Source of the DNA: Methanotrichaceae archaeon
GTDB lineage: Archaea; Halobacteriota; Methanosarcinia; Methanotrichales; Methanotrichaceae
Assembly (NCBI GenBank): GCA_963803145.1
Contig: CAWDLW010000023.1
Location: forward strand, 147,953 to 211,952
Direction of reading: 5' to 3'
DNA length: 64,000 nucleotides
The notes under the pieces: model-generated
Seen by the model: the letters and a program-made list of their open reading frames with translations, nothing else
Told to the model about the DNA's origin: nothing
Databases searched by the model: none
Shown here: piece by piece, positions 1-64,000 of the stretch
Numbering within the stretch: the stretch's first letter is position 1
How the letters are laid out: every line of letters starts with the position of its first letter
Program-made: the position numbers and the translations under genes

Positions 1-124
1 ATGTCAGAGGAATGGGCACAGATATGGCCTATGCACTCCTCAGGCGTTAACAGATGATGTTAAGGCCATCATTCCGATTATTCTATCATTTTGATTATTA
101 TAAACATTGTAAGCTCTGTCTGTT

Positions 125-643
125 ATGACTAATATTACAACTAGAAATGGGGTGGATCTGGAAAAACTGGTTGCAACTACCAGTGCAATCAGAGCAGATC
201 CAAACATGGCTCAATCGAATTTCCAGGCAAATACAAAATGGCTGAATGGTGCCAGATCGAGAACAACGATAAGAAATTTCACCATTGAGTCCGATGAGCC
301 GACCTTCCTCTTAGGCAGCGATAAAGCACCTAATGCCGTTGAGATGGTCCTGGCGGCTTTGGGATCTTGCCTTGCAGTCGGATTTGCATATAATGCCGCC
401 GCTCGGGGAATCGCTCTGGAATCGCTGGAGATCAAGCTCGAAGGAGATCTTGATCTTCAGGGATTCCTTGGAACGTCGGACAAAGTTCGACCTGGCTATC
501 AAAATATTAGGGTCGTATGCAAATTGAAGAGCAATGCACCTAAGGAAAAGATCGAGGAGCTTTTCAAATATGTCCAGCGTACATCGCCGGTAACGGACAT
601 AGTCCGCAACTCCATGCCTGTGACTATGAAGCTTGAAGAGTAG
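125..643 (+). CDS. OsmC/Ohr-like protein
   Basis: SDEP..LLG.D.APNAVE..LAALGSCL motif; C-terminal SPVTDIVRN; TTATAAA box about 20 nt upstream suggests a leaderless mRNA. Confidence 0.85.
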   Translation: MTNITTRNGVDLEKLVATTSAIRADPNMAQSNFQANTKWLNGARSRTTIRNFTIESDEPTFLLGSDKAPNAVEMVLAALGSCLAVGFAYNAAARGIALESLEIKLEGDLDLQGFLGTSDKVRPGYQNIRVVCKLKSNAPKEKIEELFKYVQRTSPVTDIVRNSMPVTMKLEE

Positions 644-700
644 AGACGGTAAAAGGATGGTAATATTGGCAAACGATGCTGAAGCAGGCAGATTGGGGTT

Positions 701-1543
701 GTGACTGTAAATGGCCTGATGAAAGGCAAGACTGTTCTCATCACTGGTTCTACAGATGGCATAGGAATGCAGACTGCCATTGGGCTGGCACGCATGGATG
801 CAAATGTTCTCATCCATGGCCGGAACCGAGAGAAGGGCAAAGCAGTTTTAAAGGAAATCGCCAAGGTTAGCGGCAACAGCGATCTGGAGCTTTTCATTGC
901 GGACCTCTCCTCACAGAAAGAGGTGCGACGCCTGGCAGCAGATGTTCAGAAGAATCACAATCGTCTGGATGTCTTAATAAATAACGCTGGGATATTCGAA
1001 AAGGAGCGCAGGCTTACCGAGGACGGAATTGAGGATACATTTGCGGTCAACTACCTTGCACCATTTCTTCTCACGAACCTTCTGCTGGATCTGCTTAAGA
1101 TAAGCGCTCCCTCAAGGATTATAAACGTGGCATCAATTGCTCACAGATCAGCGGCCATTGATTGGGATAATCTTCAGGGCGAGAGATATTACGACGACTA
1201 TAATGCCTATGCTGTATCAAAATTATGTATAATTCTATTCACCTATGCGTTATCCCGGCGCTTGGATGGCTCAGGAGTTACCGTCAACTGCCTTCATCCC
1301 GGTGTCATAAAAACAAAGCTGCTGCGTGAAGGCTTTGGGGATTATCCGGGAGAGACTCCAGAGAAGGGGGCCAGAACATCAATCTATCTTGCCAGCTCTC
1401 CAGAGATGGATGGTGTGAGCGGTAAGTACTTCGAGAACCAGAGGATTGCTCGTTCCTCTACAATCAGCTACGATGAGGCACTTCAGGGAAGGCTCTGGAA
1501 AATCAGCGAGAAGCTCACAGGTTTTGGCATAAGAATTTTTTGA
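701..1543 (+). CDS. short-chain dehydrogenase/reductase (retinol dehydrogenase-like)
   Basis: TGSTDGIG Rossmann motif, NNAG, YxxxK (YAVSK), HPG. Confidence 0.9.
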   Translation: MTVNGLMKGKTVLITGSTDGIGMQTAIGLARMDANVLIHGRNREKGKAVLKEIAKVSGNSDLELFIADLSSQKEVRRLAADVQKNHNRLDVLINNAGIFEKERRLTEDGIEDTFAVNYLAPFLLTNLLLDLLKISAPSRIINVASIAHRSAAIDWDNLQGERYYDDYNAYAVSKLCIILFTYALSRRLDGSGVTVNCLHPGVIKTKLLREGFGDYPGETPEKGARTSIYLASSPEMDGVSGKYFENQRIARSSTISYDEALQGRLWKISEKLTGFGIRIF

Positions 1544-1920
1544 TTGGCACTGATCGACTGGCACTAATCTACACTATAACTACCATCATAAGTGTTTTTT
1601 AGAACAGATGATCGTCCTTCAAGTATCCATTCTTTATCATTCTTTGGATAATACCCATCCCATCATCTACAGCTAATGCTAAGAAAATCATAAATCTAGA
1701 ATTGGATTAAATAATATCCACAATTATCCTGCAATCCTGCATGCAATGGAAAAAGGGATAATCGGCATATTCCAAGTCTTTTGGACCTTAAAGAGGCTGG
1801 GCTGGCTCCTATAATATAATTGGAAGCTTAGGAGCAATGCCGTTATTGATATTAGCCCCTTCAAGCTGTAAATGATCTAGGAGATCTTGTCGTATGCCTT
1901 TTAATATTATTCTTATGCCT

Positions 1921-2292
1921 TTAGCTACTATTATTCTGTCCCAAGCCAACAAGCAATCCAAGCCTTAATGGTCTCATGGCGATTTTGCTGATGCCTGCGT
2001 CTGAACCGCTATTAAGGAAGCTGTTGATACTTGAAGTATACGGATCGCCTGATGATAAGCCCCCAGTAACTTTGGCGAATGTGGGACTCTTAAATATCTC
2101 AGGATTTACGCCTGAAAGACTGATTACAGGCAGACTATTCAGTGTATATCCGGACCCTAATGGATTTATTACAGAGGTATTGGATCGATATCCAACTGTT
2201 ATGTAGTTTTCATTTAATGCATTTGACGGCAATTCTGCAACAATGAGTGCTATCAGAATGGCTTTGAGTAGTAATCTAGAGTATCTCTTCAT
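1921..2292 (-). CDS. secreted hypothetical protein
   Basis: Likely start at ATG 2292 (MKRYSRLLLKAILIALIV, signal-like) after GGAGGTG; the longer ORF-track N-terminus is probably not translated. Confidence 0.6.
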   Translation of the reverse strand: MKRYSRLLLKAILIALIVAELPSNALNENYITVGYRSNTSVINPLGSGYTLNSLPVISLSGVNPEIFKSPTFAKVTGGLSSGDPYTSSINSFLNSGSDAGISKIAMRPLRLGLLVGLGQNNSS

Positions 2293-2683
2293 ATAACACC
2301 TCCAATGTTCCCATTTCACTTTTCTTCTTCGGTCATTGACGAAATAAAACCGAAGTGCAACCTCCCGTACAGATCGCCCAAATCTTAAATACCATTTATT
2401 TTTACGGCAAACGACGAGATGATTTTCAGGGTTATAAACCTTACGGTAGTATACTAACACGCCGAGTTATTATCCCTCGCATCGTATGCTTTTTGGCCCA
2501 ATACATACAGATATTTCATTTATAAATTATTTTCAAGAATTCTAAGTGCATTATCTCAATTCACCAACTTATTCAGACTTAAATAGACCATATGGGCGCT
2601 GTCTCAGGTTCCCCCATCGTGAGGTATCCATCATGGGGCTACCCCATACATACCATACTTGCAATCATAAAGATTAAATATTA

Positions 2684-2990
2684 TTATGTGGCACTTTTAC
2701 AGGTACAAAATCGATATGCGTAAAGAAAAGTACTAAATTTGCTTCGCGACCTCAAATAAAAATATTGCTTGTCTTCTCTTTCCTTCATCATCTCCACCAG
2801 CACCGAAAACACGGCAGCTTCAAGGGGATCATCTATGGCATAAAATGCCTCGCCTGAGTACTTCTTGGCCATCTCCGCGAGCCTTTGCCCGTAAATTTGA
2901 TCTTCCCTTCTTCAGCGCCTTTGAAGCCTTCAGCCACCTGGCCGAGACATCCCTTGCGGTCATCCTAATGCTCTCAAAGCTTCTGCCCAA
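2684..2990 (-). pseudogene. small helical PolB2-associated-like protein (MGRSFES... family), frameshifted
   Basis: GGGTGAG then TTG 2990 reads MGRSFESIRMTARDVSARWLKASKALKK; one extra G near 2905-2907; continues EDQIYGQRLAEMAKKYSGEAFYAIDDPLEAAVFSVLVEM. Confidence 0.7.
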
Positions 2991-3615
2991 CTACTCACCC
3001 AGACAGAAGGCCACAGGCCACAGGCCACAAGCCATCAGATGCCGGCATTTGCTCTACAGCCCAATTCCTCTCCTTAAGTCTGCTCTTGATCATGTCCTCA
3101 ATATCCTCAGGCCTGAGCTTCCTGCCTATAATGATCTTAGCAATATTTATCCCAACGCTGACTGGAGCATTTCCAGCAGCAGCCGCTCCTAGTAAAAGTG
3201 CAAAAAAGATGGATATTGCCCAGCCCATCTTCAACATTAAACGCATATAATGATGTGGGTACAGGCCCTAGCATACACTTAAATGATCTGGCAGCTTGGC
3301 CAGGACCATTGAATACAATCAAAAAGCCTTCATCAAGGCCCGGGAGCTCTATCATCTATGCCTACAATAAAGCCGCTAGGCTTAATCCTAAAAAGCATTG
3401 GTCAATGAGGCTTTCCAAAAGTACAATCATCAACTTTGATTACCTTGTCACTTGATTATGAGAAAGCCTCCAATGTGGTCTGGCTCTTCTGTGTCCTCGG
3501 AATGGCCTTTGCTATAACTCTCGCCTCAGCCCTAAGCCCCAACGCAGGAGCTTGATGAATTGAGTATCCTGCAATAAAATCTTTCAGGCTGCTGCATAGG
3601 AACATTGGATGCCGC

Positions 3616-4455
3616 TTAAAAGTTTATAATCTTATGATACTCTTCCAGCAAATCGCTAGCAAGCATGCTCTCTCCATACTTCTTTCCTGCGAGTTCCCCA
3701 GCCCTTCCGTTTATATAAGTTGCGGCCAATGCTGCCCTAAAGCAGGAGACTTTCCTAGCCATTATTGCACCGCATATTCCTGCAAGAAGGTCTCCAGTAC
3801 CTCCTTTTGTCATGAACGGCGAGCGCCGCTTATCTATTTCAGTCTCTTGGCCATCGGAAATAGTATTTTCGATTCCTTTATACAGAATTGTGCATCCAAA
3901 TTTCCTTGCTGCTTCTTTGGTCGCTTCCATTTCAGCATCAAGCTTTGGTGATACTCCCGATTTGATCAAGCTCAGGAATTCCTTTCTGTTTGGTGTAAGC
4001 AAAAACGATTTACCTTTAAAGATCTCTGGCCTTGAGGCCACGGCATGTATCGCATCTGCATCTATCACGCATGGCAGGTCAGTCTTTTCTAGAAACTCAC
4101 AGACTGCTTCAGCTGTCTCCTTCTCGTTCCCAATTCCGCCGCCAATAACACATGCATTGAACCTCCTCTTGATTCCATATATCTCCTTTACATGCTTACT
4201 TGTGAAATAATCTCCTTCGAGAGGGTAAGTCACAAGATCCGGCAAGAAGCCAGCAATAATATCCGCGGATCGCCTTATAGTCACAACAGTTACCATATCA
4301 ACGCCACACCTCAAAGCTGCAAGAGCGTTTAAAGCCGGAGCGCCTGAATACATTTTTGATCCGCCTATAACGAGGAGATGGCCATAATCATACTTGCTGG
4401 TGCCGGAATCTCTTTTTGCATAGATACTCTGAACTAATTTAACTACTTCAGTCAT
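3616..4455 (-). CDS. nnrD: ADP/ATP-dependent NAD(P)H-hydrate dehydratase (YjeF C-terminal domain)
   Basis: KYDYGHLLVIGGS..YSGAP, VIDADA, LTPN, GGTGDLLAG. Confidence 0.9.
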   Translation of the reverse strand: MTEVVKLVQSIYAKRDSGTSKYDYGHLLVIGGSKMYSGAPALNALAALRCGVDMVTVVTIRRSADIIAGFLPDLVTYPLEGDYFTSKHVKEIYGIKRRFNACVIGGGIGNEKETAEAVCEFLEKTDLPCVIDADAIHAVASRPEIFKGKSFLLTPNRKEFLSLIKSGVSPKLDAEMEATKEAARKFGCTILYKGIENTISDGQETEIDKRRSPFMTKGGTGDLLAGICGAIMARKVSCFRAALAATYINGRAGELAGKKYGESMLASDLLEEYHKIINF

Positions 4456-4638
4456 CTTATGATAATATGCTCGAAGGGTAATATAATAATCACTAATAGT
4501 GCTGCAGGTAAACTACTCCGGCCTAAAGACCAGAGTCTCCAGCCTTGAGTTTCTATGAGACTTCTTGACTTTGGATTATTCATGCAGGCTCTTCGATTTC
4601 ACTTGTTCTGGTAAAACAAGATAATGGAGTTGAGATAA

Positions 4639-4821
4639 ATGGCTGAAGAGAGAATGAGAAAAGAAGCAAAAGGCGAGACGACTGTTGCTGAGGCAGGCCA
4701 TAAGGGCGGAGAGAGAACCGCTGAAACCCATGGCAGAGAGTTCTACAGTGATATCGGACATTAGGGCGGTCAAAAAGTAAGAGAGCTGATTGAAGCTGGC
4801 AAAGATGCCGAGCGAAGATAG
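4639..4821 (+). pseudogene. KGG-repeat general stress protein (GsiB/Em-like) with in-frame TAG
   Basis: MAEERMRKEAKGETTVAEAGHKGGERTAETHGREFYSDIGH*GGQKVRELIEAGKDAERR*; TAG at 4762-4764. Confidence 0.75.
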
Positions 4822-4837
4822 GCTAAATTGTTCGTTT

Positions 4838-4866
4838 GCCCTCCCTGGTTCAAACAGAGGAGGGCC
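4838..4866. terminator. hairpin between convergent genes
   Basis: GCCCTCC...GGAGGGC inverted repeat. Confidence 0.4.
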
Positions 4867-4901
4867 CTACTAGTGTTGTATAACAGAGGATATGCAATAG
4901 A

Positions 4902-5756
4902 TTAATAAACGGGGGAATAAGATGAGATTACCCCTTTTCCTAGCCTTATTGTGCCTGATTTATCAGTTGCAACTGTTGTTGCAGTGTTTTTAACATCGCT
5001 CGCCTGAGATCCATTATCACCCTGAGTATCTGCTGAATTGGAGGCCGAAGTCAAAACGCCTATAGGTGCAGAGCCTGCAATATCACCAGACCATGTGGCT
5101 CCGCTGGCCGAGTACCCTGAATATGTTCCAATTGTGTGAACGTCGAGAGATAGATCGAGGTTATATAGATCCTTACTATCTGTGGGCGTCACAGCCAGCA
5201 TTAATTTGCCACCTTCTTCCAAACCACTAGCTATGATCTTATGAGTTCCATTATCATCGTTTAAGGTGCCATAGCCAGTGATTGCATCATTATTCTGAAC
5301 TAAAGCTAGGTTTAGATGCTTAAGACCCTGGTCCAGCGCTATTAGGTCCAGCGACCATGGGCCACTGACATTTGCATTCTGCGCTGACTCTTTAGGTATA
5401 TTAACTACATTAGGCACATTAACAGCATTAGATCCGTATCCATAGGACCCTGCTGCTGGAGGTGTATTATCAAGATATGTTACCGCAGGTTTGCTAACCA
5501 CTTTATAAGGTGTATTGGAATCCGTTATTGCATTCCAATCCGTTATTATTCCTGCTGCTTGAGCTTGATGTAAAGTATCCTGATCCATAGGCATATCCAT
5601 TGTCTCGCCTACAAAGCTTGGATCGAGAGGATCTCCTGGATCATTGCCCGTCCAATCAATATTATTTGAATCTACAAGCATAGGCGGCAGCGCATATGCA
5701 TGGGCTGTAAGATAGGCGATAGCAATCAAACAGAGTAATACCTTAGTGTATATCAT
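4902..5756 (-). CDS. secreted hypothetical protein
   Basis: N-terminal signal peptide (LLCLIAIAYLTAHAYA); Gly/Thr/Asn-rich, beta-strand-like C-terminal half. Confidence 0.7.
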   Translation of the reverse strand: MIYTKVLLCLIAIAYLTAHAYALPPMLVDSNNIDWTGNDPGDPLDPSFVGETMDMPMDQDTLHQAQAAGIITDWNAITDSNTPYKVVSKPAVTYLDNTPPAAGSYGYGSNAVNVPNVVNIPKESAQNANVSGPWSLDLIALDQGLKHLNLALVQNNDAITGYGTLNDDNGTHKIIASGLEEGGKLMLAVTPTDSKDLYNLDLSLDVHTIGTYSGYSASGATWSGDIAGSAPIGVLTSASNSADTQGDNGSQASDVKNTATTVATDKSGTIRLGKGVISSYSPVY

Positions 5757-6004
5757 ATCGGTCTATTATAGGGACGGCCAATCAGGCCAGGGTATTTGCT
5801 GATAGCAATTGGCTAATTACGCTATAAGTATATGACGATTTCGGTTTAAGCAATAGTCGATAATCGGGTGAAAGATATATACATAGCTTATGGCTGAATA
5901 AGAAGAAAGTTGAAGGCCATAGTAACCCAACACCCCATATTGCGCCCGCTAATTTTCATCCATATGCTGGAATATTCACTCCTCTTACGTCCGCTTATTT
6001 GCGT

Positions 6005-6556
6005 TCAGCCGATTTGGACTGCCAGCATGGAAACCGAGCCTCCATCTATGCCCTTTACAGGAAAGCTGACCTTCTCGCCTCTTTTTTTGCAACCTATGAC
6101 ATAGAGGAGCGGCAGATAGTGATCCGGTGTAGGAACAGATAGCATTGCATCTTTGCCCAAATCCTCATAGTTGATGAGCGGACCGTAATCTTCAGCCAAG
6201 AGCAATTCTCTGGCGCGTTCCGCAAGGTCTGGATCTCCTGGTGCAGGATACTCGACCTCGTAAAGATCCTGAGGAAATCCGCCGAAGTCATGAATCGTTC
6301 TAGGTGTCTGCATTGCAGTTACTGCAGTTCTTCCGATGTACCAATGTGCGGAAATGGAGAGTATTGCTTTTGGCCTGGGAATGCTGTTTCCTATAGCTTC
6401 CCAGGCTCTTGTATAATCATTTGATTGCAAGGCATCCATTGGATTTCCATGTCCCAGGAAAATGGCTGGCATAGTCTCAATCATTTTAGTAGAGGTACGT
6501 GTAACTTGTGAGTTCTCCAACGACTTCTTTTCGATATTTGCCACATATCCTGCCAT
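6005..6556 (-). pseudogene. YgiD/LigB-type (4,5-DOPA) extradiol dioxygenase with internal deletion, fused to a cupin N-terminal stub
   Basis: GHGNPM, SAHW, TIHDFGGFP, YPAPGDP and PTPDHYLPLLY are present, but the central DHG and GSGN..HN segments are absent. Confidence 0.75.
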
Positions 6557-6629
6557 AGAGATCCTCCTGTAGAGATACAACTGTGCTCTCATCACATGGG
6601 AGCGTATCTAAAAATTTTCCATAGAATGA

Positions 6630-6685
6630 AAGGGAGTAGAGCCTTCGAACCTGAAGGGGGGAATGATCGATCGAGGCTCTCTATA
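6630..6685 (-). ncRNA. candidate small RNA hairpin with C-rich loop
   Basis: Minus-strand TTTAAATA (6705-6712) about 25 nt upstream of AGAGCCTCGA...TCGAAGGCTCT stem with CCCCCC loop. Confidence 0.35.
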
Positions 6686-6989
6686 AGCTAACAGGATTTT
6701 ATCATATTTAAATTTAATTAATTGTGTGGCGGCCCAATTAAACGCTAGGAATAGTCATCATAGTAATATCCATGAACAGAATTATTGATAGTAATCTTAT
6801 GATTAGTATCCCAGCTCCTTTATGGCAACCAGGCAACATTTCAGTTGATTATCAGTAAATCCCTATAAAGTCACAGGTATGAGAGCACCACATATAGGAT
6901 CTCACCTCCAGAATTTTGGGCAAAATAAGTGCGCGCACAGGGCGAAAGTAATAAAGGAAGCAATAGAGAAGATGTGATAGAGTGCTTGT

Positions 6990-8045
6990 ATGCGGATAAT
7001 TCTGCATGTCGACCTTGATGCCTTCTATCCCTCCGTAGAAGTTCGGGAACATCCAGAGTTAAAGGGTAAACGTGTAGTAGTCGGAGCAGATCCAAAAGGA
7101 GGAACCGGAAGGGGTGTTGTGAGCAGCGCCTCTTATGAGGCCAGGAAATTTGGCATCAGATCAGCCATGCCTATATCTAAAGCCTGGAGGCTATGCCCGG
7201 ATTGCGTTTATCTTAGACCCCACTTTGACCTCTATGTTCCTGCATCCAATGCGGTAATGGCGATTTTAAAGAGCCATGGCGATAAGTTTGAACAGGGTGG
7301 TATAGATGAAGCGTACCTCGACATATCCGGCAAGGTGAAGGATTTCGATGAAGCCGGAGAATTTGCAAAAGGCCTGATGGAAGAGGTACTTGAAAGGGAA
7401 AGACTGACCTGTTCGATTGGCGTTGGGCCTAACAAGCTGGTTGCTAAGATCTCCTCTGATTACAAGAAACCTTACGGACTGACTGTAGTTAAGCCCGAAG
7501 AAGTCAGGGACTTTCTATTCCCCATGAAAGTAGGAAAGATCCCGGGCGTTGGCAAAAAGACTGAGCAAGCATTGAATGAATTAAATATCGAAACCATACG
7601 TGATCTTGCTTCATTAACGCCTGATAAGCTGACAAGACTCTTCGGTGTATGGGGCAAAAGGCTTCACGATGCCGCCAATGGGATCGATAACATTGAAGTC
7701 ATAGAGGAATATGAAACAAAATCCATTGGAAGAGATATCACCTTTGAGAGTGACCTGAGTGACGAAGCCCAAATATTCCAGGTCCTGGATGAACTGGCAA
7801 AAGAGGTCCATACCGATGTGATCGCTAATAACTTCAAGTTCAAAACAATTACCGTTAGAGCCAGGTATGAGGATTTTGACACGCATACCCGCTCTAAATC
7901 CCTTGTATTTCCCACGAATGGTTTAGATATCCTCAAGAACAATGCCAAGCGACTAATTGCTCCATTTCTTCGGGGAAACAAGAAATTGAGATTGGTTGGT
8001 GTCAGGGTATCAACTCTCAGCAAAGGAAATCCAGTTTCAAATTGA
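6990..8045 (+). CDS. dinB: DNA polymerase IV (Y family)
   Basis: HVDLDAFY, SYEARKFGIRSAMP, GIDEAYLD, KIPGVGKKT, little-finger RLVGVRV. Confidence 0.95.
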   Translation: MRIILHVDLDAFYPSVEVREHPELKGKRVVVGADPKGGTGRGVVSSASYEARKFGIRSAMPISKAWRLCPDCVYLRPHFDLYVPASNAVMAILKSHGDKFEQGGIDEAYLDISGKVKDFDEAGEFAKGLMEEVLERERLTCSIGVGPNKLVAKISSDYKKPYGLTVVKPEEVRDFLFPMKVGKIPGVGKKTEQALNELNIETIRDLASLTPDKLTRLFGVWGKRLHDAANGIDNIEVIEEYETKSIGRDITFESDLSDEAQIFQVLDELAKEVHTDVIANNFKFKTITVRARYEDFDTHTRSKSLVFPTNGLDILKNNAKRLIAPFLRGNKKLRLVGVRVSTLSKGNPVSN

Positions 8046-8155
8046 ATTGGCTATTATGGGTTGGAAAAGTCTTCTTTTGCTCGTAACATTATGGGATGTC
8101 AAAAAAGAGGGATTGTGCGTTTAATGCAAGATTATAATGCTTCTCTGGATTATCT

Positions 8156-8296
8156 ATCGAGAGTTCTCTTAAGAAGTTAGAAGCCACTGATGCTACGGTT
8201 CATATGGATGTCAAGAATGTTGGAGGCGGCTTATTGGTGGCTCAGGTTGAAGATGCTGATGGCAACATTTTAGGTCTGAGGCAGCAATCGAAATAG
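8156..8296 (+). pseudogene. VOC/glyoxalase C-terminal fragment
   Basis: IESSLKKLEATDATVHMDVKNVGGGLLVAQVEDADGNILGLRQQSK*; N-terminal part missing. Confidence 0.6.
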
Positions 8297-8378
8297 AGTC
8301 TAAGATTGTTCACGGATGTAAGCCAAGAAAGACGCAGATTCTCATGAAGGCTTTCATACGCCTAACACAGTAAAGGAG

Positions 8379-8462
8379 AATCCTATTGAGTTTGGATGGA
8401 AAGATTTGAAAAGAGATTTTTCTAAGTATTTGATCAATAGGGTCCTTGGTGAAGAAAGTTAA
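8379..8462 (+). mobile_element. IS630-like transposase scrap
   Basis: NPIEFGWKDLKR matches the NPIExxWxxLK motif around the third catalytic residue of IS630 DDE transposases; short. Confidence 0.45.
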
Positions 8463-8476
8463 GAGATTAACTATAA

Positions 8477-8800
8477 TTAAGACCTAATCATAACCAGAAG
8501 CATCTTAAATTTGCTCAATGCCTTCAGCGCGTGGGTCTTATTGGCTGGCAGGATCACCATTTGACCTTGCTCCATTCTATAAGCTTGACCGGCTATTGTT
8601 ACCTCTGCTTCGCCATCTAAAATGGTAATAAGTGCATCGAATGGAGCTGTATGTTCACTTAGCCCCTGACCTTTATCGAAGGCAAAGATAGTAACTGTTC
8701 CTGTGCTCTTGCGAATTATCTCCCGGCTCACGACAGAGCCATCTTGGTAGTTTACCAGATCACTAATGAACTCGACTTTGGGTACATTATCATCTGTCAT
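8477..8800 (-). CDS. cupin domain protein
   Basis: FAFDKGQGLSEHTAPFDA, GEAEVTI, PANKTHAL. Confidence 0.9.
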   Translation of the reverse strand: MTDDNVPKVEFISDLVNYQDGSVVSREIIRKSTGTVTIFAFDKGQGLSEHTAPFDALITILDGEAEVTIAGQAYRMEQGQMVILPANKTHALKALSKFKMLLVMIRS

Positions 8801-8821
8801 TCAATATCACTTCTAACAAGC

Positions 8822-9076
8822 CTATTTCTTATCCTTCAATTCTTGCCGACCTAAATCTGAGAGATATACTCTTGAAATAGCATTCGGGAGGGTTAGACTC
8901 GAGGGATATTCACTGGTCATAAGATCAATGTAACCTGAATTCTTCAATAGCATCAGGCGATTTCCAAGCAGTGTTGTATCCATTTTAAGAACTTCATTAA
9001 CCTTGACTGGACTGATAAATGATTTTGGAGATACCTCATTAATTGCTTTGAGAATCTTCAGATCGACGTCATCCAT
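8822..9076 (-). CDS. winged-helix hypothetical protein
   Basis: DLKILKAI...L...GYI...LSDLGR wHTH pattern. Confidence 0.6.
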   Translation of the reverse strand: MDDVDLKILKAINEVSPKSFISPVKVNEVLKMDTTLLGNRLMLLKNSGYIDLMTSEYPSSLTLPNAISRVYLSDLGRQELKDKK

Positions 9077-9232
9077 AATCTCACCAACCCTTACTTAGCT
9101 TTGATCGGATTTAAAATGTTAACTCGCATAATTCTTCAATCAGAAAGAGCTGAAGAAAGTGAGCATGAATTGGCGAGGGAACTATTCCCTCAGGCCTAAA
9201 ACTTGTTGATAGCAAAACTTCAACCGCGGGCA

Positions 9233-9286
9233 TCATATTTGCCAGTTATGAGCGTCCAGAAGATAGCCCTTTAAGTTCTCGTCCAT
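9233..9286 (-). pseudogene. possible PIN/VapC toxin N-terminal stub
   Basis: MDENLKGYLLDAHNWQI* overlaps the upstream gene's stop; YLLD resembles PIN strand 1. Confidence 0.4.
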
Positions 9287-9483
9287 TCATCCCTCAGAGA
9301 TTTGCTCTCTTTAGCCACATCTACCTTAAAGTTTTTATATATTCCTCTATATTTTGAGGGATCCCACTCGCTTTTTTCTTCGCGGGCCAATTTTTCTAGG
9401 TTGCTTATTTTGTTCCAGAGTTCGATAGGAACGATAACTCCTGTCCGCCTGCCTTCTTCATCATAGATGTATTGAACTTCCAT
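9271..9483 (-). CDS. putative antitoxin-like small protein
   Basis: QYIYDEEGRRTGVIVPIELW N-terminus; C-terminal LRDEW typical of VapB-like partners. Confidence 0.55.
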   Translation of the reverse strand: MEVQYIYDEEGRRTGVIVPIELWNKISNLEKLAREEKSEWDPSKYRGIYKNFKVDVAKESKSLRDEWTRT

Positions 9484-9564
9484 TTGATCGCCTGAAAGGA
9501 TTTTGCTTCGCGGTTATGATTAAATTATATCTTCACTTTGTATAAAGCCTTATTTCGGCTTCCA

Positions 9565-9745
9565 TTACCTTGCTGAATTTCCCTCCACAATCGCAATCTC
9601 CTCCTCCGTCAGCCCATACAGCCTGTAAACGATCTCATCAATCAGCGTATCCGTATCTTTGATGCGTCCTATCAGCGGCTGCAGCTTCCCAACAGAAGCA
9701 TCGAACTCCCGCCGCAGATTTTGAATATCCCTTTTCTGTATGTTG
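9565..9745 (-). pseudogene. type IIG (Eco57I-like) restriction-modification enzyme, C-terminal fragment
   Basis: LRREFDASVGKLQPLIGRIKDTDTLIDEIVYRLYGLTEEEIAIVEG. Confidence 0.7.
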
Positions 9746-10156
9746 CACCCGCCTCAGTGCTGCCATTATTATGCAATACAGGATTGTTCTATGTCATTTT
9801 TACTATTTCATAGAAAAATACCATAGAATGATTTCGGAACACTCGCCTTAGAAGTACTGCATCTTTGGGATCTGATGGGGGAATGTTCCCTTTGGAGCAG
9901 CCCGACGTGGACATCTCCAGTATATATTTAGAGAGCGGAACAGTCCTACTCCTTTGCATAGTTTTGCCAATTCTCACGATCTTGAGGGGTTTTGAAGTAA
10001 ATAGTATACTCTCGGCCCTTGACCTCTTTGGGCGGCATGAGCTCTTTTTAAGCTTTTTAAGCGGTCTCATCATTTGAGCTTGCCTGCAATCGTAAGGTTA
10101 AAATATTATTACGTAACTAACTTCAGGTTATCAATAGTAGAGGTAAATAAAAAGCC

Positions 10157-11212
10157 ATGGAAACTCTAATTCATACTTCACCGGATAAGATCACGACACC
10201 CGAGGTGGTCATCCCTCCAGAAGGAGAATTTCTGGATGCATACTCGAGAGCAGTGATCAATGCAGCAGAAAGGGTCAAACCGTCGGTTGTGAACGTTGAG
10301 GTTTACCACGGATCTGGCAGCGCCAGGCTCAACCCCCAGATGAACCGCGGGGCGAAGGGCAGCGGCTCAGGCTTCATATTCACACCGGATGGATTCATAC
10401 TCACAAACAGCCATGTGGTTCACAGGGCTTCAAAGATAGAAGTGACTCTGCAGGATGGCAAAAAGCTCCAGGCAAAAGTCATCGGCGATGATCCCTACAC
10501 AGATCTTGCCGTTATCAAGATCGATGCCTCAGACCTAACACCGGTCCAGTTCGGAGATTCAAAATCGATAAAGGTTGGCCAGCTGGTAATAGCCATCGGA
10601 AACCCATATGGATTCCAGTGCACAATTACGTCAGGAGTTGTGAGCGCTATGGGCCGCACTCTCAGAACAGACTCGGGAAGGCTGGTGGATGATGTCATCC
10701 AGACAGATGCAGCCCTTAACCCAGGAAATTCTGGTGGCCCACTCATAACGTCTCAGGGAAATGTCATCGGCGTGAACACTGCCATAATCTACCCAGCCCA
10801 AGGCATCTGCTTTGCCATACCCTCGAGCGTTGCACAATCGATTGCATCAAGGCTTATCAAGGATGGCAAGATCAGGCGCGGCTATATAGGCGTCGTCGGG
10901 CAGGATGTAACTCCTGAGAGCTATGTCGTCAAGACCTTCGGCCTGCAGTGCGATAAAGGCGTGCTCGTTGTTCGCATCGAGAAGGATGGGCCTGCAGATA
11001 AGGCCGGCCTGCTAAACGGCGATGTGATCGTGAGCCTTGATGGCAAGGCGATTACAAACGTCGATGAGCTTCACAAACATCTCACCGAGGACAAGATAAA
11101 CACGAGGTCGTTGCTCGATGTGCTGAGAATGTCCGATAAGCTCAGCATCGAGGTCATACCTGAGGAGCTGAAAGCTGAAAGCGTCTCAGAGCACCTCATC
11201 ATCGAGAATTAA
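10157..11212 (+). CDS. HtrA/DegP-family serine protease with PDZ domain
   Basis: TNSHVV, DLAVIK, IQTDAALNPGNSGGPL, C-terminal PDZ; no signal peptide. Confidence 0.95.
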   Translation: METLIHTSPDKITTPEVVIPPEGEFLDAYSRAVINAAERVKPSVVNVEVYHGSGSARLNPQMNRGAKGSGSGFIFTPDGFILTNSHVVHRASKIEVTLQDGKKLQAKVIGDDPYTDLAVIKIDASDLTPVQFGDSKSIKVGQLVIAIGNPYGFQCTITSGVVSAMGRTLRTDSGRLVDDVIQTDAALNPGNSGGPLITSQGNVIGVNTAIIYPAQGICFAIPSSVAQSIASRLIKDGKIRRGYIGVVGQDVTPESYVVKTFGLQCDKGVLVVRIEKDGPADKAGLLNGDVIVSLDGKAITNVDELHKHLTEDKINTRSLLDVLRMSDKLSIEVIPEELKAESVSEHLIIEN

Positions 11213-11257
11213 TTAAACATTTAGAGACATTAACCGATAAAATCTAAATCGGTCTCC

Positions 11258-11286
11258 AGTGGGCTCTTACTTCAAAGAGTCCCACT
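11258..11286 (+). terminator. hairpin downstream of HtrA gene
   Basis: AGTGGG-CTCTT...AAGAG-T-CCCACT. Confidence 0.35.
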
Positions 11287-11346
11287 TCATACTATTTTGA
11301 AACCAATTTATGAGGAAAATATTTTTGTAAGACGAATCACAAATAA

Positions 11347-12072
11347 TTGTTGATTATGACTATTATTATCAGAACCCCGGAGAGCATCTACCAGGCATAC
11401 GGCAATATCGAGAACGGCACCTTCCATGGTCGCTGGCACTTCAGCTTCGGCGATAATTATGATCCAGAGCATATGAGCTTTGGAACGCTAAGAGTATTCA
11501 ATGATGATACTCTGTCTCCTGGCGCAATCTGGCCGTTACATCCTCACAAGGAGATTGAAGTTGTGACCTACTGCGCAGATGGCGAGTTCAGGCACGCTGA
11601 TAAGCATGGTGTGGGAGGAATCCTGAAAAAAGGATGGGTACAGCATACAACAGTCGGCAAAGGGATGTGGCACTCAGAGATCAATAACCGCCCAGATGTT
11701 CCAATGAGGTTTATCCAAATGTGGTTCGTGCCATCAGCCAGAGGTCTTAAGCCGTCTGTAGAGCAGAGGGGGATCGAGAAATCAGAGAGGACAAACAGAT
11801 TTCTGCCGCTTGTATCGAATGCCCATTCGGGAGCTCTACATATAAACTCCGATGCGAAAGTTTTCTCATGCTTTCTTCAAGGTGGAAGAGATATCGTCCA
11901 TTCCATTGAGCCGGAGCATGGGAGTTATCTCTACGTGATCGAGGGCGGGCCTGCAAAAGTTAGCGACGAAGTTGTTGAAACTTTCGGTGCGGCGATGATC
12001 TCTGGCGAGTCGACGATTAATGTTAATGCAGAGAATGATGCCGAGCTCCTGCTGGTTGAGGTGATGCTTTAG
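11347..12072 (+). CDS. pirin family protein (YhhW-like)
   Basis: HFSFG..YDP....FGTLRVFNDD, HPH..IEVVTY, HSEIN, QMWF. Confidence 0.9.
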   Translation: MLIMTIIIRTPESIYQAYGNIENGTFHGRWHFSFGDNYDPEHMSFGTLRVFNDDTLSPGAIWPLHPHKEIEVVTYCADGEFRHADKHGVGGILKKGWVQHTTVGKGMWHSEINNRPDVPMRFIQMWFVPSARGLKPSVEQRGIEKSERTNRFLPLVSNAHSGALHINSDAKVFSCFLQGGRDIVHSIEPEHGSYLYVIEGGPAKVSDEVVETFGAAMISGESTINVNAENDAELLLVEVML

Positions 12073-12324
12073 CAATTATTAGCGCATTCTGAAACTGATC
12101 AAAAATTAAACAATGCTAGTATCCAAGCTAAACATAATCACGGTTAGATGCGTACAAGAATGCAGTATTTATCGAATAAGGAGTTAAAATACTTAATGAA
12201 TAATTTTATATGTTATATGTTCTATAAGCTTCTAGGATACCCGAATTAACGGAATATTAAACAAACACAGGCGGTTAAGTAATCCTCCAGATGCCTGCGA
12301 GTATCCCAACTCCGAGGTGATAAA

Positions 12325-13032
12325 ATGAAAATAGTGCTAATATTCCTGTACCTCCTGATAGCCCTGATAGCTCCTGGCAGCTCTCAGACTGATCTGAGCA
12401 CAGCGGCTGTTAAAAATGAAACCGTTCAGATCTCCAGCGGAGGCAAAATATACCCCGCATATTTTGCAGCTCCCAATGAGGGCAAATGGCCTGCCGTGGT
12501 CCTGATTCACTCATTCAATGGCCTTGAGCCCGGCTACAAAACACTATGCAATAATTTTGCTTCCCTTGGATTCGCAGTGATAGTTCCTGAGTGGCAGACG
12601 TTCAATAAGAGTCCCAGAGATGAAGTGGTCGGACAGCTGATCAAGGATTCCATTGCATATCTCAAGACCAGGAATGAAGCCAACTCCAGCTCTCTCGGGC
12701 TCACAGGATTTTGCGCAGGCGGAAGGTATACTATGCTCTTCCTGCCCCAAATGCCGGAATTCAAATCTGGCGTTGCCTGGTACGGCTTCCCTTATTCCGG
12801 CGGTTCTAACAATCAATCAAAACCTGCTGACTTCATAGGCCAGCTAAAGACACCGATACTGATGATCCATGGAACACATGATCAGTCCAGCAAGATTTCG
12901 GATATCTACCGCTATGCTACTGATCTAAATGCGTCGGGCAAATACTTCGAGCTGAAGGTCTACTACGGCGAGCCGCATGGATTTATGGTTCAAAACGGCC
13001 AGCTCTCGCAGAGCTTCGGCATGGCCATGTGA
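12325..13032 (+). CDS. secreted dienelactone hydrolase family protein, probably C-terminally clipped
   Basis: Signal peptide; GFCAGG nucleophile, HGTHD, PHGF; ends about 15 aa after the catalytic His. Confidence 0.8.
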   Translation: MKIVLIFLYLLIALIAPGSSQTDLSTAAVKNETVQISSGGKIYPAYFAAPNEGKWPAVVLIHSFNGLEPGYKTLCNNFASLGFAVIVPEWQTFNKSPRDEVVGQLIKDSIAYLKTRNEANSSSLGLTGFCAGGRYTMLFLPQMPEFKSGVAWYGFPYSGGSNNQSKPADFIGQLKTPILMIHGTHDQSSKISDIYRYATDLNASGKYFELKVYYGEPHGFMVQNGQLSQSFGMAM

Positions 13033-13198
13033 TTCCCAAATTTGGTTCTTCCCTGTTTCAAGTGAAGAAAACTGTCTTCCTAAGCTGTATCCGTTAGCCA
13101 AAACTAATCACTCTTAGAGTTTATTGCTCCCTAAGATATTTTTAAATATTGGTATAGATTACCAGGTCACTAACTAAAGATCCAGGCGGGGAAAACTC

Positions 13199-14434
13199 TT
13201 GGAAAATAATGAGATCTACTTTACAGGCATAGGGTTTATTGCACTGGGTATTGCTATGATGGTCATTACTCTTCCTGCACTTTCCACCAGCTCTTCTTCA
13301 CAGGAAGCCCTCATCCCCTCCTTAAATATGACTGTTCCCTTTCCACCAATCCCCGCACCAAGCGATGGAGTTGTGAATCTTGCATATGAGCTTGAGACAT
13401 CGAAGTTTGTGGAAAAGGGATGGACTCTAGTGAAAGCGGAAGTGGTGGACAAGGAAACTGGAGAGGTTCTGCTATCTCTGGAGGGAGATGACCTAAAACA
13501 GAAATACCACCCTGCTTCGAACCTGACCCCACAGGAACTAAAGGGTCTGACGCGCAACATAAGCATTCCAAGAATCTCTTTCTGGCTGAGGCTCGATGCA
13601 AGTAAAAAAATTCCCCAAGCGCTCCTTCACCGTCTCACCTTCACGTCGGCTGGTGATGGTGGCAATATATCACCCATAATCCTAACCGGCGGCGAAACCC
13701 CTGTGCTCTTTGAGGTAAAGCCGGTGGTCCTGGGACCGCCCCTGAAAGGCGACGGCTGGCTAGCTATGGAAACCACCCAGGGTTATACCCATCACTTCCT
13801 CTCCCAGTTCACGTACAACGGCGTGACCCGCGTACCTGAGCGGTTTGCCCAGGACTGGCTGCTCTTCAATACCACCATGGGCGACTTCGCATACGGTGAT
13901 GGAAAGAAGAATGAAGAATGGTATGGGTATGGCAAGGAGATCATCGCCGTTGCTGATGGAACTGTAGCGAAGGTCCGCGATGGCATCCCTGATAATCCAG
14001 TGGTGGGTGTCATGGGATCGGATCTCTCAGGCAACTACCTAGTTCTCGATATAGGGAACTCCACCTATGCGGACTATCTTCACTTTATCCCAGGAAGCTT
14101 CAAGGTAAAGGAAGGCGAAAGAGTTCACGCCGGGGACACCCTCGGGCTCCTGGGCAACAGCGGCGGATCCCTGGCCCCACATCTACACTTCCAGGTAACC
14201 AATGGACCTGAGATCTTTGACGAAGGGGTCCCATATGTCCTGAGATCCTTTAATGTATCAGGCCGGTTGCCTTCAGGAGGGTGCAGCTACTATGGCATGG
14301 TATTGCCTGATGCTCTTGTAAGGCATTTCATCGAGGGGAACTGCTCCAACAGCAGCCCAGAATTATATTCGCAGCCTCGGCACCACGAGAATCAGATAGT
14401 AGAGAATTTGGCTTTGATATCTTTCCCTAAGTGA
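13199..14434 (+). CDS. M23 family metallopeptidase, exported/membrane-anchored
   Basis: N-terminal hydrophobic segment; RFAQDW, AVADGTV, GNYLVLD, YLH, GNSGGS..PHLHFQV. Confidence 0.85.
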   Translation: MENNEIYFTGIGFIALGIAMMVITLPALSTSSSSQEALIPSLNMTVPFPPIPAPSDGVVNLAYELETSKFVEKGWTLVKAEVVDKETGEVLLSLEGDDLKQKYHPASNLTPQELKGLTRNISIPRISFWLRLDASKKIPQALLHRLTFTSAGDGGNISPIILTGGETPVLFEVKPVVLGPPLKGDGWLAMETTQGYTHHFLSQFTYNGVTRVPERFAQDWLLFNTTMGDFAYGDGKKNEEWYGYGKEIIAVADGTVAKVRDGIPDNPVVGVMGSDLSGNYLVLDIGNSTYADYLHFIPGSFKVKEGERVHAGDTLGLLGNSGGSLAPHLHFQVTNGPEIFDEGVPYVLRSFNVSGRLPSGGCSYYGMVLPDALVRHFIEGNCSNSSPELYSQPRHHENQIVENLALISFPK

Positions 14435-14524
14435 TGAGATGAAAAAGAAAATGGGGGAGGTGTGATATTTTATTGTTTACATCGAGACCTCCTTTTAGCC
14501 ATCCCCTTTGATATTGATAAAGCC

Positions 14525-16033
14525 CTAGTCTCTCAGCGAATCTCTGTAAAACTTTCTAAGATCGGATATCAGCTCCTTCCTCGCAGCCTTATCCAGATAC
14601 GGCATATGGCCAGCCAAATAAGTCTTGATCTGGATATTGGATTCAATCTCTGGGGGCAGATTCATCTGCTTTATATCGAAGAGGACCCTATCGTAGGGCA
14701 CTGAAAGATCGAAGAGGCCGGAGATGGTGATGACCTTCAGGTGAGGATCATCTCTCATGGCCTGAGCCAGATCGTCGCCCGCGTAGGTGTACTTCCCTTC
14801 CTCGTCTCTCATACCCCATTTCCAATCAGGGTTATCAAAACCTTTAGTGTAGTACTTATCCGTTCTGTAGCCCAGATTTTGGAGCAAGGAATTAAAGGTG
14901 GTATCGATTCCCGGCTCTGTCCTTTGAATGAGGGGGTCACCCATGGGGTCATTACTGATGGGGCCTTTGATGCGGCTATCATACCAACTTAATTGTTGAC
15001 GATCTTTCTTAAAGAGATCATTTACCATATCTGTGAGATTGAGCTTAAGGTTGTTGTTTACAATGGTGTCCTCATCAAGGCCAGTGTACTCGACCAGCCT
15101 TTTTATGACTCCATCCCTCTTCGACCCTTTAAGATCGTTCCCGGACCAGAGGGCCTGGAGATATTCACCTGATGCCCAGGATCGAGACTCATTGAGGACT
15201 TCATCCAGAGTCATATTCAGCAGCCTTGGACTGGTCTTCTTATAATACCAGGTCGTCGCCGCCATGACGGGAAGAGAGGTGACGGACCAGCTGAAGTCGG
15301 CAGGATCGCCTTGAAGACTTGACGGGTAATCTATGGCGGGCGAGATGAGAATGGCTCCCGAGGGATAGATCCCCAGCTTGTGGAGCTTCGAGGCCATGCC
15401 CGCTGTTCTGAGACCTCCGTAGCTCTCTCCGCCAATAAAGACCGGGGAATCTGTCCTGTTATTCCTCTCCAAGTAGACTCTGACGAACTCGGACATGGAG
15501 GCGATATCGCTGTCCACGTTCCAGAACTTGGTGTTCTTAGACCTAGGCACAGCTTCGCTGAATCCGGTCCCTACGGGATCCATGAAAACTAGATCGGTGA
15601 TGTTTAAGAGGGTATCGGGGTTGTCCTCAAGCCGATAAGGAGGTCCCTGGAGAATAGTGCCGTTGCCCAAGGGCAGGGTCTTGGGACCAAAGCCGATGAG
15701 ATTTACCATCTGAGATGGAAATCCCGGACCGCCGTTGAAGAAGAAGGAGATAGGTCGGCGGGAATCGTTCCCTTTCTTGATGTACGCCAGGTAGAATATT
15801 CGAGCCGTCATGTTCCCGGCTACATCATAGCAGGGCATAAGGCCTGCAGTCACGTTGTACTCTATGGTATCTCCCCCCAGAACGATCTCCTGGTGGGCCG
15901 TGACCGGCATCTCTGGCAAGGCGGCAGAGGAACTAGCATTGGTATTATCAATAGCTGCTCCAGAGCCCACTGCCATCAGGGCAAAGCACATTGTTAACAC
16001 TGTCCAGAATGGCAAGTTCAAACTCTTTATCAA
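14525..16033 (-). CDS. S10 family serine carboxypeptidase, secreted
   Basis: FNGGPG, DPVGTGFS, GESYGG, G.FDL, AGHMPY; signal peptide. Confidence 0.9.
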   Translation of the reverse strand: MIKSLNLPFWTVLTMCFALMAVGSGAAIDNTNASSSAALPEMPVTAHQEIVLGGDTIEYNVTAGLMPCYDVAGNMTARIFYLAYIKKGNDSRRPISFFFNGGPGFPSQMVNLIGFGPKTLPLGNGTILQGPPYRLEDNPDTLLNITDLVFMDPVGTGFSEAVPRSKNTKFWNVDSDIASMSEFVRVYLERNNRTDSPVFIGGESYGGLRTAGMASKLHKLGIYPSGAILISPAIDYPSSLQGDPADFSWSVTSLPVMAATTWYYKKTSPRLLNMTLDEVLNESRSWASGEYLQALWSGNDLKGSKRDGVIKRLVEYTGLDEDTIVNNNLKLNLTDMVNDLFKKDRQQLSWYDSRIKGPISNDPMGDPLIQRTEPGIDTTFNSLLQNLGYRTDKYYTKGFDNPDWKWGMRDEEGKYTYAGDDLAQAMRDDPHLKVITISGLFDLSVPYDRVLFDIKQMNLPPEIESNIQIKTYLAGHMPYLDKAARKELISDLRKFYRDSLRD

Positions 16034-16283
16034 TTTTTCACCTGATTTTTGACCCTAATCTTCAATAATGATAAGGATTTCGGCTTGATGAAACAGCAAT
16101 GATCTAAAGAGTTTTCACTTGACACATGAATACAGAAAGCAAATTTCCAAGCACGGGTCCTTCTTTAAATATCAGTAGTTTTCACGCCACCTCAGATAGA
16201 GCTAAGTATTTATAAATGCTCTATCTATTTACAACAAAAAGATTAATAAAAAGATATTAAGAATATCTGAGGAGAGAATATTA

Positions 16284-18380
16284 ATGATATTATCGAAGAC
16301 CCCCAGGGGAAACCTCTTTGAAGCGATATTGACGATAGTACTCTTGACGCTGATTTTGCAGCCGATGATGCTGTTAGCGACCGCAGCTGACATAGGTACC
16401 TCTGCCACAGGAAATGGAGGATCGAAGGCCGTATGGACTATCAACGATACCTTCAAAGTAGCCGGAATCAGTGCTGTGGATGTATCCCCCGACGGCAAGA
16501 GGGTGGCCTATGCCGTGAAGAGGGCGGTTATGACCTCTGATAAAAGCGAGTTCCAATCCCAGATATATTTAACTGATATCGATGGCAATAACACTATTCA
16601 GCTTACCCAAGGGAATTCATCGAACGATAATCCTCAGTGGTCTCCAGACGGAAAGATGATAGCCTTCACCTCTACAAGATCCGGGAAGCCTGAGATATGG
16701 GCGATACCAGTAGATGGAGGCGAGGCTGTTCAGGTTACTGATGTGGATACCAGCGCAGGTGCGTTCAAGTGGTCTCCGGACGGAAAGAACATAGGCTTCC
16801 TGACACAAGATAACCAGACAGAAGAGCAGAAGAGAGCTGCTGCTGAGAAGGATGATCCCCAGGTTGTAGACAAGGATGTCTACGTCTGGGGCCAGCCCAT
16901 AGCCATGACCCATCTCTGGCTTGCAGAGAAAAACCCCTCAGGCATATACGAAGTGCGCAGGATTACCTCTGGGAACTTCAGCGTCTTCGACTGGGATTGG
17001 TCTCCGGATGGCAGGAGCATCGCCTTCTCCTATGGTCCAGGGTCCGCTTTACAGCAAGAGCTTCAGTCCAACATATCCAAGGTGGACGTGGGAACTGAGA
17101 AGGTAGTTCCCCTGGTAAGCACCGAGGCCAATGAATATGGTCCCAGATACTCGCCCGATGGCCGGCAGATCGCCTACTGCACGGCTCCATCTCTATCTCT
17201 GATAGATAAGGCGCAGGTCAAATTGATTCCTTCCAGTGGAGGTGAATCCAAGCCCCTGGCCGACGTGGATAACCTTTACCCAGGCGTCTTCTCACCCATA
17301 GGCTGGTCTAAAGATGGACAGGAAATTTACTTCCTTATACCTAAGGGCACCAAGCAGGCGATAATTGCCCTGCCGTCCAACGGGAGCAGGCCTAGAGAGC
17401 TCTTTGAGGGCGGACAAATAGAGAACGTAAAGCTGAACTACAACAGGAGCATGCTTGGCTTTGAGATGGATAGCCTACTAGAACCCCCTGATGCCTATGT
17501 CTCCAGGACTGATGACATGCGCCCTGTGAAGGTCAGCGATATCAATGAAGGCCTGCCTATCCAGGGCCTTGGAAAGACTGATGTCATAAGCTGGAACTCC
17601 ACAGACAGCTGGAAAATAGAAGGCCTCTTGACCTATCCGGCCGGTTATCAGCCCGGGAAAAAGTACCCATTGCTGCTTATGATCCACGGAGGACCCACTG
17701 GAGCCTTCATACAGAGCTTCATAGGCATCAGCGACTTCCTGCCTAATTTACCCGTCTACCCTCTGGGCGCTTTCTCCTCTCAGGGATATGCCGTGCTCAG
17801 ATGCAATCCCAGAGGCTCGACGGACAACGGCACCGTGTTCAGGATGGCCAACAAGGGCGATTTGGGTGGCATGGATCGCCAGGATATCCTGGCAGGCGTA
17901 GACCATGTAGTGGCCATGGGCATAGCTGATCCCGACCGCCTGGGCGTGATGGGCTGGAGCTATGGCGGTTACATGACCTCCTTCCTTATCACCCAGACAA
18001 ACATGTTCAAGGCAGCCTCGGTTGGGGCAGGACCTGTAGACTGGATCAGCATGATGGGTACATGCGACTCTCCCGATGCCTTCCCTAAGCTCATCGGCGC
18101 CCAGTTCTGGAATGACTACAGCCGATACTCATCCATCTCGACCATGTTCCATATCCAGAACGTCACCACCCCAACCCTCATACAGCACGGGTCTGAGGAT
18201 GTTACAGTGCCCACATCCCAGGCCAGGGAGCTCTACAGCGCCCTCAAGGCGAGAGGAGTGACGACCAAGCTGGTCATTTATCCCCGAACTGCACACGTCC
18301 CTAATGAGCCCAAGCTGTTCAGAGATATCATGAAGGAAAACCAGGAGTGGTTCAATAAGTATGTGCCCGTAAACGACTAG
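16284..18380 (+). CDS. S9 family peptidase (acylaminoacyl/dipeptidyl peptidase) with TolB-like propeller, secreted
   Basis: WSPDG repeats, HGGP, GWSYGG, HGSEDVTVP, catalytic His in TAH. Confidence 0.92.
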   Translation: MILSKTPRGNLFEAILTIVLLTLILQPMMLLATAADIGTSATGNGGSKAVWTINDTFKVAGISAVDVSPDGKRVAYAVKRAVMTSDKSEFQSQIYLTDIDGNNTIQLTQGNSSNDNPQWSPDGKMIAFTSTRSGKPEIWAIPVDGGEAVQVTDVDTSAGAFKWSPDGKNIGFLTQDNQTEEQKRAAAEKDDPQVVDKDVYVWGQPIAMTHLWLAEKNPSGIYEVRRITSGNFSVFDWDWSPDGRSIAFSYGPGSALQQELQSNISKVDVGTEKVVPLVSTEANEYGPRYSPDGRQIAYCTAPSLSLIDKAQVKLIPSSGGESKPLADVDNLYPGVFSPIGWSKDGQEIYFLIPKGTKQAIIALPSNGSRPRELFEGGQIENVKLNYNRSMLGFEMDSLLEPPDAYVSRTDDMRPVKVSDINEGLPIQGLGKTDVISWNSTDSWKIEGLLTYPAGYQPGKKYPLLLMIHGGPTGAFIQSFIGISDFLPNLPVYPLGAFSSQGYAVLRCNPRGSTDNGTVFRMANKGDLGGMDRQDILAGVDHVVAMGIADPDRLGVMGWSYGGYMTSFLITQTNMFKAASVGAGPVDWISMMGTCDSPDAFPKLIGAQFWNDYSRYSSISTMFHIQNVTTPTLIQHGSEDVTVPTSQARELYSALKARGVTTKLVIYPRTAHVPNEPKLFRDIMKENQEWFNKYVPVND

Positions 18381-18510
18381 GGAAGGGTGCCAGATCCTCT
18401 GGCACACCTTTTGATCGTTTTGATATCAAAGGCTATCAAAAGAAATAGAGTCATTAGAGATAAGATATTGATAAAGGATCACTACCTAGATTATATGAGG
18501 AGGGACACTT

Positions 18511-19839
18511 ATAAGATATTGGTCATCCCAAGGACTGGCAATCTGCACGATTCTTGCCATGTTAGCGTTGATACCGTCAATGCAAATGCAGCCAGGATCT
18601 GCAAGGGACGATTTGAAATCCACCGAGATCCAGACGAATTTAGGAGATGCATCATCGCCCAAAGTAAATCTGGATCTGATCTCCACCTTCGAAGGCGGTA
18701 GGCTCTACAGAGCAGGAAAGTTCAATGTTTTAGTCTTGAACGGGAACTATAGAGAGATGGGACGCCAGTACGGCGGACTTTTGGGGCCTCAAATAGAAGC
18801 CACGTACCAAGAATCCTTGAATGTTTCATCAAACACGACTGCCTACCTAGAGAAGGAGATGGGCATGAAAGATCCAGGAGTATCGCTTCAGAACTTCTCC
18901 AATTCCCGTTTTCAGACGTATCCCAAGCGTTTTCAGGAGATGATCTTGGGCATGTCTGAGACCTCTGGGACGTCTGTAGAGAAGATCTGCACCATAAATG
19001 AGTTCTTCGATTACTATCTCTGGAGGATAGCCAATCCAGCGGTATCCAGTTCTGCAAAATTCAATCCCGACCCTGAGCTCCAGGGCCATTGTTCAGCAAT
19101 TACCGCATGGGGCAACTATACCGGAGGAGAACCTCTGGTCATGGGCCGCGACTTCGACTTCCCTCCGGTCTACAAAGATTTAGACAAATACATAGAAGTT
19201 ATAGTTTTTAATCCATCTGATGGCAGCAACTCTGCGGCTGTAATAGCTTATGCGGGAATGGTGGGAGCCATACAATCCTTCAACAAAGCTGGCCTGGTTT
19301 TGGAAGATAATGATGGATCCACCTCGGGTGATATAAACAGGCCATTGGATAGAGGCTCTTTCCTGATCATGGATCTTCAGTACATGTTCGATTGCTCAAC
19401 ATTAGCCGGACTTGATGCAGCCATGAAGAGCAGCCGGACATTTTATCCTCTGGTGTACAACATAGCAGATCCAAAACAGGCCTACTGCTACGAGACTACC
19501 ACCTTTGATGTCAAGAGGAGAGGTGGCATTGACGGCTTGCTTGTGGGGGTAAATCACTTCCTGATCCCGGACTGGAGCAAGGAGGGTATTTTTATAAACA
19601 ATTCCATGGATTCCCTATCACGGCATCAGAACCTGACCGCCCTTGGCAATAAGTATAAAGGAAGGATCAACTCGACAGTCATGCGAGCCATCATGGATAC
19701 TCCCATTGAGAAGGGAGGAGCCACTCTTAATGATACTATCTACCAGTTCGTAGCTGAGCCGGAGCTAAGAGAGATCTGGCTGAAGGCATCAGGATTTGAG
19801 AACTGGACCGAGGTAGATTTAGGCACTTTATTTAATTAG
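18511..19839 (+). CDS. C45 family Ntn-hydrolase (autoproteolytic acyltransferase/peptidase), secreted
   Basis: EMGRQYG, cleavage site GH|CSA, GRDFD, VNHF; start probably ATA 18511 (ORF track gives ATG 18559). Confidence 0.8.
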   Translation: MRYWSSQGLAICTILAMLALIPSMQMQPGSARDDLKSTEIQTNLGDASSPKVNLDLISTFEGGRLYRAGKFNVLVLNGNYREMGRQYGGLLGPQIEATYQESLNVSSNTTAYLEKEMGMKDPGVSLQNFSNSRFQTYPKRFQEMILGMSETSGTSVEKICTINEFFDYYLWRIANPAVSSSAKFNPDPELQGHCSAITAWGNYTGGEPLVMGRDFDFPPVYKDLDKYIEVIVFNPSDGSNSAAVIAYAGMVGAIQSFNKAGLVLEDNDGSTSGDINRPLDRGSFLIMDLQYMFDCSTLAGLDAAMKSSRTFYPLVYNIADPKQAYCYETTTFDVKRRGGIDGLLVGVNHFLIPDWSKEGIFINNSMDSLSRHQNLTALGNKYKGRINSTVMRAIMDTPIEKGGATLNDTIYQFVAEPELREIWLKASGFENWTEVDLGTLFN

Positions 19840-19858
19840 ATTGCAATTAAAGCGCAGG

Positions 19859-19895
19859 CTGCCAGGCTGCTCTGCGGCATCAGTGCCCCTGGCAG
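19859..19895. terminator. hairpin between convergent genes
   Basis: CTGCCAGG...CCTGGCAG. Confidence 0.45.
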
Positions 19896-19935
19896 ACTTC
19901 TCTATTTATCTCCTATGAAAGGATTTTTAAGCGGG

Positions 19936-20262
19936 CTAAAGAAGACACATCAGTGGGTAGTTCTTTTCGGGATCATACCTCAGCCTCGCTCGAACAACCT
20001 CACCCTGGTAGTCGATCTCAACCTCTGCATCAATCATCCTGCCCTCAAGCTCCCCATAGCCAAAGAGATTTCGTTTCAGCATATCTCTGTTAATGCTGAC
20101 TTTGACGGACTTCACATAGGGCTGGAGTGATATGCTTTTCTGGATAGCCTGCTCAAGGCTGGAGGCCGTTTCGACGCTTACGGGCGTCCCCACGAACTGA
20201 TGATATAAAGCGCCGAGCTTGATCCCTGCCTCAAAGGCAGCTATCTCTCTCTTCGCAGGAAT
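19936..20262 (-). CDS. mptD: archaeal dihydroneopterin aldolase
   Basis: REIAAFEAGIKLGALYHQFVGTPV, SISLQPYV, FGYGELEG, YPLM; probable ATT start at 20262. Confidence 0.85.
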   Translation of the reverse strand: MPAKREIAAFEAGIKLGALYHQFVGTPVSVETASSLEQAIQKSISLQPYVKSVKVSINRDMLKRNLFGYGELEGRMIDAEVEIDYQGEVVRARLRYDPEKNYPLMCLL

Positions 20263-20909
20263 GGCATCACCACCGGACTTGCTATGTACATTACCATTGT
20301 AGTAATAATAGAGTAAGGCAGAACTGCAGCATAATATCCACCCTTCAAAATCCAAATCGCAAAAATAACTATCAGACAGATCAGGACCAATGAAGCAATA
20401 GCCTGAAGGCTGCGGACCTTGGGATAGGGGATGCTGCTTACCATGAGCGCTGATAACACAATCATTAATGCCAGAGTAAGCTCTGGCCAGTCCAGGAGAA
20501 CGCTTGCTGCAACGGTAATACCACAGGGGGGTATCGGAAGACCTTCGAAGAGATGATCGTTTTTGGGCGACAAATTGAACCTGGCAAGCCGGAGCATTCC
20601 GCAAGCAAAATAAATAGCTCCGACAGCCACGGTGAGCCAAGATAGTCTGAAGGCCATAGATACAAAAACAGCTGGTGCAACTCCGAATGAAACAAGATCT
20701 GCAAGGGAATCCAGGTTCGCGCCAAGAGGTCCCGATCCAAATCTTCGTGCCAGAAACCCATCTAAGCCATCTGCAGTCGCTGCTAGAATTATGAGAAGCA
20801 CACAGATATCGGATCTACCGATATATGCGGCCATTATTGAGCCAAAGCCGAGAAACGCATTTAGAAGCGAGAGAATGTCCGGCAGCCTTATGATACTTAA
20901 TATATTCAT
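20241..20909 (-). CDS. pssA: archaetidylserine synthase (CDP-alcohol phosphatidyltransferase)
   Basis: DGLDG..AR......G..LDSLADLVSFGVAPA, RLARFN, FEGLPIP. Confidence 0.92.
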   Translation of the reverse strand: MNILSIIRLPDILSLLNAFLGFGSIMAAYIGRSDICVLLIILAATADGLDGFLARRFGSGPLGANLDSLADLVSFGVAPAVFVSMAFRLSWLTVAVGAIYFACGMLRLARFNLSPKNDHLFEGLPIPPCGITVAASVLLDWPELTLALMIVLSALMVSSIPYPKVRSLQAIASLVLICLIVIFAIWILKGGYYAAVLPYSIITTMVMYIASPVVMPFLRRER

Positions 20910-21493
20910 TCACGCTTCACCGCTATAATCGATTCGCCTGCATGAACCTTCTCGCCGTTTTCGACGCAGATCTCAAAACCCGGAGGAATAGTAACCTCAA
21001 CACGTGAGCCAAAGCGGACCATGCCTATTCTCTCGCCCCTGGAAACACTATCTCCTGGACTAACATAACAGATTATATCTCTGACGAGAGAGCCTGATAT
21101 CTGACGGATCTCTATGTCGCCATAATTTGTCTCGAGCAATATCCTAGTTTGATCGTTTCTGGTTGCGGACTCCAAAAATGCTGGTGTGTGTCCGCCTTTT
21201 TTGCGTTCGACTGCTTTGACAAGCCCGCTCAGTGGCGCCCTGTTTACATGCACATCCCAGGGGCCCATGAAGACTGCAATCTTATTCTGTTCAGCCGGCA
21301 GCACTCTACCATCGGCTGGCGACAACATTCCATCTCCTTTTGGCGCCCGATCAGGGTCACGGTGAAAGAATATTATGAAAATTGAACCAACAAGTGCAAC
21401 CGATGATGCATACCAGTTCCCCACTGCCGCCAGAAGTGCAGTTATGAAAATGGGAATTGATATCCAGGCGGTTGAATTCTTAGCAAGCTTCAA
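20906..21493 (-). CDS. psd: archaetidylserine decarboxylase proenzyme
   Basis: FFHRDPDR, SPADG, VHVNRAP, RFG|SRV pyruvoyl site. Confidence 0.92.
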   Translation of the reverse strand: MKLAKNSTAWISIPIFITALLAAVGNWYASSVALVGSIFIIFFHRDPDRAPKGDGMLSPADGRVLPAEQNKIAVFMGPWDVHVNRAPLSGLVKAVERKKGGHTPAFLESATRNDQTRILLETNYGDIEIRQISGSLVRDIICYVSPGDSVSRGERIGMVRFGSRVEVTIPPGFEICVENGEKVHAGESIIAVKRE

Positions 21494-22296
21494 GCAGTGC
21501 CTCCAGGATGCCTGATCTCCATTTCGAGTTCATCTATAGTTGTCAAAAGCTCCGGCAGGAGAATGAAAACAAGATATGCTACCGATAATAGCGCTATCAT
21601 CGAGCCAAATTTTGCTATAACATTATGAGCCACGTAAAAGCTATCGTTTCCGAACCAGTTCCATCCATATGCCATGATAACAAAGGCGTTTCTAAATACA
21701 TTTAATATATATATAGTCAGGATTGATGATACAAGTGCTGTAGCTTTGCGCTTTATAGGTGCATTTACGGATACAATCACACCTGCGAAGAGCGCTATGC
21801 TCTCAATGGCAGTGCAAGCCAATATAATTTCAACAGATCTGCCATTGAGGATCAGGACATTCCATCCTTCCACTGAGACCGGAATCGAGAATGCTTGTAG
21901 TAGCTCTGCCGTGATCATTGTGGTGTGTCCGATAAGCCATGATCTGAGCGGCTCTAGCTCTGCGAATGGGTAATAGATGATCCCACAGATAGCTGCAGCA
22001 TATCCCGCCCAGGATGATGCTTGAGATTTTCCTTTAATCAGTATTACAAAAGCGAGGTAAATGCAGAAGAGCGCTGCAACTACAGCTAGAATTGCGTTGA
22101 AATAATCCTCTGTACTCAGATAATTATACGGCTGCTCCAGCCAGTAAAGGCCGAACATTATCCAGCCGAGGGATGCGATAATACCAGCATCTATCAGTGC
22201 AGATGCTAGGAGAAGGATCAAGCTCAGCCAGAGTACATTTGTAGTCAGCCAGGCTGCGATCATCGAGAGTAAGAGAACCACAGGTTTATTTAGCAT
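21490..22296 (-). CDS. artA: archaeosortase A
   Basis: Multi-TM protein; ILACTAIESIALF, NVFRN, AHN..AK catalytic motifs; real start may be ATG 22263. Confidence 0.88.
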   Translation of the reverse strand: MLNKPVVLLLSMIAAWLTTNVLWLSLILLLASALIDAGIIASLGWIMFGLYWLEQPYNYLSTEDYFNAILAVVAALFCIYLAFVILIKGKSQASSWAGYAAAICGIIYYPFAELEPLRSWLIGHTTMITAELLQAFSIPVSVEGWNVLILNGRSVEIILACTAIESIALFAGVIVSVNAPIKRKATALVSSILTIYILNVFRNAFVIMAYGWNWFGNDSFYVAHNVIAKFGSMIALLSVAYLVFILLPELLTTIDELEMEIRHPGGTA

Positions 22297-22366
22297 TGTC
22301 TACTTACATCAATCTATCGCGGCCTTCGGCGACTGCGAAAGATCTCTCCCATAGGTATGATTCAAT

Positions 22367-25300
22367 ATGGAAATACGACAACTGATCCTGATCTCTGCAG
22401 TAGGAATTGCGCTTTTGGCTTTGGTAGCGGCTGCACCTTATGCTGATGCAAGCACTGCCAAAATCGATCCTGCCCTGGCTAAAAGGATAGACAATGGATT
22501 GAATGAGAAAATACCTATAATAATGATGCTCAAGGGCAAAAGCACACCGGATCTAACGGATATGGACGTTAAATACAGATATCGCCTCATAAACGGTATT
22601 GCAGGAGGAGCTACACCTTTAACCATAAAACGGCTCTCAGAGAGCGATTCTGTTGATGAGATCTATCTGGATAACTCTACCCATATATCCGCTCCAGCCG
22701 CAGGTGCTTCAGGAAGCGAGTCGATAAGTCCGGCAAAATATGTCAATGCTGATAAACTCTGGGCAAAGGGAATAGATGGGAAGGGCATTACAGTCGCCGT
22801 TATTGATTCTGGAATCGATAAAAACCATCCGGATCTCGAAGGCAAAGTTGTGGGCGAGAAAAACTTTGTGGATGATGAGATCTCAGCCGACGATCTTCTT
22901 GGCCACGGCACAATGGTCGCGGGCATCATCGCAGGCTCAGGGGCTGCATCAGGTGGAAAATACAAGGGAATTGCCCCTGGCGCAAATTTGCTCAACGTTA
23001 AGGTTATAGATAGCGGTGGAAACGGAAAGGTCTCTGATATAATCGCCGGAATAGAGTGGGCCATATATAACGGTGCAAATGTCCTCACCCTAAGCCTAGG
23101 CGGCCTGAACCTTGGGGAGACAAATCCGCCGATAACTATGGCCGCAGACAACGCAATGGACGAAGGCGTTGTCGTGTGTGTAGCAGCCGGCAACCGCAAT
23201 AGTACAACAGTACAGAGCATGACCGAGCCAAACACCGCCGCAGATGCACCTGTAAATATCCCCGCAGATGCTTCCACAAAAGCGAGCTCCGGATCTATAA
23301 GCGCGAGTCAGATAGATCTATCTCAAATAGGACGAAGCGCGAACAGAAATGTTCTGCTGCTTGTTGTCCCGATAGTTCTCGCTCTACCGCCAGGCCTGAT
23401 TGATTCGCCAGGAGACGGCATTAGGGTAATAACTGTAGGAGCGTCCGATTATCTGGGGCATGTGGCAAACTTCAGCGGATCCGGGCCTACTAGAGACGGC
23501 AGAACAAAACCAGATGTTGTCGGACCCGGCGTAGATGTTATATCAGCAGTTCCCCCAGGGCTAGAGAAGCCAGAGTACTTGGATATTTATTACGCCAAGG
23601 AATCAGGAACAAGTCTATCTACACCAGTTGCTGCAGGTGTTTCAGCCCTGCTGCTGCAGGCTCAAAAGAATTTGACACCTGCTGGAGTAAAAGCCGCACT
23701 TACGAATGGCGCAAAAAATCTCAATGATACTCTTGGTGAGACGTACGAAGTTTACTATCAGGGGTCCGGCCTTATCGATGCTCTGGGCTCCTATGAAAAT
23801 CTCAGCAATGATCTATGCGGGGTCGAGCCCAATAAATGGACTCCGGGCAGATGGGCCTATCTCCCTGCTGGCAAGGGAATATATGTAGGCTTGAATGCTG
23901 GAGCAGACCGGCCTCAGAAGAAGCTCTACTCTCTCGCTCCCGGCGATGAGGACTGGGCTACCCAGTTCACCTTCTTCACAAACAAAGAGAGATCCAATTT
24001 GACAACGTCCGTCTCAGGATCAATTGCCAATTGGGTGAGCATTCAGTCGCTTCCCAAAAGCATTCCTGCCAATGGACAAAGGGTCTTTGGGGCTGCGATA
24101 ACTGTGCCGAACGGCACAACGCCAGGGATATACAATGGATCCATTGATATCCTTGATGACGGAAAAATGCTAACATCAATACCGGTATCTGTAAATATCG
24201 CGGGGCCGATAGTGGTTCAGAGGGGCAGTGGATCTGCGGCCGGTTCCATAAAGGGCAGCGATTGGCGTTACTTCTATCTCGATGTGCCTTTAGGCACAAG
24301 CGACCTCAAGGCCAAACTGAGCTGGAAGAGCACCAGTACCATTGACCTATTCCTGCTTTCTCCAACGAGCGAGTACTACTCCGGCAAGCAGAATGGCAAT
24401 CTTGAGGATATAGATATCCAGGACCCACCATCGGGCCGCTGGCTGATGGCAGTCCATGGCGAAAAGCTCTCGGTTCCTGAAAATTATACCCTGAGTATGG
24501 AGCGTTCGCTTATCGATAGCTTTCCTAAGAGATGGAACGTAGGGACAATATCGCCAGGTGGTACCGCAAATGTTGAATTTACAGTGGAGAACAGAGGACC
24601 GCCTCTGAATAACCTGAGCTATCAAGGACTGATCGAAAATATAACAACTTCGGACCTGTACGGAAGTGTCGGAAACAAGAAAATATGGGAGAGCAGTCTA
24701 GACATCCAGCCTGAGACCAGACGAATATCCGCAAAGCTCAGCAAAGAGGGAAACAGCAGCGAGCTGTTGTTCTTGTTTGAGGACCCAAATGGGGAGCCAG
24801 CTGATGCTGCCCTTGGAACCGAGAACCTAGGGCCGATAGAGGCCCTGAATCCAGCTACAGGCATATGGAAGATGAGAGTTTATGGATATAGCGTGCCCAC
24901 AGTAGAACAGCAGTTCGATGTAAAGCTGACACAATATGCGGATGAGCACTGGACCTGGATAGCGACCAATGGCCCTAAGACAATAGATAGCGATTCCAGT
25001 GCTACTGTCGATGCAAGCATCGCGGTGCCGAAAAACACGTCTGTCCATAATCTTGAGGGGTATATAGAGATCTCCTCTGCCGATGCCAATAGATCAATCC
25101 AGATACCTGTTAGCGTGAATGTTGCGAGCTCTTACCTCGAAGGACTGAACTACTCAGACGTAGAGGATTCCAATAAAGATGGGTACTTCGATAATCTGGT
25201 TTTAGGATTTGGGGTAAATTCGACGACCTCAGGCAGTTACGAAGTTGAAGGGACTCTTACTGACTGCGCAGGAAATCTTATAGATCAGTTCAACCGCAGT

Positions 25301-25909
25301 TCAAGGCTTAATGGACACGGCATAATAAATGTAACTGTGAATGGAAGCGCGATCTGGAAGATAGGAAAATGCGCGCCTCTAAGAGTTGAGAACCTCCTTC
25401 TATACAGCGATCGCGGAGAGTTACTCGACAGATATAACGGCAATATAACACTGAACAGAAGCCCTAATGAATTCCAACCGCCTGCAGCATATCTCACAAG
25501 CGAATTTACGAATGAAACCGCACCCGGCAAAATAAGAATAGGGGTAGGCGCAGATGTGATAAAGCCCGGCACCTATCAGGTCAGCGGCAAGCTGGTTGAT
25601 GATAATGGAGATGAACTCGGCACAGACACAATCTCAAGCAAACTCGATGCCGGAAATACGACCCTTTATCTGGAGTTCAATCCTACAAAGTTTGCGATGA
25701 TGGGAAAAAGCTCTAGGCTGCACCTTGTAGATCTTGCATTAGCTTTGAATGGCGCAGAGCTGGAGCGTAGGGATACGGCATGGATCAGCGGACTCATGAA
25801 TCCAAATGGGCTACTGTCCGGAATCTCTGCTGTTATCAAGACTAATAACAGTACCAGCAGCACATCAGGCGTCGTGAAGAGGGAGAACGGCATGGCAGTG
25901 ATATCCTGA
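22367..25909 (+). CDS. large secreted S8 subtilisin-like protease with PPC/Ig-like C-terminal domains
   Basis: Signal peptide and propeptide; VIDSG, GHGT, AAGN, SGTSLSTP. Confidence 0.92.
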   Translation: MEIRQLILISAVGIALLALVAAAPYADASTAKIDPALAKRIDNGLNEKIPIIMMLKGKSTPDLTDMDVKYRYRLINGIAGGATPLTIKRLSESDSVDEIYLDNSTHISAPAAGASGSESISPAKYVNADKLWAKGIDGKGITVAVIDSGIDKNHPDLEGKVVGEKNFVDDEISADDLLGHGTMVAGIIAGSGAASGGKYKGIAPGANLLNVKVIDSGGNGKVSDIIAGIEWAIYNGANVLTLSLGGLNLGETNPPITMAADNAMDEGVVVCVAAGNRNSTTVQSMTEPNTAADAPVNIPADASTKASSGSISASQIDLSQIGRSANRNVLLLVVPIVLALPPGLIDSPGDGIRVITVGASDYLGHVANFSGSGPTRDGRTKPDVVGPGVDVISAVPPGLEKPEYLDIYYAKESGTSLSTPVAAGVSALLLQAQKNLTPAGVKAALTNGAKNLNDTLGETYEVYYQGSGLIDALGSYENLSNDLCGVEPNKWTPGRWAYLPAGKGIYVGLNAGADRPQKKLYSLAPGDEDWATQFTFFTNKERSNLTTSVSGSIANWVSIQSLPKSIPANGQRVFGAAITVPNGTTPGIYNGSIDILDDGKMLTSIPVSVNIAGPIVVQRGSGSAAGSIKGSDWRYFYLDVPLGTSDLKAKLSWKSTSTIDLFLLSPTSEYYSGKQNGNLEDIDIQDPPSGRWLMAVHGEKLSVPENYTLSMERSLIDSFPKRWNVGTISPGGTANVEFTVENRGPPLNNLSYQGLIENITTSDLYGSVGNKKIWESSLDIQPETRRISAKLSKEGNSSELLFLFEDPNGEPADAALGTENLGPIEALNPATGIWKMRVYGYSVPTVEQQFDVKLTQYADEHWTWIATNGPKTIDSDSSATVDASIAVPKNTSVHNLEGYIEISSADANRSIQIPVSVNVASSYLEGLNYSDVEDSNKDGYFDNLVLGFGVNSTTSGSYEVEGTLTDCAGNLIDQFNRSSRLNGHGIINVTVNGSAIWKIGKCAPLRVENLLLYSDRGELLDRYNGNITLNRSPNEFQPPAAYLTSEFTNETAPGKIRIGVGADVIKPGTYQVSGKLVDDNGDELGTDTISSKLDAGNTTLYLEFNPTKFAMMGKSSRLHLVDLALALNGAELERRDTAWISGLMNPNGLLSGISAVIKTNNSTSSTSGVVKRENGMAVIS

Positions 25910-25924
25910 ATCCTCCTTCACTGA

Positions 25925-26602
25925 TCAGAGATTTCTGGAGATATTTGATAGCCTATTTATCAGCCAGTTGGTTATGAACCCTGTCAGGAAGCAGATAAAC
26001 ATCAAGGAGAACTCCTTGTTCTCAGAGTTAATGTTGAAGGCAATTAGGCCTGAGCTGAAGACCAGGTAGGCTATATATCCAAAGATAAGGCTCAGCAGGG
26101 GGATGGCTGTGTACCATGCCCGCTTATATCTAACAACTGTCTTCTCCCTGCGAAGATCATCTATCACTCCAGAAAGTATCTGCGCCGACGAGCCAAGGCC
26201 AGCGAAGAATGGTGCCCAGAGAGGGACTGATAGGATAGTTACATTGGCGTAACTATAGATAAGATAACTGAAAAGAAGGATTGCCAGCATGCCGAAAATG
26301 AGCGCGTATAGCCCATAAAGCTTGAAGAAATAGGCGATGGTCCGAAGGCTTTGAAACCTAAGACCTCTAACATCAAGCTTGGCATCATTTATCGCAGTTG
26401 TCAGCTCATATCTTGAGCGATCGAAATATAGAAATGCATCCGTTAGGTTGGCCTTGTCGAACTCTTTCAATGCCAGTATGTAGAAGTCATAGCTGCTTTT
26501 GATATCGATTGAGCTTCGGTGAGCTGCCTGAAGCATGCGATTTAATCTCTGGAGATCTTTTTCCAACACATCAGATCCCGTTGGGCAACCTTTCGAATCC
26601 AC
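25925..26602 (-). CDS. hypothetical membrane protein
   Basis: Soluble helical N-terminus plus about 4 TM segments. Confidence 0.65.
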   Translation of the reverse strand: MDSKGCPTGSDVLEKDLQRLNRMLQAAHRSSIDIKSSYDFYILALKEFDKANLTDAFLYFDRSRYELTTAINDAKLDVRGLRFQSLRTIAYFFKLYGLYALIFGMLAILLFSYLIYSYANVTILSVPLWAPFFAGLGSSAQILSGVIDDLRREKTVVRYKRAWYTAIPLLSLIFGYIAYLVFSSGLIAFNINSENKEFSLMFICFLTGFITNWLINRLSNISRNL

Positions 26603-26853
26603 AATTAATTACTTACTGAATTAGTATATATAGCTTTTCATGGACTTAAGAAAATGGTAAAATAAATATTTTAATATCATTTAAATTTAGATACGACCAT
26701 AGCTGATGGTTTATGCTTGGCAGCTTATCCATGAACCTGATAAACCTCGATTAAAATTAAATGTCAATAAATCGTATAAGTTTTAAAGATCCATAAAATA
26801 AATTATTAGAAAAGAAATAAATTTGATTATGCAATTATATCTCGCCTAATTAG

Positions 26854-27063
26854 CTAGCTCGTGGCAGTTTGCCTTGCCTGCTTTATCTGCCTCATGATCT
26901 TTCTCTTGAGAGATCCCTTTCGTCTAACATCGCAAGAGAGGTCCTTTCCCTTCCTATCGGTCAAGCTGAGGAGATTTATTTCATCTATTATGCTCTCTGC
27001 TATATCACAGCACTCATCTACAGCGTCTTTCTTATGCAAGTCGGTCTTCATAAAGTTCCTCAC
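26854..27063 (-). CDS. small hypothetical protein
   Basis: 69-aa charged ORF in an AT-rich intergenic region. Confidence 0.35.
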   Translation of the reverse strand: MRNFMKTDLHKKDAVDECCDIAESIIDEINLLSLTDRKGKDLSCDVRRKGSLKRKIMRQIKQARQTATS

Positions 27064-27342
27064 GGCATTAGTTATAACATCCTACTAAAAAAATTTTTCT
27101 GTTTAGAGGAGAAAAAAGTATCCTTAAAAATTCATGTAAATTTAATAGATATAGAGACATAGTGATAAAAGCAAACCTATTAACTGTGGTGAATGTTACT
27201 GAAAATTATCATGAGAATCAAATGCACAGGATCCATTTTGACTTGAAAATCTACGGAATCACTTATTGGCGCTTTTCAGTTGTTCACTTACGTGACGAAC
27301 CAGGCGGTCATACTTTAATACTTTACCGGATAGTTATATGTC

Positions 27343-27906
27343 ATGCCAGATGATCAGATCTTCTGCCCCGTCTGCGGCATAGAGACCGAACACAACACTA
27401 TAAAATCGGGGCAGGAGAAGCTTGTACGGTGTACAGGTTGCGGGGAGGTCCATTCGCTCCGGAAGGAGCGGGAAAGGGCTGGAGATGTTAGAGTCATTGT
27501 GAACAAGGATGGAACATCGATGCCTTATCATATCCGACTCCCATTAAATGAAGAGCTGCATGTCGGAAATGAGCTGCTGGTGGATGATGAACGCCAGGAC
27601 GTTGTGATGACAAAGATCACATCTATTGAAACCGATCGCAGAGTAGATGTTGCCTTAGCAGGCGAGATCAAGACGGTCTGGGCGAGAGCAATAGATAACG
27701 TGACAGTGAAGGTGGCTGTTTTTAGAAATGGTAAGACACAATCGCTGAAGTTGCCTACACCAGGGAGTGAGATTTTTGAACTTGGCGAGGTTAGAGATAT
27801 CGATAGAGTGAAGTTCAGGGTAATGAAGATAAAGCTTCGCGGCGAGGGATTCGCGGATAGGGCAGAGGCAAAGGATATCCTCAGGGTATGGGGTAGAGAA
27901 CTTTGA
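27343..27906 (+). CDS. archaeal Zn-finger protein (HVO_0476/COG1326-like)
   Basis: CPVC...EH...VRCTGCG.VH; VWARA motif; directly upstream of pcm. Confidence 0.8.
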
Positions 27907-28532
27907 GGATAAACGATTTGCTCGATGGCATGAAGGACCAAATAAATGAGCGCGTTATAAATGCGATGAAAAAAGTTCCCAGAGATCTGTTTGTGCCTGA
28001 AACGCTCAGATCAAGCGCACACGATGACACTCCTCTTCCTATCGGCTACGGCCAGACGATATCTGCACCCCATATGGTTGCCATAATGTGCGAGCTACTT
28101 GATCTCAAAGAGGGGTTAAAGGTGCTCGATATCGGAGGGGGGAGCGGTTATCATGCAGCGGTTATGGCAGGGCTGGTGGGCCCCCAGGGGCATGTTTATT
28201 CTGTTGAGCGGATACCTGAACTCGCGGAGCAGGCAAAGAAGAACCTCAAAGAGGCTGGCATTGCCAATGTAACTGTTGTACTCGGCGATGGGAGCAAAGG
28301 CCTAGAGGAATATGCTCCTTTCGATAGGATCAATGTGGCTGCCACAGCGCCCCGTGTGCCTGAGTTGCTCATAAAGCAGCTCAAACCTGGAGGAAGAATG
28401 GTCATACCTGTGGGGTCAGGTTTCCAGAATCTCATGCTGGTCACAAGGAATAATGGATATGTGATCGAGGAGAAGCTGCCTGTAGCTTTCGTGCCTCTTA
28501 TTGGTGAAAATGGATTTAGGGAATACTTCTAA
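27903..28532 (+). CDS. pcm: protein-L-isoaspartate O-methyltransferase
   Basis: [37 protein letters not shown]. Confidence 0.95.
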
Positions 28533-28573
28533 ATACCGTCTGAACATCCCTTGAACTGTTCCGGAATGTGTGA

Positions 28574-30088
28574 GTGATGAAGCCTTTAGCTATCATAATC
28601 ATGGACGGCTTCGGCGTGAGCCAGGATGAGAAAGGCAATGCCATAGCCATGGCACGAAAACCTAATTTTGATAGGTTCTTGCAAAAGTATGCCAGCACGA
28701 CCTTAAATGCATCAGGTCTGGCAGTTGGCCTGCCAAAGGGTCAGATGGGAAACTCAGAGGTCGGCCATCTTAACCTGGGTGCTGGCAGGATCGTTTACCA
28801 GGGCTATACAAGGATCAACCTGGCAGTTGAGGATAGAACGATTCGCGAAAATCCTGTTCTCATTAAGGCGATGGAGGATGCTACAGGCGGCAAGCTCCAC
28901 CTTATGGGTTTGCTATCAGATGGGGGGGTACATAGCCACATCACCCATCTATATGCCCTGCTGGAAATGGCTAAGGCGAGTGGGCTAAAAAGGGTTTATG
29001 TGCATGCCATCCTCGATGGCAGAGATGTTCCCCCTAAGAGCGCACTGACATATTTCCATGATCTCGCTGATAAGATCAAGCAGATAGGCGTAGGCAATGT
29101 TGCAACAGTTGCAGGGCGCTACTATACCATGGACAGGGATAAACGCTGGGACCGAGTGGAAAAGGGCTATCGTGCCATGACCGCGGGCATTGGACTCAAA
29201 GCAAAAAGCCCTGAAGATGCCGTGACCAGAGGGTATGAGAGAGGCGAGACGGATGAGTTCCTGATGCCGACTGTGGTGGATCCGAAGGGTCTGGTCGAAG
29301 ATGGCGACAGCATCATATTCTTCAACTTCCGGCCAGATAGGGCACGTGAGATCACGAGGGCCTTCGTTGATAGTGGATTCAGCGAGTTTTCCAGAAAGCA
29401 TCTGTTGATACATTTCACCTGCATGACTCAGTATGATGCGACAATAGATATACCCGTTGCCTTTCCTGCACAGAACCTGGCTGAAACATTGGGAGATGTG
29501 ATCAGCAAACACGGTCTGCGACAGCTTAGGATAGCTGAGACTGAAAAGTATGCTCATATCACATACTTCTTCAATGGCGGCAAGGAGGAGCCCAATCCTA
29601 ACGAGGACCGCGTTCTTATACCGTCTCCTAAGGTCGCAACCTACGATTTGAAGCCTGAGATGAGTGCCTACGAGGTAACTGATGCTGTAATAGAGAGGAT
29701 CAAAAGCGAAGCCTATGATCTCATAGTTATGAACTATGCAAATCCGGATATGGTTGGGCATACTGGAATATTTAACGCAGCTGTAAAAGCTGTCGAGACT
29801 GTGGATAGCTGCATTGGCCGAGTTGTTGATCAGATACTTGCTCAAGGAGGCGGAGTGCTACTGATCGCCGATCACGGCAATGCAGAGAAGATGGTCGATG
29901 AGGTAACAGGCCAGCCGCATACTGCCCATACCACAAATCCTGTGCCGTTCGTGCTCATACTGAACGATGGAATAAAGCATGAGCTGAGAAATGACGGAAT
30001 CCTGGCAGATGTAGCTCCAACAGCCCTTGAACTCCTCCGGGTGCATAAGCCCGATGTGATGACAGGAAAATCATTGATTGTGAGATAA
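28574..30088 (+). CDS. gpmI: 2,3-bisphosphoglycerate-independent phosphoglycerate mutase
   Basis: GQMGNSEVGH, DGGVHSH, AETEKYAH, NPDMVGHTG, ADHGNAE. Confidence 0.95.
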   Translation: MMKPLAIIIMDGFGVSQDEKGNAIAMARKPNFDRFLQKYASTTLNASGLAVGLPKGQMGNSEVGHLNLGAGRIVYQGYTRINLAVEDRTIRENPVLIKAMEDATGGKLHLMGLLSDGGVHSHITHLYALLEMAKASGLKRVYVHAILDGRDVPPKSALTYFHDLADKIKQIGVGNVATVAGRYYTMDRDKRWDRVEKGYRAMTAGIGLKAKSPEDAVTRGYERGETDEFLMPTVVDPKGLVEDGDSIIFFNFRPDRAREITRAFVDSGFSEFSRKHLLIHFTCMTQYDATIDIPVAFPAQNLAETLGDVISKHGLRQLRIAETEKYAHITYFFNGGKEEPNPNEDRVLIPSPKVATYDLKPEMSAYEVTDAVIERIKSEAYDLIVMNYANPDMVGHTGIFNAAVKAVETVDSCIGRVVDQILAQGGGVLLIADHGNAEKMVDEVTGQPHTAHTTNPVPFVLILNDGIKHELRNDGILADVAPTALELLRVHKPDVMTGKSLIVR

Positions 30089-30269
30089 TAGTATGTTTTA
30101 TTGCTATTGAACGAGCATTGCTACAGAACGAATATTGCCACGGAACGAACGAGGTTCAACTCCAAAATGCTATGGTTCTCAGGTAAAGATTGAACAAGTT
30201 CTAACTCGATACCTGCATCATCATTATCTCGTGAAGTCGCTTGCTGCATTCCTGCTAGCAGGTCCGATG

Positions 30270-30839
30270 TTACCTTATCGCAAAAGCCTCCAGTGCCTCG
30301 GTTAAAACCGCTAGATCGTCTTCAAGCTTCTCTTTGAGGACCGCCATCGATGATGCATCACCAAGAACCTTTGTCAAGCCCTTTGAAATAGCCGCGAAAC
30401 CGAATGCGACTATAGCCGCCTCAGGTGTAAGCACAACCTCATCGGTATTCTCCCATCCAAATCGTGGACCTTCCGATAGTTCACCATATCGGTGAGTTCT
30501 CACCAGCAGACCGTTCTCGTAGAGAATCAGCCTGTATTCGCTGAAAAAGCCCAGACCATCATCAAGCTGTACTCTCTCCTCTTTTGTTAAAATGACAATC
30601 TCACGGTGGTAATACAGCTCGCAGTCTTCGCTCAGCAGGGGCACCAGAGGCATGATCTTCTCAAGGATCGCTTTGAGGATTGAGGCTTCTTTTTCTAGGG
30701 TTTGCTTTTTCAGATCGGTGATCTTGGAGGCGAGGGGCTGAAGTTCGGCTAGTATTGTGCTCAGTTCCGATAATGTACCTCCAGTCACTAAATCGGTCGC
30801 TATCAGACCAGCGTTTTCAAAATGGTTTTGGGTGGCCAT
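30270..30839 (-). CDS. hypothetical protein
   Basis: 189-aa ORF with coiled-coil ends; GAGGCGG upstream; abuts the upstream ORF. Confidence 0.65.
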   Translation of the reverse strand: MATQNHFENAGLIATDLVTGGTLSELSTILAELQPLASKITDLKKQTLEKEASILKAILEKIMPLVPLLSEDCELYYHREIVILTKEERVQLDDGLGFFSEYRLILYENGLLVRTHRYGELSEGPRFGWENTDEVVLTPEAAIVAFGFAAISKGLTKVLGDASSMAVLKEKLEDDLAVLTEALEAFAIR

Positions 30840-31055
30840 TTAGACCGCCTCAGTTTCTGTGATTTCCTTAGAAGAACCTCGGATAGAGCCTTCCCAGCCA
30901 TCGGTGCTCACTATCGCGCCCTCGAAGGGAAATATATAATTAAAAATATGCATGGCCTTGGAGAAATCATCAGCACCCAGGCCAATGCTATTCAACTTCT
31001 CAGTCGCTTCTTGGACGTCTAAGAGCTTTCTACCAATACGAACCATACCGCACAT
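30840..31055 (-). CDS. small hypothetical protein
   Basis: 71-aa ORF ending 1 nt before the next start. Confidence 0.55.
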   Translation of the reverse strand: MCGMVRIGRKLLDVQEATEKLNSIGLGADDFSKAMHIFNYIFPFEGAIVSTDGWEGSIRGSSKEITETEAV

Positions 31056-31166
31056 TGTCGCACCCCTAGGTACTATATGTATCTATGATTATATATTGCT
31101 TTCTCTCTATCTATCTATATTACTATGAGGAAAGATTTATATCCATAAAAAGAGACGTGCATATAT

Positions 31167-31400
31167 ATGGAAACGAAAGGCGAAAAAGAGAAAATAAATC
31201 TTTCTCTGGGTAAGGATGTGGTCAGAGCATTACGAAAGTACGCGCTTGAGACTACAGGACATTCTAGGGGTACATCAGATGTCGCCGAGCAGGCGATAGT
31301 TGAATTTCTGGAAAAACATGGCGTCATAATAGGCAGCGCGAAAAACAAGGAGAGCTTAAACCCTCTGGTGGCCCAAGCCCTTAACCCCGTTTTCGCCTAG
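31167..31400 (+). CDS. ribbon-helix-helix-like DNA-binding protein
   Basis: KINLSL strand, DVVRALRKYA helix, SDVAEQAIVEFL helix; TTTATA box about 25 nt upstream. Confidence 0.65.
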   Translation: METKGEKEKINLSLGKDVVRALRKYALETTGHSRGTSDVAEQAIVEFLEKHGVIIGSAKNKESLNPLVAQALNPVFA

Positions 31401-31534
31401 ATTCGCGCCTTGTAGTCGAGAGCTACAAAGCATTAAATCCTTGTAGCTTAGGCTATTTAATTTCTTTTCTCGGATCAGTTGGGAGAAACTATGTTTCAAG
31501 GGCCTCATACTTGCTTTTTGGAGCTAATACTAGC

Positions 31535-31592
31535 GGTTTACTAGCGCGCTCAATCGCCGCGCGGGCTACCCCTAGCCCCTCTTCGGGGGAAT
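31535..31592 (-). repeat. dispersed GC-rich repeat, copy 1
   Basis: Reverse complement GGGGTAGCCCGCGCGGCGATTGAGCGCGCTAGTAAACC closely matches 62326-62365. Confidence 0.75.
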
Positions 31593-31927
31593 GTTTCAGA
31601 AAACGATAGGTCATAAGGTCGAAGAGAATATATGGACGAATTCTTCTTGCGTTGATATGAGTATAATGATTCTTTCAAAGGTTAGTTTTCTAAATTGTGA
31701 CCGAAGGATGAAAATGATCTCTAGCTATTGATAATCTAGTGCTTTCATAGCAAGAGCACAAAGGACGCAAAAGTGCTCATGAGCTGGTTGTTAACTATGA
31801 AGATAAAAATAGTTCTAGGATATGTTCGATGGAAAATTTTGATATGACACAACAGGAGCTCACAATATAATCGATAAAGACAAATGCAAGTTAGCCCTCC
31901 TATAACAGGAACCGAAGTGAAGCTGAA

Positions 31928-34861
31928 ATGCAGGAGAAGATAATTTCTTCACTGACACCTATCTTAATGATGCGTGTTGTTGCGCATGCTCTCATCTTGT
32001 TAGCTTTGCTTATGGGTTTGCTGGCTTGGATAATCGGCATACGTAGTATTGGAGACCTTCAGGAATTCATGAATGATCTCAGTGGCATCATGCTTTCCTT
32101 TATAACAATTATTATAGTGCTGCTTATCCTCTTTTTCTTATCAATATTTTTTATTAATATGTTTAAGGAAGAGGGCATAGTGATTCTGCCTTTTGAGACT
32201 AGTTCCGTTGGAGATAATAAATACAATGGTAAAGCAATCTCTGATCTGCTCACTGCTGAACTCCATAGGATTAAGCAAATTCGAAAATATAGATATGAGC
32301 AATTACATTCATCCGGACTAGAAAAGCCAACGTATCTCAATCCTGTTCCTCCAAGGTATATATTGCACAATGGAATGACTCTAAGTTCTTTTAAGCCGGT
32401 TCCTCAAACAGAAACGCTATATTATAGCACACCTCTGGATTTCCCCGAGCTAATTCCTCAAACGGAGGCTCTTAGTTACACACTAGACAAGATAAGCTCA
32501 ATCGGTGTAGGTTCAAATGCTATCTCTATCGGTCAGCTACTTATAGCTTTCAAGAGAATGTGTCCGGGATGTAATCCAGGGCGAGTCATTACTGGTAGCA
32601 TGCAGGCATACGGATCAGTAATCCGTTTAGTTGCCTGCTTAGAACATCGTGAAATTTATACTTGGGAAGTTAATCGTAAAATCAAAGAAGAGCAGGTATC
32701 CGACTTAGTCCGAGATTTAGCTTTCAAGATCGCTTATGATCTAGCAAAGGAAGAAAATCCACAAAATAATCAAGCTAATACATGGAAAGGATTCAAATAT
32801 TATACCGAATCGCTACAAAGTTACTATCAATATACGCTTACAGGGAAGAAAAAGGCTCTAGAGAGCGCTAGAAAAAACTGCATCAACGCAGGAAACTTTG
32901 AGCCTGGCTACAAAGAGCCCCTTGAACTACTTGGTATATTAGGGTTCGCATATATTAACGAAAACAAATATGATATGGCCGAGCAGTTATTTTGTAACAT
33001 AGCATCAGTCAAACCAGACATTAGCAATTTTGGCATGGGTATTCTATATCGAAAACAGAAATATTATGATAAGGCTCTAGATCGATTTGAGAAAGTTATA
33101 CAATTGTGTCCGCAAAATGTCCAGGCTTGGACTTATAAAGGCAGTATTCTAGGTAGTCTCGGCAGGCACAAAGAGTCACTCCAGGCTTCTAACAGGGCTA
33201 TTGAATTGGATTCAGACAGCTCGAATTCAATAGCTTGGGCCAATAAAGGTAGTGCTCTGTTTAATCTTGGAAGGCATGAGGAAGCGTTACAGGCCTTTAA
33301 TAAAGCCATCGAACTAGACCCAAATAATGCATTTGCTTGGGCTAATAAAGGTGCTGCCCTATCTAACCTTGGCAAGCATGAAGAATCACTACAAGTCTTT
33401 GATAAGGCTTTCGAACTTGGTTTCAATAGTGCAATTATATGGACCAACAAAGGCAGTGCTATGTCTTATCTTGGAAGGCATGAAGAAGCATTACAGGCAT
33501 TCGATAAGGCCATCAAGCTGGATTCCAAAGATGCAATTGCCTGGATTAATAGAGGTAGTGCTCTGCTTAATTTGGGCAGATATGAAGAAGCACTACAAGC
33601 TTCTGAAAAGGCTACTGAGTTAGATCCAAATAATGCAATTGCCTGGGCAAATAGAGGTGGTGTTCTGTCTAATCTTGACAGGTATGAAGAAGCACTCCAA
33701 GCCTTTGATAAGGCAACGGAACTGGATTCCAAAGATGCAATTGCCTGGGCAAGCAAAGGTATTGCTCTGTCTAAGCTTGAGAGGCATGAAGAAGCATTGC
33801 AAGCGTTCGATAGAGCTACCGAACTGAATTCCAACGATATAATTGCGTGGATCAACAAAGGCAGTGCTTTGTTTAATTTGGGCAGGTATGAGGATGCGTT
33901 AAAAGCTTCCGAAAAGGCTACTGAGCTAGACCCGAATAATGCAATTGCCTGGGCCAACAAAAGCGGTTCTTTATATGAACTGGGTAGGTTTACAGAATCG
34001 CTACTAGCCGCTGAAAAGGCAATCGAACTGGATCCAAGCGATGCTGAAGCATGGATCGGCAAAAGCGGTGCTCTACTTAATCTGGATAGGAATGAAGAGG
34101 CATTGCAAGCTTCCGAAAAGGCCGCCAGCCTTGGTCCAAATGATATAAGGGTTTGGCGCAATAAAGGGAGTGCTCTGCTTAAATTAAGCAGATATGAAGA
34201 TGCACTAAAGGCCTTTGATAGGGCTGTTGAGCTAAATATAAATGATGCCGAAGCATGGGTCAGCAAAAGTAGTGCTTTGGGAAACCTGAAGAGGTATGAA
34301 GAAGCATTTCAGGCTTCTGAAAAGGCCATTATGCTGGATCCAAATAATGCAAAGGCTTGGGGCAATAAAGGCAATGCGTTGTTTTACCTACGCAGATATG
34401 AAGAGTCCATATTGGCTTCTGAAAGGGCCATCGAACTTAATGCAAACGATGCCAATGCATGGATCAACAAAGGCAATGCTCTGTTTAATCTTGAGAGGCG
34501 TGAAGAAGCATTACAAGCATTCGATAGGGCTACCGAACTGAATTCCAACAATATGGTTGCGTGGATCAACAAAGGTAGTATTCTGCTTACCTTTGGTAGA
34601 TATGAAGAAGCACTACAAGCTTCTGAAAAGGCCGCCGAACTAGATCCAAATAATGCAATTGCCTGGACCAATAAGGGTGATGCCTTGTATAATCTTGGCA
34701 GATATGAAGAAGCATTACAGGCCCTTGATAGAGCCACCGAATTGGACCCAAAAAATGCAAAGGCCTGGGAAAATAAAGGCTTTATTCTTAAATATCTTGG
34801 CCGTTATGTCGAAGCAAATGTAGCTTCCGCACAAGCCTGGGCATTGGGGTATATTAACTAG
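31928..34861 (+). CDS. membrane-anchored tetratricopeptide repeat protein
   Basis: Two N-terminal TM helices; 17 consecutive 34-aa TPRs (AWxNKG...GRYEEAL..F/S.KA.ELDP). Confidence 0.9.
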   Translation: MQEKIISSLTPILMMRVVAHALILLALLMGLLAWIIGIRSIGDLQEFMNDLSGIMLSFITIIIVLLILFFLSIFFINMFKEEGIVILPFETSSVGDNKYNGKAISDLLTAELHRIKQIRKYRYEQLHSSGLEKPTYLNPVPPRYILHNGMTLSSFKPVPQTETLYYSTPLDFPELIPQTEALSYTLDKISSIGVGSNAISIGQLLIAFKRMCPGCNPGRVITGSMQAYGSVIRLVACLEHREIYTWEVNRKIKEEQVSDLVRDLAFKIAYDLAKEENPQNNQANTWKGFKYYTESLQSYYQYTLTGKKKALESARKNCINAGNFEPGYKEPLELLGILGFAYINENKYDMAEQLFCNIASVKPDISNFGMGILYRKQKYYDKALDRFEKVIQLCPQNVQAWTYKGSILGSLGRHKESLQASNRAIELDSDSSNSIAWANKGSALFNLGRHEEALQAFNKAIELDPNNAFAWANKGAALSNLGKHEESLQVFDKAFELGFNSAIIWTNKGSAMSYLGRHEEALQAFDKAIKLDSKDAIAWINRGSALLNLGRYEEALQASEKATELDPNNAIAWANRGGVLSNLDRYEEALQAFDKATELDSKDAIAWASKGIALSKLERHEEALQAFDRATELNSNDIIAWINKGSALFNLGRYEDALKASEKATELDPNNAIAWANKSGSLYELGRFTESLLAAEKAIELDPSDAEAWIGKSGALLNLDRNEEALQASEKAASLGPNDIRVWRNKGSALLKLSRYEDALKAFDRAVELNINDAEAWVSKSSALGNLKRYEEAFQASEKAIMLDPNNAKAWGNKGNALFYLRRYEESILASERAIELNANDANAWINKGNALFNLERREEALQAFDRATELNSNNMVAWINKGSILLTFGRYEEALQASEKAAELDPNNAIAWTNKGDALYNLGRYEEALQALDRATELDPKNAKAWENKGFILKYLGRYVEANVASAQAWALGYIN

Positions 34862-34997
34862 CCGTATCATTTTCGAGCCTATCCACATAGCTCCCGAGAA
34901 CGTTTTGTTGTGCAATCTGAATCAATCTCAAAGGCAGCTTACAAAATGGCAGATTAGAGAAGCATTTAATAGCCGATCAAACCCATTAAAGGGTGAT

Positions 34998-36224
34998 ATG
35001 ATGCCTAACGAATGCCTTCAGCCGGATATGGACTATCTTTTGAATGTGCTAAAAGATCTCGTGGGTTTTCAAACAGTAGCCCCTCCTGGAAACCTCTACC
35101 CCGAGATCGTGGATTATCTAATACCGATCTTCAACGGCATGGGCTTCAAGACCCATAGGATAGAGATACCCGAGGATGTCTTCCAGGCCAAATGCTCAGA
35201 CAGAATGCTTGTAGGAGAGAGAATTAACTTAATGGCAAATTTGGATGTAGGCGCTAAAGAGACCTTAGTAATCTACACCCATCTGGATGTTGTTCCAACC
35301 CATGGCGATTGGTCAACAAACCCATTTGAGCTCGTGAAAAAGAACGGCAGGGTTTACGGCCGAGGAGTTTCAGATTCTAAGGGAGCGGTAGCTGCACTTA
35401 TTGCAGCACTTCAGGCTCTGCTGAAGGATCGGAAGCCAAAGTATAACCTGAGAATTCTATTGACTACAGATGAGGAGGTCGGAGGCTACTCAGGTTTGTG
35501 CTATTTCACAGACATTGGACTCGTAAAGGGAGACTACATGCTCTGCATGGACGGCTTTTCCGATGATATCGTCATAGGAAGCAATGGCGTAATAAACTGG
35601 GAGATTGAGGTGTACGGAAAATCATCTCACAGCGGCTCAAGCTTCCTCGGCATAAACGCCGTAGAGAACTCCCTTCCGGTCATGGAGTCGCTCATGGCAC
35701 TAAAGAAGGAAGTGCAGTCCAAACGATCGCTGCTGCCTGCGAGCTCAGCCCTGGCCTCTATGGGTATAAAAAACCTCATGCCCATTCTAAACATCACCGT
35801 CATCGAGGGAGGAATCAAGGAAAATATAGTCCCTGATATTTGCACTATTCGAGGCGATAGAAGGGTGATACCTGAAGAGGAGATGAAAGATGCCATGGCA
35901 GAGATCGAGAGGGCAGTGAAGATCGAAGGCATTGATCTGAATTTGAGATTCTTCCCAGGATATCCTCCCATGAGCGTAAACCCCGATCACCATTGGGTAA
36001 CAGAAGTCCGGGAGGCAGTCCGGAGAGGGATGGGCTTTCTGCCTAATCTATCGGGAGCACAGGGAAGCCTGGATCAGGCATATGCTACTGATATGACAAA
36101 TATTCCCACATGCGTCTACGGAGTCGGCCGGCAGCTGGAGAGCAATATCCATGGCACTAATGAGAACGCGAGGTTTTCGGATCTTGAGGGCTTTGCTAGG
36201 TCTATATTAGAGCTGATTCAGTGA
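34998..36224 (+). CDS. M20 family ArgE/DapE-like deacylase
   Basis: HLDVVP, GRGVSDSKG, DEEVGG, HS, IHG.NE; start ATG 34998 after GGGTGA (ORF track extends to 34905). Confidence 0.88.
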   Translation: MMPNECLQPDMDYLLNVLKDLVGFQTVAPPGNLYPEIVDYLIPIFNGMGFKTHRIEIPEDVFQAKCSDRMLVGERINLMANLDVGAKETLVIYTHLDVVPTHGDWSTNPFELVKKNGRVYGRGVSDSKGAVAALIAALQALLKDRKPKYNLRILLTTDEEVGGYSGLCYFTDIGLVKGDYMLCMDGFSDDIVIGSNGVINWEIEVYGKSSHSGSSFLGINAVENSLPVMESLMALKKEVQSKRSLLPASSALASMGIKNLMPILNITVIEGGIKENIVPDICTIRGDRRVIPEEEMKDAMAEIERAVKIEGIDLNLRFFPGYPPMSVNPDHHWVTEVREAVRRGMGFLPNLSGAQGSLDQAYATDMTNIPTCVYGVGRQLESNIHGTNENARFSDLEGFARSILELIQ

Positions 36225-36673
36225 AGGTGATAGCGGTTGTCGGAACAAAAAAGACTGGAAAGACAACGCTCGTAAGCGCTCTAATAAAATCGCTCGTCAA
36301 ATACGGCAAGGTGGGCACAATAAAAAACATGGCAGGCCACCCGGTTGATCATGGCGACACAAAACGCCATTTTGATGCCGGGGCTGAAGAGGTCATCGGC
36401 CTTGGGGAGAACCAGCTGAAAGTTACAAGGGGGGGATGCCTTGAATCTGCCCTGGCTGAGCTTCAGAAGGACGGAATGGATTTTGTCATAGTTGAAGGAT
36501 TCAAGAGCAGCAGCCTTCCCAAAATTGTACTCGGAGATATCGATGTGTCCAACATGCTCCAGAGGGTAGCTCTATCAGATTTGAATGATGCCCTGATCGA
36601 TAATCTGACAGAGATTATCCTTGTTCTGAATGATTACGAGATCGAACCGGACTGCCTTGAAACTACCTATTGA
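36221..36673 (+). CDS. mobB: molybdopterin-guanine dinucleotide biosynthesis protein B
   Basis: VVGTKKTGKTT, DT.RH..AGA, VEGFK. Confidence 0.8.
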   Translation: MKVIAVVGTKKTGKTTLVSALIKSLVKYGKVGTIKNMAGHPVDHGDTKRHFDAGAEEVIGLGENQLKVTRGGCLESALAELQKDGMDFVIVEGFKSSSLPKIVLGDIDVSNMLQRVALSDLNDALIDNLTEIILVLNDYEIEPDCLETTY

Positions 36674-36884
36674 TTCTATCCTTTCGACTTTTGCCGAAGA
36701 TATACGCGCCAAGATAATCATGGCTAGCTTATCAATGTGAAGTAGAAACGGATTGAATGCAATTATAATGTGAATCTAAATGCCATTCTTCTCAGATTCA
36801 TGCTCTTTTTTAGGACTTATTGATAATTTTGGCTATTTATCGACAGATTTTTAAATAACGGTGTAGTCCTGTACGCCCGGAGAT

Positions 36885-37529
36885 GTGGGATTGAGTCGGG
36901 GGACTCTAATTGTGTTCATGCTAGCCATAGCGCTAGCTAATTCAGCTTTGGCTGCAGACCATGTCATCGATAGGACGGTGATAAAAGGCGTAGGGTACCT
37001 AAGCCATGAGCTCTTCGGCCAGACAGCCATAGGCGGAGGCCAGAGTATTGCTGAGCGCATATCGGGCTCAGGGAGCTTTTACGATAAGACCGACTTCGAG
37101 ATGGATGCAGTAGCGAACACAATAAACTACTCTCAGGATGCCGAGTTTGAGTATTTCCCGACAAGCTATCAGACAGGCACTTATGATCAGAAATGGACGG
37201 ACAAACTCACTGTGATCAACCGTGATGCAGGAGCTGCAGTCACTGAGGATTATACAAATGCCGAGCATATTGAGAAGAGCACCGATGTCATGACCAGCGG
37301 AAACGTTACGAACAACGCTTTGGAGATGCGCATCAACTCAAATGTGATAGGCGTGGCACATATCGGCGGGGTCTCGAAGGATACTAAGCAGAGCGAAAAA
37401 GGCAGATATGTGGAGATCGGCAAGAGTTCAGAGGATCTTACGGGAACGTTCTCCGTAGAGAAGTATATCGAGCTGCTGCAGAACTCAACGGATTCTGAGG
37501 CACAGGTGGATATGCTGCCCTGTGCATGA
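36885..37529 (+). CDS. secreted hypothetical protein
   Basis: Signal peptide; Thr/Ser/Asp-rich, beta-like pattern. Confidence 0.7.
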   Translation: MGLSRGTLIVFMLAIALANSALAADHVIDRTVIKGVGYLSHELFGQTAIGGGQSIAERISGSGSFYDKTDFEMDAVANTINYSQDAEFEYFPTSYQTGTYDQKWTDKLTVINRDAGAAVTEDYTNAEHIEKSTDVMTSGNVTNNALEMRINSNVIGVAHIGGVSKDTKQSEKGRYVEIGKSSEDLTGTFSVEKYIELLQNSTDSEAQVDMLPCA

Positions 37530-37885
37530 GTTAAAATATACTTGATCTAATACTGCCGAATAACCGCAACTGTAGGATTACTTATAGATAGTAGGACGCA
37601 ATTATCAGTCGTATTTAGAGCCGGGGCAGAAAATGTCCTACCCCCAAGAATAAACTTTAGAGAAGAGTGAGACAAAAATTCAGCTTCGTTGCCTTAACCT
37701 CTTCTAGCTCATGGCTGCAATCCTTTATATAACAGAATATATATATATATATTCAAAAAAATGTAGAAAAAGTTTATTAGTACGAACTGCAATTTTCGTA
37801 ATTATAAAAGACTGATACATATCGATTCGGGCGTTAATCGCCAAGAAAACTCAAAGTATTTGCTGCATTAGCGGGAAGTACACCT

Positions 37886-39607
37886 ATGACAAATACGGAC
37901 CTCCATACTGATAATGTTGTTCCTTATGTAAACCTGCTAGAAAAATCACCCACCGGCATAAAGGGCCTGGATGAGATTACAGATGGCGGTCTTCCCAAAG
38001 GCCGTCCAACACTTGTTTGCGGGAGTGCAGGCTCGGGAAAGACGCTCCTTTCAATGCAGTTTCTTGCGCAAGGAGTATTGTTGTATGACGAGCCCGGAGT
38101 ATTCGTCGCATTCGAGGAGACACCTGATGAACTTACAAAGAATTTCAGCTCACTGGGCTTCGATCTCAGGAAGCTTCAGGAGACGAATAAGATCCTCATC
38201 GATTACATCTACATCGATTCAAGCGAGATCGAGGAGACGGGCGATTACGACCTCGAAGGGCTGTTCATCCGCTTAGGAAGCGCAATCGACTCTATCGGAG
38301 CAAAACGGGTGGTCTTAGATACAATCGAGGTCCTCTTTTCAGGATTCCGTAACACTGCTATTCTGCGCTCAGAGCTGCAAAGGCTTTTCCGGTGGCTGAA
38401 GAGCAAAGGAGTCACAGCTATTGTTACTGGCGAGAAGGGTGAGAAAACTTTAACCAGGTATGGCCTTGAAGAGTATGTCGCAGATTGTGTTATAATCCTT
38501 GATAACCGTATGGATAACCAGATCGCCACCCGAAGGATGCGTATAATCAAGTATCGCGGCTCTTCGCATGGCACAAACGAATTTCCCTTCCTGATAGAAG
38601 ATGACGGCATCTCTGTTTTGCCAATAACATCCATTGGCCTCGAACATATCGCTACCACCGAGAGGATATCATCAGGCATTGAGAGGCTCGATACAATGCT
38701 TAGCGGCCAGGGATTCTTCCGGGGAAGCAGCATCCTTCTCACTGGAACGGCAGGCACAGGCAAAAGCAGCTTTGCGGCCCATTTCGTCGATGCGGCGTGC
38801 CGCCGCGGCGAGCGCTGCATCTACTTCGCCTTCGAGGAATCGCCAAGCCAGATCTGCCGCAATATGAGTTCGATCGGCATCAATCTCACCCAATGGATGG
38901 ATGCGGGTCTACTGCATATCTTCTCAGGACGGCCGATGGCACACGGCCTGGAGATGCACCTGCTGGATATGCGCAGGCTGATCGATGAAGTCCAGCCAAA
39001 TGTTGTGGTCATCGATCCAACATCGAACCTGGTGAGCGTAGGGACCTCAAACGATGTGAGGTTCATGCTTACAAGGCTGATAGATTACCTCAAGATAATG
39101 GGTATAACATCTTTTTGCACCAGCCTGATAGAGGATGAGACAACTGGGCATACAGCCGAGAGCGTCTCATCCCTGATGGATACCTGGATATGGCTGCGTA
39201 TGTTTGATAACGGAAATGAAAGAAACCGCGGAATCACGATAGTTAAATCGAGAGGCATGGAGCACTCCAACCAGACACGCGAGTACCAAATTACTGATGA
39301 AGGCGTGAAGATACTGGACGTCTACCTCGGCCCGAAGGGAGGACTGGTTATGGGAACTGAGCGCATTGCTCAGGAGTCAAAGGAGAATGCAGATGCTATT
39401 ATGAACGATCAGGAGACCCTGAAAAGAAGAAGAGCACTTGAGAACAAGCTCAACTCCCTGAAGGCTCAGATGGATATGCTCCGCCTGGAATGCGAGACCA
39501 GCGAGGATGAGCTAAGTAAGCTCCTATCGGAGGATGAGCTTCGAAGTAAGGCCATGGCGAACGGCAGAAGAGAGATAGCCAAGCTCAGAAGGGCCGATTC
39601 ATTTTAA
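37886..39607 (+). CDS. kaiC: double-domain KaiC with C-terminal coiled coil
   Basis: Two P-loops (GSAGSGKT, GTAGTGKS), FEE pairs, KYRG/KSRGMEHSNQ, VSSLMDTW phospho-site region. Confidence 0.95.
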   Translation: MTNTDLHTDNVVPYVNLLEKSPTGIKGLDEITDGGLPKGRPTLVCGSAGSGKTLLSMQFLAQGVLLYDEPGVFVAFEETPDELTKNFSSLGFDLRKLQETNKILIDYIYIDSSEIEETGDYDLEGLFIRLGSAIDSIGAKRVVLDTIEVLFSGFRNTAILRSELQRLFRWLKSKGVTAIVTGEKGEKTLTRYGLEEYVADCVIILDNRMDNQIATRRMRIIKYRGSSHGTNEFPFLIEDDGISVLPITSIGLEHIATTERISSGIERLDTMLSGQGFFRGSSILLTGTAGTGKSSFAAHFVDAACRRGERCIYFAFEESPSQICRNMSSIGINLTQWMDAGLLHIFSGRPMAHGLEMHLLDMRRLIDEVQPNVVVIDPTSNLVSVGTSNDVRFMLTRLIDYLKIMGITSFCTSLIEDETTGHTAESVSSLMDTWIWLRMFDNGNERNRGITIVKSRGMEHSNQTREYQITDEGVKILDVYLGPKGGLVMGTERIAQESKENADAIMNDQETLKRRRALENKLNSLKAQMDMLRLECETSEDELSKLLSEDELRSKAMANGRREIAKLRRADSF

Positions 39608-39635
39608 AATTGAGTGGATATAATGGAACAATCAG

Positions 39636-39962
39636 ATGAAAGCGCTGACAGTAGAAATGGAGCCTTCCGACTATCTGCAGGACGATGAGATCTATATCCT
39701 GCGGCTCTATGTGGCAGGCCAGACCAGGAAGAGCCTGGCAGCCTTCGCCAACCTCAAGAGGATATGTGAGGAGCATCTGAAGGGCAAGTACAGAATCGAG
39801 GTCGTCGATCTTCTGGAGCATCCTCAGCTCGCGAAGGGCGACCAGATTCTGGCTATTCCTACGCTTGTCCGGAGGCTTCCTCCGCCTGTCAGAAAGATCA
39901 TAGGCGATCTCTCGAACACCGAGAGAGTGCTGATAGGTCTCGACTTGCGCCCTGCGAAATAA
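39636..39962 (+). CDS. kaiB: KaiB (copy 1)
   Basis: [40 protein letters not shown]. Confidence 0.95.
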
Positions 39963-39984
39963 GGGTGGTTCAAGATGATATGCA

Positions 39985-40323
39985 ATGGTTGAATCAAATA
40001 GATCAATAGAAAAGGTTGAAAAAGCCCTGAAGAGCAAAGGCACCGATGTATTTGTTTTGCATCTCTACGTAGCGAATATGAATTTCAAGTCTGTTCAGGC
40101 CATCAAGAACATCAACGATATATGTGAGGAGAACATCCCTGGGCGGTACCAGCTCGATATAATCGATATCTGCCAGCAGCCGATCCTCGCCAGAGAAAAC
40201 CAGATCATAGCGGCACCAACCCTAATTAAAGAGACTCCTCTGCCTCTTAGAAGGCTTGTAGGAAATATGTCCGATACAGAGCGTGTGCTGACAGGTCTTG
40301 GCCTGCACTCCAAAACAAACTGA
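39985..40323 (+). CDS. kaiB: KaiB-like protein (copy 2)
   Basis: FVLHLYVA, QIIAAPTLIKETPLPLRRLVGNMS. Confidence 0.9.
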   Translation: MVESNRSIEKVEKALKSKGTDVFVLHLYVANMNFKSVQAIKNINDICEENIPGRYQLDIIDICQQPILARENQIIAAPTLIKETPLPLRRLVGNMSDTERVLTGLGLHSKTN

Positions 40324-40328
40324 ATACC

Positions 40329-40721
40329 GTGGTACGAATTGGTGATGCGATGGGGAATGACGATAATAGAGAGAACGGTGATTCGATAGAGACTGATGCT
40401 TATGAAAGCTTCGAGAAAGCTCTGGAGAGAATGGGCACTGAGAAGTACGTCCTGCGTCTCTATGTTGCCGGTATGGGTCCAATGTCCATCCAGGCAATTG
40501 AGAATATCAAAAAGATCTGCGAGGAGAATATGCCTGGGCGATATCAGCTCGATATAATCGATATCTATCAGCAGCCTATCTTCGCCAGGGAAGGTCAGAT
40601 TGTAGCAGCACCAACCCTCATCAAGGAGCTTCCGCCACCCATATCGAAGCTGGTTGGGAGCATGTCTGACAAAAAGCGTGTCCTCGTTGGCTTGGATCTG
40701 CATATCGGAAAACAAGAATGA
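40329..40721 (+). CDS. kaiB: KaiB-like protein (copy 3)
   Basis: [33 protein letters not shown]; start may be ATG 40350. Confidence 0.9.
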   Translation: MVRIGDAMGNDDNRENGDSIETDAYESFEKALERMGTEKYVLRLYVAGMGPMSIQAIENIKKICEENMPGRYQLDIIDIYQQPIFAREGQIVAAPTLIKELPPPISKLVGSMSDKKRVLVGLDLHIGKQE

Positions 40722-40776
40722 TTTATATCCAGGCAGGAGATAAAACTCAAGAAACCCGTTAAGATGAGGCAGCATT

Positions 40777-43764
40777 ATGGCTAAATCTAACGAAGAGCTT
40801 GTAGCTGAGAACGAAGAGCTGCGTAGAAATTTAGATGAATCTCAAGAGCTTCTGCGAGCCATAACAGGTGGTGAGGTAGATGCTCTGGTCGTCTCTGGAT
40901 CGCAAGGTGAGCAGGTTTTCACTCTCGAAGGGGCAGATCGCGCCTACCGTATTCTCATTGAGGCCATGAACGATGGCGCAGTCACCATGACCTCAGACGG
41001 AACTATTCTCTACTGCAACCGCCATTTTGCAGATATGACGAAGTCGCCTCTGGAAAAAGTGATAGGCTCATCCATCTACCGTTTCATCCCACAGTCTGAT
41101 CAGGCATCATTCAGAGTTCTTCAGCAGGGCCTCGGCAGGGGTGAACTGACTCTTCAAGCTGAAGATGAAAGCATAATGCCTGTTTATATCTCCATTAATT
41201 CCATCCAGCTTTCAGAATCCCAGGAAGCTTTTTGCGTTGTTTTCACCGACCTGACAGAGCAGAAGCGAAAAGAAGAGATTGTTGCTGCAGAGAAGCTGGC
41301 TCGTTCCATCATCGAGCAGACGGCTGAGGCAGTCATAGTCTGCGATGAGAGAGGAAAGGTCATCCGTTTCAGCAATGCTGTACTCAGGATCTTGGGCTGT
41401 GATCCATCGCTCCAGAGTTTTGAGGACTTATTCGACCTGCGGATCCCGGTCGGCAAGAAGCTATATCCTATCTCGTCGGCTCTGGGAGGTGATGTTCTAC
41501 TGCAGGTCGAGGCAAGTCTTAAGCGAAGTGACGGCATGCTGTTTCACTTGCTCCTGAACGCCGGACCTCTGAAGAGTACGAATGGCAGGATCATAGGCTG
41601 CGTGATCACCCTTACGGACATCACCGAGCGTAAGCGGATGGAGGATGCCCTACAGGATAAGCAGGAAGAACTCGAAGTACAGGCCGAGGAACTTGTTGCC
41701 CAGAACGAAGAGCTGCGCGTCAATAACGACGACCTCTCAGAGACGACCAGAATGCTGCAAGAGAGCGAAGCGCGCTTTCGAGCAACCTTTGAGCAGGCAG
41801 CAGTCGGCATTGAAATGCTGAATCTTGATGGCCAATTCTTGCGAGGCAATGGAAGGCTGGGTGAACTACTGGGCTATAGCCAAAAGGAGCTACAGTGTCT
41901 CAACTTCGCCGATATCACCTACCCTGATGATCTTGTCCGAGAGCTGCCGTTGCTGGAAGACCTACTGGCCAGGCGAATCGGTCACTATACTATTGAGAAG
42001 CGTTACCTGCGCAAGGATGGCCAGGGCGTATGGGTGCGCGTTACATCATCGCTTGCTAATGTTAAAGAGCCATATCGGATCTCGGTTATCGAAGATATCA
42101 CAGAGCGCAAGCAAGCCGAGGAGGCGCTAGAGAGGCTACTGAAAGAAGTCGAGGCACAGCGTGCCAGGTTGCAGGCGATCCTCGACGCCCTGCCTGTTGG
42201 TGTAACGATCGCCGATGCTACAGGCAGCATCCTTGTGAACAACGATGCATTACGCAAGATTTGGGGCGGTAAGGCGCCGTTATCTAAGTGTGTTGAGGAA
42301 TATGCGGAATATAAGGGCTGGTGGGCAGATACTGGAAGGCCTATCAAACCTGAGGATTGGGGGCTGGCACGTGCCATTAAAAATAGCGAGACAAGCGTGG
42401 GCGAGGTCATAGATATACAGCGTTTCGATGGCACACGCGGCACAATACTCAGCTCGGCTGCCCCCGTCAAAGACGCCAGCGGGACCATCATCGGCGCCGT
42501 AGTCATCCAGCAGGACATCACAGAGCGCAAGCAGATGGAAGAGGAGCTGCAAAAAGCCCGTGATGAGCTGGAACAGAGGGTCACTGAGAGGACTGCAGAT
42601 CTGACAAAAGCCAAGGAAGCCGCCGAGGCTGCAGTCGAGGCCAAAGCTGCGTTCCTTGCGAATATGAGCCATGAGCTTAGGACACCCCTGAATGCAGTGA
42701 TTGGTTTCTCCAGCCTTCTCCTTGCTGATAATCTCACACCGGATCAGAAGGAGGACATTGAGAGAATCAGGAAGGGTGGTGAAGCTCTCCTATCAATCAT
42801 AAGCGATATCCTTGAATTTTCGAGAGCTGAAAAGGAGAAAGTAACACTAGAGCTTCAGCCTCTCAGCCTCAAGCGCTGCATCGAAGAATCTCTTGATATG
42901 GTTGCAGTGCAGGCCATCGATAAGGGCCTGAACCTGGCTTATACCGTCGCTTACGGCACACCGGATACAATCATTGGTGATCCTGGAATGCTTCGTCAGA
43001 TTTTGGCTAATTTGCTTTCCAACGCTGTCAAGTTTACCGATAAGGGGGATATATCAATATCCATTTCCTCCAAAATCATCGAGGGTAATGAGCGCCAGAT
43101 AACTTTTGTAGTCAAGGATACGGGCATCGGCATGCCCCATGATAAGATGGACAGGCTCTTCAAGCCCTTTACACAGCTTGAGTACACCCTAAGCCGTAAA
43201 CGTGATGGCGCAGGACTCGGACTCGCCATATCCAAGAAGCTCGTAGAACTTATGGGTGGAGAGATCTGGGCCAAAAGTGAGGAAGGCAGAGGTTCGACCT
43301 TCTGGTTCACTATTCCCGTAGAGACTCTCCCAGGAAAGCAATTGGACTTAGAGGAGAAGGATATAGCTGAGTATGAGAACCTCTCGAGCCAAAAGCCTCT
43401 GGCAATTCTTGTAGCCGAAGATAACCCTTCAAACCAGAAGGTACTCGTCGAGATGCTGAAACGCCTAGGCTATAGGCCCGATGCCGTGGCAGATGGCGTT
43501 GAGGTTCTGCAGGCCCTCCAAATCCGGTCATACGACCTGATCTTCATGGATATCAAGATGCCTGAGATGGATGGCCTTACCGCTGCCAGGGAGATACGAA
43601 AGCTCTGGCCTGAAAATGGTCCGAAGGTAGTGGCCATCACAGCTTTCGCAATGGATGGCGATCAAGAGAAGTGTCTTGAAGCAGGAATGGATGGATATAT
43701 CGCAAAGCCTGTGAAAGTGGATGATCTCGCAACGCTACTACGCAATATTAACCACACAGAATAA
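40777..43764 (+). CDS. multi-PAS hybrid histidine kinase/response regulator
   Basis: Four PAS-like units ending in D(I/L)TE(R/Q)K, SHELRTPL, NAVKFT, DTGIG, GAGLGL, receiver AEDN/FMDIKMP/KP. Confidence 0.95.
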   Translation: MAKSNEELVAENEELRRNLDESQELLRAITGGEVDALVVSGSQGEQVFTLEGADRAYRILIEAMNDGAVTMTSDGTILYCNRHFADMTKSPLEKVIGSSIYRFIPQSDQASFRVLQQGLGRGELTLQAEDESIMPVYISINSIQLSESQEAFCVVFTDLTEQKRKEEIVAAEKLARSIIEQTAEAVIVCDERGKVIRFSNAVLRILGCDPSLQSFEDLFDLRIPVGKKLYPISSALGGDVLLQVEASLKRSDGMLFHLLLNAGPLKSTNGRIIGCVITLTDITERKRMEDALQDKQEELEVQAEELVAQNEELRVNNDDLSETTRMLQESEARFRATFEQAAVGIEMLNLDGQFLRGNGRLGELLGYSQKELQCLNFADITYPDDLVRELPLLEDLLARRIGHYTIEKRYLRKDGQGVWVRVTSSLANVKEPYRISVIEDITERKQAEEALERLLKEVEAQRARLQAILDALPVGVTIADATGSILVNNDALRKIWGGKAPLSKCVEEYAEYKGWWADTGRPIKPEDWGLARAIKNSETSVGEVIDIQRFDGTRGTILSSAAPVKDASGTIIGAVVIQQDITERKQMEEELQKARDELEQRVTERTADLTKAKEAAEAAVEAKAAFLANMSHELRTPLNAVIGFSSLLLADNLTPDQKEDIERIRKGGEALLSIISDILEFSRAEKEKVTLELQPLSLKRCIEESLDMVAVQAIDKGLNLAYTVAYGTPDTIIGDPGMLRQILANLLSNAVKFTDKGDISISISSKIIEGNERQITFVVKDTGIGMPHDKMDRLFKPFTQLEYTLSRKRDGAGLGLAISKKLVELMGGEIWAKSEEGRGSTFWFTIPVETLPGKQLDLEEKDIAEYENLSSQKPLAILVAEDNPSNQKVLVEMLKRLGYRPDAVADGVEVLQALQIRSYDLIFMDIKMPEMDGLTAAREIRKLWPENGPKVVAITAFAMDGDQEKCLEAGMDGYIAKPVKVDDLATLLRNINHTE

Positions 43765-43818
43765 AATTTATAAGATAAAATTAGCATCATCCTTTTGGAT
43801 GCTCCTTGAATCCTATAT

Positions 43819-43932
43819 GCTGAGAAAGCCAAGAAGCATTCAAGCGATGCATTCTATGCGCTCGATGATCCTCTAGAGGAGGCTGTGTTTTCGGTGCTGG
43901 TGGAGATTACAAAGCTAGTACTAGCTGAATAA
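43819..43932 (+). pseudogene. second fragment of the MGRSFES/PolB2-associated-like small protein
   Basis: AEKAKKHSSDAFYALDDPLEEAVFSVLVEITK aligns with 2790-2880 (-); no start codon. Confidence 0.7.
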
Positions 43933-43999
43933 ACTTAGCTGAAGGGTAACTTATAGATAATAAAACATAATAAATCTTCCAGTTAGTGCCGGTGTAGAA

Positions 44000-46900
44000 A
44001 TGGCGATTGATAACCTCTCTCAAAAGATCTCTGAGCTTTCACAGCGATTAGAGGAGCTCCAGGCAAAGTGCGTGAACAATCCGGAATATGCGCCCGAAGT
44101 CCTAGCCGATGCATTAGAGAGTCTTCAGGCCAGCCTTGAGGAGCTATCTGCGGCAGATGAGGAGCTTATGCAGCAGAACGATGAACTAATGCAGATTCAG
44201 TTGGCGTTGCAAAAGAGTGCAGAAAAGTTCAGACTAGTTGCTGATTTCACCTATGATTGGGAAACTTGGATAGACCCTAAGGGGAACTATGTTTATGTTT
44301 CGCCTTCCTGCGAGCGAATAACCGGATATTATGCCGAAGAATTCATAGAGAATCACTCTCTTTCCATAGACATAATACATCCAGATGATAAGGAAGCTTT
44401 TAAACAGCATCAAAATGTCCATTTCGATGAACAGACTGATAGCGCGCAAATCGATTATCGTATTATAACAACGAAAGGAGAGATCCGTTGGATCAGTCAT
44501 ATCTGCCAACCGGTATTCGGAAGGAATGGGGAATGGCTTGGAAGTAGGGCAAGTAACAGGGACATCACTGAGCGCAAGCAGGCAGAGGAGGCGTTACATG
44601 CTAACGAGAAACGGCTGCAGGCAGTTCTCGCTGGCATGACCGATGCCTACTATTTCTATGATCGTGAGTGGCGGTTCGTCGATATCAACCCACGCGCGGT
44701 GGAATACTTCGGTCGACCGCGGGAGGAGCTACTAGGGCGCAATGTCTGGGAACTCTATCCTCATACAGTAGGCGGCAAACCCTGGACTGAATACCATCGT
44801 GCTATGGCTGAGGGTGTGCCAGTCCATTTTGAGACACAGTCGGGCGTCAGTCCACGCTTTTTCGAAGTACATGCCTATCCGGAGCCGGAAGGATTGGCAG
44901 TCTACCTGCGGGACATCACCGAGCGCAAGCGAATGGAGGGAGCTTTACAGGAAAAGCAGGAAGAGCTTGAGGTACAGGCCGAGGAACTTGAAGCCCAGAA
45001 CGAAGAGCTGCGCATCAATAATGAAGACCTAGCAGAGACAACCAAATTGCTGCAAGAGAGCGAAGCGCGCTTTAGAGCAACCTATGAGCAGGCAGCAGTC
45101 GGCATTGAAATGTTGAACCTCGATGGCCGATTCTTGCGAGGCAACGCAATGCTAAGTGAGATCCTGGGCTACAGCCAAAAGGAGCTACAGTGTCTCAACT
45201 TCGCCGATATCACCTATCCTGATGATCTGGTCCGAGAGCTGCCGTTGCTGGAAGACCTACTGGCCAGACAAATCGGCCACTACACTATTGAGAAGCGTTA
45301 CCTTCGTAAAGATGGCCAGGATGTATGGGTGCGCGTTACCTCATCGCTTGCTAACGTTCAAGAGCCCTACCGGATCTCGATTATCGAAGACATCACTGAG
45401 CGCAAGAAGGTCGAGGAAGCGTTGCGTACGAGCGACGCACGGCTGAATAAGGCCATAGAAACCGTCCGAGAAGGCGTGATCATCGCAACTGAGGCGGAAG
45501 ATGTCATTTATTGGAATCCAGCGGCACAGGCGTTGCATGGCTTTACCAGGCCCCGTGAGGGTATCGAGCCATTGAGTGATACTCCGAAGACGTTCGATTT
45601 GATTTATCCTGATACTGGCTTAGTGCTGCCGCTGGAGGATTGGCCTATGAAGCGCATTAAGAGGGGCGAAAAAGTGAGCAACTTAGAACTTCTCCTGCGC
45701 CGCCCAGACCAGGGCTGGGTAAAATACGTCTCCTATTCCGGCACGATGGTAGAAACGTCGAACGCTGAACACCTGATCTTTCTGACTGTATATGACATAA
45801 CTGAACGCAAGCAGATGGAAGAGGGGCTACGAAAGTCTAGGGATGAGCTTGAGCAAAGGGTCCAGGAGAGGACCTCTGAGCTATCCGATGCAAAAGAGAA
45901 CCTCGAAGTGATCAACGAAGAGCTTCAAGTGGAGATCTCAGAGCATGAGAAGACAGAGAAAGATCTGTTAAACGCCAAAGAAGCAGCAGAGGCAGCAGTT
46001 GAGGCTAAGGCAGCTTTTCTGGCTAACATGTCACATGAACTCAGAACGCCCCTGAACGCTGTTTTGGGCTTCTCCAGTCTTCTCATGGAGGATAATCTCA
46101 CAGAAGACCAGAAAGAATATGTCGAGAGAATCAGGATTGGCGGCGAATCTCTTCTGGCCCTAATCGGCGATGTCCTGGAGTTTTCCAGGGCAGAAAAGGA
46201 GAGAATAAAGCTGGAACATCAGCCTCTCAGCCTCAAGGTTTCCATTGAGGAATCGCTGGACATGGTGGCAGTGCAGGCTGATAAGAAGGGCCTAAAACTT
46301 GCTTATACCATCAACTACGGAACCCCAGATACTATCATCGGTGATCCTGGAAGGCTTCGACAGATTCTAGTCAATCTGCTTTCCAATGCTGTCAAGTTCA
46401 CAGATGAAGGAGAAATATCAGTATCTGTCTCCTCCAAAGTCATTGAAGGCAACAAGCGCCGGATAACATTTGCAGTCAGTGATACAGGCATAGGTATGCC
46501 CCTGGATAAGATGGACAGGCTCTTCCAGCCATTTACACAGCTTGAGTACACCCTGAGCCGCAAGCGTGATGGCGCTGGACTTGGACTCGCCATTTGCAAG
46601 GAGCTTGTCGAGCTTATGGGCGGTGAGATTTGGGCTGAAAGCGAGGAAGGCAAGGGCTCTACATTCAGATTCACCATTCAGGCAGAGACTATTTCAGGAA
46701 AGCAATTAGATTTAGGTGAGAAGAATAAAGCTGCCATATACGAGAACCTCTCAGCTAAAAAGCCCTTGAGCATCTTGGTGGCTGAAGACAACCCTTCAAA
46801 CCAGAAAGTGCTTGTCGAGATGCTGAAACGTCTGGGCTATAGGGCTGATGCGGTTGCTGATGGGTGTGAGGTTCTGCAAGCCCTTCAAATCCGGCCATAC

Positions 46901-47149
46901 GATCTGATATTCATGGATATACAGATGCCAGAATTGGATGGAATCACGGCCACAAAGGAGATACGAAAGATATGGCCTGAAAACGGCCCTAAAGTAGTGG
47001 CCATCACTGCCTTTGCCATGGATGGGGATCAGGAGAAATGTCTTGAAGCTGGCATGGATGGTTACATCGCAAAGCCTGTGAAAGTGGATGATCTTGCGAC
47101 GCTACTACGCAATATTACCCCCCCCCCAAGAATAAAATTTAGAAGATAA
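44000..47149 (+). CDS. multi-PAS hybrid histidine kinase/response regulator
   Basis: N-terminal coiled coil, four PAS units, SHELRTPL, HATPase, receiver FMDIQMP. Confidence 0.95.
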   Translation: MAIDNLSQKISELSQRLEELQAKCVNNPEYAPEVLADALESLQASLEELSAADEELMQQNDELMQIQLALQKSAEKFRLVADFTYDWETWIDPKGNYVYVSPSCERITGYYAEEFIENHSLSIDIIHPDDKEAFKQHQNVHFDEQTDSAQIDYRIITTKGEIRWISHICQPVFGRNGEWLGSRASNRDITERKQAEEALHANEKRLQAVLAGMTDAYYFYDREWRFVDINPRAVEYFGRPREELLGRNVWELYPHTVGGKPWTEYHRAMAEGVPVHFETQSGVSPRFFEVHAYPEPEGLAVYLRDITERKRMEGALQEKQEELEVQAEELEAQNEELRINNEDLAETTKLLQESEARFRATYEQAAVGIEMLNLDGRFLRGNAMLSEILGYSQKELQCLNFADITYPDDLVRELPLLEDLLARQIGHYTIEKRYLRKDGQDVWVRVTSSLANVQEPYRISIIEDITERKKVEEALRTSDARLNKAIETVREGVIIATEAEDVIYWNPAAQALHGFTRPREGIEPLSDTPKTFDLIYPDTGLVLPLEDWPMKRIKRGEKVSNLELLLRRPDQGWVKYVSYSGTMVETSNAEHLIFLTVYDITERKQMEEGLRKSRDELEQRVQERTSELSDAKENLEVINEELQVEISEHEKTEKDLLNAKEAAEAAVEAKAAFLANMSHELRTPLNAVLGFSSLLMEDNLTEDQKEYVERIRIGGESLLALIGDVLEFSRAEKERIKLEHQPLSLKVSIEESLDMVAVQADKKGLKLAYTINYGTPDTIIGDPGRLRQILVNLLSNAVKFTDEGEISVSVSSKVIEGNKRRITFAVSDTGIGMPLDKMDRLFQPFTQLEYTLSRKRDGAGLGLAICKELVELMGGEIWAESEEGKGSTFRFTIQAETISGKQLDLGEKNKAAIYENLSAKKPLSILVAEDNPSNQKVLVEMLKRLGYRADAVADGCEVLQALQIRPYDLIFMDIQMPELDGITATKEIRKIWPENGPKVVAITAFAMDGDQEKCLEAGMDGYIAKPVKVDDLATLLRNITPPPRIKFRR

Positions 47150-47354
47150 AAATGCTTGAAATTCAAAAAATCATGCTGCCATTTGGCATAGAAATAAGCT
47201 ACATCGTAAGGAGTGCCTGCATGTGGGGAAGTGGAACCAAAGAGGCATGCATATGGGTTCGATGATCGGGTATTATGGAAGGATGAATAACTGCAAGATC
47301 GACAGAAAAGTTAAAAGGGAGAAGAACAATCCAGCAGACAGGAGTTGACGTAAT

Positions 47355-47537
47355 ATGGCTGATTGCGATCTTTGTACCCGCGCTAGACCAACGCTCTTTC
47401 CCATAAAGGCCCCCGTCCATAGAATGGCCTGGCCTGAGGGAGCATACAAGGGCGTCTGCGATATATGTCTCGGAAACCTGGAAAAGGCCTGGCAGCAGCG
47501 CTTCGGTCCAAAGCCTGAGGCTGAGGCAAAGAAGTAA
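47355..47537 (+). CDS. fpoO: short FpoO-like protein (F420H2 dehydrogenase subunit O family)
   Basis: DCDLC...PT..P...PEG.(Y/W)KG.C..CL pattern; GGAG upstream; hairpin plus T-rich tract downstream. Confidence 0.75.
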   Translation: MADCDLCTRARPTLFPIKAPVHRMAWPEGAYKGVCDICLGNLEKAWQQRFGPKPEAEAKK

Positions 47538-47612
47538 TAATATCCAGGTTCATCTAATTTAGCCCAGGGTATCATCCCTGTTCGTTTTTCTCAATTCTCA
47601 GTTGGTGGTGCC

Positions 47613-47984
47613 GTGAGGTTACAGAAGGAAGAGAAGATAGCAGTGGTGCTGCTCCTGATGGCCCTTAGTTCTCTCACAATAGCCGCTTGGGCTATCGGCA
47701 GCCTTGATCAGAGCGCGACTACAAACGCCAATTCAGAGGTTTCTGTTGAAGGAAAGGTCCTTGAACTTAATCCAACAAAAAGCGGAGGGAACGTCATCCT
47801 CCAGCTTGACTCTACTCCTACGGCGATCTTCATCTCCCAAAATTCCGGAGCTAAAGAGATAATGGGCAAAGTTAAGATCGGAGATAGTATCAGAGTGAAG
47901 GGCAGGCAGGCAGATTTTCAAGGGTCCAAGGAGATAACAGTTAATAAGGCTACGGATGTTGAAGTGTTAGACGCCAGTGGATAA
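47613..47984 (+). CDS. membrane-anchored OB-fold protein
   Basis: N-terminal TM; VEGKV...GDSIRVKG...EI pattern. Confidence 0.7.
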   Translation: MRLQKEEKIAVVLLLMALSSLTIAAWAIGSLDQSATTNANSEVSVEGKVLELNPTKSGGNVILQLDSTPTAIFISQNSGAKEIMGKVKIGDSIRVKGRQADFQGSKEITVNKATDVEVLDASG

Positions 47985-48052
47985 AGATGCCACAAGCTAT
48001 CTTTTCTGACGGCATCATTTATAAATTTCATTGATGTGTTTTTGGTTATAGG

Positions 48053-49282
48053 ATGAAAAATCTTAAGGCTGTAATCTTCGGCGGAACGGGAAAGATAGGC
48101 TCTGCAATCGGCTGGGATCTGGCCAAGGACGAGGGAATCGAGTGTGTTGGCATTGCAGGCCGGAATCATGAAACACTCGAGAGAACACGCGCGTGGGCTA
48201 AAAGCGATAAAATCTTGCCGTGCGTTCTCGACATAAACGATGTCGACGCCGTGCGCAGGCTGATGGACCGATATGATGTCGGCGTGATAGCTCTGCCAGA
48301 TAGAAAAACCAGCTATCGAACAATAGATGCTGCCATAGATTCCGGCCTCAACGTTGTCGATGTTCTTGAGGAGTACCACAGAAGGCCGGAACCTTATGAA
48401 ACAGAAGGGCTGGAAATCCCGCAGGAGATGAGCTCGGATGACTATGGAGAATTACTTCATAAAAAGGCAATCGATAATGGTGTGACCCTTCTGGATGGAA
48501 TGGGCTTTGCACCTGGTCTCGCCAATATCACCCTTGGAGAAGGGATCAGGAAAGTGAATGCAGACTCTGCAGTTGCACGTGTAGGCGGGATACCCTCAAA
48601 GAAATCGGCAGAGCATCATCCTCTGAAGTACATGATCACCTGGTCATTCAGCCATGTTCTTCGAGAGTATATGGTCAAGGTCAGAGTAATTCGAAATGGA
48701 GAGGTTAAGGAAGTGGATGCAACATCAGGCCGCGAATGCTTCAGATTCAAAGAGTTCGGCAAAAATGAGGAGCTGGAGTGTGCCATAACACCTGGAATGC
48801 CGAGCTTTCTCTATACCAGAAGAGATCTCAAAAGCTTCTCAGAGAAGACCATAAGGTGGCCTGGCCACTGGCAGGCGATAGATACCCTGAAAGATTGTGG
48901 ATTGCTTGATCTGATTCCGATTGAGGTTAATGGAAGACTGATCCGGCCAAGGGACTTCTTCTTATCTCTTATAGAGCCGAAGCTCAGGCCTCTGCCGGGC
49001 GATGAGGATGTATGCGTGATGTGGAACACCGCTTCTGGAAAGGATGGCAGAGCGGATTATTATATGTGGGCAGAGGCAGACACTGAGAAGGGAATATCCG
49101 CGATGGCCAGGGTCACTGGCTTTTCTGCTGCAATCGGAGCCAGGATGGTTGGGAGTGGCGAGATCCCCGAGAAGGGCATAGTGCCGCCTGAGGATGCGAT
49201 CTCGGGAGAGTTCTACCGAAATTTCTTGGAAGAGCTTGCGAAGAGAAATATAACAGTAGTAGAATCGGTAGTAGAACAATAG
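48053..49282 (+). CDS. saccharopine dehydrogenase / lysine 6-dehydrogenase family
   Basis: GGTGKIG, GFAPGLAN, VGGIP, ITWS, EKTIRWPGH, SAMARVTG. Confidence 0.85.
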   Translation: MKNLKAVIFGGTGKIGSAIGWDLAKDEGIECVGIAGRNHETLERTRAWAKSDKILPCVLDINDVDAVRRLMDRYDVGVIALPDRKTSYRTIDAAIDSGLNVVDVLEEYHRRPEPYETEGLEIPQEMSSDDYGELLHKKAIDNGVTLLDGMGFAPGLANITLGEGIRKVNADSAVARVGGIPSKKSAEHHPLKYMITWSFSHVLREYMVKVRVIRNGEVKEVDATSGRECFRFKEFGKNEELECAITPGMPSFLYTRRDLKSFSEKTIRWPGHWQAIDTLKDCGLLDLIPIEVNGRLIRPRDFFLSLIEPKLRPLPGDEDVCVMWNTASGKDGRADYYMWAEADTEKGISAMARVTGFSAAIGARMVGSGEIPEKGIVPPEDAISGEFYRNFLEELAKRNITVVESVVEQ

Positions 49283-49334
49283 TAGAATCTGTAGTAAAGC
49301 ATTAACATAAGCAATTGGCTTTGCAGGCTCAAAC

Positions 49335-51049
<1,715 letters not shown>

Positions 51050-51065
51050 ATAGGCATCGAAATCT

Positions 51066-51581
51066 ATGAGAGGGCTTTATATTGGGCGCTTCCAGCCATA
51101 CCACCTTGGCCATCAGGCAGTTATTCAGAAGATAGCTGAAGATGTGGATGAGATATTAATAGTAATAGGGAGCGCCCAGGAAAGCCATACACCAAAAAAT
51201 CCCTTCACTGCAGGCGAGCGGATGGATATGATCTATACAGCGCTTCAAGCTTTGAGGGAAAGATGTTATGTGATTCCGCTTCAGGACATAAAGCGTAATG
51301 CCGTCTGGGTCTCGCACTTAAAATCTATGGTCCCCAAGTTTGATTTGGTCTATTCCAACAATCCCCTAGTTGTTCAATTATTTACAGAGGCTGGTATAGA
51401 AGTCAGAGAATCTCCAATGTACAGCAGGAATGTATATTCAGGCACAGTTATACGGAAGTTGATGCTTGAAGGCGGAGATTGGAGAGCCCTTGTGCCAGCG
51501 CCTGTAGCCTCGCTTGTGGAGGATATTAAAGGCGTTGAACGGCTGGTGAATGTATCAAGAGATGATGCAGAAATTATTTAA
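51066..51581 (+). CDS. nadM: nicotinamide-nucleotide adenylyltransferase
   Basis: GRFQPYHLGH, GSAQESH...NPFTAGER, SGTVIR. Confidence 0.95.
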   Translation: MRGLYIGRFQPYHLGHQAVIQKIAEDVDEILIVIGSAQESHTPKNPFTAGERMDMIYTALQALRERCYVIPLQDIKRNAVWVSHLKSMVPKFDLVYSNNPLVVQLFTEAGIEVRESPMYSRNVYSGTVIRKLMLEGGDWRALVPAPVASLVEDIKGVERLVNVSRDDAEII

Positions 51582-51602
51582 AAATTTGAGATCTATTTCT
51601 TG

Positions 51603-51662
51603 CTGGAGTGGTTGCCTCAAGAGGAGATTGCAGGAGGTAGGTAACGGAAGGCAGCCACCCCT
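51603..51662 (-). ncRNA. candidate small RNA with anti-Shine-Dalgarno-like loop
   Basis: Minus-strand CGAAAAC-TATTTATT promoter (51685-51699); stem GGGGTGGCTGCCT/AGGCAACCACTCC; loop contains ACCTCCT and TCTCCTC. Confidence 0.45.
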
Positions 51663-51913
51663 AAAATAATGTCTTTAATATGCGAATAAATAGTTTTCGA
51701 TTGTTGGCCGAAGGCTTTATGAATACTTGAAATCCTCTGGATTCCAGTGTATGCGGCAGGAAACTTGAGCTAGACTATCGAGATAATTTTTAGTTCTATT
51801 TTTATTTCGATAAGAGTTAACTACAGCCAATCGAAAAGGTATTTAGGATTGAAGTCGTAGTTGCCGAAGCGATGCAATCACGGCAAAGTGAGTCTGAATT
51901 TTGCAGCAGCGAT

Positions 51914-53092
51914 ATGTGGATCATCTCAATTATCGGGAAGGATCGACCAGGGCTGATACGCGATATCCTCGGGGAGCCCGCAACCAAGGGTATCAACATC
52001 GTAGATATGGACCAAAAGGTTATGCAGGGGATATTTGTTATGTCCGTGATTGCTGATTTCAGCTGTGCGAGGATTACACCTGGGGAGCTCAAGGCATGGC
52101 TTAAAGGTTCTGCGCCTGCTTTTGGGATAGAGTTCAATCTTCTCCCTATAGAACATTACAGAGGAAGGCGAAAATCCAAAAAGAGCCTTTACGTTGTAAC
52201 CATACTAGCCAGAGATAGAGTAGGCATAATCTTTGATGTCGCATCCATCGTCGCACAGAAGAACATCAACATAGAAAAGGCAATGGTTACAGCGAGAGGG
52301 GAGCTTATCTCAATTGAGTTTTTGATGGATCTTGCGGACTCTAACACCGACTCCTGCAAGGACGATTTGAGGAAAGAATGCGAGAGGCTCGGCCTCGATG
52401 TAATCATTCAGGATGTGGAAAGACACCGGAAGGAGAAGCGTCTCATTGTCTTCGATATGGATATGACCATTGTCGATTTTGAAATAATCAATAAGCTTGC
52501 AAGCTTCGTGGGCGTCGATGAAGAAGTTAAGGCCATAACCGAGAGGGCGATGAAAGGCGAGATAGACTTCAAAGAATCGCTTCGTGAGCGTGTTCGGCTA
52601 CTTAGGGGAATGCCCGTAAGCACTCTCGAGACGATCGCTAGCGATCTACAGCTAACTCCCGGCTCAGAGGAGCTTATCCATCACCTTAAACTGCTCGGAT
52701 ACAAAATAGCTCTCATCAGCGGTGGATTCACATATTTCACAGATGTGCTCAAGGAGCGCCTTGGGTTTGATTACACATTCGCCAATAAGCTAGCGATAAA
52801 GAATCAAAAGCTGACTGGAGAGATTGAGGGAGACATAATAGATGCCGAAGCCAAAGGCAAGATAATTTACCAACTTGCTGAAAAAGAGAATATTAGCCCT
52901 GACAGCATCGTGGCCGTAGGCGACGGTGCCAATGACTGCCTGATGATTAAAAATGCCGGTCTAGGGGTAGCCTTCAATGCCAAGGAAATTCTGAAGAAGG
53001 TATCAGACGGAACCATATCCAGAGAGAACCTGCTTGGATTACTGAACGTCCTTGGGATAGCGGATAAAGAAAATGAGTTATCTGAAGACTGA
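51914..53092 (+). CDS. serB: phosphoserine phosphatase with two ACT domains
   Basis: GKDRPG and ARDRVG ACT motifs; FDMDMT, SGGF, GDGAND; start likely ATG 51914. Confidence 0.92.
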   Translation: MWIISIIGKDRPGLIRDILGEPATKGINIVDMDQKVMQGIFVMSVIADFSCARITPGELKAWLKGSAPAFGIEFNLLPIEHYRGRRKSKKSLYVVTILARDRVGIIFDVASIVAQKNINIEKAMVTARGELISIEFLMDLADSNTDSCKDDLRKECERLGLDVIIQDVERHRKEKRLIVFDMDMTIVDFEIINKLASFVGVDEEVKAITERAMKGEIDFKESLRERVRLLRGMPVSTLETIASDLQLTPGSEELIHHLKLLGYKIALISGGFTYFTDVLKERLGFDYTFANKLAIKNQKLTGEIEGDIIDAEAKGKIIYQLAEKENISPDSIVAVGDGANDCLMIKNAGLGVAFNAKEILKKVSDGTISRENLLGLLNVLGIADKENELSED

Positions 53093-53405
53093 ACACGATA
53101 GTTAACATAATAATTAGTTAATTAAAAGTAAGGCATTATCGATAAAATTATTAATGATATTATTTCCATATTTTAGAGAGCTTTATATTTCATAATGCTT
53201 GTCTAAATAAGCTAAACGCCACAAGAAATATTTAGCTTAAGCTGCCATTATATCACATGGCGAAGTTGAAGCTTTGCCTCAAATAAACCCGAAACAGAAT
53301 AAAGACCAGGCAATAGCCACGCAGGGACAGAAGTGTAATACTGAAAAAGCATTTATACTTGTTCTAGCGTAAGGGTTCTGGTTTGTTCCTTATCATCTTG
53401 GAGGA

Positions 53406-53888
53406 TTGAAGGATTTGACAACTGTTTATGACGTGCCTCCCAATGATCTAATAACGGCAGTGGCCCAGGAGCTGAAGGCTATAGGCAAGGTCCAGCCTCC
53501 AGAATGGGCTCCATACGTGAAGACGGGAGTGAATAAGGAGATGCCGCCAACTAACCCTGACTGGTGGTATGTGCGATGTGCATCAGTCTTACGCAGAATC
53601 TACATAGATGGACCTGTCGGCGTCTCTCGCCTCAGAACCTATTACGGCGGAAAACACCGCCAGCCCGTAGCAACGGCACGCTTCGCTAAGGGAAGCGGCT
53701 CGATAATAAGAGAGGCATTGCAACAGCTTGAGAAGGCAGGATACGTCAAGAAGGCCAACAGAAGAGGACGCCAGATAACGCCCCAAGGGCAGGCCTTCAT
53801 GGATGACATGTCCCACAAGATCAAGGCACCAATACAGCCATCAGAGCCGGAGCAGGCTGCACAAGCTGCCACAGAACCTGCAGCATAG
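53406..53888 (+). CDS. rps19e: 30S ribosomal protein S19e
   Basis: TVYDVP, PEWA.YVKTG, DWWYVRCAS, GSGSIIR. Confidence 0.97.
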   Translation: MKDLTTVYDVPPNDLITAVAQELKAIGKVQPPEWAPYVKTGVNKEMPPTNPDWWYVRCASVLRRIYIDGPVGVSRLRTYYGGKHRQPVATARFAKGSGSIIREALQQLEKAGYVKKANRRGRQITPQGQAFMDDMSHKIKAPIQPSEPEQAAQAATEPAA

Positions 53889-53903
53889 ACGAGGTATTAG
53901 AGA

Positions 53904-54245
53904 ATGGTTGATGATGAGCTTGCAGAACTAAGACGCAAAAAGCTAGAGCAGCTTCAACACCAGCAGATGGAATCCCAGATGTATGCCGCTCAACAAGAAC
54001 AGGCGCAAGCAGAGCTGGACGCTAGGAAAACAGCCATAATGAGGAGCATTATGACTCCTGAGGCCAGAGAAAGGCTGAATACTCTTCGTATTACCAAGCC
54101 GGAATTCGTTGCCCAGATCGAGGCCCAGCTAATTATGCTTGCACAGAGCGGTAGGCTGAAAGGCGCAATCACCGACGAGCAGCTCAAAGCTATACTTAAG
54201 CAGGCTCAGCCCACGAAAAGGGATATCACTATCACTAGAAAGTAA
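53904..54245 (+). CDS. PDCD5-like DNA-binding protein
   Basis: [24 protein letters not shown]. Confidence 0.92.
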
Positions 54246-54255
54246 TGATCGCTTT

Positions 54256-54912
54256 ATGAAGGCGATGATTTTATTCAGCGGCGGAAAGGATAGTGGCCTA
54301 ACAGCACTACTGCTCGAACCTTTCTTTGATGAGATTGAGCTGGTGACATTTAGCTTCGGCCAGGACGATTCTTGGAAGGCCGCTCGCGCGGCTGCAGACG
54401 AGCTGGGCCATCCCCATAGGACAATCGTTTTTGAGGATGGGGTTATGGATAGAGCCCTGGAGATCCTCACCACCACTGGATACCCTAATGATGCCCTTAA
54501 CTATGTTCATTCGATCGCGGTAGAAGCTTTAGCCGAAGAATGTAAGTTCGTAGCCGATGGTACAAGAAGAGATGATCGCGCGCCCAAGATGGATTTTAGC
54601 GCGATACGCAGCCTCGAGGACCGCATGCATGTACACTATCTCAGGCCTCTGGCCGGCCTTGGGGTCAAGGCAATAAGCGCCATGGCCTCACGATATTTGG
54701 AATTCATCGAGGAGCCATCTGAGCGGTACCCTGCCTCGGACTTTGAGATTGGGCTCAGATATGCCCTGGCGGAAAAGTGCGGTCAGAATGAGGTTGATAA
54801 GATATTTCCCAAAAATCATACACATACCAGAGTTATTCGGAGGAAAAGATTTGTCCAAGAAAATGAAGGGCAAGAAAATCAGACTTGCCAAGGCATTCAA
54901 TCAGAATCGTAG
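54256..54912 (+). CDS. PP-loop ATPase superfamily protein (conserved in rps19e operon)
   Basis: [20 protein letters not shown]. Confidence 0.8.
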
Positions 54913-55003
54913 GGTGCCTTCCTGGGTTATTATCAAGACCATGCGACGTGTGGTCAACCATCCCAAGAGGCGACACTGGAGAAGAAGCACTTTAGAGGCA
55001 TGA
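54851..55003 (+). CDS. rpl39e: 50S ribosomal protein L39e
   Basis: TTG start after GGAGG; KIRLAKA..QNRRVP.WV..KT...HPKRRHWRR. Confidence 0.95.
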
Positions 55004-55004
55004 T

Positions 55005-55271
55005 ATGGCTGAGACTGAACATGTTTACACAATCCCCCTTAGGGTCGTCAAGAGCGTTCCAAGGTGGAGAAGAACCAACCGTGCGATGAGCGAGGTCAGG
55101 ATCTATCTATCCAGGCACATGAAGACTCCGGCAGAGGACGTAAAGATCGATAAGAGCTTGAATGAGGCGCTATGGGCCAGGGGCGATGAAAAGCCTCCGC
55201 AAAAGATAAGGGTCCGCGCGGTCAAGTTTGACGATGGCGGGGTTGAGGCAGAGTTTGCAGGCGAGCAGTAG
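55005..55271 (+). CDS. rpl31e: 50S ribosomal protein L31e
   Basis: [28 protein letters not shown]. Confidence 0.95.
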
Positions 55272-55926
55272 AAGGCTAAAGATAGCAGGCAGCTCATTAC
55301 TCGGAATCTTTGCAAGGTGCACTGATAAAGTCGTCCTTGTGCCTCCCGAGACAACAGAGGATGCTGTTAAGGCGCTAGAGGATAGGCTGAAGGTCCCATC
55401 GCTTAGTATCACAGTGGCAGGAAGCTCCGTCTTAGGTGCACTTATATGCGGCAACTCAAACGGCTTTGTGCTTACCTCGCTGGCCCATAAAGACGATATT
55501 GAGAAGCTGTCAGAATATGGAAGTGTAACAAAGCTGCCAGGCAAAATCAATGCGGCTGGGAATGTAATCCTAGCCAACGATAGAGCTGCCATAGTGCACC
55601 CAGGTCTATCGAAAAGGGCCTGCGATGCCATCTCAAATGCTCTTGGGGTCGCTGTTACCAAGGGAACTGTCGGCGGCCTGAAGACAGTTGGCATGGCGGC
55701 AGCAATAAACAATAAGGGCATTCTGGTTCATCCGCGTACATCCGAAGCCGAGATAGCGGTATTAGAGGATGTATTCAAGCTCCCAGTGGATGTGGGCACG
55801 GTCAACTTCGGATCGCCACTCGTAGGATCGGGCATCCTGGCAAATAGCCATGGGTACTTTGCCGGAGATGACACCACAGGGCCTGAGCTTGGCCGTATCG
55901 AGGATGCACTGGGTTTCCTAATTTAG
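55255..55926 (+). CDS. eif6: translation initiation factor 6 (aIF6)
   Basis: [19 protein letters not shown]...VGSG, TTGPEL.RIEDALG; start uncertain. Confidence 0.93.
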
Positions 55927-55936
55927 GGGTAGGATT

Positions 55937-56137
55937 ATGAGCGAGTTTAAAGTCAATGGAAAATTTAGAACCGAACGTATCGGCAAGAACTGGCGGCCGT
56001 TCTCCAAGATAGTGGAGAGCCATAATGAGAATACAGCAAAGGAAATGGTCTACTCACTTCTTGGAAGCGAGCATGGCCTAAAGAGAAACCTCATTAAGAT
56101 AGAAGGGGTGAATGAGGTGTTGCCTCTTGAGCAGTGA
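55937..56137 (+). CDS. rpl18a: 50S ribosomal protein L18Ae/LX
   Basis: FSK.......A.E.VYS..GS.H.LKR..I.I. Confidence 0.9.
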   Translation: MSEFKVNGKFRTERIGKNWRPFSKIVESHNENTAKEMVYSLLGSEHGLKRNLIKIEGVNEVLPLEQ

Positions 56138-56609
56138 TCCAACAGGTGGCGATCCTTCCAGTGATGAAGATTCTGCTAGCGAAGAGGAGATAAGACGGCT
56201 AGTCTCGGCATATCAGCAGTATCAGAACCAGGCAGATGCCATAGTGCGCCAGATCAGCTTAACGCAGCTTACTGCTGAGGGCCTTGATAGGGCTTCTAAA
56301 GCAGTTGAGGCGATGGATACAGCATCGGAAGGACAGGAAATGCTTGTATCAATAGGGTCCGGCTCATTCGTTTATGCGAGGCTCGCCTCAAAGGATAAGG
56401 TCGTCCTGAATGTCGGTGCAGGTGTAAGCATCGAGAAGACGACTACTGAAGCAAAAGAGACTTTAAAGGCAAGGCAAACCGAGGTCTCAGAGGGTTCAAA
56501 GAAGCTGAGCGAGATGCTATCCAGAATAGATCAGGAGATGCAGAAGATACAAGCGATAATGGCCAGGTACGAGCAGCAAGCCCAAGGGAGCGGACAGAAG
56601 GTTGTTTAA
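56127..56609 (+). CDS. pfdA: prefoldin alpha subunit
   Basis: Coiled coils flanking LVSIGSGSFV...VVLNVGAGVSIEK; TTG start after GAGGTG likely. Confidence 0.9.
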   Translation: MSSDPTGGDPSSDEDSASEEEIRRLVSAYQQYQNQADAIVRQISLTQLTAEGLDRASKAVEAMDTASEGQEMLVSIGSGSFVYARLASKDKVVLNVGAGVSIEKTTTEAKETLKARQTEVSEGSKKLSEMLSRIDQEMQKIQAIMARYEQQAQGSGQKVV

Positions 56610-57729
56610 TAAGTTCAAGGAAAAGCTCGCAGGCTTTAAGGAATCCCTAGCTTCCAAGATCCAGGAAAAGACGAAGAAGGAACAAACGGAGGCTGCGGAG
56701 ACCGCTAAGGCAGAGATTCCTGCTCAGGCCGAACCGAGCGTTAAGCCTGTGGAGCATGTGGAGAAACAGGCTGCTGTTCAGGCACCCAAAGGTAGTGGGG
56801 CCCCGAAAGAACCTGCAAAGCCCAACAAAGGATTCTCTCTGTTTGAGAAGGCCAAATCCCTCGTGTTCGAGCAGGAAGTCATACTCGACGAGAAGGACCT
56901 TGATGAGCCTATGTGGGCATTAGAGATGGCACTCCTTGAAAGCGATGTTGCCCTGCCTGTGGCTGATGAGATCGTAAGATCTGTTAAGTCCGAGCTTGTC
57001 GGCCATAAGAAGAAGATCGGCAAAGATACAGGCGCTATTGCTGAGGAGTCGCTAAGATCTGCTCTCATGAAACTATTATCTGCAAACTACCTGGATTTTG
57101 ATGAGTTTATTAAGAACTCCCCGAAGCCTGCTAAAATTCTGTTCGTAGGCGTGAACGGAACAGGAAAGACCACATCCATCGCTAAGGTCGCCAGGTATCT
57201 GATGGATCACGGATACTCCGTCGTTTTAGCTGCGGGCGATACATTTAGGGCAGGCGCTATAGAGCAACTTGAAGTACATGGCGAAAAGCTTGGCCTGAAG
57301 GTCGTCAAACATAAGACTGGCGGAGACCCTGCCGCTGTGATCTTCGACGCCATCGAATACGCCAAGGCGCATAATAAGGATGTTGTCCTGGCAGATACAG
57401 CCGGAAGACTGCACACAAACATAAACCTCATGGACCAAATGAAGAAGATAGTGAGGGTGACATGTCCCGATCTGCTCATATTCGTCGATGAGGCAATCGC
57501 AGGTAACGATGCAGTAGAGCGTGCCAGGCTGTTCAACGAATCTGTAGCGATTAACGGCACCATCTTGACTAAGACCGATGCCGATGCAAAAGGCGGCTCG
57601 GCGATATCAATAGCTTACATCACCGGCAAGCCAGTTCTATTTCTAGGCGTGGGCCAGACGTATCCGGATCTGGTAAAGTTCGAGCCTAAATGGCTTGTCG
57701 ATAGATTGATGGGCGAGGCAGAAGCTTAA
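56602..57729 (+). CDS. ftsY: SRP receptor FtsY
   Basis: GVNGTGKTT, DTFRAGA, DTAGR, TKTDADAKGG, GVGQ. Confidence 0.97.
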   Translation: MFNKFKEKLAGFKESLASKIQEKTKKEQTEAAETAKAEIPAQAEPSVKPVEHVEKQAAVQAPKGSGAPKEPAKPNKGFSLFEKAKSLVFEQEVILDEKDLDEPMWALEMALLESDVALPVADEIVRSVKSELVGHKKKIGKDTGAIAEESLRSALMKLLSANYLDFDEFIKNSPKPAKILFVGVNGTGKTTSIAKVARYLMDHGYSVVLAAGDTFRAGAIEQLEVHGEKLGLKVVKHKTGGDPAAVIFDAIEYAKAHNKDVVLADTAGRLHTNINLMDQMKKIVRVTCPDLLIFVDEAIAGNDAVERARLFNESVAINGTILTKTDADAKGGSAISIAYITGKPVLFLGVGQTYPDLVKFEPKWLVDRLMGEAEA

Positions 57730-57886
57730 ATTTTTATTATTATAATCTTTTACCCAAATTTAAAACATATAACCGATATGCATAGCTTGACTGTAGGACT
57801 CGTTAAGTGTAAATCTTTAGGTAATACACGATAATTGCTACCTAAACGCTTTTCTTTCCAACTTTAGCTCAAGATTATAATAACAA

Positions 57887-58004
57887 ATAAATCAATGTTA
57901 TAAATTGATAGTGAAATAGTTAAGATCAACCGGATATCATAGATCTTTCTGGTGTTGTTCCCCGCCTGCGGGGTCAGGGGCGAGCCCGCGCGGCGACTGA
58001 GCGC
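57887..58004 (+). repeat. dispersed structured repeat, copy 2 (about 120 bp)
   Basis: Direct repeat of 62235-62353, including TATAAAT, TCATAGATCTT, GGTGTTGTTCCCCGC(C/T)TGCGGGGTCAGGGGC and the core. Confidence 0.85.
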
Positions 58005-58205
58005 ACCCCGTCAACTGCTACCGCGCGAGATCCACAGACGCGCGGCGGCGCCGGAAAGTTAGCAGTTTGTTTTTGTATATCGTTGCGATGAGTTTTTCCA
58101 ACTAACAGCGATTATTTCGCTTACGGGTTCCGCCTGCGGATAGCGGCTTGAGAAAATAGCACCCTCACCCCTCAGTCCCCTCTCCCTACGAGGGCGAGGG
58201 GAAGT

Positions 58206-58244
58206 AGCACGCTCAATCGCCGCGCAGGCTACCCTCCGGGAGGG
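58206..58244 (-). repeat. dispersed repeat core, copy 3 (inverted relative to copy 2)
   Basis: CGCTCAATCGCCGCGCAGGCT (58210-58230) is complementary to 57983-58003 at 19 of 21 positions. Confidence 0.75.
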
Positions 58245-58683
58245 ATTATGTGAGTAGGATTGATGAGTTGATCTGTTTAGGCTCTTATCTTACCTGTTTT
58301 AGCCTGGAAGCAAATCCTTTGGCTCACACCCACAAGTGAACCAAGCATACCTCACCGGCCACCTTTTGGGCAGCACATATCCCGGTTGGATGTTTGATAA
58401 AGGACAAAGGAATAAGCATGGTTGAGACCTCATACTCTCATTTCATAGAGATACCTTCAGCGTGATTGGTGTGTTAATTTCTGATTTCCATTATAATCAG
58501 AAGTTTCAAGCTTTTACCAGCTTATGTATTGGAGATGAGAAACCCACACGAATATGGATGTTGGGATTAACTATTGCCGGCAGCTACCGCAGACTTCTTA
58601 AACATCTGTGAACCTAAACGAAAAATCATGACTAGGTTAATACTATTGGCTGTAACCTTTCAAATAAAGGAGGGAATTAAGTC

Positions 58684-59169
58684 ATGAATCATATAGGTTT
58701 GGGGTTGTTATCGTCGTTGTTGCTTATAACAGCTATACAGGTCACAACCTGCATGGAGTATAGTCATTTATTTGACACATGGGAGATGAAATTTTCCACA
58801 CCACAGGATATTAAAGCCGATGTAACATGGAGACCAGAAACAGATGCGGGCGGATCATCTTCAATCTTATTAACTGATGGTCAGAATTTATACCTAGATG
58901 TGGATTTTTTCTTGAATAAATTTGAGGAAGGAGATTCGCGAGATACAACACCAGAAAATCTTAAAAAGCTCTGGAAATTTAATTCCCTCAAAACCGACAA
59001 AGATCCGACCATTTCAAAGCTCAAAAACGGTGATTATGTTGTAGCAGGTCCATGCGAAAGTAGTGCGGTTAGTGTCATGCGAACTTTTGATTTTGATCGT
59101 GATGGTCAAATTGATTGTTACTTAGTCTTTATGGGAGGCGAACCGATGCAGAGGTTTATTGCTATTTAG
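58684..59169 (+). CDS. secreted hypothetical protein
   Basis: GGAGG upstream; N-terminal hydrophobic signal. Confidence 0.55.
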   Translation: MNHIGLGLLSSLLLITAIQVTTCMEYSHLFDTWEMKFSTPQDIKADVTWRPETDAGGSSSILLTDGQNLYLDVDFFLNKFEEGDSRDTTPENLKKLWKFNSLKTDKDPTISKLKNGDYVVAGPCESSAVSVMRTFDFDRDGQIDCYLVFMGGEPMQRFIAI

Positions 59170-59328
59170 TGAATTACATGGCATCTTCGGCCAACGTTAA
59201 GCCATATTCCTCTAACTGGAACCCATATTATGAGGAGTAAATTTTAGGTTTACATGGATATGATCAATCCTCTGCAGGGCTGGAATACGACAAGGGAATG
59301 CAGTAGAATATCGTAACCCCTGTAAATA

Positions 59329-59772
59329 TTAAAAACTGAATATTTTTTTTAAGCATTCTACTACCAGACCAGAACTTATGCTTTGCACATATGGATCATG
59401 GTATAGGTTTTTAAGCGGTTCTGTAAGCGAGTCTTTTTTCTGTGGAGGTATATTCTCAGAATCATTCACGGCCATTTCTATCGCCTTTAAAACATCGCGT
59501 GCGTCTCCATAGCCTTTGCTAAACATATAATCCGGATGTGTTAGCCATAAACGTCCCTTAGCTGTAAGCTCTGCTCCGCATCCATCGCAGCTTTCGGCCA
59601 GCTTTACTAGTCCATCTTCCTTCATCATATGTAAAAAATCTGAAACATCCTGGGGGCTCATGTCTAAAGCCTTCGCAATCTTATCATCTCCGACATATTG
59701 ATGCGGCAGCGGCTGGCATATTTCAGCTATTTTTTGTAAAATTTTAAGCTCGATTTCATGCATATCATTCAC
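59329..59772 (-). CDS. winged-helix domain protein
   Basis: ELKILQKI...IAKALDMS...GLVK...LTAKGR plus helical C-terminus. Confidence 0.65.
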   Translation of the reverse strand: MNDMHEIELKILQKIAEICQPLPHQYVGDDKIAKALDMSPQDVSDFLHMMKEDGLVKLAESCDGCGAELTAKGRLWLTHPDYMFSKGYGDARDVLKAIEMAVNDSENIPPQKKDSLTEPLKNLYHDPYVQSISSGLVVECLKKIFSF

Positions 59773-60077
59773 TATAAAGGGCTTGGGTTCAAGAAGTATA
59801 AATTTTTTTCTCCTATAAAAAATGATCGAACTATTGAGGCTGATACAGCCTTCGATGATTCCGGGGACGGGCTATATTGGCTGATCCCAGCTCCTATGAG
59901 GGCTTAACCTCTGGGTGAATTTACTGGTAACCTTCAGGCCGCACTATTCAAGGCTTAGTCCATTGATGCCGGTTCCGTATTTGCCGTCATGTGCGGGGGA
60001 TGAGATCCCGCAGCTTTTGTTAGCCACTCTATTCAGTAACTAGTGCCTTACAGCATATCGATTTATGGCAGTCAGTG

Positions 60078-60632
60078 TTATTTAGTTTCCAGTTTATCTA
60101 GGATCTTCCTTTTTGCTTCCTTGAACTCATCCTCAGAAAGTATGCTTTGATCTCTTAATTCTGCCAGCTTTTTGAATTGAGCCGCAAGATCTAAGGAAGG
60201 AGTTTCTTTAGTCTCAATTGGCTGCAATATAACACGATTCTGTAATTGATTGATTGATAGCATATTAGCTTTCAATACGCTGACAGCTTTTTGAGCATCA
60301 CCATTCTCGACGTGCTCTATAGTACTCGATTCAAGGCCCGCATGGATTGTTATATCTGATCTCGTGGGGCCTTTCTTTACATCAACATTGCTGATGAAAT
60401 TCAATTGATAGTCGTCTATGTCGCCTCCGATAAATCCCGGCTTATAGATGATTGCCCTCTTCGTAGTGACTAGCAATTTTTTAGGCAGCATTTTTGGTCT
60501 CATATAGGCGGATTCGACAAGGATACACGCTTCTTCTCCTTCTACGAGGATCTTTGCTAAAGCACCGGGGACCTTATGTATATCGATCCTATTGTTAGAT
60601 GGCTTAAAGTTGCTACCAGATTTCCACGACAT
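60078..60632 (-). CDS. bacterial PH-domain plus SHOCT protein
   Basis: LLVTTKRAI...ISNVDVKKG PH-like; LAELRDQSILSEDEFKEAKRKIL SHOCT. Confidence 0.75.
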   Translation of the reverse strand: MSWKSGSNFKPSNNRIDIHKVPGALAKILVEGEEACILVESAYMRPKMLPKKLLVTTKRAIIYKPGFIGGDIDDYQLNFISNVDVKKGPTRSDITIHAGLESSTIEHVENGDAQKAVSVLKANMLSINQLQNRVILQPIETKETPSLDLAAQFKKLAELRDQSILSEDEFKEAKRKILDKLETK

Positions 60633-60660
60633 GCATACTCCTTAAAAGAAAATCAATGAA

Positions 60661-61146
60661 CTACCACGCCTTAGCCTCCGTAGGCTCTGGGTACTGCGCG
60701 GTCGTTGGCGCCTTATAGCATGTGCAGTCGAATATTCCCCCAGTGCTCGCTCCGAAGCCCTTCCTATCATAGATTGCCATAGTGTCAAGATCGCCAGACT
60801 GCTCCAAAGTCTGAGCAGTAGCACTTGATATCTCTCCTGTCTCAACAGCTTCATTCAGTCCCATCTCCTGCGATGGTGTGGGCATTGTCCCATTATCTTC
60901 GCCTGGGTTCATGATATCGAAGCTGTCCACGATGCTACCATTATCTACATAGTGCGCTAATGGAACAGTACCCCAAGTCCAAAGATCGCTAGGCTTAATG
61001 CTGATGCTATGTGTATTGTTGAGATTAGCCAAAGCCGTTTTTCCACCGGCGCCCGATAGATCCATAGCTAAAGTAGGAGACGCTAAGACAAACGCAGCTA
61101 ATAATATCATCCATGGCCTAATAATCAATCCCTCAGGGAAGATCAT
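60661..61146 (-). CDS. secreted hypothetical protein
   Basis: Signal peptide (MILLAAFVLASPTLA); LWTWG motif. Confidence 0.6.
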   Translation of the reverse strand: MIFPEGLIIRPWMILLAAFVLASPTLAMDLSGAGGKTALANLNNTHSISIKPSDLWTWGTVPLAHYVDNGSIVDSFDIMNPGEDNGTMPTPSQEMGLNEAVETGEISSATAQTLEQSGDLDTMAIYDRKGFGASTGGIFDCTCYKAPTTAQYPEPTEAKAW

Positions 61147-61541
61147 GAAAGTATTTCAGGAGATAAAAGTTTCTAAGAAGACAATATATCTGTGTCAAAG
61201 AGTACGTATAACCCGCTGTTCAGGTCTCTCCTTAACCGGCCGGTGAGAAGTCAATTTGGTATTTTATGAACATCTTTTCTTTGCTCTTACCCAATTCTTT
61301 TACGCTCCAAGTTCTACATTATCCGCAATCACTATCGCCGGATTTAATTAATCAATATCAGTGACCATTAAAGTAAACTTGACTAATATTCCTATACTAC
61401 ATGGAATATAATCTAACTCGAAAGGGCAGTTAAGCCGGTTCTGATATCTTTTCGAAAGTTGTATAAACTACTGAATATAACCTGTGCCCCAGGTGCGTAT
61501 ATCTTGATCATATGGTAGACAGGGCGAAAGATTATTTGTGA

Positions 61542-61703
61542 ACCTTAACTCCGCATCACGTGGGGAATGCATGACTGAACATAGTCGTTAGATATCGATC
61601 TTGAAAAGCATCATATCCGCCATATGGGAATATAGTTTTCGAGTCATCCATAGCATCTGACTTCATTCGAATAAACTATTCCCTACAAATGCGGAGTTAA
61701 GGT
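61542..61703. mobile_element. MITE-like non-autonomous element
   Basis: Perfect TIR ACCTTAACTCCGCAT/ATGCGGAGTTAAGGT; flanks TGTGA/TGTAA (near-perfect 5-bp TSD); no coding capacity. Confidence 0.7.
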
Positions 61704-61763
61704 TGTAAAATTATCCACATCCTCAGGCTTCTATTTGGGCAGCTCTCAACTGTTCCCTATTCT

Positions 61764-62160
61764 CTAGGAGTGAGCCTTCCACATTTTGAAGTGGACACCC
61801 GGCCCATAGATCGTCCTCTCCCTATTATTATCCGGCATAACCTCGTACCTGAGCTTCTTGGTCGGGTCACGGCAGACCAGCCGATTGGCTAGCCTTTGCA
61901 TAGGGAATCCTAAGACTTTATAGTCTGCCCCAGCCTCCGCTATGATACGAGTAACAGCCCTAAAACTAAACAATAAACTACTTCCTGGTTGGCGCCGACC
62001 ACTCATCAGGCGTTGGCATCCTTGGGAGAGTGCCTACTGGACCATCCGGCTCATAAAGTTCCTCGGCTAGGATCTCGGCCAGCTTCGGCCTCTCTCTGAT
62101 AATCTCAAGCAGGGCCTGGTCGGTCTTAATCATCTCCTCGTAGAGATTGAATTCTTCCAT
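61764..62160 (-). other. two short overlapping ORFs, possibly one degraded gene
   Basis: 61978-62160 has a GAGGA RBS; 61764-62006 continues in another frame. Confidence 0.35.
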
Positions 62161-62234
62161 GGTTCCTCAAGATAGGATCAAGAAGCTAGAGCCTAATGAT
62201 ACTAAAAGCTCCAGCCCATTGAACATTGAGGTAT

Positions 62235-62365
62235 AATAAATCAGTACTATAAATAGGTGGTGAAATGGTCAACATCAACCGGGTATCATAGATCTTGTTG
62301 GTGTTGTTCCCCGCTTGCGGGGTCAGGGGCAAGCCCGCGCGGCGACTGAGCGCGCTAGTAAAACC
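62235..62365 (+). repeat. dispersed structured repeat, copy 4
   Basis: Direct repeat of 57887-58004; 3' extension GCTAGTAAAACC shared with copy 1. Confidence 0.85.
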
Positions 62366-62411
62366 ATTAGTTTCCCATGAAAAACCTTCCTCAATTAAAA
62401 GAAATGGGGTG

Positions 62412-63671
62412 CTATCCACCCCCTACCGAATGTCTATTCTTCAAGTGATAAAAGGCGTCTACGATAGCAGCCACTCCATCCTTTAATCGCTCATCTTTGG
62501 ATAGATAGAGGAGGTCCCTTTTGACTGGTTTTGATGCAGCTGTAGTGCATTTGTTATCTTGATATAGCTCTTGATTGATCAGCAGATGATAAATTATTGT
62601 GATTAATTTCCGTGCTAAAGCAGTGATCGCTACATTGTAACTCTTTCTGGCCGATAATCTATGGAAGTACCTTGAGAGCTTGTTCTTGTTATTTCTCATC
62701 TTAGCTATCACTTGAGCTATCTCGACAAGCATAGTTCTGAGACTCTTGGACCCCTGTTTCGTAATACCACATTGCTTCTTTTTCCCTGCAGATTCGTGTA
62801 GTCCAGGAACCAATCCACACCATTTAGCGATTTGTTCTGGGGTTTGGAAATCGTGATAGTCACCGATTTCTGCCAAGATGGTCGACCCTGATCTAAAACT
62901 TATTCCTGGAATTGACATAACTATTGCCAGATCTTTAGCGCTTTTCTGAAATTTGCTAAGCACTTCAAGACTTGTTTTATCTATCTTCTTTTTCAGAAGA
63001 TCAAGGAGCTCTAGATTATCCTTAACAAGCATTCTCGAAGTATCATCAAGACCGTTTGCAAGAGCCGCTTTGATGACGTCTCGCTTTTTCTTGATCTTCT
63101 TTGAAGTGATTCTGTCCAGGATCGAGTCTGCATCCTTGCCTTCAACCAGGCCGTCCAAGATAATCCTGCCTGATTTACCAAAGATGTCTGAAATACAAGA
63201 ACTCAGCTTTATGCCGCAAAGTGCTAGATACTTATGAACTCTGTTTCTAAGTTGAGTTTGAGTCTTTATATATCCTGATCTGGCACGGGTCATCATTCTG
63301 AGGGCTCTATCCTCATTGGAAAAGACTCTTGATCTCTTGATTTTGCCATCCAAGCAGTTACCTGCAATCCTCTTAGCGTCATGAGAATCCGACTTATCCC
63401 CTACAAGTCCTTTGACCATCCATGGATTTGCTACAATTGTATCAATAGAGGGACTCAGGCAATCGTATACTGGAAACCAGTAAACACCTGTAGCTTCGAA
63501 TGCTACTTGCTCGCAATTATTGGCTATGAGCCAATTCCTGAATCTCTCTAGCTCAGAACGAGTCGTGCCAAACTGTTCCTGGATTTCAGTCCCATCTGCA
63601 TCTTCGATCGTGGCTACTATGAGATCTTTATGGACATCTGCTCCGCAAACTCTATCTCTTCGTTTGCCCAT
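62412..63671 (-). CDS. IS110-family transposase/recombinase
   Basis: DEDD residues (GADVHK, FEATG, KSDSHDA); SIPGI, CGLVP...ESAGK catalytic Ser; ALARKL. Confidence 0.95.
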   Translation of the reverse strand: MGKRRDRVCGADVHKDLIVATIEDADGTEIQEQFGTTRSELERFRNWLIANNCEQVAFEATGVYWFPVYDCLSPSIDTIVANPWMVKGLVGDKSDSHDAKRIAGNCLDGKIKRSRVFSNEDRALRMMTRARSGYIKTQTQLRNRVHKYLALCGIKLSSCISDIFGKSGRIILDGLVEGKDADSILDRITSKKIKKKRDVIKAALANGLDDTSRMLVKDNLELLDLLKKKIDKTSLEVLSKFQKSAKDLAIVMSIPGISFRSGSTILAEIGDYHDFQTPEQIAKWCGLVPGLHESAGKKKQCGITKQGSKSLRTMLVEIAQVIAKMRNNKNKLSRYFHRLSARKSYNVAITALARKLITIIYHLLINQELYQDNKCTTAASKPVKRDLLYLSKDERLKDGVAAIVDAFYHLKNRHSVGGG

Positions 63672-63679
63672 ATATGTCG

Positions 63680-63863
63680 CTATCCTGATATGGGCAGATG
63701 ATTAAGATTAAACCCTCATAAGGGGCAATTTCCCATACGCGTTCAACGACGCAGCCCCGTATTCGCGGGATTATTGGCCAGTTTTAGCCGCGAGATCATG
63801 ATCTCAAAATTAAAGCTGCCTTCACTGCCCATATCAGACTAAACATAGTTGGCCATGAATGTG
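63680..63863 (-). ncRNA. candidate IS110 bridge/seek RNA
   Basis: About 190-nt non-coding end closed by a perfect 13-bp stem (63685-63697/63825-63837) with internal hairpins. Confidence 0.55.
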
Positions 63864-64000
63864 AGGTTTTTCATCCGCCACGTATGACCCTTAAGGATCA
63901 TGGGCGTTTTAGCCCCAGAAGAAAGAGTAGAGCAAATGACCATTTTCATTCTTCGGGTGCGATTCAATCTAACGAACGAAATTTAATCGCAAAGGATACA

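Follow-up and report, generated by a model that had tools for sequence, protein, structure and literature searches.

In the window (the whole stretch of 64,000 nucleotides that was analyzed), a kaiC gene is followed by three kaiB genes and the genes of two hybrid histidine kinases, HK1 and HK2. ORF calls place all six genes on the + strand with intergenic gaps of 28, 22, 5, 55, and 235 bp (in the order kaiC, kaiB1, kaiB2, kaiB3, HK1, and HK2), as stated in the initial annotation. The locus has the following features:

37530-37885, + strand: intergenic region 5' of kaiC, candidate promoter (sequence reading)
37886-39607, + strand: kaiC, KaiC2 type, 573 aa (ORF call and profile matches)
39636-39962, + strand: kaiB1, alpha-clade KaiB in the first position, 108 aa
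39985-40323, + strand: kaiB2, beta-clade KaiB, the more derived copy, 112 aa
40329-40721, + strand: kaiB3, beta-clade KaiB extended at the N-terminus, 130 aa, GTG start
40777-43764, + strand: HK1, soluble hybrid histidine kinase, 995 aa
40777-40974, + strand: Kai-linked module at the N-terminus of HK1, residues 1-66 (from related loci, the same genome, and relatives)
43765-43999, + strand: HK1-HK2 spacer, 235 bp (sequence reading)
44000-47149, + strand: HK2, tandem paralogue of HK1, 1049 aa

The region upstream of kaiC is a candidate promoter, with TTTATATA at 37724, a (TA)n run, and then TTATAAAA at ~37802; the three copies of the cassette in this genome (described below) are alike for only ~30-60 bp upstream of kaiC. 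The HK1-HK2 spacer contains an A+T-rich, TATA-like stretch, CTTATAGATAATAAAA, located 40-52 bp before the HK2 start, and HK2 may have a promoter of its own. An 11-mer of this stretch is also found upstream of kaiC; with eight copies in the genome, there are too few data to treat it as a motif. Among public sequencing runs, our search returned no RNA run and six DNA runs from two studies (word shares of 0.05-0.29).

The archaeal origin of the DNA is borne out by genes for S19e, eIF-6, and prefoldin in the window and for McrA in the genome. This methane-metabolizing, Mcr-encoding host comes from sediment, where no light cue is obvious.

On NF006799 (cut-off 408), KaiC reaches 712 bits, and it contains PF06745 twice, as a tandem RecA/KaiC ATPase. 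Both Walker A motifs (residues 46-53 and 287-294) and both catalytic EE pairs (77-78 and 317-318) are present, and the two ATPase domains are thus intact, as had been proposed. The best solved match is the Rhodobacter sphaeroides KaiC (8DBA; 600 bits, aligned over residues 19-553), compared to 327 bits for the KaiC of Synechococcus elongatus, and the score on TIGR02655 (357 bits) is below the cyanobacterial equivalog cut-off of 546. The phosphosite pair S428/S429 lies in the motif VSSLMD (residues 427-432), which aligns with LSSLMD of 8DBA and with LEELMD in the S413E/S414E mimic (8FWI); the SS pair noted initially therefore corresponds to that of Rhodobacter KaiC, and it is described as a feature of the KaiC2 subgroup in PMC10076222. 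The long tail was also correctly recognized: a C-terminal extension of ~80 residues aligns with the coiled-coil tail of 8DBA as far as residue 553, with modest heptads (0.50 of a/d positions are hydrophobic vs 0.33 overall). In the KaiC2 subgroup, the coiled coil formed by an extension of ~50 aa links two hexamers. Judged by its sequence, the protein is a KaiC of the Rhodobacter KaiC2 type. A search with the kaiA profile (PF07688), which recovered the Synechococcus control, gave no matches across the whole genome, extending an absence initially claimed for the window. In outline, the initial annotation is supported: an archaeon with Mcr and without phototrophy has a Rhodobacter-type KaiBC locus that lacks KaiA and is linked to a PAS hybrid kinase.

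All three KaiBs pass the PF07689 cut-off of 27 bits (96, 85, and 80 bits for KaiB1, KaiB2, and KaiB3, respectively), and the best solved match of each is KaiB-RS (109 bits for KaiB1 against 8fwj_M). The KaiB phylogeny consists of two old clades, which we designate alpha and beta and which are separated with a support of 1.0. Alpha KaiBs occupy the first position after kaiC and are similar to the KaiB studied in Rhodobacter, and beta KaiBs occupy the second: all 55 second-position KaiBs, including six of this genome, are placed in the beta clade of the tree. KaiB1 is located on the alpha side and has a higher score with the alpha HMM than with the beta HMM (177.6 vs 139.5), KaiB2 is within the beta clade (153.4 with the beta HMM vs 111.8 with the alpha HMM), and KaiB3 is assigned to the beta clade by both the tree and the HMM comparison. 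The N-terminal extension of KaiB3 carries the beta 'FExAL' motif, and KaiB2 has LYVANMNFKS where the beta consensus is LYVaGmTprS, having lost a near-invariant Gly of the clade. On this sequence evidence, KaiB2 and KaiB3 are a lineage-specific beta duplication.

KaiB3 was modeled by AF2 (pLDDT 78.9) in a thioredoxin-like topology (beta-alpha-beta-alpha-beta-beta-alpha) and is closest in fold to 8fwj_M and to the fold-switch-stabilized KaiBs 5jyt and 5jwr. The predicted fold is that of KaiC-bound KaiB; because AF2 often yields the fold-switched state for KaiBs, the model is not proof that beta KaiBs bind KaiC. Beta appears to be a conserved accessory KaiB. In the main texts outside of subscription journals that we searched, we found no paper on a second or tandem KaiB or on the beta clade.

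A synteny survey, as suggested initially, covered the 70 related loci in which kaiC is followed by 1500 bp or more of sequence. Tandem pairs of kaiB predominate (47 loci); 22 loci have one copy, one has none, and none has three. Where both alpha and beta are present, a kinase with the conserved N-terminal module described below always follows (47 of 47 loci); such a kinase comes after alpha alone in 14 of 17 cases and after beta alone in 0 of 6, and beta is therefore dispensable for the link to the kinase. This pattern of presence and absence points to alpha KaiB or KaiC as the candidate docking partner of the module. In a separate comparison of distance matrices (mirror-tree), the module correlated with beta at r = 0.65 (partial 0.31) and with alpha at 0.47 (partial 0.16), a weak and merely suggestive result because the loci share kinship and alpha varies little.

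The surveyed order of kaiC, alpha kaiB, beta kaiB, and a PAS kinase with the module is also found here, with KaiB1 as alpha, KaiB2 and KaiB3 as beta, and HK1 as the module-bearing kinase. It differs from the surveyed cassette by its second beta and by the additional, module-less HK2. The initial annotation had regarded the architecture as uncharacterized, which does not hold for the kaiC-kaiB-PAS/HK order (PMC4794148; PMC3164672) or for tandem kaiB genes (47 of 70 loci). Rather than a new kind of system, the locus is an archaeal, expanded form of a four-gene module that many bacteria have.

Pfam detects three to four PAS domains, HisKA, HATPase_c, and REC in both HK1 and HK2, and both kinases have the motifs SHELRTP (H-box), DTGIGM (G-box), and FMDIxMP (with the acceptor Asp of REC). 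HK1 is composed of the module, about four PAS domains, HisKA (residues 623-686), HATPase_c (734-849), and REC (877-988), and no transmembrane segment was found in it (maximum KD(19) = 1.43). Across related loci, the gene that follows the final kaiB encodes, with few exceptions, a protein that opens with a conserved helix-hairpin module of ~62 residues before the first PAS domain (consensus EAEETLRAIRxGEVDALVVxxxxGxxVYTLxGADxPYR), made up of a long helix, a beta-hairpin, and a short helix. In the AF2 model of HK1, these elements are assigned to residues 5-30 (helix), 36-41 and 44-49 (strands), and 53-63 (helix); the model of residues 1-175 has an overall pLDDT of 91 and of 68-85 over residues 21-60, which comprise the hairpin and the following helix. 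No Pfam family covers residues 1-56, a fold search with the N-terminal model returned generic PAS/LOV matches and none for the helix-hairpin part, and our literature search (again of main texts outside of subscription journals) found no description of the module.

The module is closely tied to Kai genes. Only 3 of 37 kinase-core ORFs of this genome have it, and these are exactly the three Kai-linked kinases; in 61 relatives, all 16 strong module matches adjoin a KaiB or a KaiB remnant. It is found on kinases of four classes (HisKA_3, HisKA_2, HWE, and HisKA), and 8 of the 13 downstream proteins that a HisKA-type model had missed are kinases of these classes. HK2 is 61.5 per cent identical to HK1 over ~880 aa (79-89 per cent at the DNA level over 511 and 1194 bp) and has a different N-terminus without the module. 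Its sequence marks HK2 as a local duplication of part of HK1, probably without direct coupling to Kai proteins. Neither the two Kai-coupled kinases proposed initially nor the SasA-type link through a KaiB-like domain was upheld: HK2 lacks the module, the other cassettes have no second kinase, and Pfam and the model of HK1 residues 1-175 (helix, hairpin, helix, PAS) place no such domain in the kinases, with no KaiB match in HK1 or HK2. A SasA-like system was accordingly rejected. A stand-alone Hpt ORF of 136 codons is present in the genome.

The genome contains the whole cassette (KaiC, three KaiBs, and a kinase) three times, with two further copies (cassettes B and C) on contig C8, each with one kinase and no counterpart of HK2. 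The PAS arrays of the three cassette kinases have about four, six, and two PAS domains. Across cassettes, the KaiCs are 88-92 per cent identical, the KaiBs are 78-86 per cent identical when matched by position (vs 36-67 per cent between positions), and the DNA from kaiC to kaiB3 is ~87 per cent identical. The most divergent part of the paralogous KaiCs is the tail (34 per cent of positions variable vs 6 per cent in CI). The three KaiCs cluster together (support of 0.99) with a same-genus genome as their sister (1.00); deep nodes of the KaiC tree, rooted on a divergent archaeal KaiC, have supports of 0.27-0.69, and the donor of the cassette is not resolved. None of the 12 Kai genes is disrupted, and by their dN/dS of 0.11-0.48 at dS of ~0.25-0.64, all of them are under purifying selection; constraint is most relaxed in kaiB2 (0.23-0.48 between cassettes). 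The genome bin is 99.3 per cent complete with 6.8 per cent contamination, and a mix-up due to contamination is argued against because both cassette contigs have 45 per cent G+C and the KaiCs are mutual closest relatives.

We consider the locus to be best explained, with a probability of roughly 0.6, as an expanded signaling cassette of KaiC2, KaiB-alpha, KaiB-beta, and a module-bearing PAS kinase, in which HK1 is coupled to the state of KaiC. By homology to the Rhodobacter hourglass, autophosphorylation of KaiC on S428/S429 would need no KaiA, owing to a C-terminal tail that is proposed to pair two hexamers. KaiB in its thioredoxin fold would attach to the CI ring when this is in the ADP state, driving dephosphorylation as ATP/ADP falls. 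For HK1, the proposed route of coupling is that its helix-hairpin module and first PAS domain dock on KaiB-alpha or KaiC; PAS domains of KidA are reported to bind fold-switched KaiB (PMC9478674). The signal would then pass from His to Asp and onward by phosphorelay, for which the Hpt ORF is available. KaiB-beta would be an accessory KaiB; it is duplicated here as KaiB2 and KaiB3, and the kaiC-kaiB1-kaiB2-kaiB3 unit was triplicated in the lineage, each copy having its own kinase with a PAS array of different make-up. An energy-state timer can reasonably be inferred by homology to KaiBC-RS (as described in PMC10076222), homology being the only ground for a timing function. 'Timer' may even be the wrong word, given that KaiC2-KaiB2 of Synechocystis and the Legionella KaiBC are described as clock-independent or stress-linked (PMC11372060 and 10.1101/2022.01.26.477890).

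It is possible, at a clearly lower probability, that there is no timer and that the cassette is a stress or energy hub, in which KaiC reports ATP/ADP or redox and the kinase relays this without a delay or a role in day length. Such a hub would suit a sediment host without a light cue, and it agrees with the involvement of Legionella KaiBC and Pseudomonas KaiC in stress resistance, with the persistent rhythms of Synechocystis KaiC2B2 mutants (both from the same two sources), and with the proposal that archaeal KaiC-like ATPases are general signaling hubs (as cited in PMC5847659). However, the nearest studied homologue is an hourglass in vitro (PMC10076222), and the double phosphosites and the tail are conserved here. 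A hub would share all of its parts with the signaling cassette favored above, and the sequence data fit both.

Somewhat less likely still, the kinase may be an input: its PAS array would sense redox or ligands, and the module would act on KaiB in the manner of KidA, or on KaiC, and reset the timer. KidA works in this way through its PAS domains (PMC9478674), the R. sphaeroides PAS kinase has been suggested to sense oxygen and pass redox signals to the clock (PMC10931921), and the three cassettes differ chiefly in their PAS arrays. Against this direction, the module is kept on kinases of four classes; the cassette encodes no response regulator that would indicate direction, and a two-way role of the kinase also fits the data.

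It is similarly doubtful that the second beta gene and cassettes B and C arose recently and are redundant, without distinct functions. The duplications are confined to the lineage, and KaiB2 combines a dN/dS of up to 0.48 with the loss of the near-invariant beta Gly; yet all 12 Kai genes have remained intact with dN/dS <0.5 at the above dS, KaiB2/KaiB3 orthology is maintained in all three cassettes, and the kinases have diverged in sensor content.

The initial annotation viewed the extra KaiBs as free adaptors that, like a SasA domain, would bridge KaiC to HK1 and HK2 in the thioredoxin-like fold, which we now regard as unlikely. Beta always sits between alpha and the kinase gene, its distances correlate better with those of the module, and the KaiB3 model has a binding-competent fold. 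CikA binds fold-switched KaiB. KidA is reported to do so as well (PMC9478674). However, 14 of the 17 loci with alpha alone have a module kinase next, compared with none of the six with beta alone, HK2 lacks the module, and the number of kinases does not track the number of betas because cassettes B and C have two betas and one kinase each. On the survey pattern (47/47, 14/17, and 0/6), beta KaiBs as kinase adaptors were rejected as the main reading.

Far less probable than any of these is a set of three parallel KaiC2 timers in a dark-living archaeon, with dodecamers kept separate by their tails, each with an alpha, beta, and beta-prime KaiB set and its own PAS kinase; if true, competition or sequestration among the kinds of KaiB would replace the KaiA-delayed feedback of cyanobacteria, allowing a multi-channel, perhaps self-sustained timer at the post-translational level in Archaea.

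The locus bears on the question of timekeeping by Kai proteins in Archaea; the timing function of the four-gene KaiBC module is known only from a purple bacterium. The genome yields three KaiCs, nine KaiBs, and three matched kinases, which are expressible and testable because all of them are intact and soluble. Ready-made variants for testing specificity are provided by the naturally occurring beta duplication and by the three sets of paralogues. The survey, and not the window alone, indicates that KaiC2 systems outside of the cyanobacteria usually include KaiBs of a second clade, itself unstudied, and the dedicated N-terminal module of their kinase may be the missing output or input link.

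Among known systems, the closest is the KaiBC hourglass of Rhodobacter (Cereibacter) sphaeroides (8DBA, 8DB3, 8FWI, 8FWJ; PMC10076222), which shares with the archaeal locus the KaiC2 type, the SS pair, a C-terminal extension, the lack of KaiA, and an alpha-kind KaiB. That system, from a phototroph, has one reported KaiB, whereas the system described here has one alpha and two betas and occurs in three cassettes in an Mcr archaeon. The same gene order without kaiA, in one apparent operon, is known as kaiC-kaiB-PAS/HK from Rhodopseudomonas palustris and R. sphaeroides (PMC4794148) and as a kaiC-kaiB-HK context described in 2011 (PMC3164672). Both are reported with a single kaiB, and no conserved module is mentioned for them; here there are extra betas, HK2, and a triplication. 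The KaiABC system of S. elongatus with SasA, CikA, and KidA is similar in its double-domain KaiC, fold-switching KaiB family, and coupling to histidine kinases. It has KaiA and the thioredoxin domain of SasA, whereas here the kinases have no SasA-type domain and, because KaiA is absent, there is no evidence of a self-sustained oscillator. Archaeal KaiC-like ATPases described as signaling hubs (Makarova et al. 2017, as cited in PMC5847659) are likewise found in archaeal hosts and linked to signal-transduction genes. Full KaiB-KaiC sets are rare in published archaeal censuses (KaiB in only four archaeal genera; PMC5520375), and most archaeal KaiC-like proteins are single-domain and have no KaiB, whereas this archaeon encodes a full-length, bacterial-type KaiC2 together with KaiBs.

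The Kai locus consists of six genes on the forward strand, and ORF coordinates confirm the positions first given for them:

37886–39607, + strand, kaiC, 573 aa
39636–39962, + strand, kaiB1, 108 aa
39985–40323, + strand, kaiB2, 112 aa
40329–40721, + strand, kaiB3, 130 aa
40777–43764, + strand, HK1 (first hybrid kinase 3′ of the kaiB array), 995 aa
44000–47149, + strand, HK2 (second hybrid kinase), 1049 aa

From kaiC to HK2, the intergenic gaps are 28, 22, 5, 55, and 235 bp. The host is an archaeon, as the marker genes S19e, eIF-6, and prefoldin lie inside the window and McrA is encoded in the genome. The reported lack of kaiA in the window extends to the whole genome (99.3 per cent complete), in which PF07688 has no matches (the Synechococcus control was positive). 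What was initially observed at the locus is therefore confirmed. Just 3′ of HK2, a 60-codon ORF (47355–47537, +) with two Cys-x-x-Cys pairs could encode a small zinc-ribbon protein. Three neighboring genes showed no connection to the Kai locus: a subtilase (22367–25909, 1180 aa), a TPR protein (31928–34861, 977 aa), and a luciferase-like (F420-type) oxidoreductase (50084–51049).

KaiC passes the NCBIfam KaiC equivalog model NF006799 (712 bits; cut-off 408) and scores under the cut-off of the cyanobacterial model TIGR02655 (357 bits; cut-off 546). The sequence retains the two Walker A motifs, the two catalytic EE pairs, and, at residues 427–432, VSSLMD, in agreement with the initial description of two intact ATPase domains and a serine pair. 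The best solved relative is Rhodobacter sphaeroides KaiC (8DBA, 600 bits; 327 bits for Synechococcus elongatus KaiC), and the alignment extends through the C-terminal extension, up to residue 553. The serine pair aligns with that of 8DBA, which is EE in the S413E/S414E mimic 8FWI. Based on this match, the aligned tail, and the serine pair, we assign the protein to the KaiC2 subgroup, for which Pitsawong et al. (PMC10076222) describe two serines and a tail extended by about 50 residues. The heptad signal of the tail is modest, and the putative coiled coil therefore rests on homology.

The window locus (cassette A) is one of three in this genome. A genome-wide search recovered nine KaiB domains and three double-domain KaiCs, and contig C8 carries two further units (cassettes B and C) in the order kaiC, kaiB, kaiB, kaiB, hybrid PAS kinase. 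The three KaiCs are 88–92 per cent identical, and KaiBs share 78–86 per cent identity at the same position versus 36–67 per cent at different positions. DNA identity of ∼87 per cent spans kaiC to kaiB3 and, between cassettes A and B, continues into the first ∼870 bp of the kinase gene; DNA comparison revealed no likeness among the regions upstream. All 12 Kai genes are intact (dN/dS 0.11–0.48 at dS of ∼0.25–0.64), and both cassette-bearing contigs have a G+C content of 45 per cent. In a phylogeny of 79 KaiCs, the three copies group together (support 0.99) with a same-genus genome as their sister (1.00), indicating that the triplication is young relative to the genus. The cassette kinases differ in their sensor parts, with ∼4 PAS domains in HK1 (995 aa) and ∼6 (1228 aa) and ∼2 (844 aa) in the other two. 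Within window 40777–41645, codons 1–175 of HK1 differ from the cassette B kinase gene by a dS of only 0.086, compared to 0.60 for kaiC of the same two cassettes, suggesting that the two kinase genes later recombined or underwent gene conversion.

A survey with KaiC as the query, limited to one genome per species, returned 80 loci. Of these, four belong to archaea: three are Methanosarcinales MAGs (68–69 per cent identity), and one is a Euryarchaeota MAG (58 per cent). The others come from many bacterial phyla (54–69 per cent identity over the best-matching segment). In the 70 loci for which 1500 bp or more 3′ of kaiC is available, tandem kaiB genes number two in 47, one in 22, none in 1, and three in 0. 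By these counts, most relatives share the cassette layout in a form with two KaiBs. The deep nodes of the KaiC phylogeny, which bear on the direction of cassette transfer between bacteria and archaea, have a support of 0.27–0.69. The KaiC of the Euryarchaeota MAG (L095) groups with deltaproteobacterial sequences (0.73), outside of the main archaeal clade; its cassette would be a separate acquisition by another archaeon.

KaiB1, KaiB2, and KaiB3 score 96, 85, and 80 bits against the Pfam KaiB model (cut-off 27), and their best solved match is R. sphaeroides KaiB (8fwj_M; 109, 90, and 98 bits). In a tree of 130 KaiB domains, two clades, alpha and beta, are separated with a support of 1.0. All 55 second-position KaiBs, six from this genome among them, fall in beta, together with six lone KaiBs of Floridaenema/Phormidium, while alpha comprises first-position KaiBs and the remaining lone KaiBs. 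Alpha is better conserved (mean column identity of 60 per cent vs 48 per cent for beta), and its consensus matches the R. sphaeroides protein in the alignment, so the sole KaiB of this system to have been studied biochemically is alpha-like. KaiB1 belongs to alpha, and KaiB2 and KaiB3 are placed in an archaeal sub-clade of beta (0.954). KaiB2 is the more derived of the two and no longer has the loop Gly that is nearly invariant in beta. The AF2 model of KaiB3 has the KaiC-bound thioredoxin-like fold, the state in which AF2 tends to model KaiBs generally, and matches 8fwj_M and fold-switch-stabilised KaiBs.

HK1 and HK2 contain PAS arrays, HisKA, HATPase_c, and REC (Pfam), and no membrane-spanning hydrophobic segment was found in either; both are predicted to be soluble hybrid kinases. 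The three Kai-linked kinases of the genome have in common their first ∼62 residues, a helix-hairpin module that precedes the first PAS domain. In the AF2 model of HK1 residues 1–175 (pLDDT 91), a helix (5–30), a beta-hairpin (36–49), and a second helix (53–63) lead into a PAS domain. No Pfam family covers residues 1–56, and a fold search with the model returned PAS/LOV structures only. The module is cassette-specific: in 57 of the 80 surveyed loci, its profile matches (i-E <1e-8) the start of the gene directly 3′ of the last kaiB, and it matches no other kinase in them. A module gene lies 6–371 bp 3′ of the last kaiB in 47/47 loci with alpha and beta, 14/17 alpha-only loci, and 0/6 beta-only loci. 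The three alpha-only exceptions are betaproteobacterial, with weaker split profile matches, and two further loci are too short for a call. The Floridaenema/Phormidium loci (L025, L030, L039, L042, L050, L051), with cyanobacterial KaiC2, a lone beta-type KaiB, and no downstream module-bearing gene, are the only beta-only form seen. Kinases of different classes carry the module (Pfam, downstream proteins); among 13 downstream proteins missed by the HisKA-type model are three HisKA_3, two HisKA_2, two HWE, and one HisKA, and the remaining five have PAS/GAF only in the ORF as called. Within this genome, 3 of 37 kinase-core ORFs have the module, exactly the Kai-linked ones. Across 61 related genomes, 16 strong matches (E ≤5e-23) occur in 7 genomes, 15 of them within ∼350 bp of a KaiB match and the sixteenth after a KaiB remnant. 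A module-less hybrid PAS kinase (798 aa, two REC) precedes cassette B (L116:9580–11973, −, contig C8). A literature search limited to openly available articles, without their supplements, found nothing on this module, on a second KaiB clade, or on tandem kaiB genes.

Within the archaeal family, KaiB has a patchy distribution, with matches (E ≤0.001) in 9 of the 36 other genomes. Two related genomes have triple kaiB arrays that are weak alpha, alpha, beta, whereas the window array is alpha, beta, beta; this different make-up argues that extra KaiBs arose more than once in the family. At L101 (relative G012, contig C10, 294–9311), kaiC is split into two ORFs and precedes three kaiB genes (weak alpha, alpha, beta) and a kinase with the module. 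Beyond these lie another alpha-beta pair and a further module-bearing protein, which have no kaiC of their own. The G012 genome has 14 KaiB matches. A second, divergent kaiC-kaiB-hybrid kinase type occurs at L106, L110 (4106–6141), and L114 (relatives G012, G001, and G017), with KaiCs scoring 418–451 bits against the KaiC profile of the host genome, KaiBs clearly in neither alpha nor beta, and kinases that lack the module.

HK2 is 61.5 per cent identical to HK1 over ∼880 residues (DNA identity of 79–89 per cent in two blocks), differs from it at the N-terminus, and is best interpreted as the product of a local, partial duplication of HK1. The module is absent from HK2, and neither cassette B nor cassette C has a second kinase. 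Nothing points to a direct connection of HK2 with the Kai proteins. HK2 may have its own promoter; an A+T-rich TATA-like stretch lies in the HK1–HK2 spacer near the HK2 start. The 11-mer ACTTATAGATA (+), with only 8 copies in the 4.13-Mb genome, occurs at 37580–37590 and 43948–43958, 306 bp 5′ of the kaiC start and 52 bp 5′ of the HK2 start; the two copies may reflect a common promoter element or coincidence. At 37724–37752, 130–160 bp 5′ of kaiC, TTTATATA precedes a (TA)n run of ∼8 units, and the stretch looks like an archaeal TATA box; cassettes B and C do not share it in their upstream regions.

The initial interpretation, an energy-state timer with extra KaiBs linking KaiC to two kinases, is partly supported. 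Rhodobacter KaiC autophosphorylates without KaiA, and KaiB stimulates its dephosphorylation at low ATP/ADP (PMC10076222). By analogy, the window KaiC would autophosphorylate without KaiA through its tail, fold-switched KaiB would bind the ADP state of CI, and a falling ATP/ADP ratio would lead to KaiC dephosphorylation. HK1 might be coupled via its module and first PAS domain, as suggested by gene linkage and by KidA, whose PAS domains bind fold-switched KaiB (PMC9478674). Presence and absence across loci favour alpha or KaiC as the module partner. Distance matrices from 37 loci, a comparison in which common ancestry and the limited variability of alpha are confounders, gave r = 0.65 (partial 0.31) for beta and module and r = 0.47 (partial 0.16) for alpha and module. 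A 136-codon stand-alone Hpt ORF elsewhere in the genome makes a phosphorelay onward from the REC domain possible.

Operons of the kaiC-kaiB-PAS/HK type have been published for R. palustris and R. sphaeroides (PMC4794148), the kaiC-kaiB-kinase gene context was drawn in 2011 (PMC3164672), and PAS genes frequently adjoin kaiBC according to the KidA paper. Archaeal KaiB was described as restricted to four genera (Schmelling et al., PMC5520375), and the locus is useful for asking whether archaeal Kai proteins act as timers. It also provides material for testing the beta KaiB, so far unstudied, and the kinase module. In a comparison of the three KaiC paralogues, variable positions make up 34 per cent of the tail (residues 491–573; window 39356–39604), 13 per cent of CII, and 6 per cent of CI; the tail pairs hexamers in Rhodobacter KaiC, whereas its counterpart here is the most diverged part. 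New in the window are the beta duplication (alpha-beta-beta), three cassettes per genome, and the module-less HK2, and the locus is an expanded, triplicated version of a known system.

Follow-up and report, generated by a model that had tools for sequence, protein, structure and literature searches.

A probable guide RNA encoded in the upstream end of an IS110-family insertion sequence from a Methanothrix-like archaeon

The long non-coding end of an IS110-family insertion sequence in a Methanothrix-like archaeon holds a conserved structured RNA that is very probably the guide RNA (bridge RNA or seekRNA) of the element. The element lies in a stretch of 64,000 nucleotides from contig CAWDLW010000023.1 of a Methanotrichaceae archaeon, hereafter the window, and the system belongs to a known kind, in which an RNA of an IS110-family element finds the insertion site. 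Three single-stranded segments of the RNA are guides that covary with DNA: a left-target guide, a left-donor guide and a right-target guide. The RNA is predicted to be about 155 nt long with a three-way junction, its predicted ends at 63839 and 63683 on the minus strand. The features are collected in Table 1.

Table 1. Features of the element and of its predicted guide RNA, in window positions.
Feature	Position	Strand	Basis or remark
IS110-family element, whole	62371..63906	minus	1536 bp including one AA core copy; occupied versus empty sites
Left terminus (right donor, CGCCCATGA)	63898..63906	minus	junction comparison
Left-terminus hairpin ATGATCC TTAA GGGTCAT	63884..63901	minus	inverted-repeat pair
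Subterminal inverted repeat, left copy ATGAAAAACCT	63864..63874	minus	begins 33 nt inside the left end
Closing helix P1, 5' strand CUGAUAUGGGCAG	63825..63837	minus	inverted-repeat pair and covariation
Target-binding arm	63776..63820	minus	closed by GGCA (63820-63817) and GGCC (63779-63776)
Right-target guide candidate CUUUAAUUUU	63806..63815	minus	5' strand of target-binding loop; complementary to core and right flank
Hairpin within target-binding loop, GAGAU CAUG AUCUC	63792..63805	minus	covariation
Left-target guide GGCUAAAA, then C	63781..63789	minus	3' strand of target-binding loop; identical to left flank and core
Donor-binding arm	63713..63769	minus	outer CCC/GGG, inner GGGGC/GCCCC, hairpin GCGU..ACGC 63752-63739; donor guide in inner loop
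Left-donor guide AUGGGAAA	63729..63736	minus	identical to right end and core; the TTTCCCAT of the sequence-only reading
Closing helix P1, 3' strand CUGCCCAUAUCAG	63685..63697	minus	alternatively pairs with start-codon region
AUAUGGGCA over start codon	63665..63673	minus	9-nt copy of part of the 5' arm
Transposase/recombinase gene	62412..63671	minus	419 aa, DEDD type; domain matches
Right end	62371..62387	minus	repeat AGGTTTTTCAT 62387-62377, left donor CATGGGA 62379-62373, core AA 62372-62371

Six occupied copies, set beside three empty sites, fix the element's termini at 63906 (left) and 62373 (right) and reveal an AA core common to both. Empty sites read GGGGCTAAAACTAATGG, and the two occupied junctions read ...CTAAAA/CGCCCATG and CATGGGAAA/CTAATGG (the slash marks the junction); GGCTAAAA is followed by a CTAAYGG-type sequence in empty sites and by CGCCCATG in occupied ones. 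Insertion adds no duplication, only a run of A being common to target and donor, and the homologs likewise insert site-specifically without target-site duplication. Nine copies of the element are present in its own genome, every one within a single REP-like repeat, whose target sequence reads GGGGCTAA-AA-CTAATGG on the minus strand. The non-coding left end comprises 235 nt upstream of the transposase gene (63906-63672), and the downstream non-coding segment 40 nt (62411-62372; the second base of the core is position 62371).

The subterminal inverted repeat is 11 nt long and 100% complementary between its two copies. An exact inverted repeat of at least 10 nt is found in 46 of 56 distinct left-end/right-end pairs, and the copies alter in step between the ends (ATGAAAAACC versus ATGGAAAACCAC). 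The mixed anatomy described in an earlier, sequence-only reading of the window, namely clear subterminal inverted repeats combined with a long non-coding end upstream of the gene, is the actual anatomy of the element; the same reading had put the near end at 63881-63886, which the occupied and empty sites show to be wrong. Within the left terminus, CCCATG is the inverted repeat of CATGGG at the right end. By eye, with no formal count, the terminal hairpin appears to be kept among homologs with differing sequence (GAGCCC..GGGCTC, GTGCC..GGCAC, GAACC..GGTTC).

The encoded protein matches PF01548 (DEDD_Tnp_IS110; 1.1e-18, 68 bits against a cut-off of 29), PF02371 (Transposase_20; 2.4e-23, 82.8 bits against a cut-off of 21.3) and the NCBIfam model NF033542, 'IS110 family RNA-guided transposase' (252.4 bits against a cut-off of 140); a comparison with the PDB returned the IS621 transposase (E 1.9e-12). 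These domains, together with site-specific insertion without duplication, place the gene and the element in the IS110 family. The closest plasmid-borne protein relatives share about 35% identity and bear just the label 'IS110 family transposase', which is uninformative on IS1111 versus IS110.

The left end (63905-63650) folds at z = -3.5 relative to dinucleotide shuffles. The perfect 13-bp stem proposed before, CTGATATGGGCAG with CTGCCCATATCAG and 127 nt between the arms, is found as such, and is the closing stem (P1) of a three-way RNA conserved in 68 distinct homologous left ends. These were kept from 86 homolog loci plus the window; sequences with less than 200 nt upstream, exact duplicates, two loci with unrelated upstream sequence (L052 and L071) and L056 were left out, and L025 was added by hand. 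L056 is absent because its 5' arm has changed once (GATATGGTCAG, which would break one pair) and so was missed by the search pattern. Over the 68 left ends 92.0% of cells are paired, and 17 of 34 pairs have changed on both sides, against 4.4 in shuffles (none of 500 as high); a control with slid partners gave at most 46% paired. The comparison of homologous ends that the sequence-only reading had asked for accordingly yields a covarying fold, from which a covariance model was built, and its candidate bridge RNA holds up: the left end encodes a bridge-RNA-like guide RNA, with a conserved fold and guides that track DNA.

Support is distributed over the whole structure. P1 is 94.9% paired over the 68 homologs, with changes on both sides in 7 of 13 pairs, and in distant copies it takes the forms UUGGGCAG/CUGCCCAA and UAGGACAG/CUGUCCUA. 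In the target-binding arm, alignment columns 21-24/67-70 are 89.3% paired; the pair 24-67 is UA in 24 sequences, CG in 10 and AU in 6, and is unpaired in 28, including the window element. The hairpin within the target loop (columns 36-39/48-51) is 93.8% paired and three of its four pairs are altered on both sides. For the donor-binding arm, a long-range fold is 93.2% paired overall with 14 compensatory pairs (0/500 shuffles), its pair 96-128 being AU in 40 sequences and GC in 21; two local hairpins, A and C, are less supported than this fold, and their pair 82-96 fails in 43 of 68. Either donor-arm fold could form, all four strands being complementary to one another. One fold and two clades suggested a further, outer helix, in which the stretch preceding the 5' arm would pair with positions -9 to -5 relative to the AUG; it was set aside as inconsistent across homologs. 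Inspection of the close family by eye showed no conserved TATA-like box ahead of the 5' arm.

The guides were compared with DNA using distinct guide/DNA pairs only and scoring six positions, the flank of L021 being set by hand. The left-target guide, of which 8 nt (GGCUAAAA) match the left flank and core in the window element, agrees with its flank at 4.48 of 6 positions, against 2.38 under permutation (52 distinct pairs; 0/5000), and follows the target through at least eight classes: GGCTAAAA, CCCTAAA, GGCCTAAA, ACCTAAA, ACTGAAA, TATATAAA, ATTGAAA and TAAAAAAA. This main target guide, with its following C, escaped the sequence-only reading because the near end had been misplaced. The right-target guide scores 3.31 of 6 against 2.30 (54 distinct pairs; 0/5000); it is strong in L033 (6/6), L021/L034, L045, L058, L024 and L142, and weak in the window element, where 4 of 6 non-core positions match the actual target. 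The left-donor guide scores 5.36 of 6 against 4.14 (11 distinct pairs; 0/5000), which makes a true guide of the segment TTTCCCAT, already noticed as identical to 62371-62378. Donor guides reading AUGUGAAA, AUGCGAAA, AUGAGAAA, AUACUAAAA, AUAUUAAA and AUGCUAAA each match their own right end; distant clades agree, their left-donor guide equalling their own right end plus core, and distant copies of the RNA have the same layout with other guides, each fitting its own flank and end. The permutation significance is overstated, since relatedness among the sequences is ignored, although the signal still rests on several independent guide/target classes.

A second short match had been proposed as a near-end guide pairing. 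CGTATG does stand at 63881-63886 and CATACG does overlap the TTTCCCAT copy, but the pairing was rejected as a guide: the site is 20 nt inward of the left end and shows no covariation, since other clades have CACACG there while their RNA still reads GCGUAUG or GCGCAUG.

Could the left end be a mere structured 5' untranslated region, or a set of protein-binding DNA sites, in which the short matches are leftovers of the terminal repeats or chance and no guide RNA exists? The left end has five AUGGG/CCCAU motifs, and both termini carry them too, so that some guide matches could stem from the terminal repeat CCCATG/CATGGG, and among sequencing runs on record none classed as RNA carries the region. 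One run guessed to be RNA (0.06 of words) gave four low-depth contigs of relatives over 63391-63771, which say nothing either way. The matches of the left-target guide, however, are to host DNA outside the element and vary with the target in at least eight classes, which repeats internal to the element cannot explain; the helices are maintained by compensatory changes, and in each of the guide tests none of the 5000 permutations reached the observed score. We regard this explanation as very improbable and a guide RNA as the far better account of the region.

By analogy with IS621 and ISEc11, the RNA would be made and bound by the DEDD recombinase, whose recombination it would direct. The target arm is an internal loop whose 5' strand, CUUUAAUU, complements the core and right flank, and the donor arm carries the same sequence as the right end and core; the RNA-bound recombinase would then bring the joined ends of the circularised element to the REP-like target and exchange strands at the AA core.

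For the remaining guide, the right-donor guide (a complement of core and left terminus), a covariation scan of about 65 related sequences with strong phylogenetic structure found no candidate. Positions 2, 4 and 5 of the left terminus vary among homologs and no RNA column covaries with them; mutual information between left terminus and RNA columns is dominated by phylogeny. Little covariation is expected of such a guide in any case, the left terminus being mostly conserved (CGCCCATG). The only stretches complementary to the left terminus, AUGGG(C), are invariant while the terminus drifts. The AUGGGC of the 5' arm and the start-codon copy were considered as right-donor guide and rejected for now, being invariant while positions 2, 4 and 5 change and without a match in L025 and L026. 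The linker AUCAU, the loop of hairpin B, GAACGCG and the segment upstream of the 5' arm were rejected by eye as inconsistent across clades.

One possibility, to which we give somewhat less than even weight, is that the RNA is a true guide RNA with three guides only, and that the donor side at the left terminus is read by protein-DNA contacts, at the subterminal repeats or the terminal hairpin. Consistent with this, the strand equivalent to a right guide is just 1-2 nt long in the better-supported donor-arm fold, terminus positions 2-5 have no covarying RNA column, the subterminal repeats covary between the ends (in the 46 of 56 pairs given above), and the terminal hairpin is kept, by eye, with different sequence. 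Against it, the search covered only those phylogenetically structured sequences, and two stretches complementary to the left terminus, the AUGGGC of the 5' arm and the AUGGG of the donor guide, could be discontinuous guides.

The closest known systems for the guide RNA are IS621 and the IS1111 group. Durrant et al. 2024 (PMC11208160) define guide polarity and, for IS1111-type RNAs, describe subterminal inverted repeats (STIRs) and donor binding in a multiloop. Siddiquee et al. 2024 (PMC11187229) give the IS1111 guide order, in which the RNA has its complement to the top strand 5' of its match to the bottom strand, and report rare IS1111 exceptions with an upstream non-coding region (NCR), for example ISMtsp17.

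Like the IS621 system (Durrant et al. 2024, PMC11208160; Hiraizumi et al. 2024, PMC11208158), the present one has a DEDD recombinase with PF01548 and PF02371, a guide RNA that the long left end encodes ahead of the gene, distinct arms for target and donor, and long guides that carry left-target or left-donor sequence plus a 2-nt core, and it inserts into a repeated extragenic element without target duplication. Unlike IS621, its protein being only distantly related, it has the reverse guide order in the target loop (the right guide in the 5' strand, the left guide in the 3' strand), a 13-bp closing helix that unites the arms in a three-way junction, an AA core, and no right-donor guide found in the covariation scan; its subterminal repeat is 11 bp, whereas 2-3 bp are reported for the IS110 group.

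With the IS1111 group (ISEc11, ISPa11 and ISKpn4; PMC11187229 and the section 'Diverse IS110s encode bridge RNAs' of PMC11208160) the element shares subterminal repeats, which are 10-15 bp there and here fall within the range of about 7-17 bp taken for the group, donor-binding bases in or near a multi-branch structure, and a right-target guide (63815-63806) that precedes the left-target guide (63789-63781). It differs in that the RNA and its non-coding region precede the gene (235 nt) where those of the group follow it (40 nt here), and in that the extensions beyond the repeats are about 32 nt on the left and 6 nt on the right (core included), against 7 and 3 bp reported. The layout is of IS1111 type, in guide order and inverted repeats, though the RNA is encoded upstream; it may be that an IS1111-type guide has shifted to the upstream end, apparently without a right-donor guide.

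The closing helix stands beside the start codon of the transposase, and the sequence-only reading had proposed that guide RNA folding is coupled to translation: the 3' arm would switch between the 5' arm, leaving the AUG free, and the 9-nt start-codon copy, hiding it. The pairing partner exists as described, TGCCCATAT spanning the start codon (ATG 63671-63669, minus strand) and complementing the arm at 63688-63696. The duplex of 3' arm and start region has a predicted energy of -14.1 kcal/mol, while 500 shuffles average -5.9 +/- 2.2 and never reach so low a value; for the isolated AUG-hiding hairpin the energy is -13.5 kcal/mol. In the window element the AUG has a predicted probability of being unpaired of about 0.9 when the 5' arm is present and of 0.02 when it is absent. 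In this element the helix is real and plausible on thermodynamic grounds, but it shows no covariation and is at chance level outside one clade.

Several observations speak for coupling. The same switching of the AUG is predicted in 36 of 66 close homologs (L025 and L026 were left out); the shuffle fraction of the duplex is at or below 0.01 in 21 of the 66, mainly those with GGN as second codon (29/66). The protein sequence places no constraint on residue 2, where G, S, K, N, T and R occur. In the IS110-family element ISPpu9 (Gomez-Garcia et al. 2021, PMC8450116), which is found in REP sequences, the structure of a long 5' untranslated region occludes the transposase start by hiding the ribosome-binding site. 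There the site is opened by an antisense small RNA, whereas here the candidate occluding strand is an arm of the guide RNA's own closing helix, and in one clade only.

Other observations stand against it. Neither pairing nor covariation in the AUG-hiding helix exceeds that of shuffles (81.7% paired; 131 of 500 shuffles for cells paired), and of its central pairs columns 162-191 fail to pair in 28 of 68 homologs and columns 163-190 in 38 of 68. The AUG stays free in 30 of the 66 close homologs; with AAA, AAC or AAU as second codon it is unpaired even without the 5' arm (P 0.89-0.92). L039, inside the GGC clade, has lost pairing at two positions. In all 11 distant relatives compared (L145 and L148, with no recognisable gene start, were left out) the helix is at chance, with shuffle fractions of 0.10-0.74. 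Transcripts without the 5' arm are themselves hypothetical, and a transcript from the left terminus is predicted to have its AUG partly paired elsewhere (P 0.2-0.24, at U and G). The alternative pairing is a real property of the element and its nearest clade and not a conserved part of the system.

Within that clade, transcripts without the 5' arm may be kept from translation by the pairing. We nevertheless consider the proposed switch of the 3' arm unlikely to operate, and are equally doubtful that transposase is made only from transcripts with a complete guide RNA. The chance is likewise low that in the element's clade the guide RNA licenses the translation of its partner; transcripts that start downstream of the 5' arm (by read-in or internal starts) would then fold the 3' strand of the closing helix onto the 9-nt start-codon copy and be silent.

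The covariance model, built from 45 RNAs, recovers all nine copies in the element's own genome. Of 151 genomes of the class, 55 contain a match, among them 45 of the 74 genomes from the same family and 8 of the 67 from a second one. Rfam holds no matching family: at E <=10 the search returned just a chance hit to SNORD112 (21 bits, gathering score 58). In the limited literature searched, nothing specific beyond the papers cited here was found on archaeal bridge RNAs, on start-codon occlusion by bridge RNAs or on CRISPR-repeat-directed IS110 elements. This family, or relatives of ISMtsp17, may already be included in Supplementary Table 5 of Durrant et al. or Supplementary Fig. 2 of Siddiquee et al.

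The analysis adds to methanogenic archaea a bridge/seek RNA family that covariation supports and that a working covariance model describes, and in annotation the nine copies flag REP-like sites and contig breaks in the assembly. Translational coupling is downgraded to a hypothesis limited to one clade; if licensing were true, no recombinase would be produced unless an intact guide accompanied it. Two features depart concretely from the IS621 model, the apparent lack of a right-donor guide and a closing helix beside the start codon, and an IS1111-style RNA at the upstream end bears on the movement of the RNA between element ends in the evolution of the family.

The non-coding left end of this IS110-family element encodes a predicted bridge-RNA-like guide RNA, as a sequence-only reading had proposed, with a conserved fold and guides that track the DNA in homologs. 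Every sequence feature listed in that reading was found where it had been placed. The transposase carries both IS110 transposase domains, scores 252 bits in a profile search against NCBIfam NF033542 ("IS110 family RNA-guided transposase"), and has the solved IS621 transposase as a distant relative (E 1.9e-12). The genome holds nine copies of the element, and the end of the window coincides with the end of its contig. In two of the nine, an extra ~1.1-1.2 kb of DNA splits the element, around codon 355 of the transposase in the C15 copy and ~636 nt into the gene in the C25 copy (contig labels), with open frames of 366 and 238 aa versus 429 elsewhere; these interruptions may be nested insertions.

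Positions of the element's features (window coordinates) and of loci in relatives (L-numbers) or in the same genome (G000)
Feature	Position	Strand
Transposase gene (419 aa)	62412-63671	minus
Left terminus	63906	minus
Left donor, final base	62373	minus
Core	62372-62371	minus
5' arm / 3' arm of closing helix	63837-63825 / 63697-63685	minus
Left-target guide	63789-63781	minus
Right-target guide	63815-63806	minus
Left-donor guide	63736-63729	minus
Donor arm (alignment columns 82-142)	63713-63769	minus
Alternative helix	63688-63696 with 63665-63673	minus
REP-like target repeat	62235-62371 and 63907-63969	
Broken copies	G000:C15:16085-18780; G000:C25:147828-150605	
Second guide-RNA copy, Methanoregula contig	L026:4557-4697	minus
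CRISPR-array relatives	L061, L063, L065, L066, L067, L075, L076, L077, L081, L084, L095, L096	
CRISPR-array example	L066:65-968 and 2610-3585	
Self-targeting and tandem copies	L083:1649-1832; L089:200-330; L094:1463-1520	

Element boundaries were set by comparing six occupied copies with three empty sites. The insertion site on the minus strand is GGGGCTAA-AA-CTAATGG, within a REP-like repeat; the left junction reads ...CTAAAA followed by CGCCCATG, which fixes the left terminus, and the right junction reads CATGGGAAA followed by CTAATGG. Homologs with other targets show that the C is part of the element and that the common core is AA. The non-coding ends measure 235 nt (left) and 40 nt (right). 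Because this comparison places the left terminus at 63906, the near end formerly assigned to 63881-63886 lies 20 nt inside the element; as a result, the guide proposed for that end is not a true one, and the main target guide went unnoticed. The target repeat is ~130 nt long and occurs at ~40 more places in the genome; it includes a G+C-rich palindromic part (...GCGCGCTCAGTCGCCGCGCGGGC...CCCCGCAAGCGGGG...), and dozens of partial copies of the repeat are present. It may be a MITE, a REP or an RNA gene.

A scan of species genomes yielded seven loci (Methanothrix and Methanotrichaceae at 82-64% identity, Methanocella and Methanoregula at 39%), and a scan of metagenome contigs with protein alignment yielded 523 relatives, the best 80 of which were kept (59-95% identity). 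The resulting alignment comprises 68 distinct left-end RNAs, from the 5' arm to shortly beyond the start codon. The predicted RNA is a three-way junction of closing helix, target arm and donor arm, the arms of the 13-bp closing helix lying 127 nt apart, and the left end folds better than its shuffles (z = -3.5). A hand-drawn fold of six helices (closing helix, target-arm base, target-loop hairpin and three donor-side helices) has 92.0% of cells paired across the 68 left ends, with two-sided changes at 17 of 34 pairs versus 4.4 in shuffles (0/500); sliding the partners by 1-3 columns lowers pairing to 46% or less. The closing helix itself is 94.9% paired, with compensatory changes at 7 of 13 pairs that come mostly from two loci, L025 and L026. 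A second donor-side fold, with long-range helices, is 93.2% paired and includes a well-populated covarying pair, 96-128 (AU in 40 sequences, GC in 21); we prefer it to the hand-drawn donor helices. The donor arm contains four G/C-rich strands with two mutually exclusive pairings, either two local hairpins or two long-range helices, and distant relatives such as L138 keep this ambiguity (UUGCC/AAGGC/GCCUU/GGCAA). The double pairing may act as a conformational switch, or may reflect no more than chance repetition of GGG/CCC.

According to Durrant et al. (PMC11208160), left guides match the left half-site and core in sequence, and right guides are the reverse complement of core plus right half-site. 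Here the 3' strand of the target loop tracks the left flank, being GGCTAAAA in the window element and CCCTAAA, GGCCTAAA, ACCTAAA, ACTGAAA, TATATAAA, ATTGAAA or TAAAAAAA in other clades. The segment past hairpin B tracks the right end (ATGGGAAA, ATGTGAAA, ATGCGAAA, ATGAGAAA, ATACTAAAA, ATATTAAA), and the 5' strand of the target loop complements the right flank, at 6/6 positions in L033 and 5/6 in L021/L034, L045, L058 and L024. In permutation tests over distinct guide/DNA pairs, which are inflated by sequence relatedness, the mean score out of 6 was 4.48 against 2.38 permuted for the left-target guide (52 pairs), 5.36 against 4.14 for the left-donor guide (11 pairs), the one guide rightly identified from the sequence alone, and 3.31 against 2.30 for the right-target guide (54 pairs), with 0/5000 permutations as high in each case; the signal is spread over many separate target classes. 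Against the empty sites in its genome, the right-target guide of the window element fits at just 4 of the 6 positions outside the core. No candidate right-donor guide was found in the homolog alignment, where positions 2, 4 and 5 of the left terminus differ between sequences but have no RNA partner; the preferred fold leaves just 1-2 nt for the corresponding strand.

The covariance model of homologous ends proposed as a check was made from 45 sequences and finds matches in 55 of the 151 genomes searched within the class: 45/74 in the same family, 8/67 in a second and 1/4 in a third, with none in two further families (0/3 and 0/2 genomes). Thirteen more distant copies, retrieved and oriented, keep the layout with different sequences. 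Their closing helices read UUGGGCAG/CUGCCCAA or UAGGACAG/CUGUCCUA; the left-target guide, GAUAAAAC, is identical to the flank and the left-donor guide, AUGCUAAA, to the right end. In L142 a right-target guide UACUUAUUU lies opposite flank ATAAGTG. A Methanoregula contig carries a second, divergent guide-RNA copy (79 bits) ~2.6 kb from the first, and hence two related elements as neighbours.

The sequence-only reading also held that one stem arm can pair instead with the start codon, coupling guide-RNA folding to translation. Such a switch is predicted in silico for this element, but it is unconserved. The alternative helix reaches -14.1 kcal/mol here against -5.9 +/- 2.2 in shuffles (0/500 as low), clearly non-random; the AUG is predicted to be unpaired with P ~0.9 in the presence of the 5' arm and 0.02 without it, and the isolated occluding hairpin has a predicted -13.5 kcal/mol. 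Across the 68 homologs the helix shows no covariation (81.7% paired versus 81.5% in column shuffles, 131/500), and the two pairs at its centre are lost in 28 and 38 sequences, owing to a second codon of GGC, AGC, AAA, AAC, AAU, ACA or CGC. Occlusion without the 5' arm is predicted in 36 of 66 homologs and absent in 30, complementarity exceeds chance solely where the second codon is GGN (29 of 66), and none of the 11 distant loci tested rises above chance. Conservation of the 3' arm is accounted for by the closing helix itself. Given the missing covariation, the broken pairs and the chance level in distant loci, coupling would be a clade-limited possibility, and we consider it unlikely. ISPpu9 is a bacterial IS110-family precedent for 5' UTR occlusion (PMC8450116).

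One whole clade of metagenome relatives, with left-target guide AUUGAAA, lies inside CRISPR arrays, exactly at the 3' end of the repeat (...GGATTGAAA, followed by C). Regular repeats with a period of ~73 nt flank at least 12 of the 86 loci on one side or on both, the 12 being those in which the repeat pattern matched at least three times, and two different CRISPR repeat families have only the end ATTGAAAC in common. The right flank in this clade is a spacer, so that the right-target guide is in general unable to match. In L100 the array is on one side of the element and an upstream coding sequence, which may be a cas gene, on the other. Our literature search turned up no account of IS110 elements that target CRISPR repeats; in Sulfolobus, the CRISPR-repeat-binding protein Cbp1 is reported to bind the IS110-family element ISC1229 (PMC10883916). 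Elsewhere, the right end in L083 is followed by another copy's target-arm sequence (...CCAGCCAATATCCC) and the left flank in L089 is the hairpin and left-target guide of another copy, so that the guide's own DNA serves as target. In L094 the right end adjoins a second left end (GGGAAAC joined to GCCCATGTGCC), which is either a tandem copy or an assembled circle junction.

The hybrid anatomy read from the sequence, an IS1111-type subterminal repeat with an upstream RNA, proved correct. Judged by the descriptions of the IS1111 group in Siddiquee et al. (PMC11187229) and Durrant et al. (PMC11208160), the element resembles that group in its guide order (top-strand complement first) and its 11-bp subterminal inverted repeat; a repeat of at least 10 nt occurs in 46 of 56 distinct end pairs, both ends changing in step. 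It resembles the IS110 group in that its RNA is encoded upstream of the gene, and a terminal hairpin precedes the left repeat copy, which begins 33 nt in from the terminus, whereas the distance in the IS1111 group is 7 nt. Donor-binding bases of the IS1111 group lie in multiloops according to Durrant et al. (PMC11208160), and Siddiquee et al. (PMC11187229) mention ISMtsp17 among the rare IS1111-type elements whose non-coding region is upstream. Among ISfinder elements, Durrant et al. (PMC11208160) predicted bridge RNAs for 85.7% in IS110 and 93.0% in IS1111, and the kind of system is therefore already known. The RNA described here is a newly found, well-supported case of a bridge RNA, with an unusual mix of traits.
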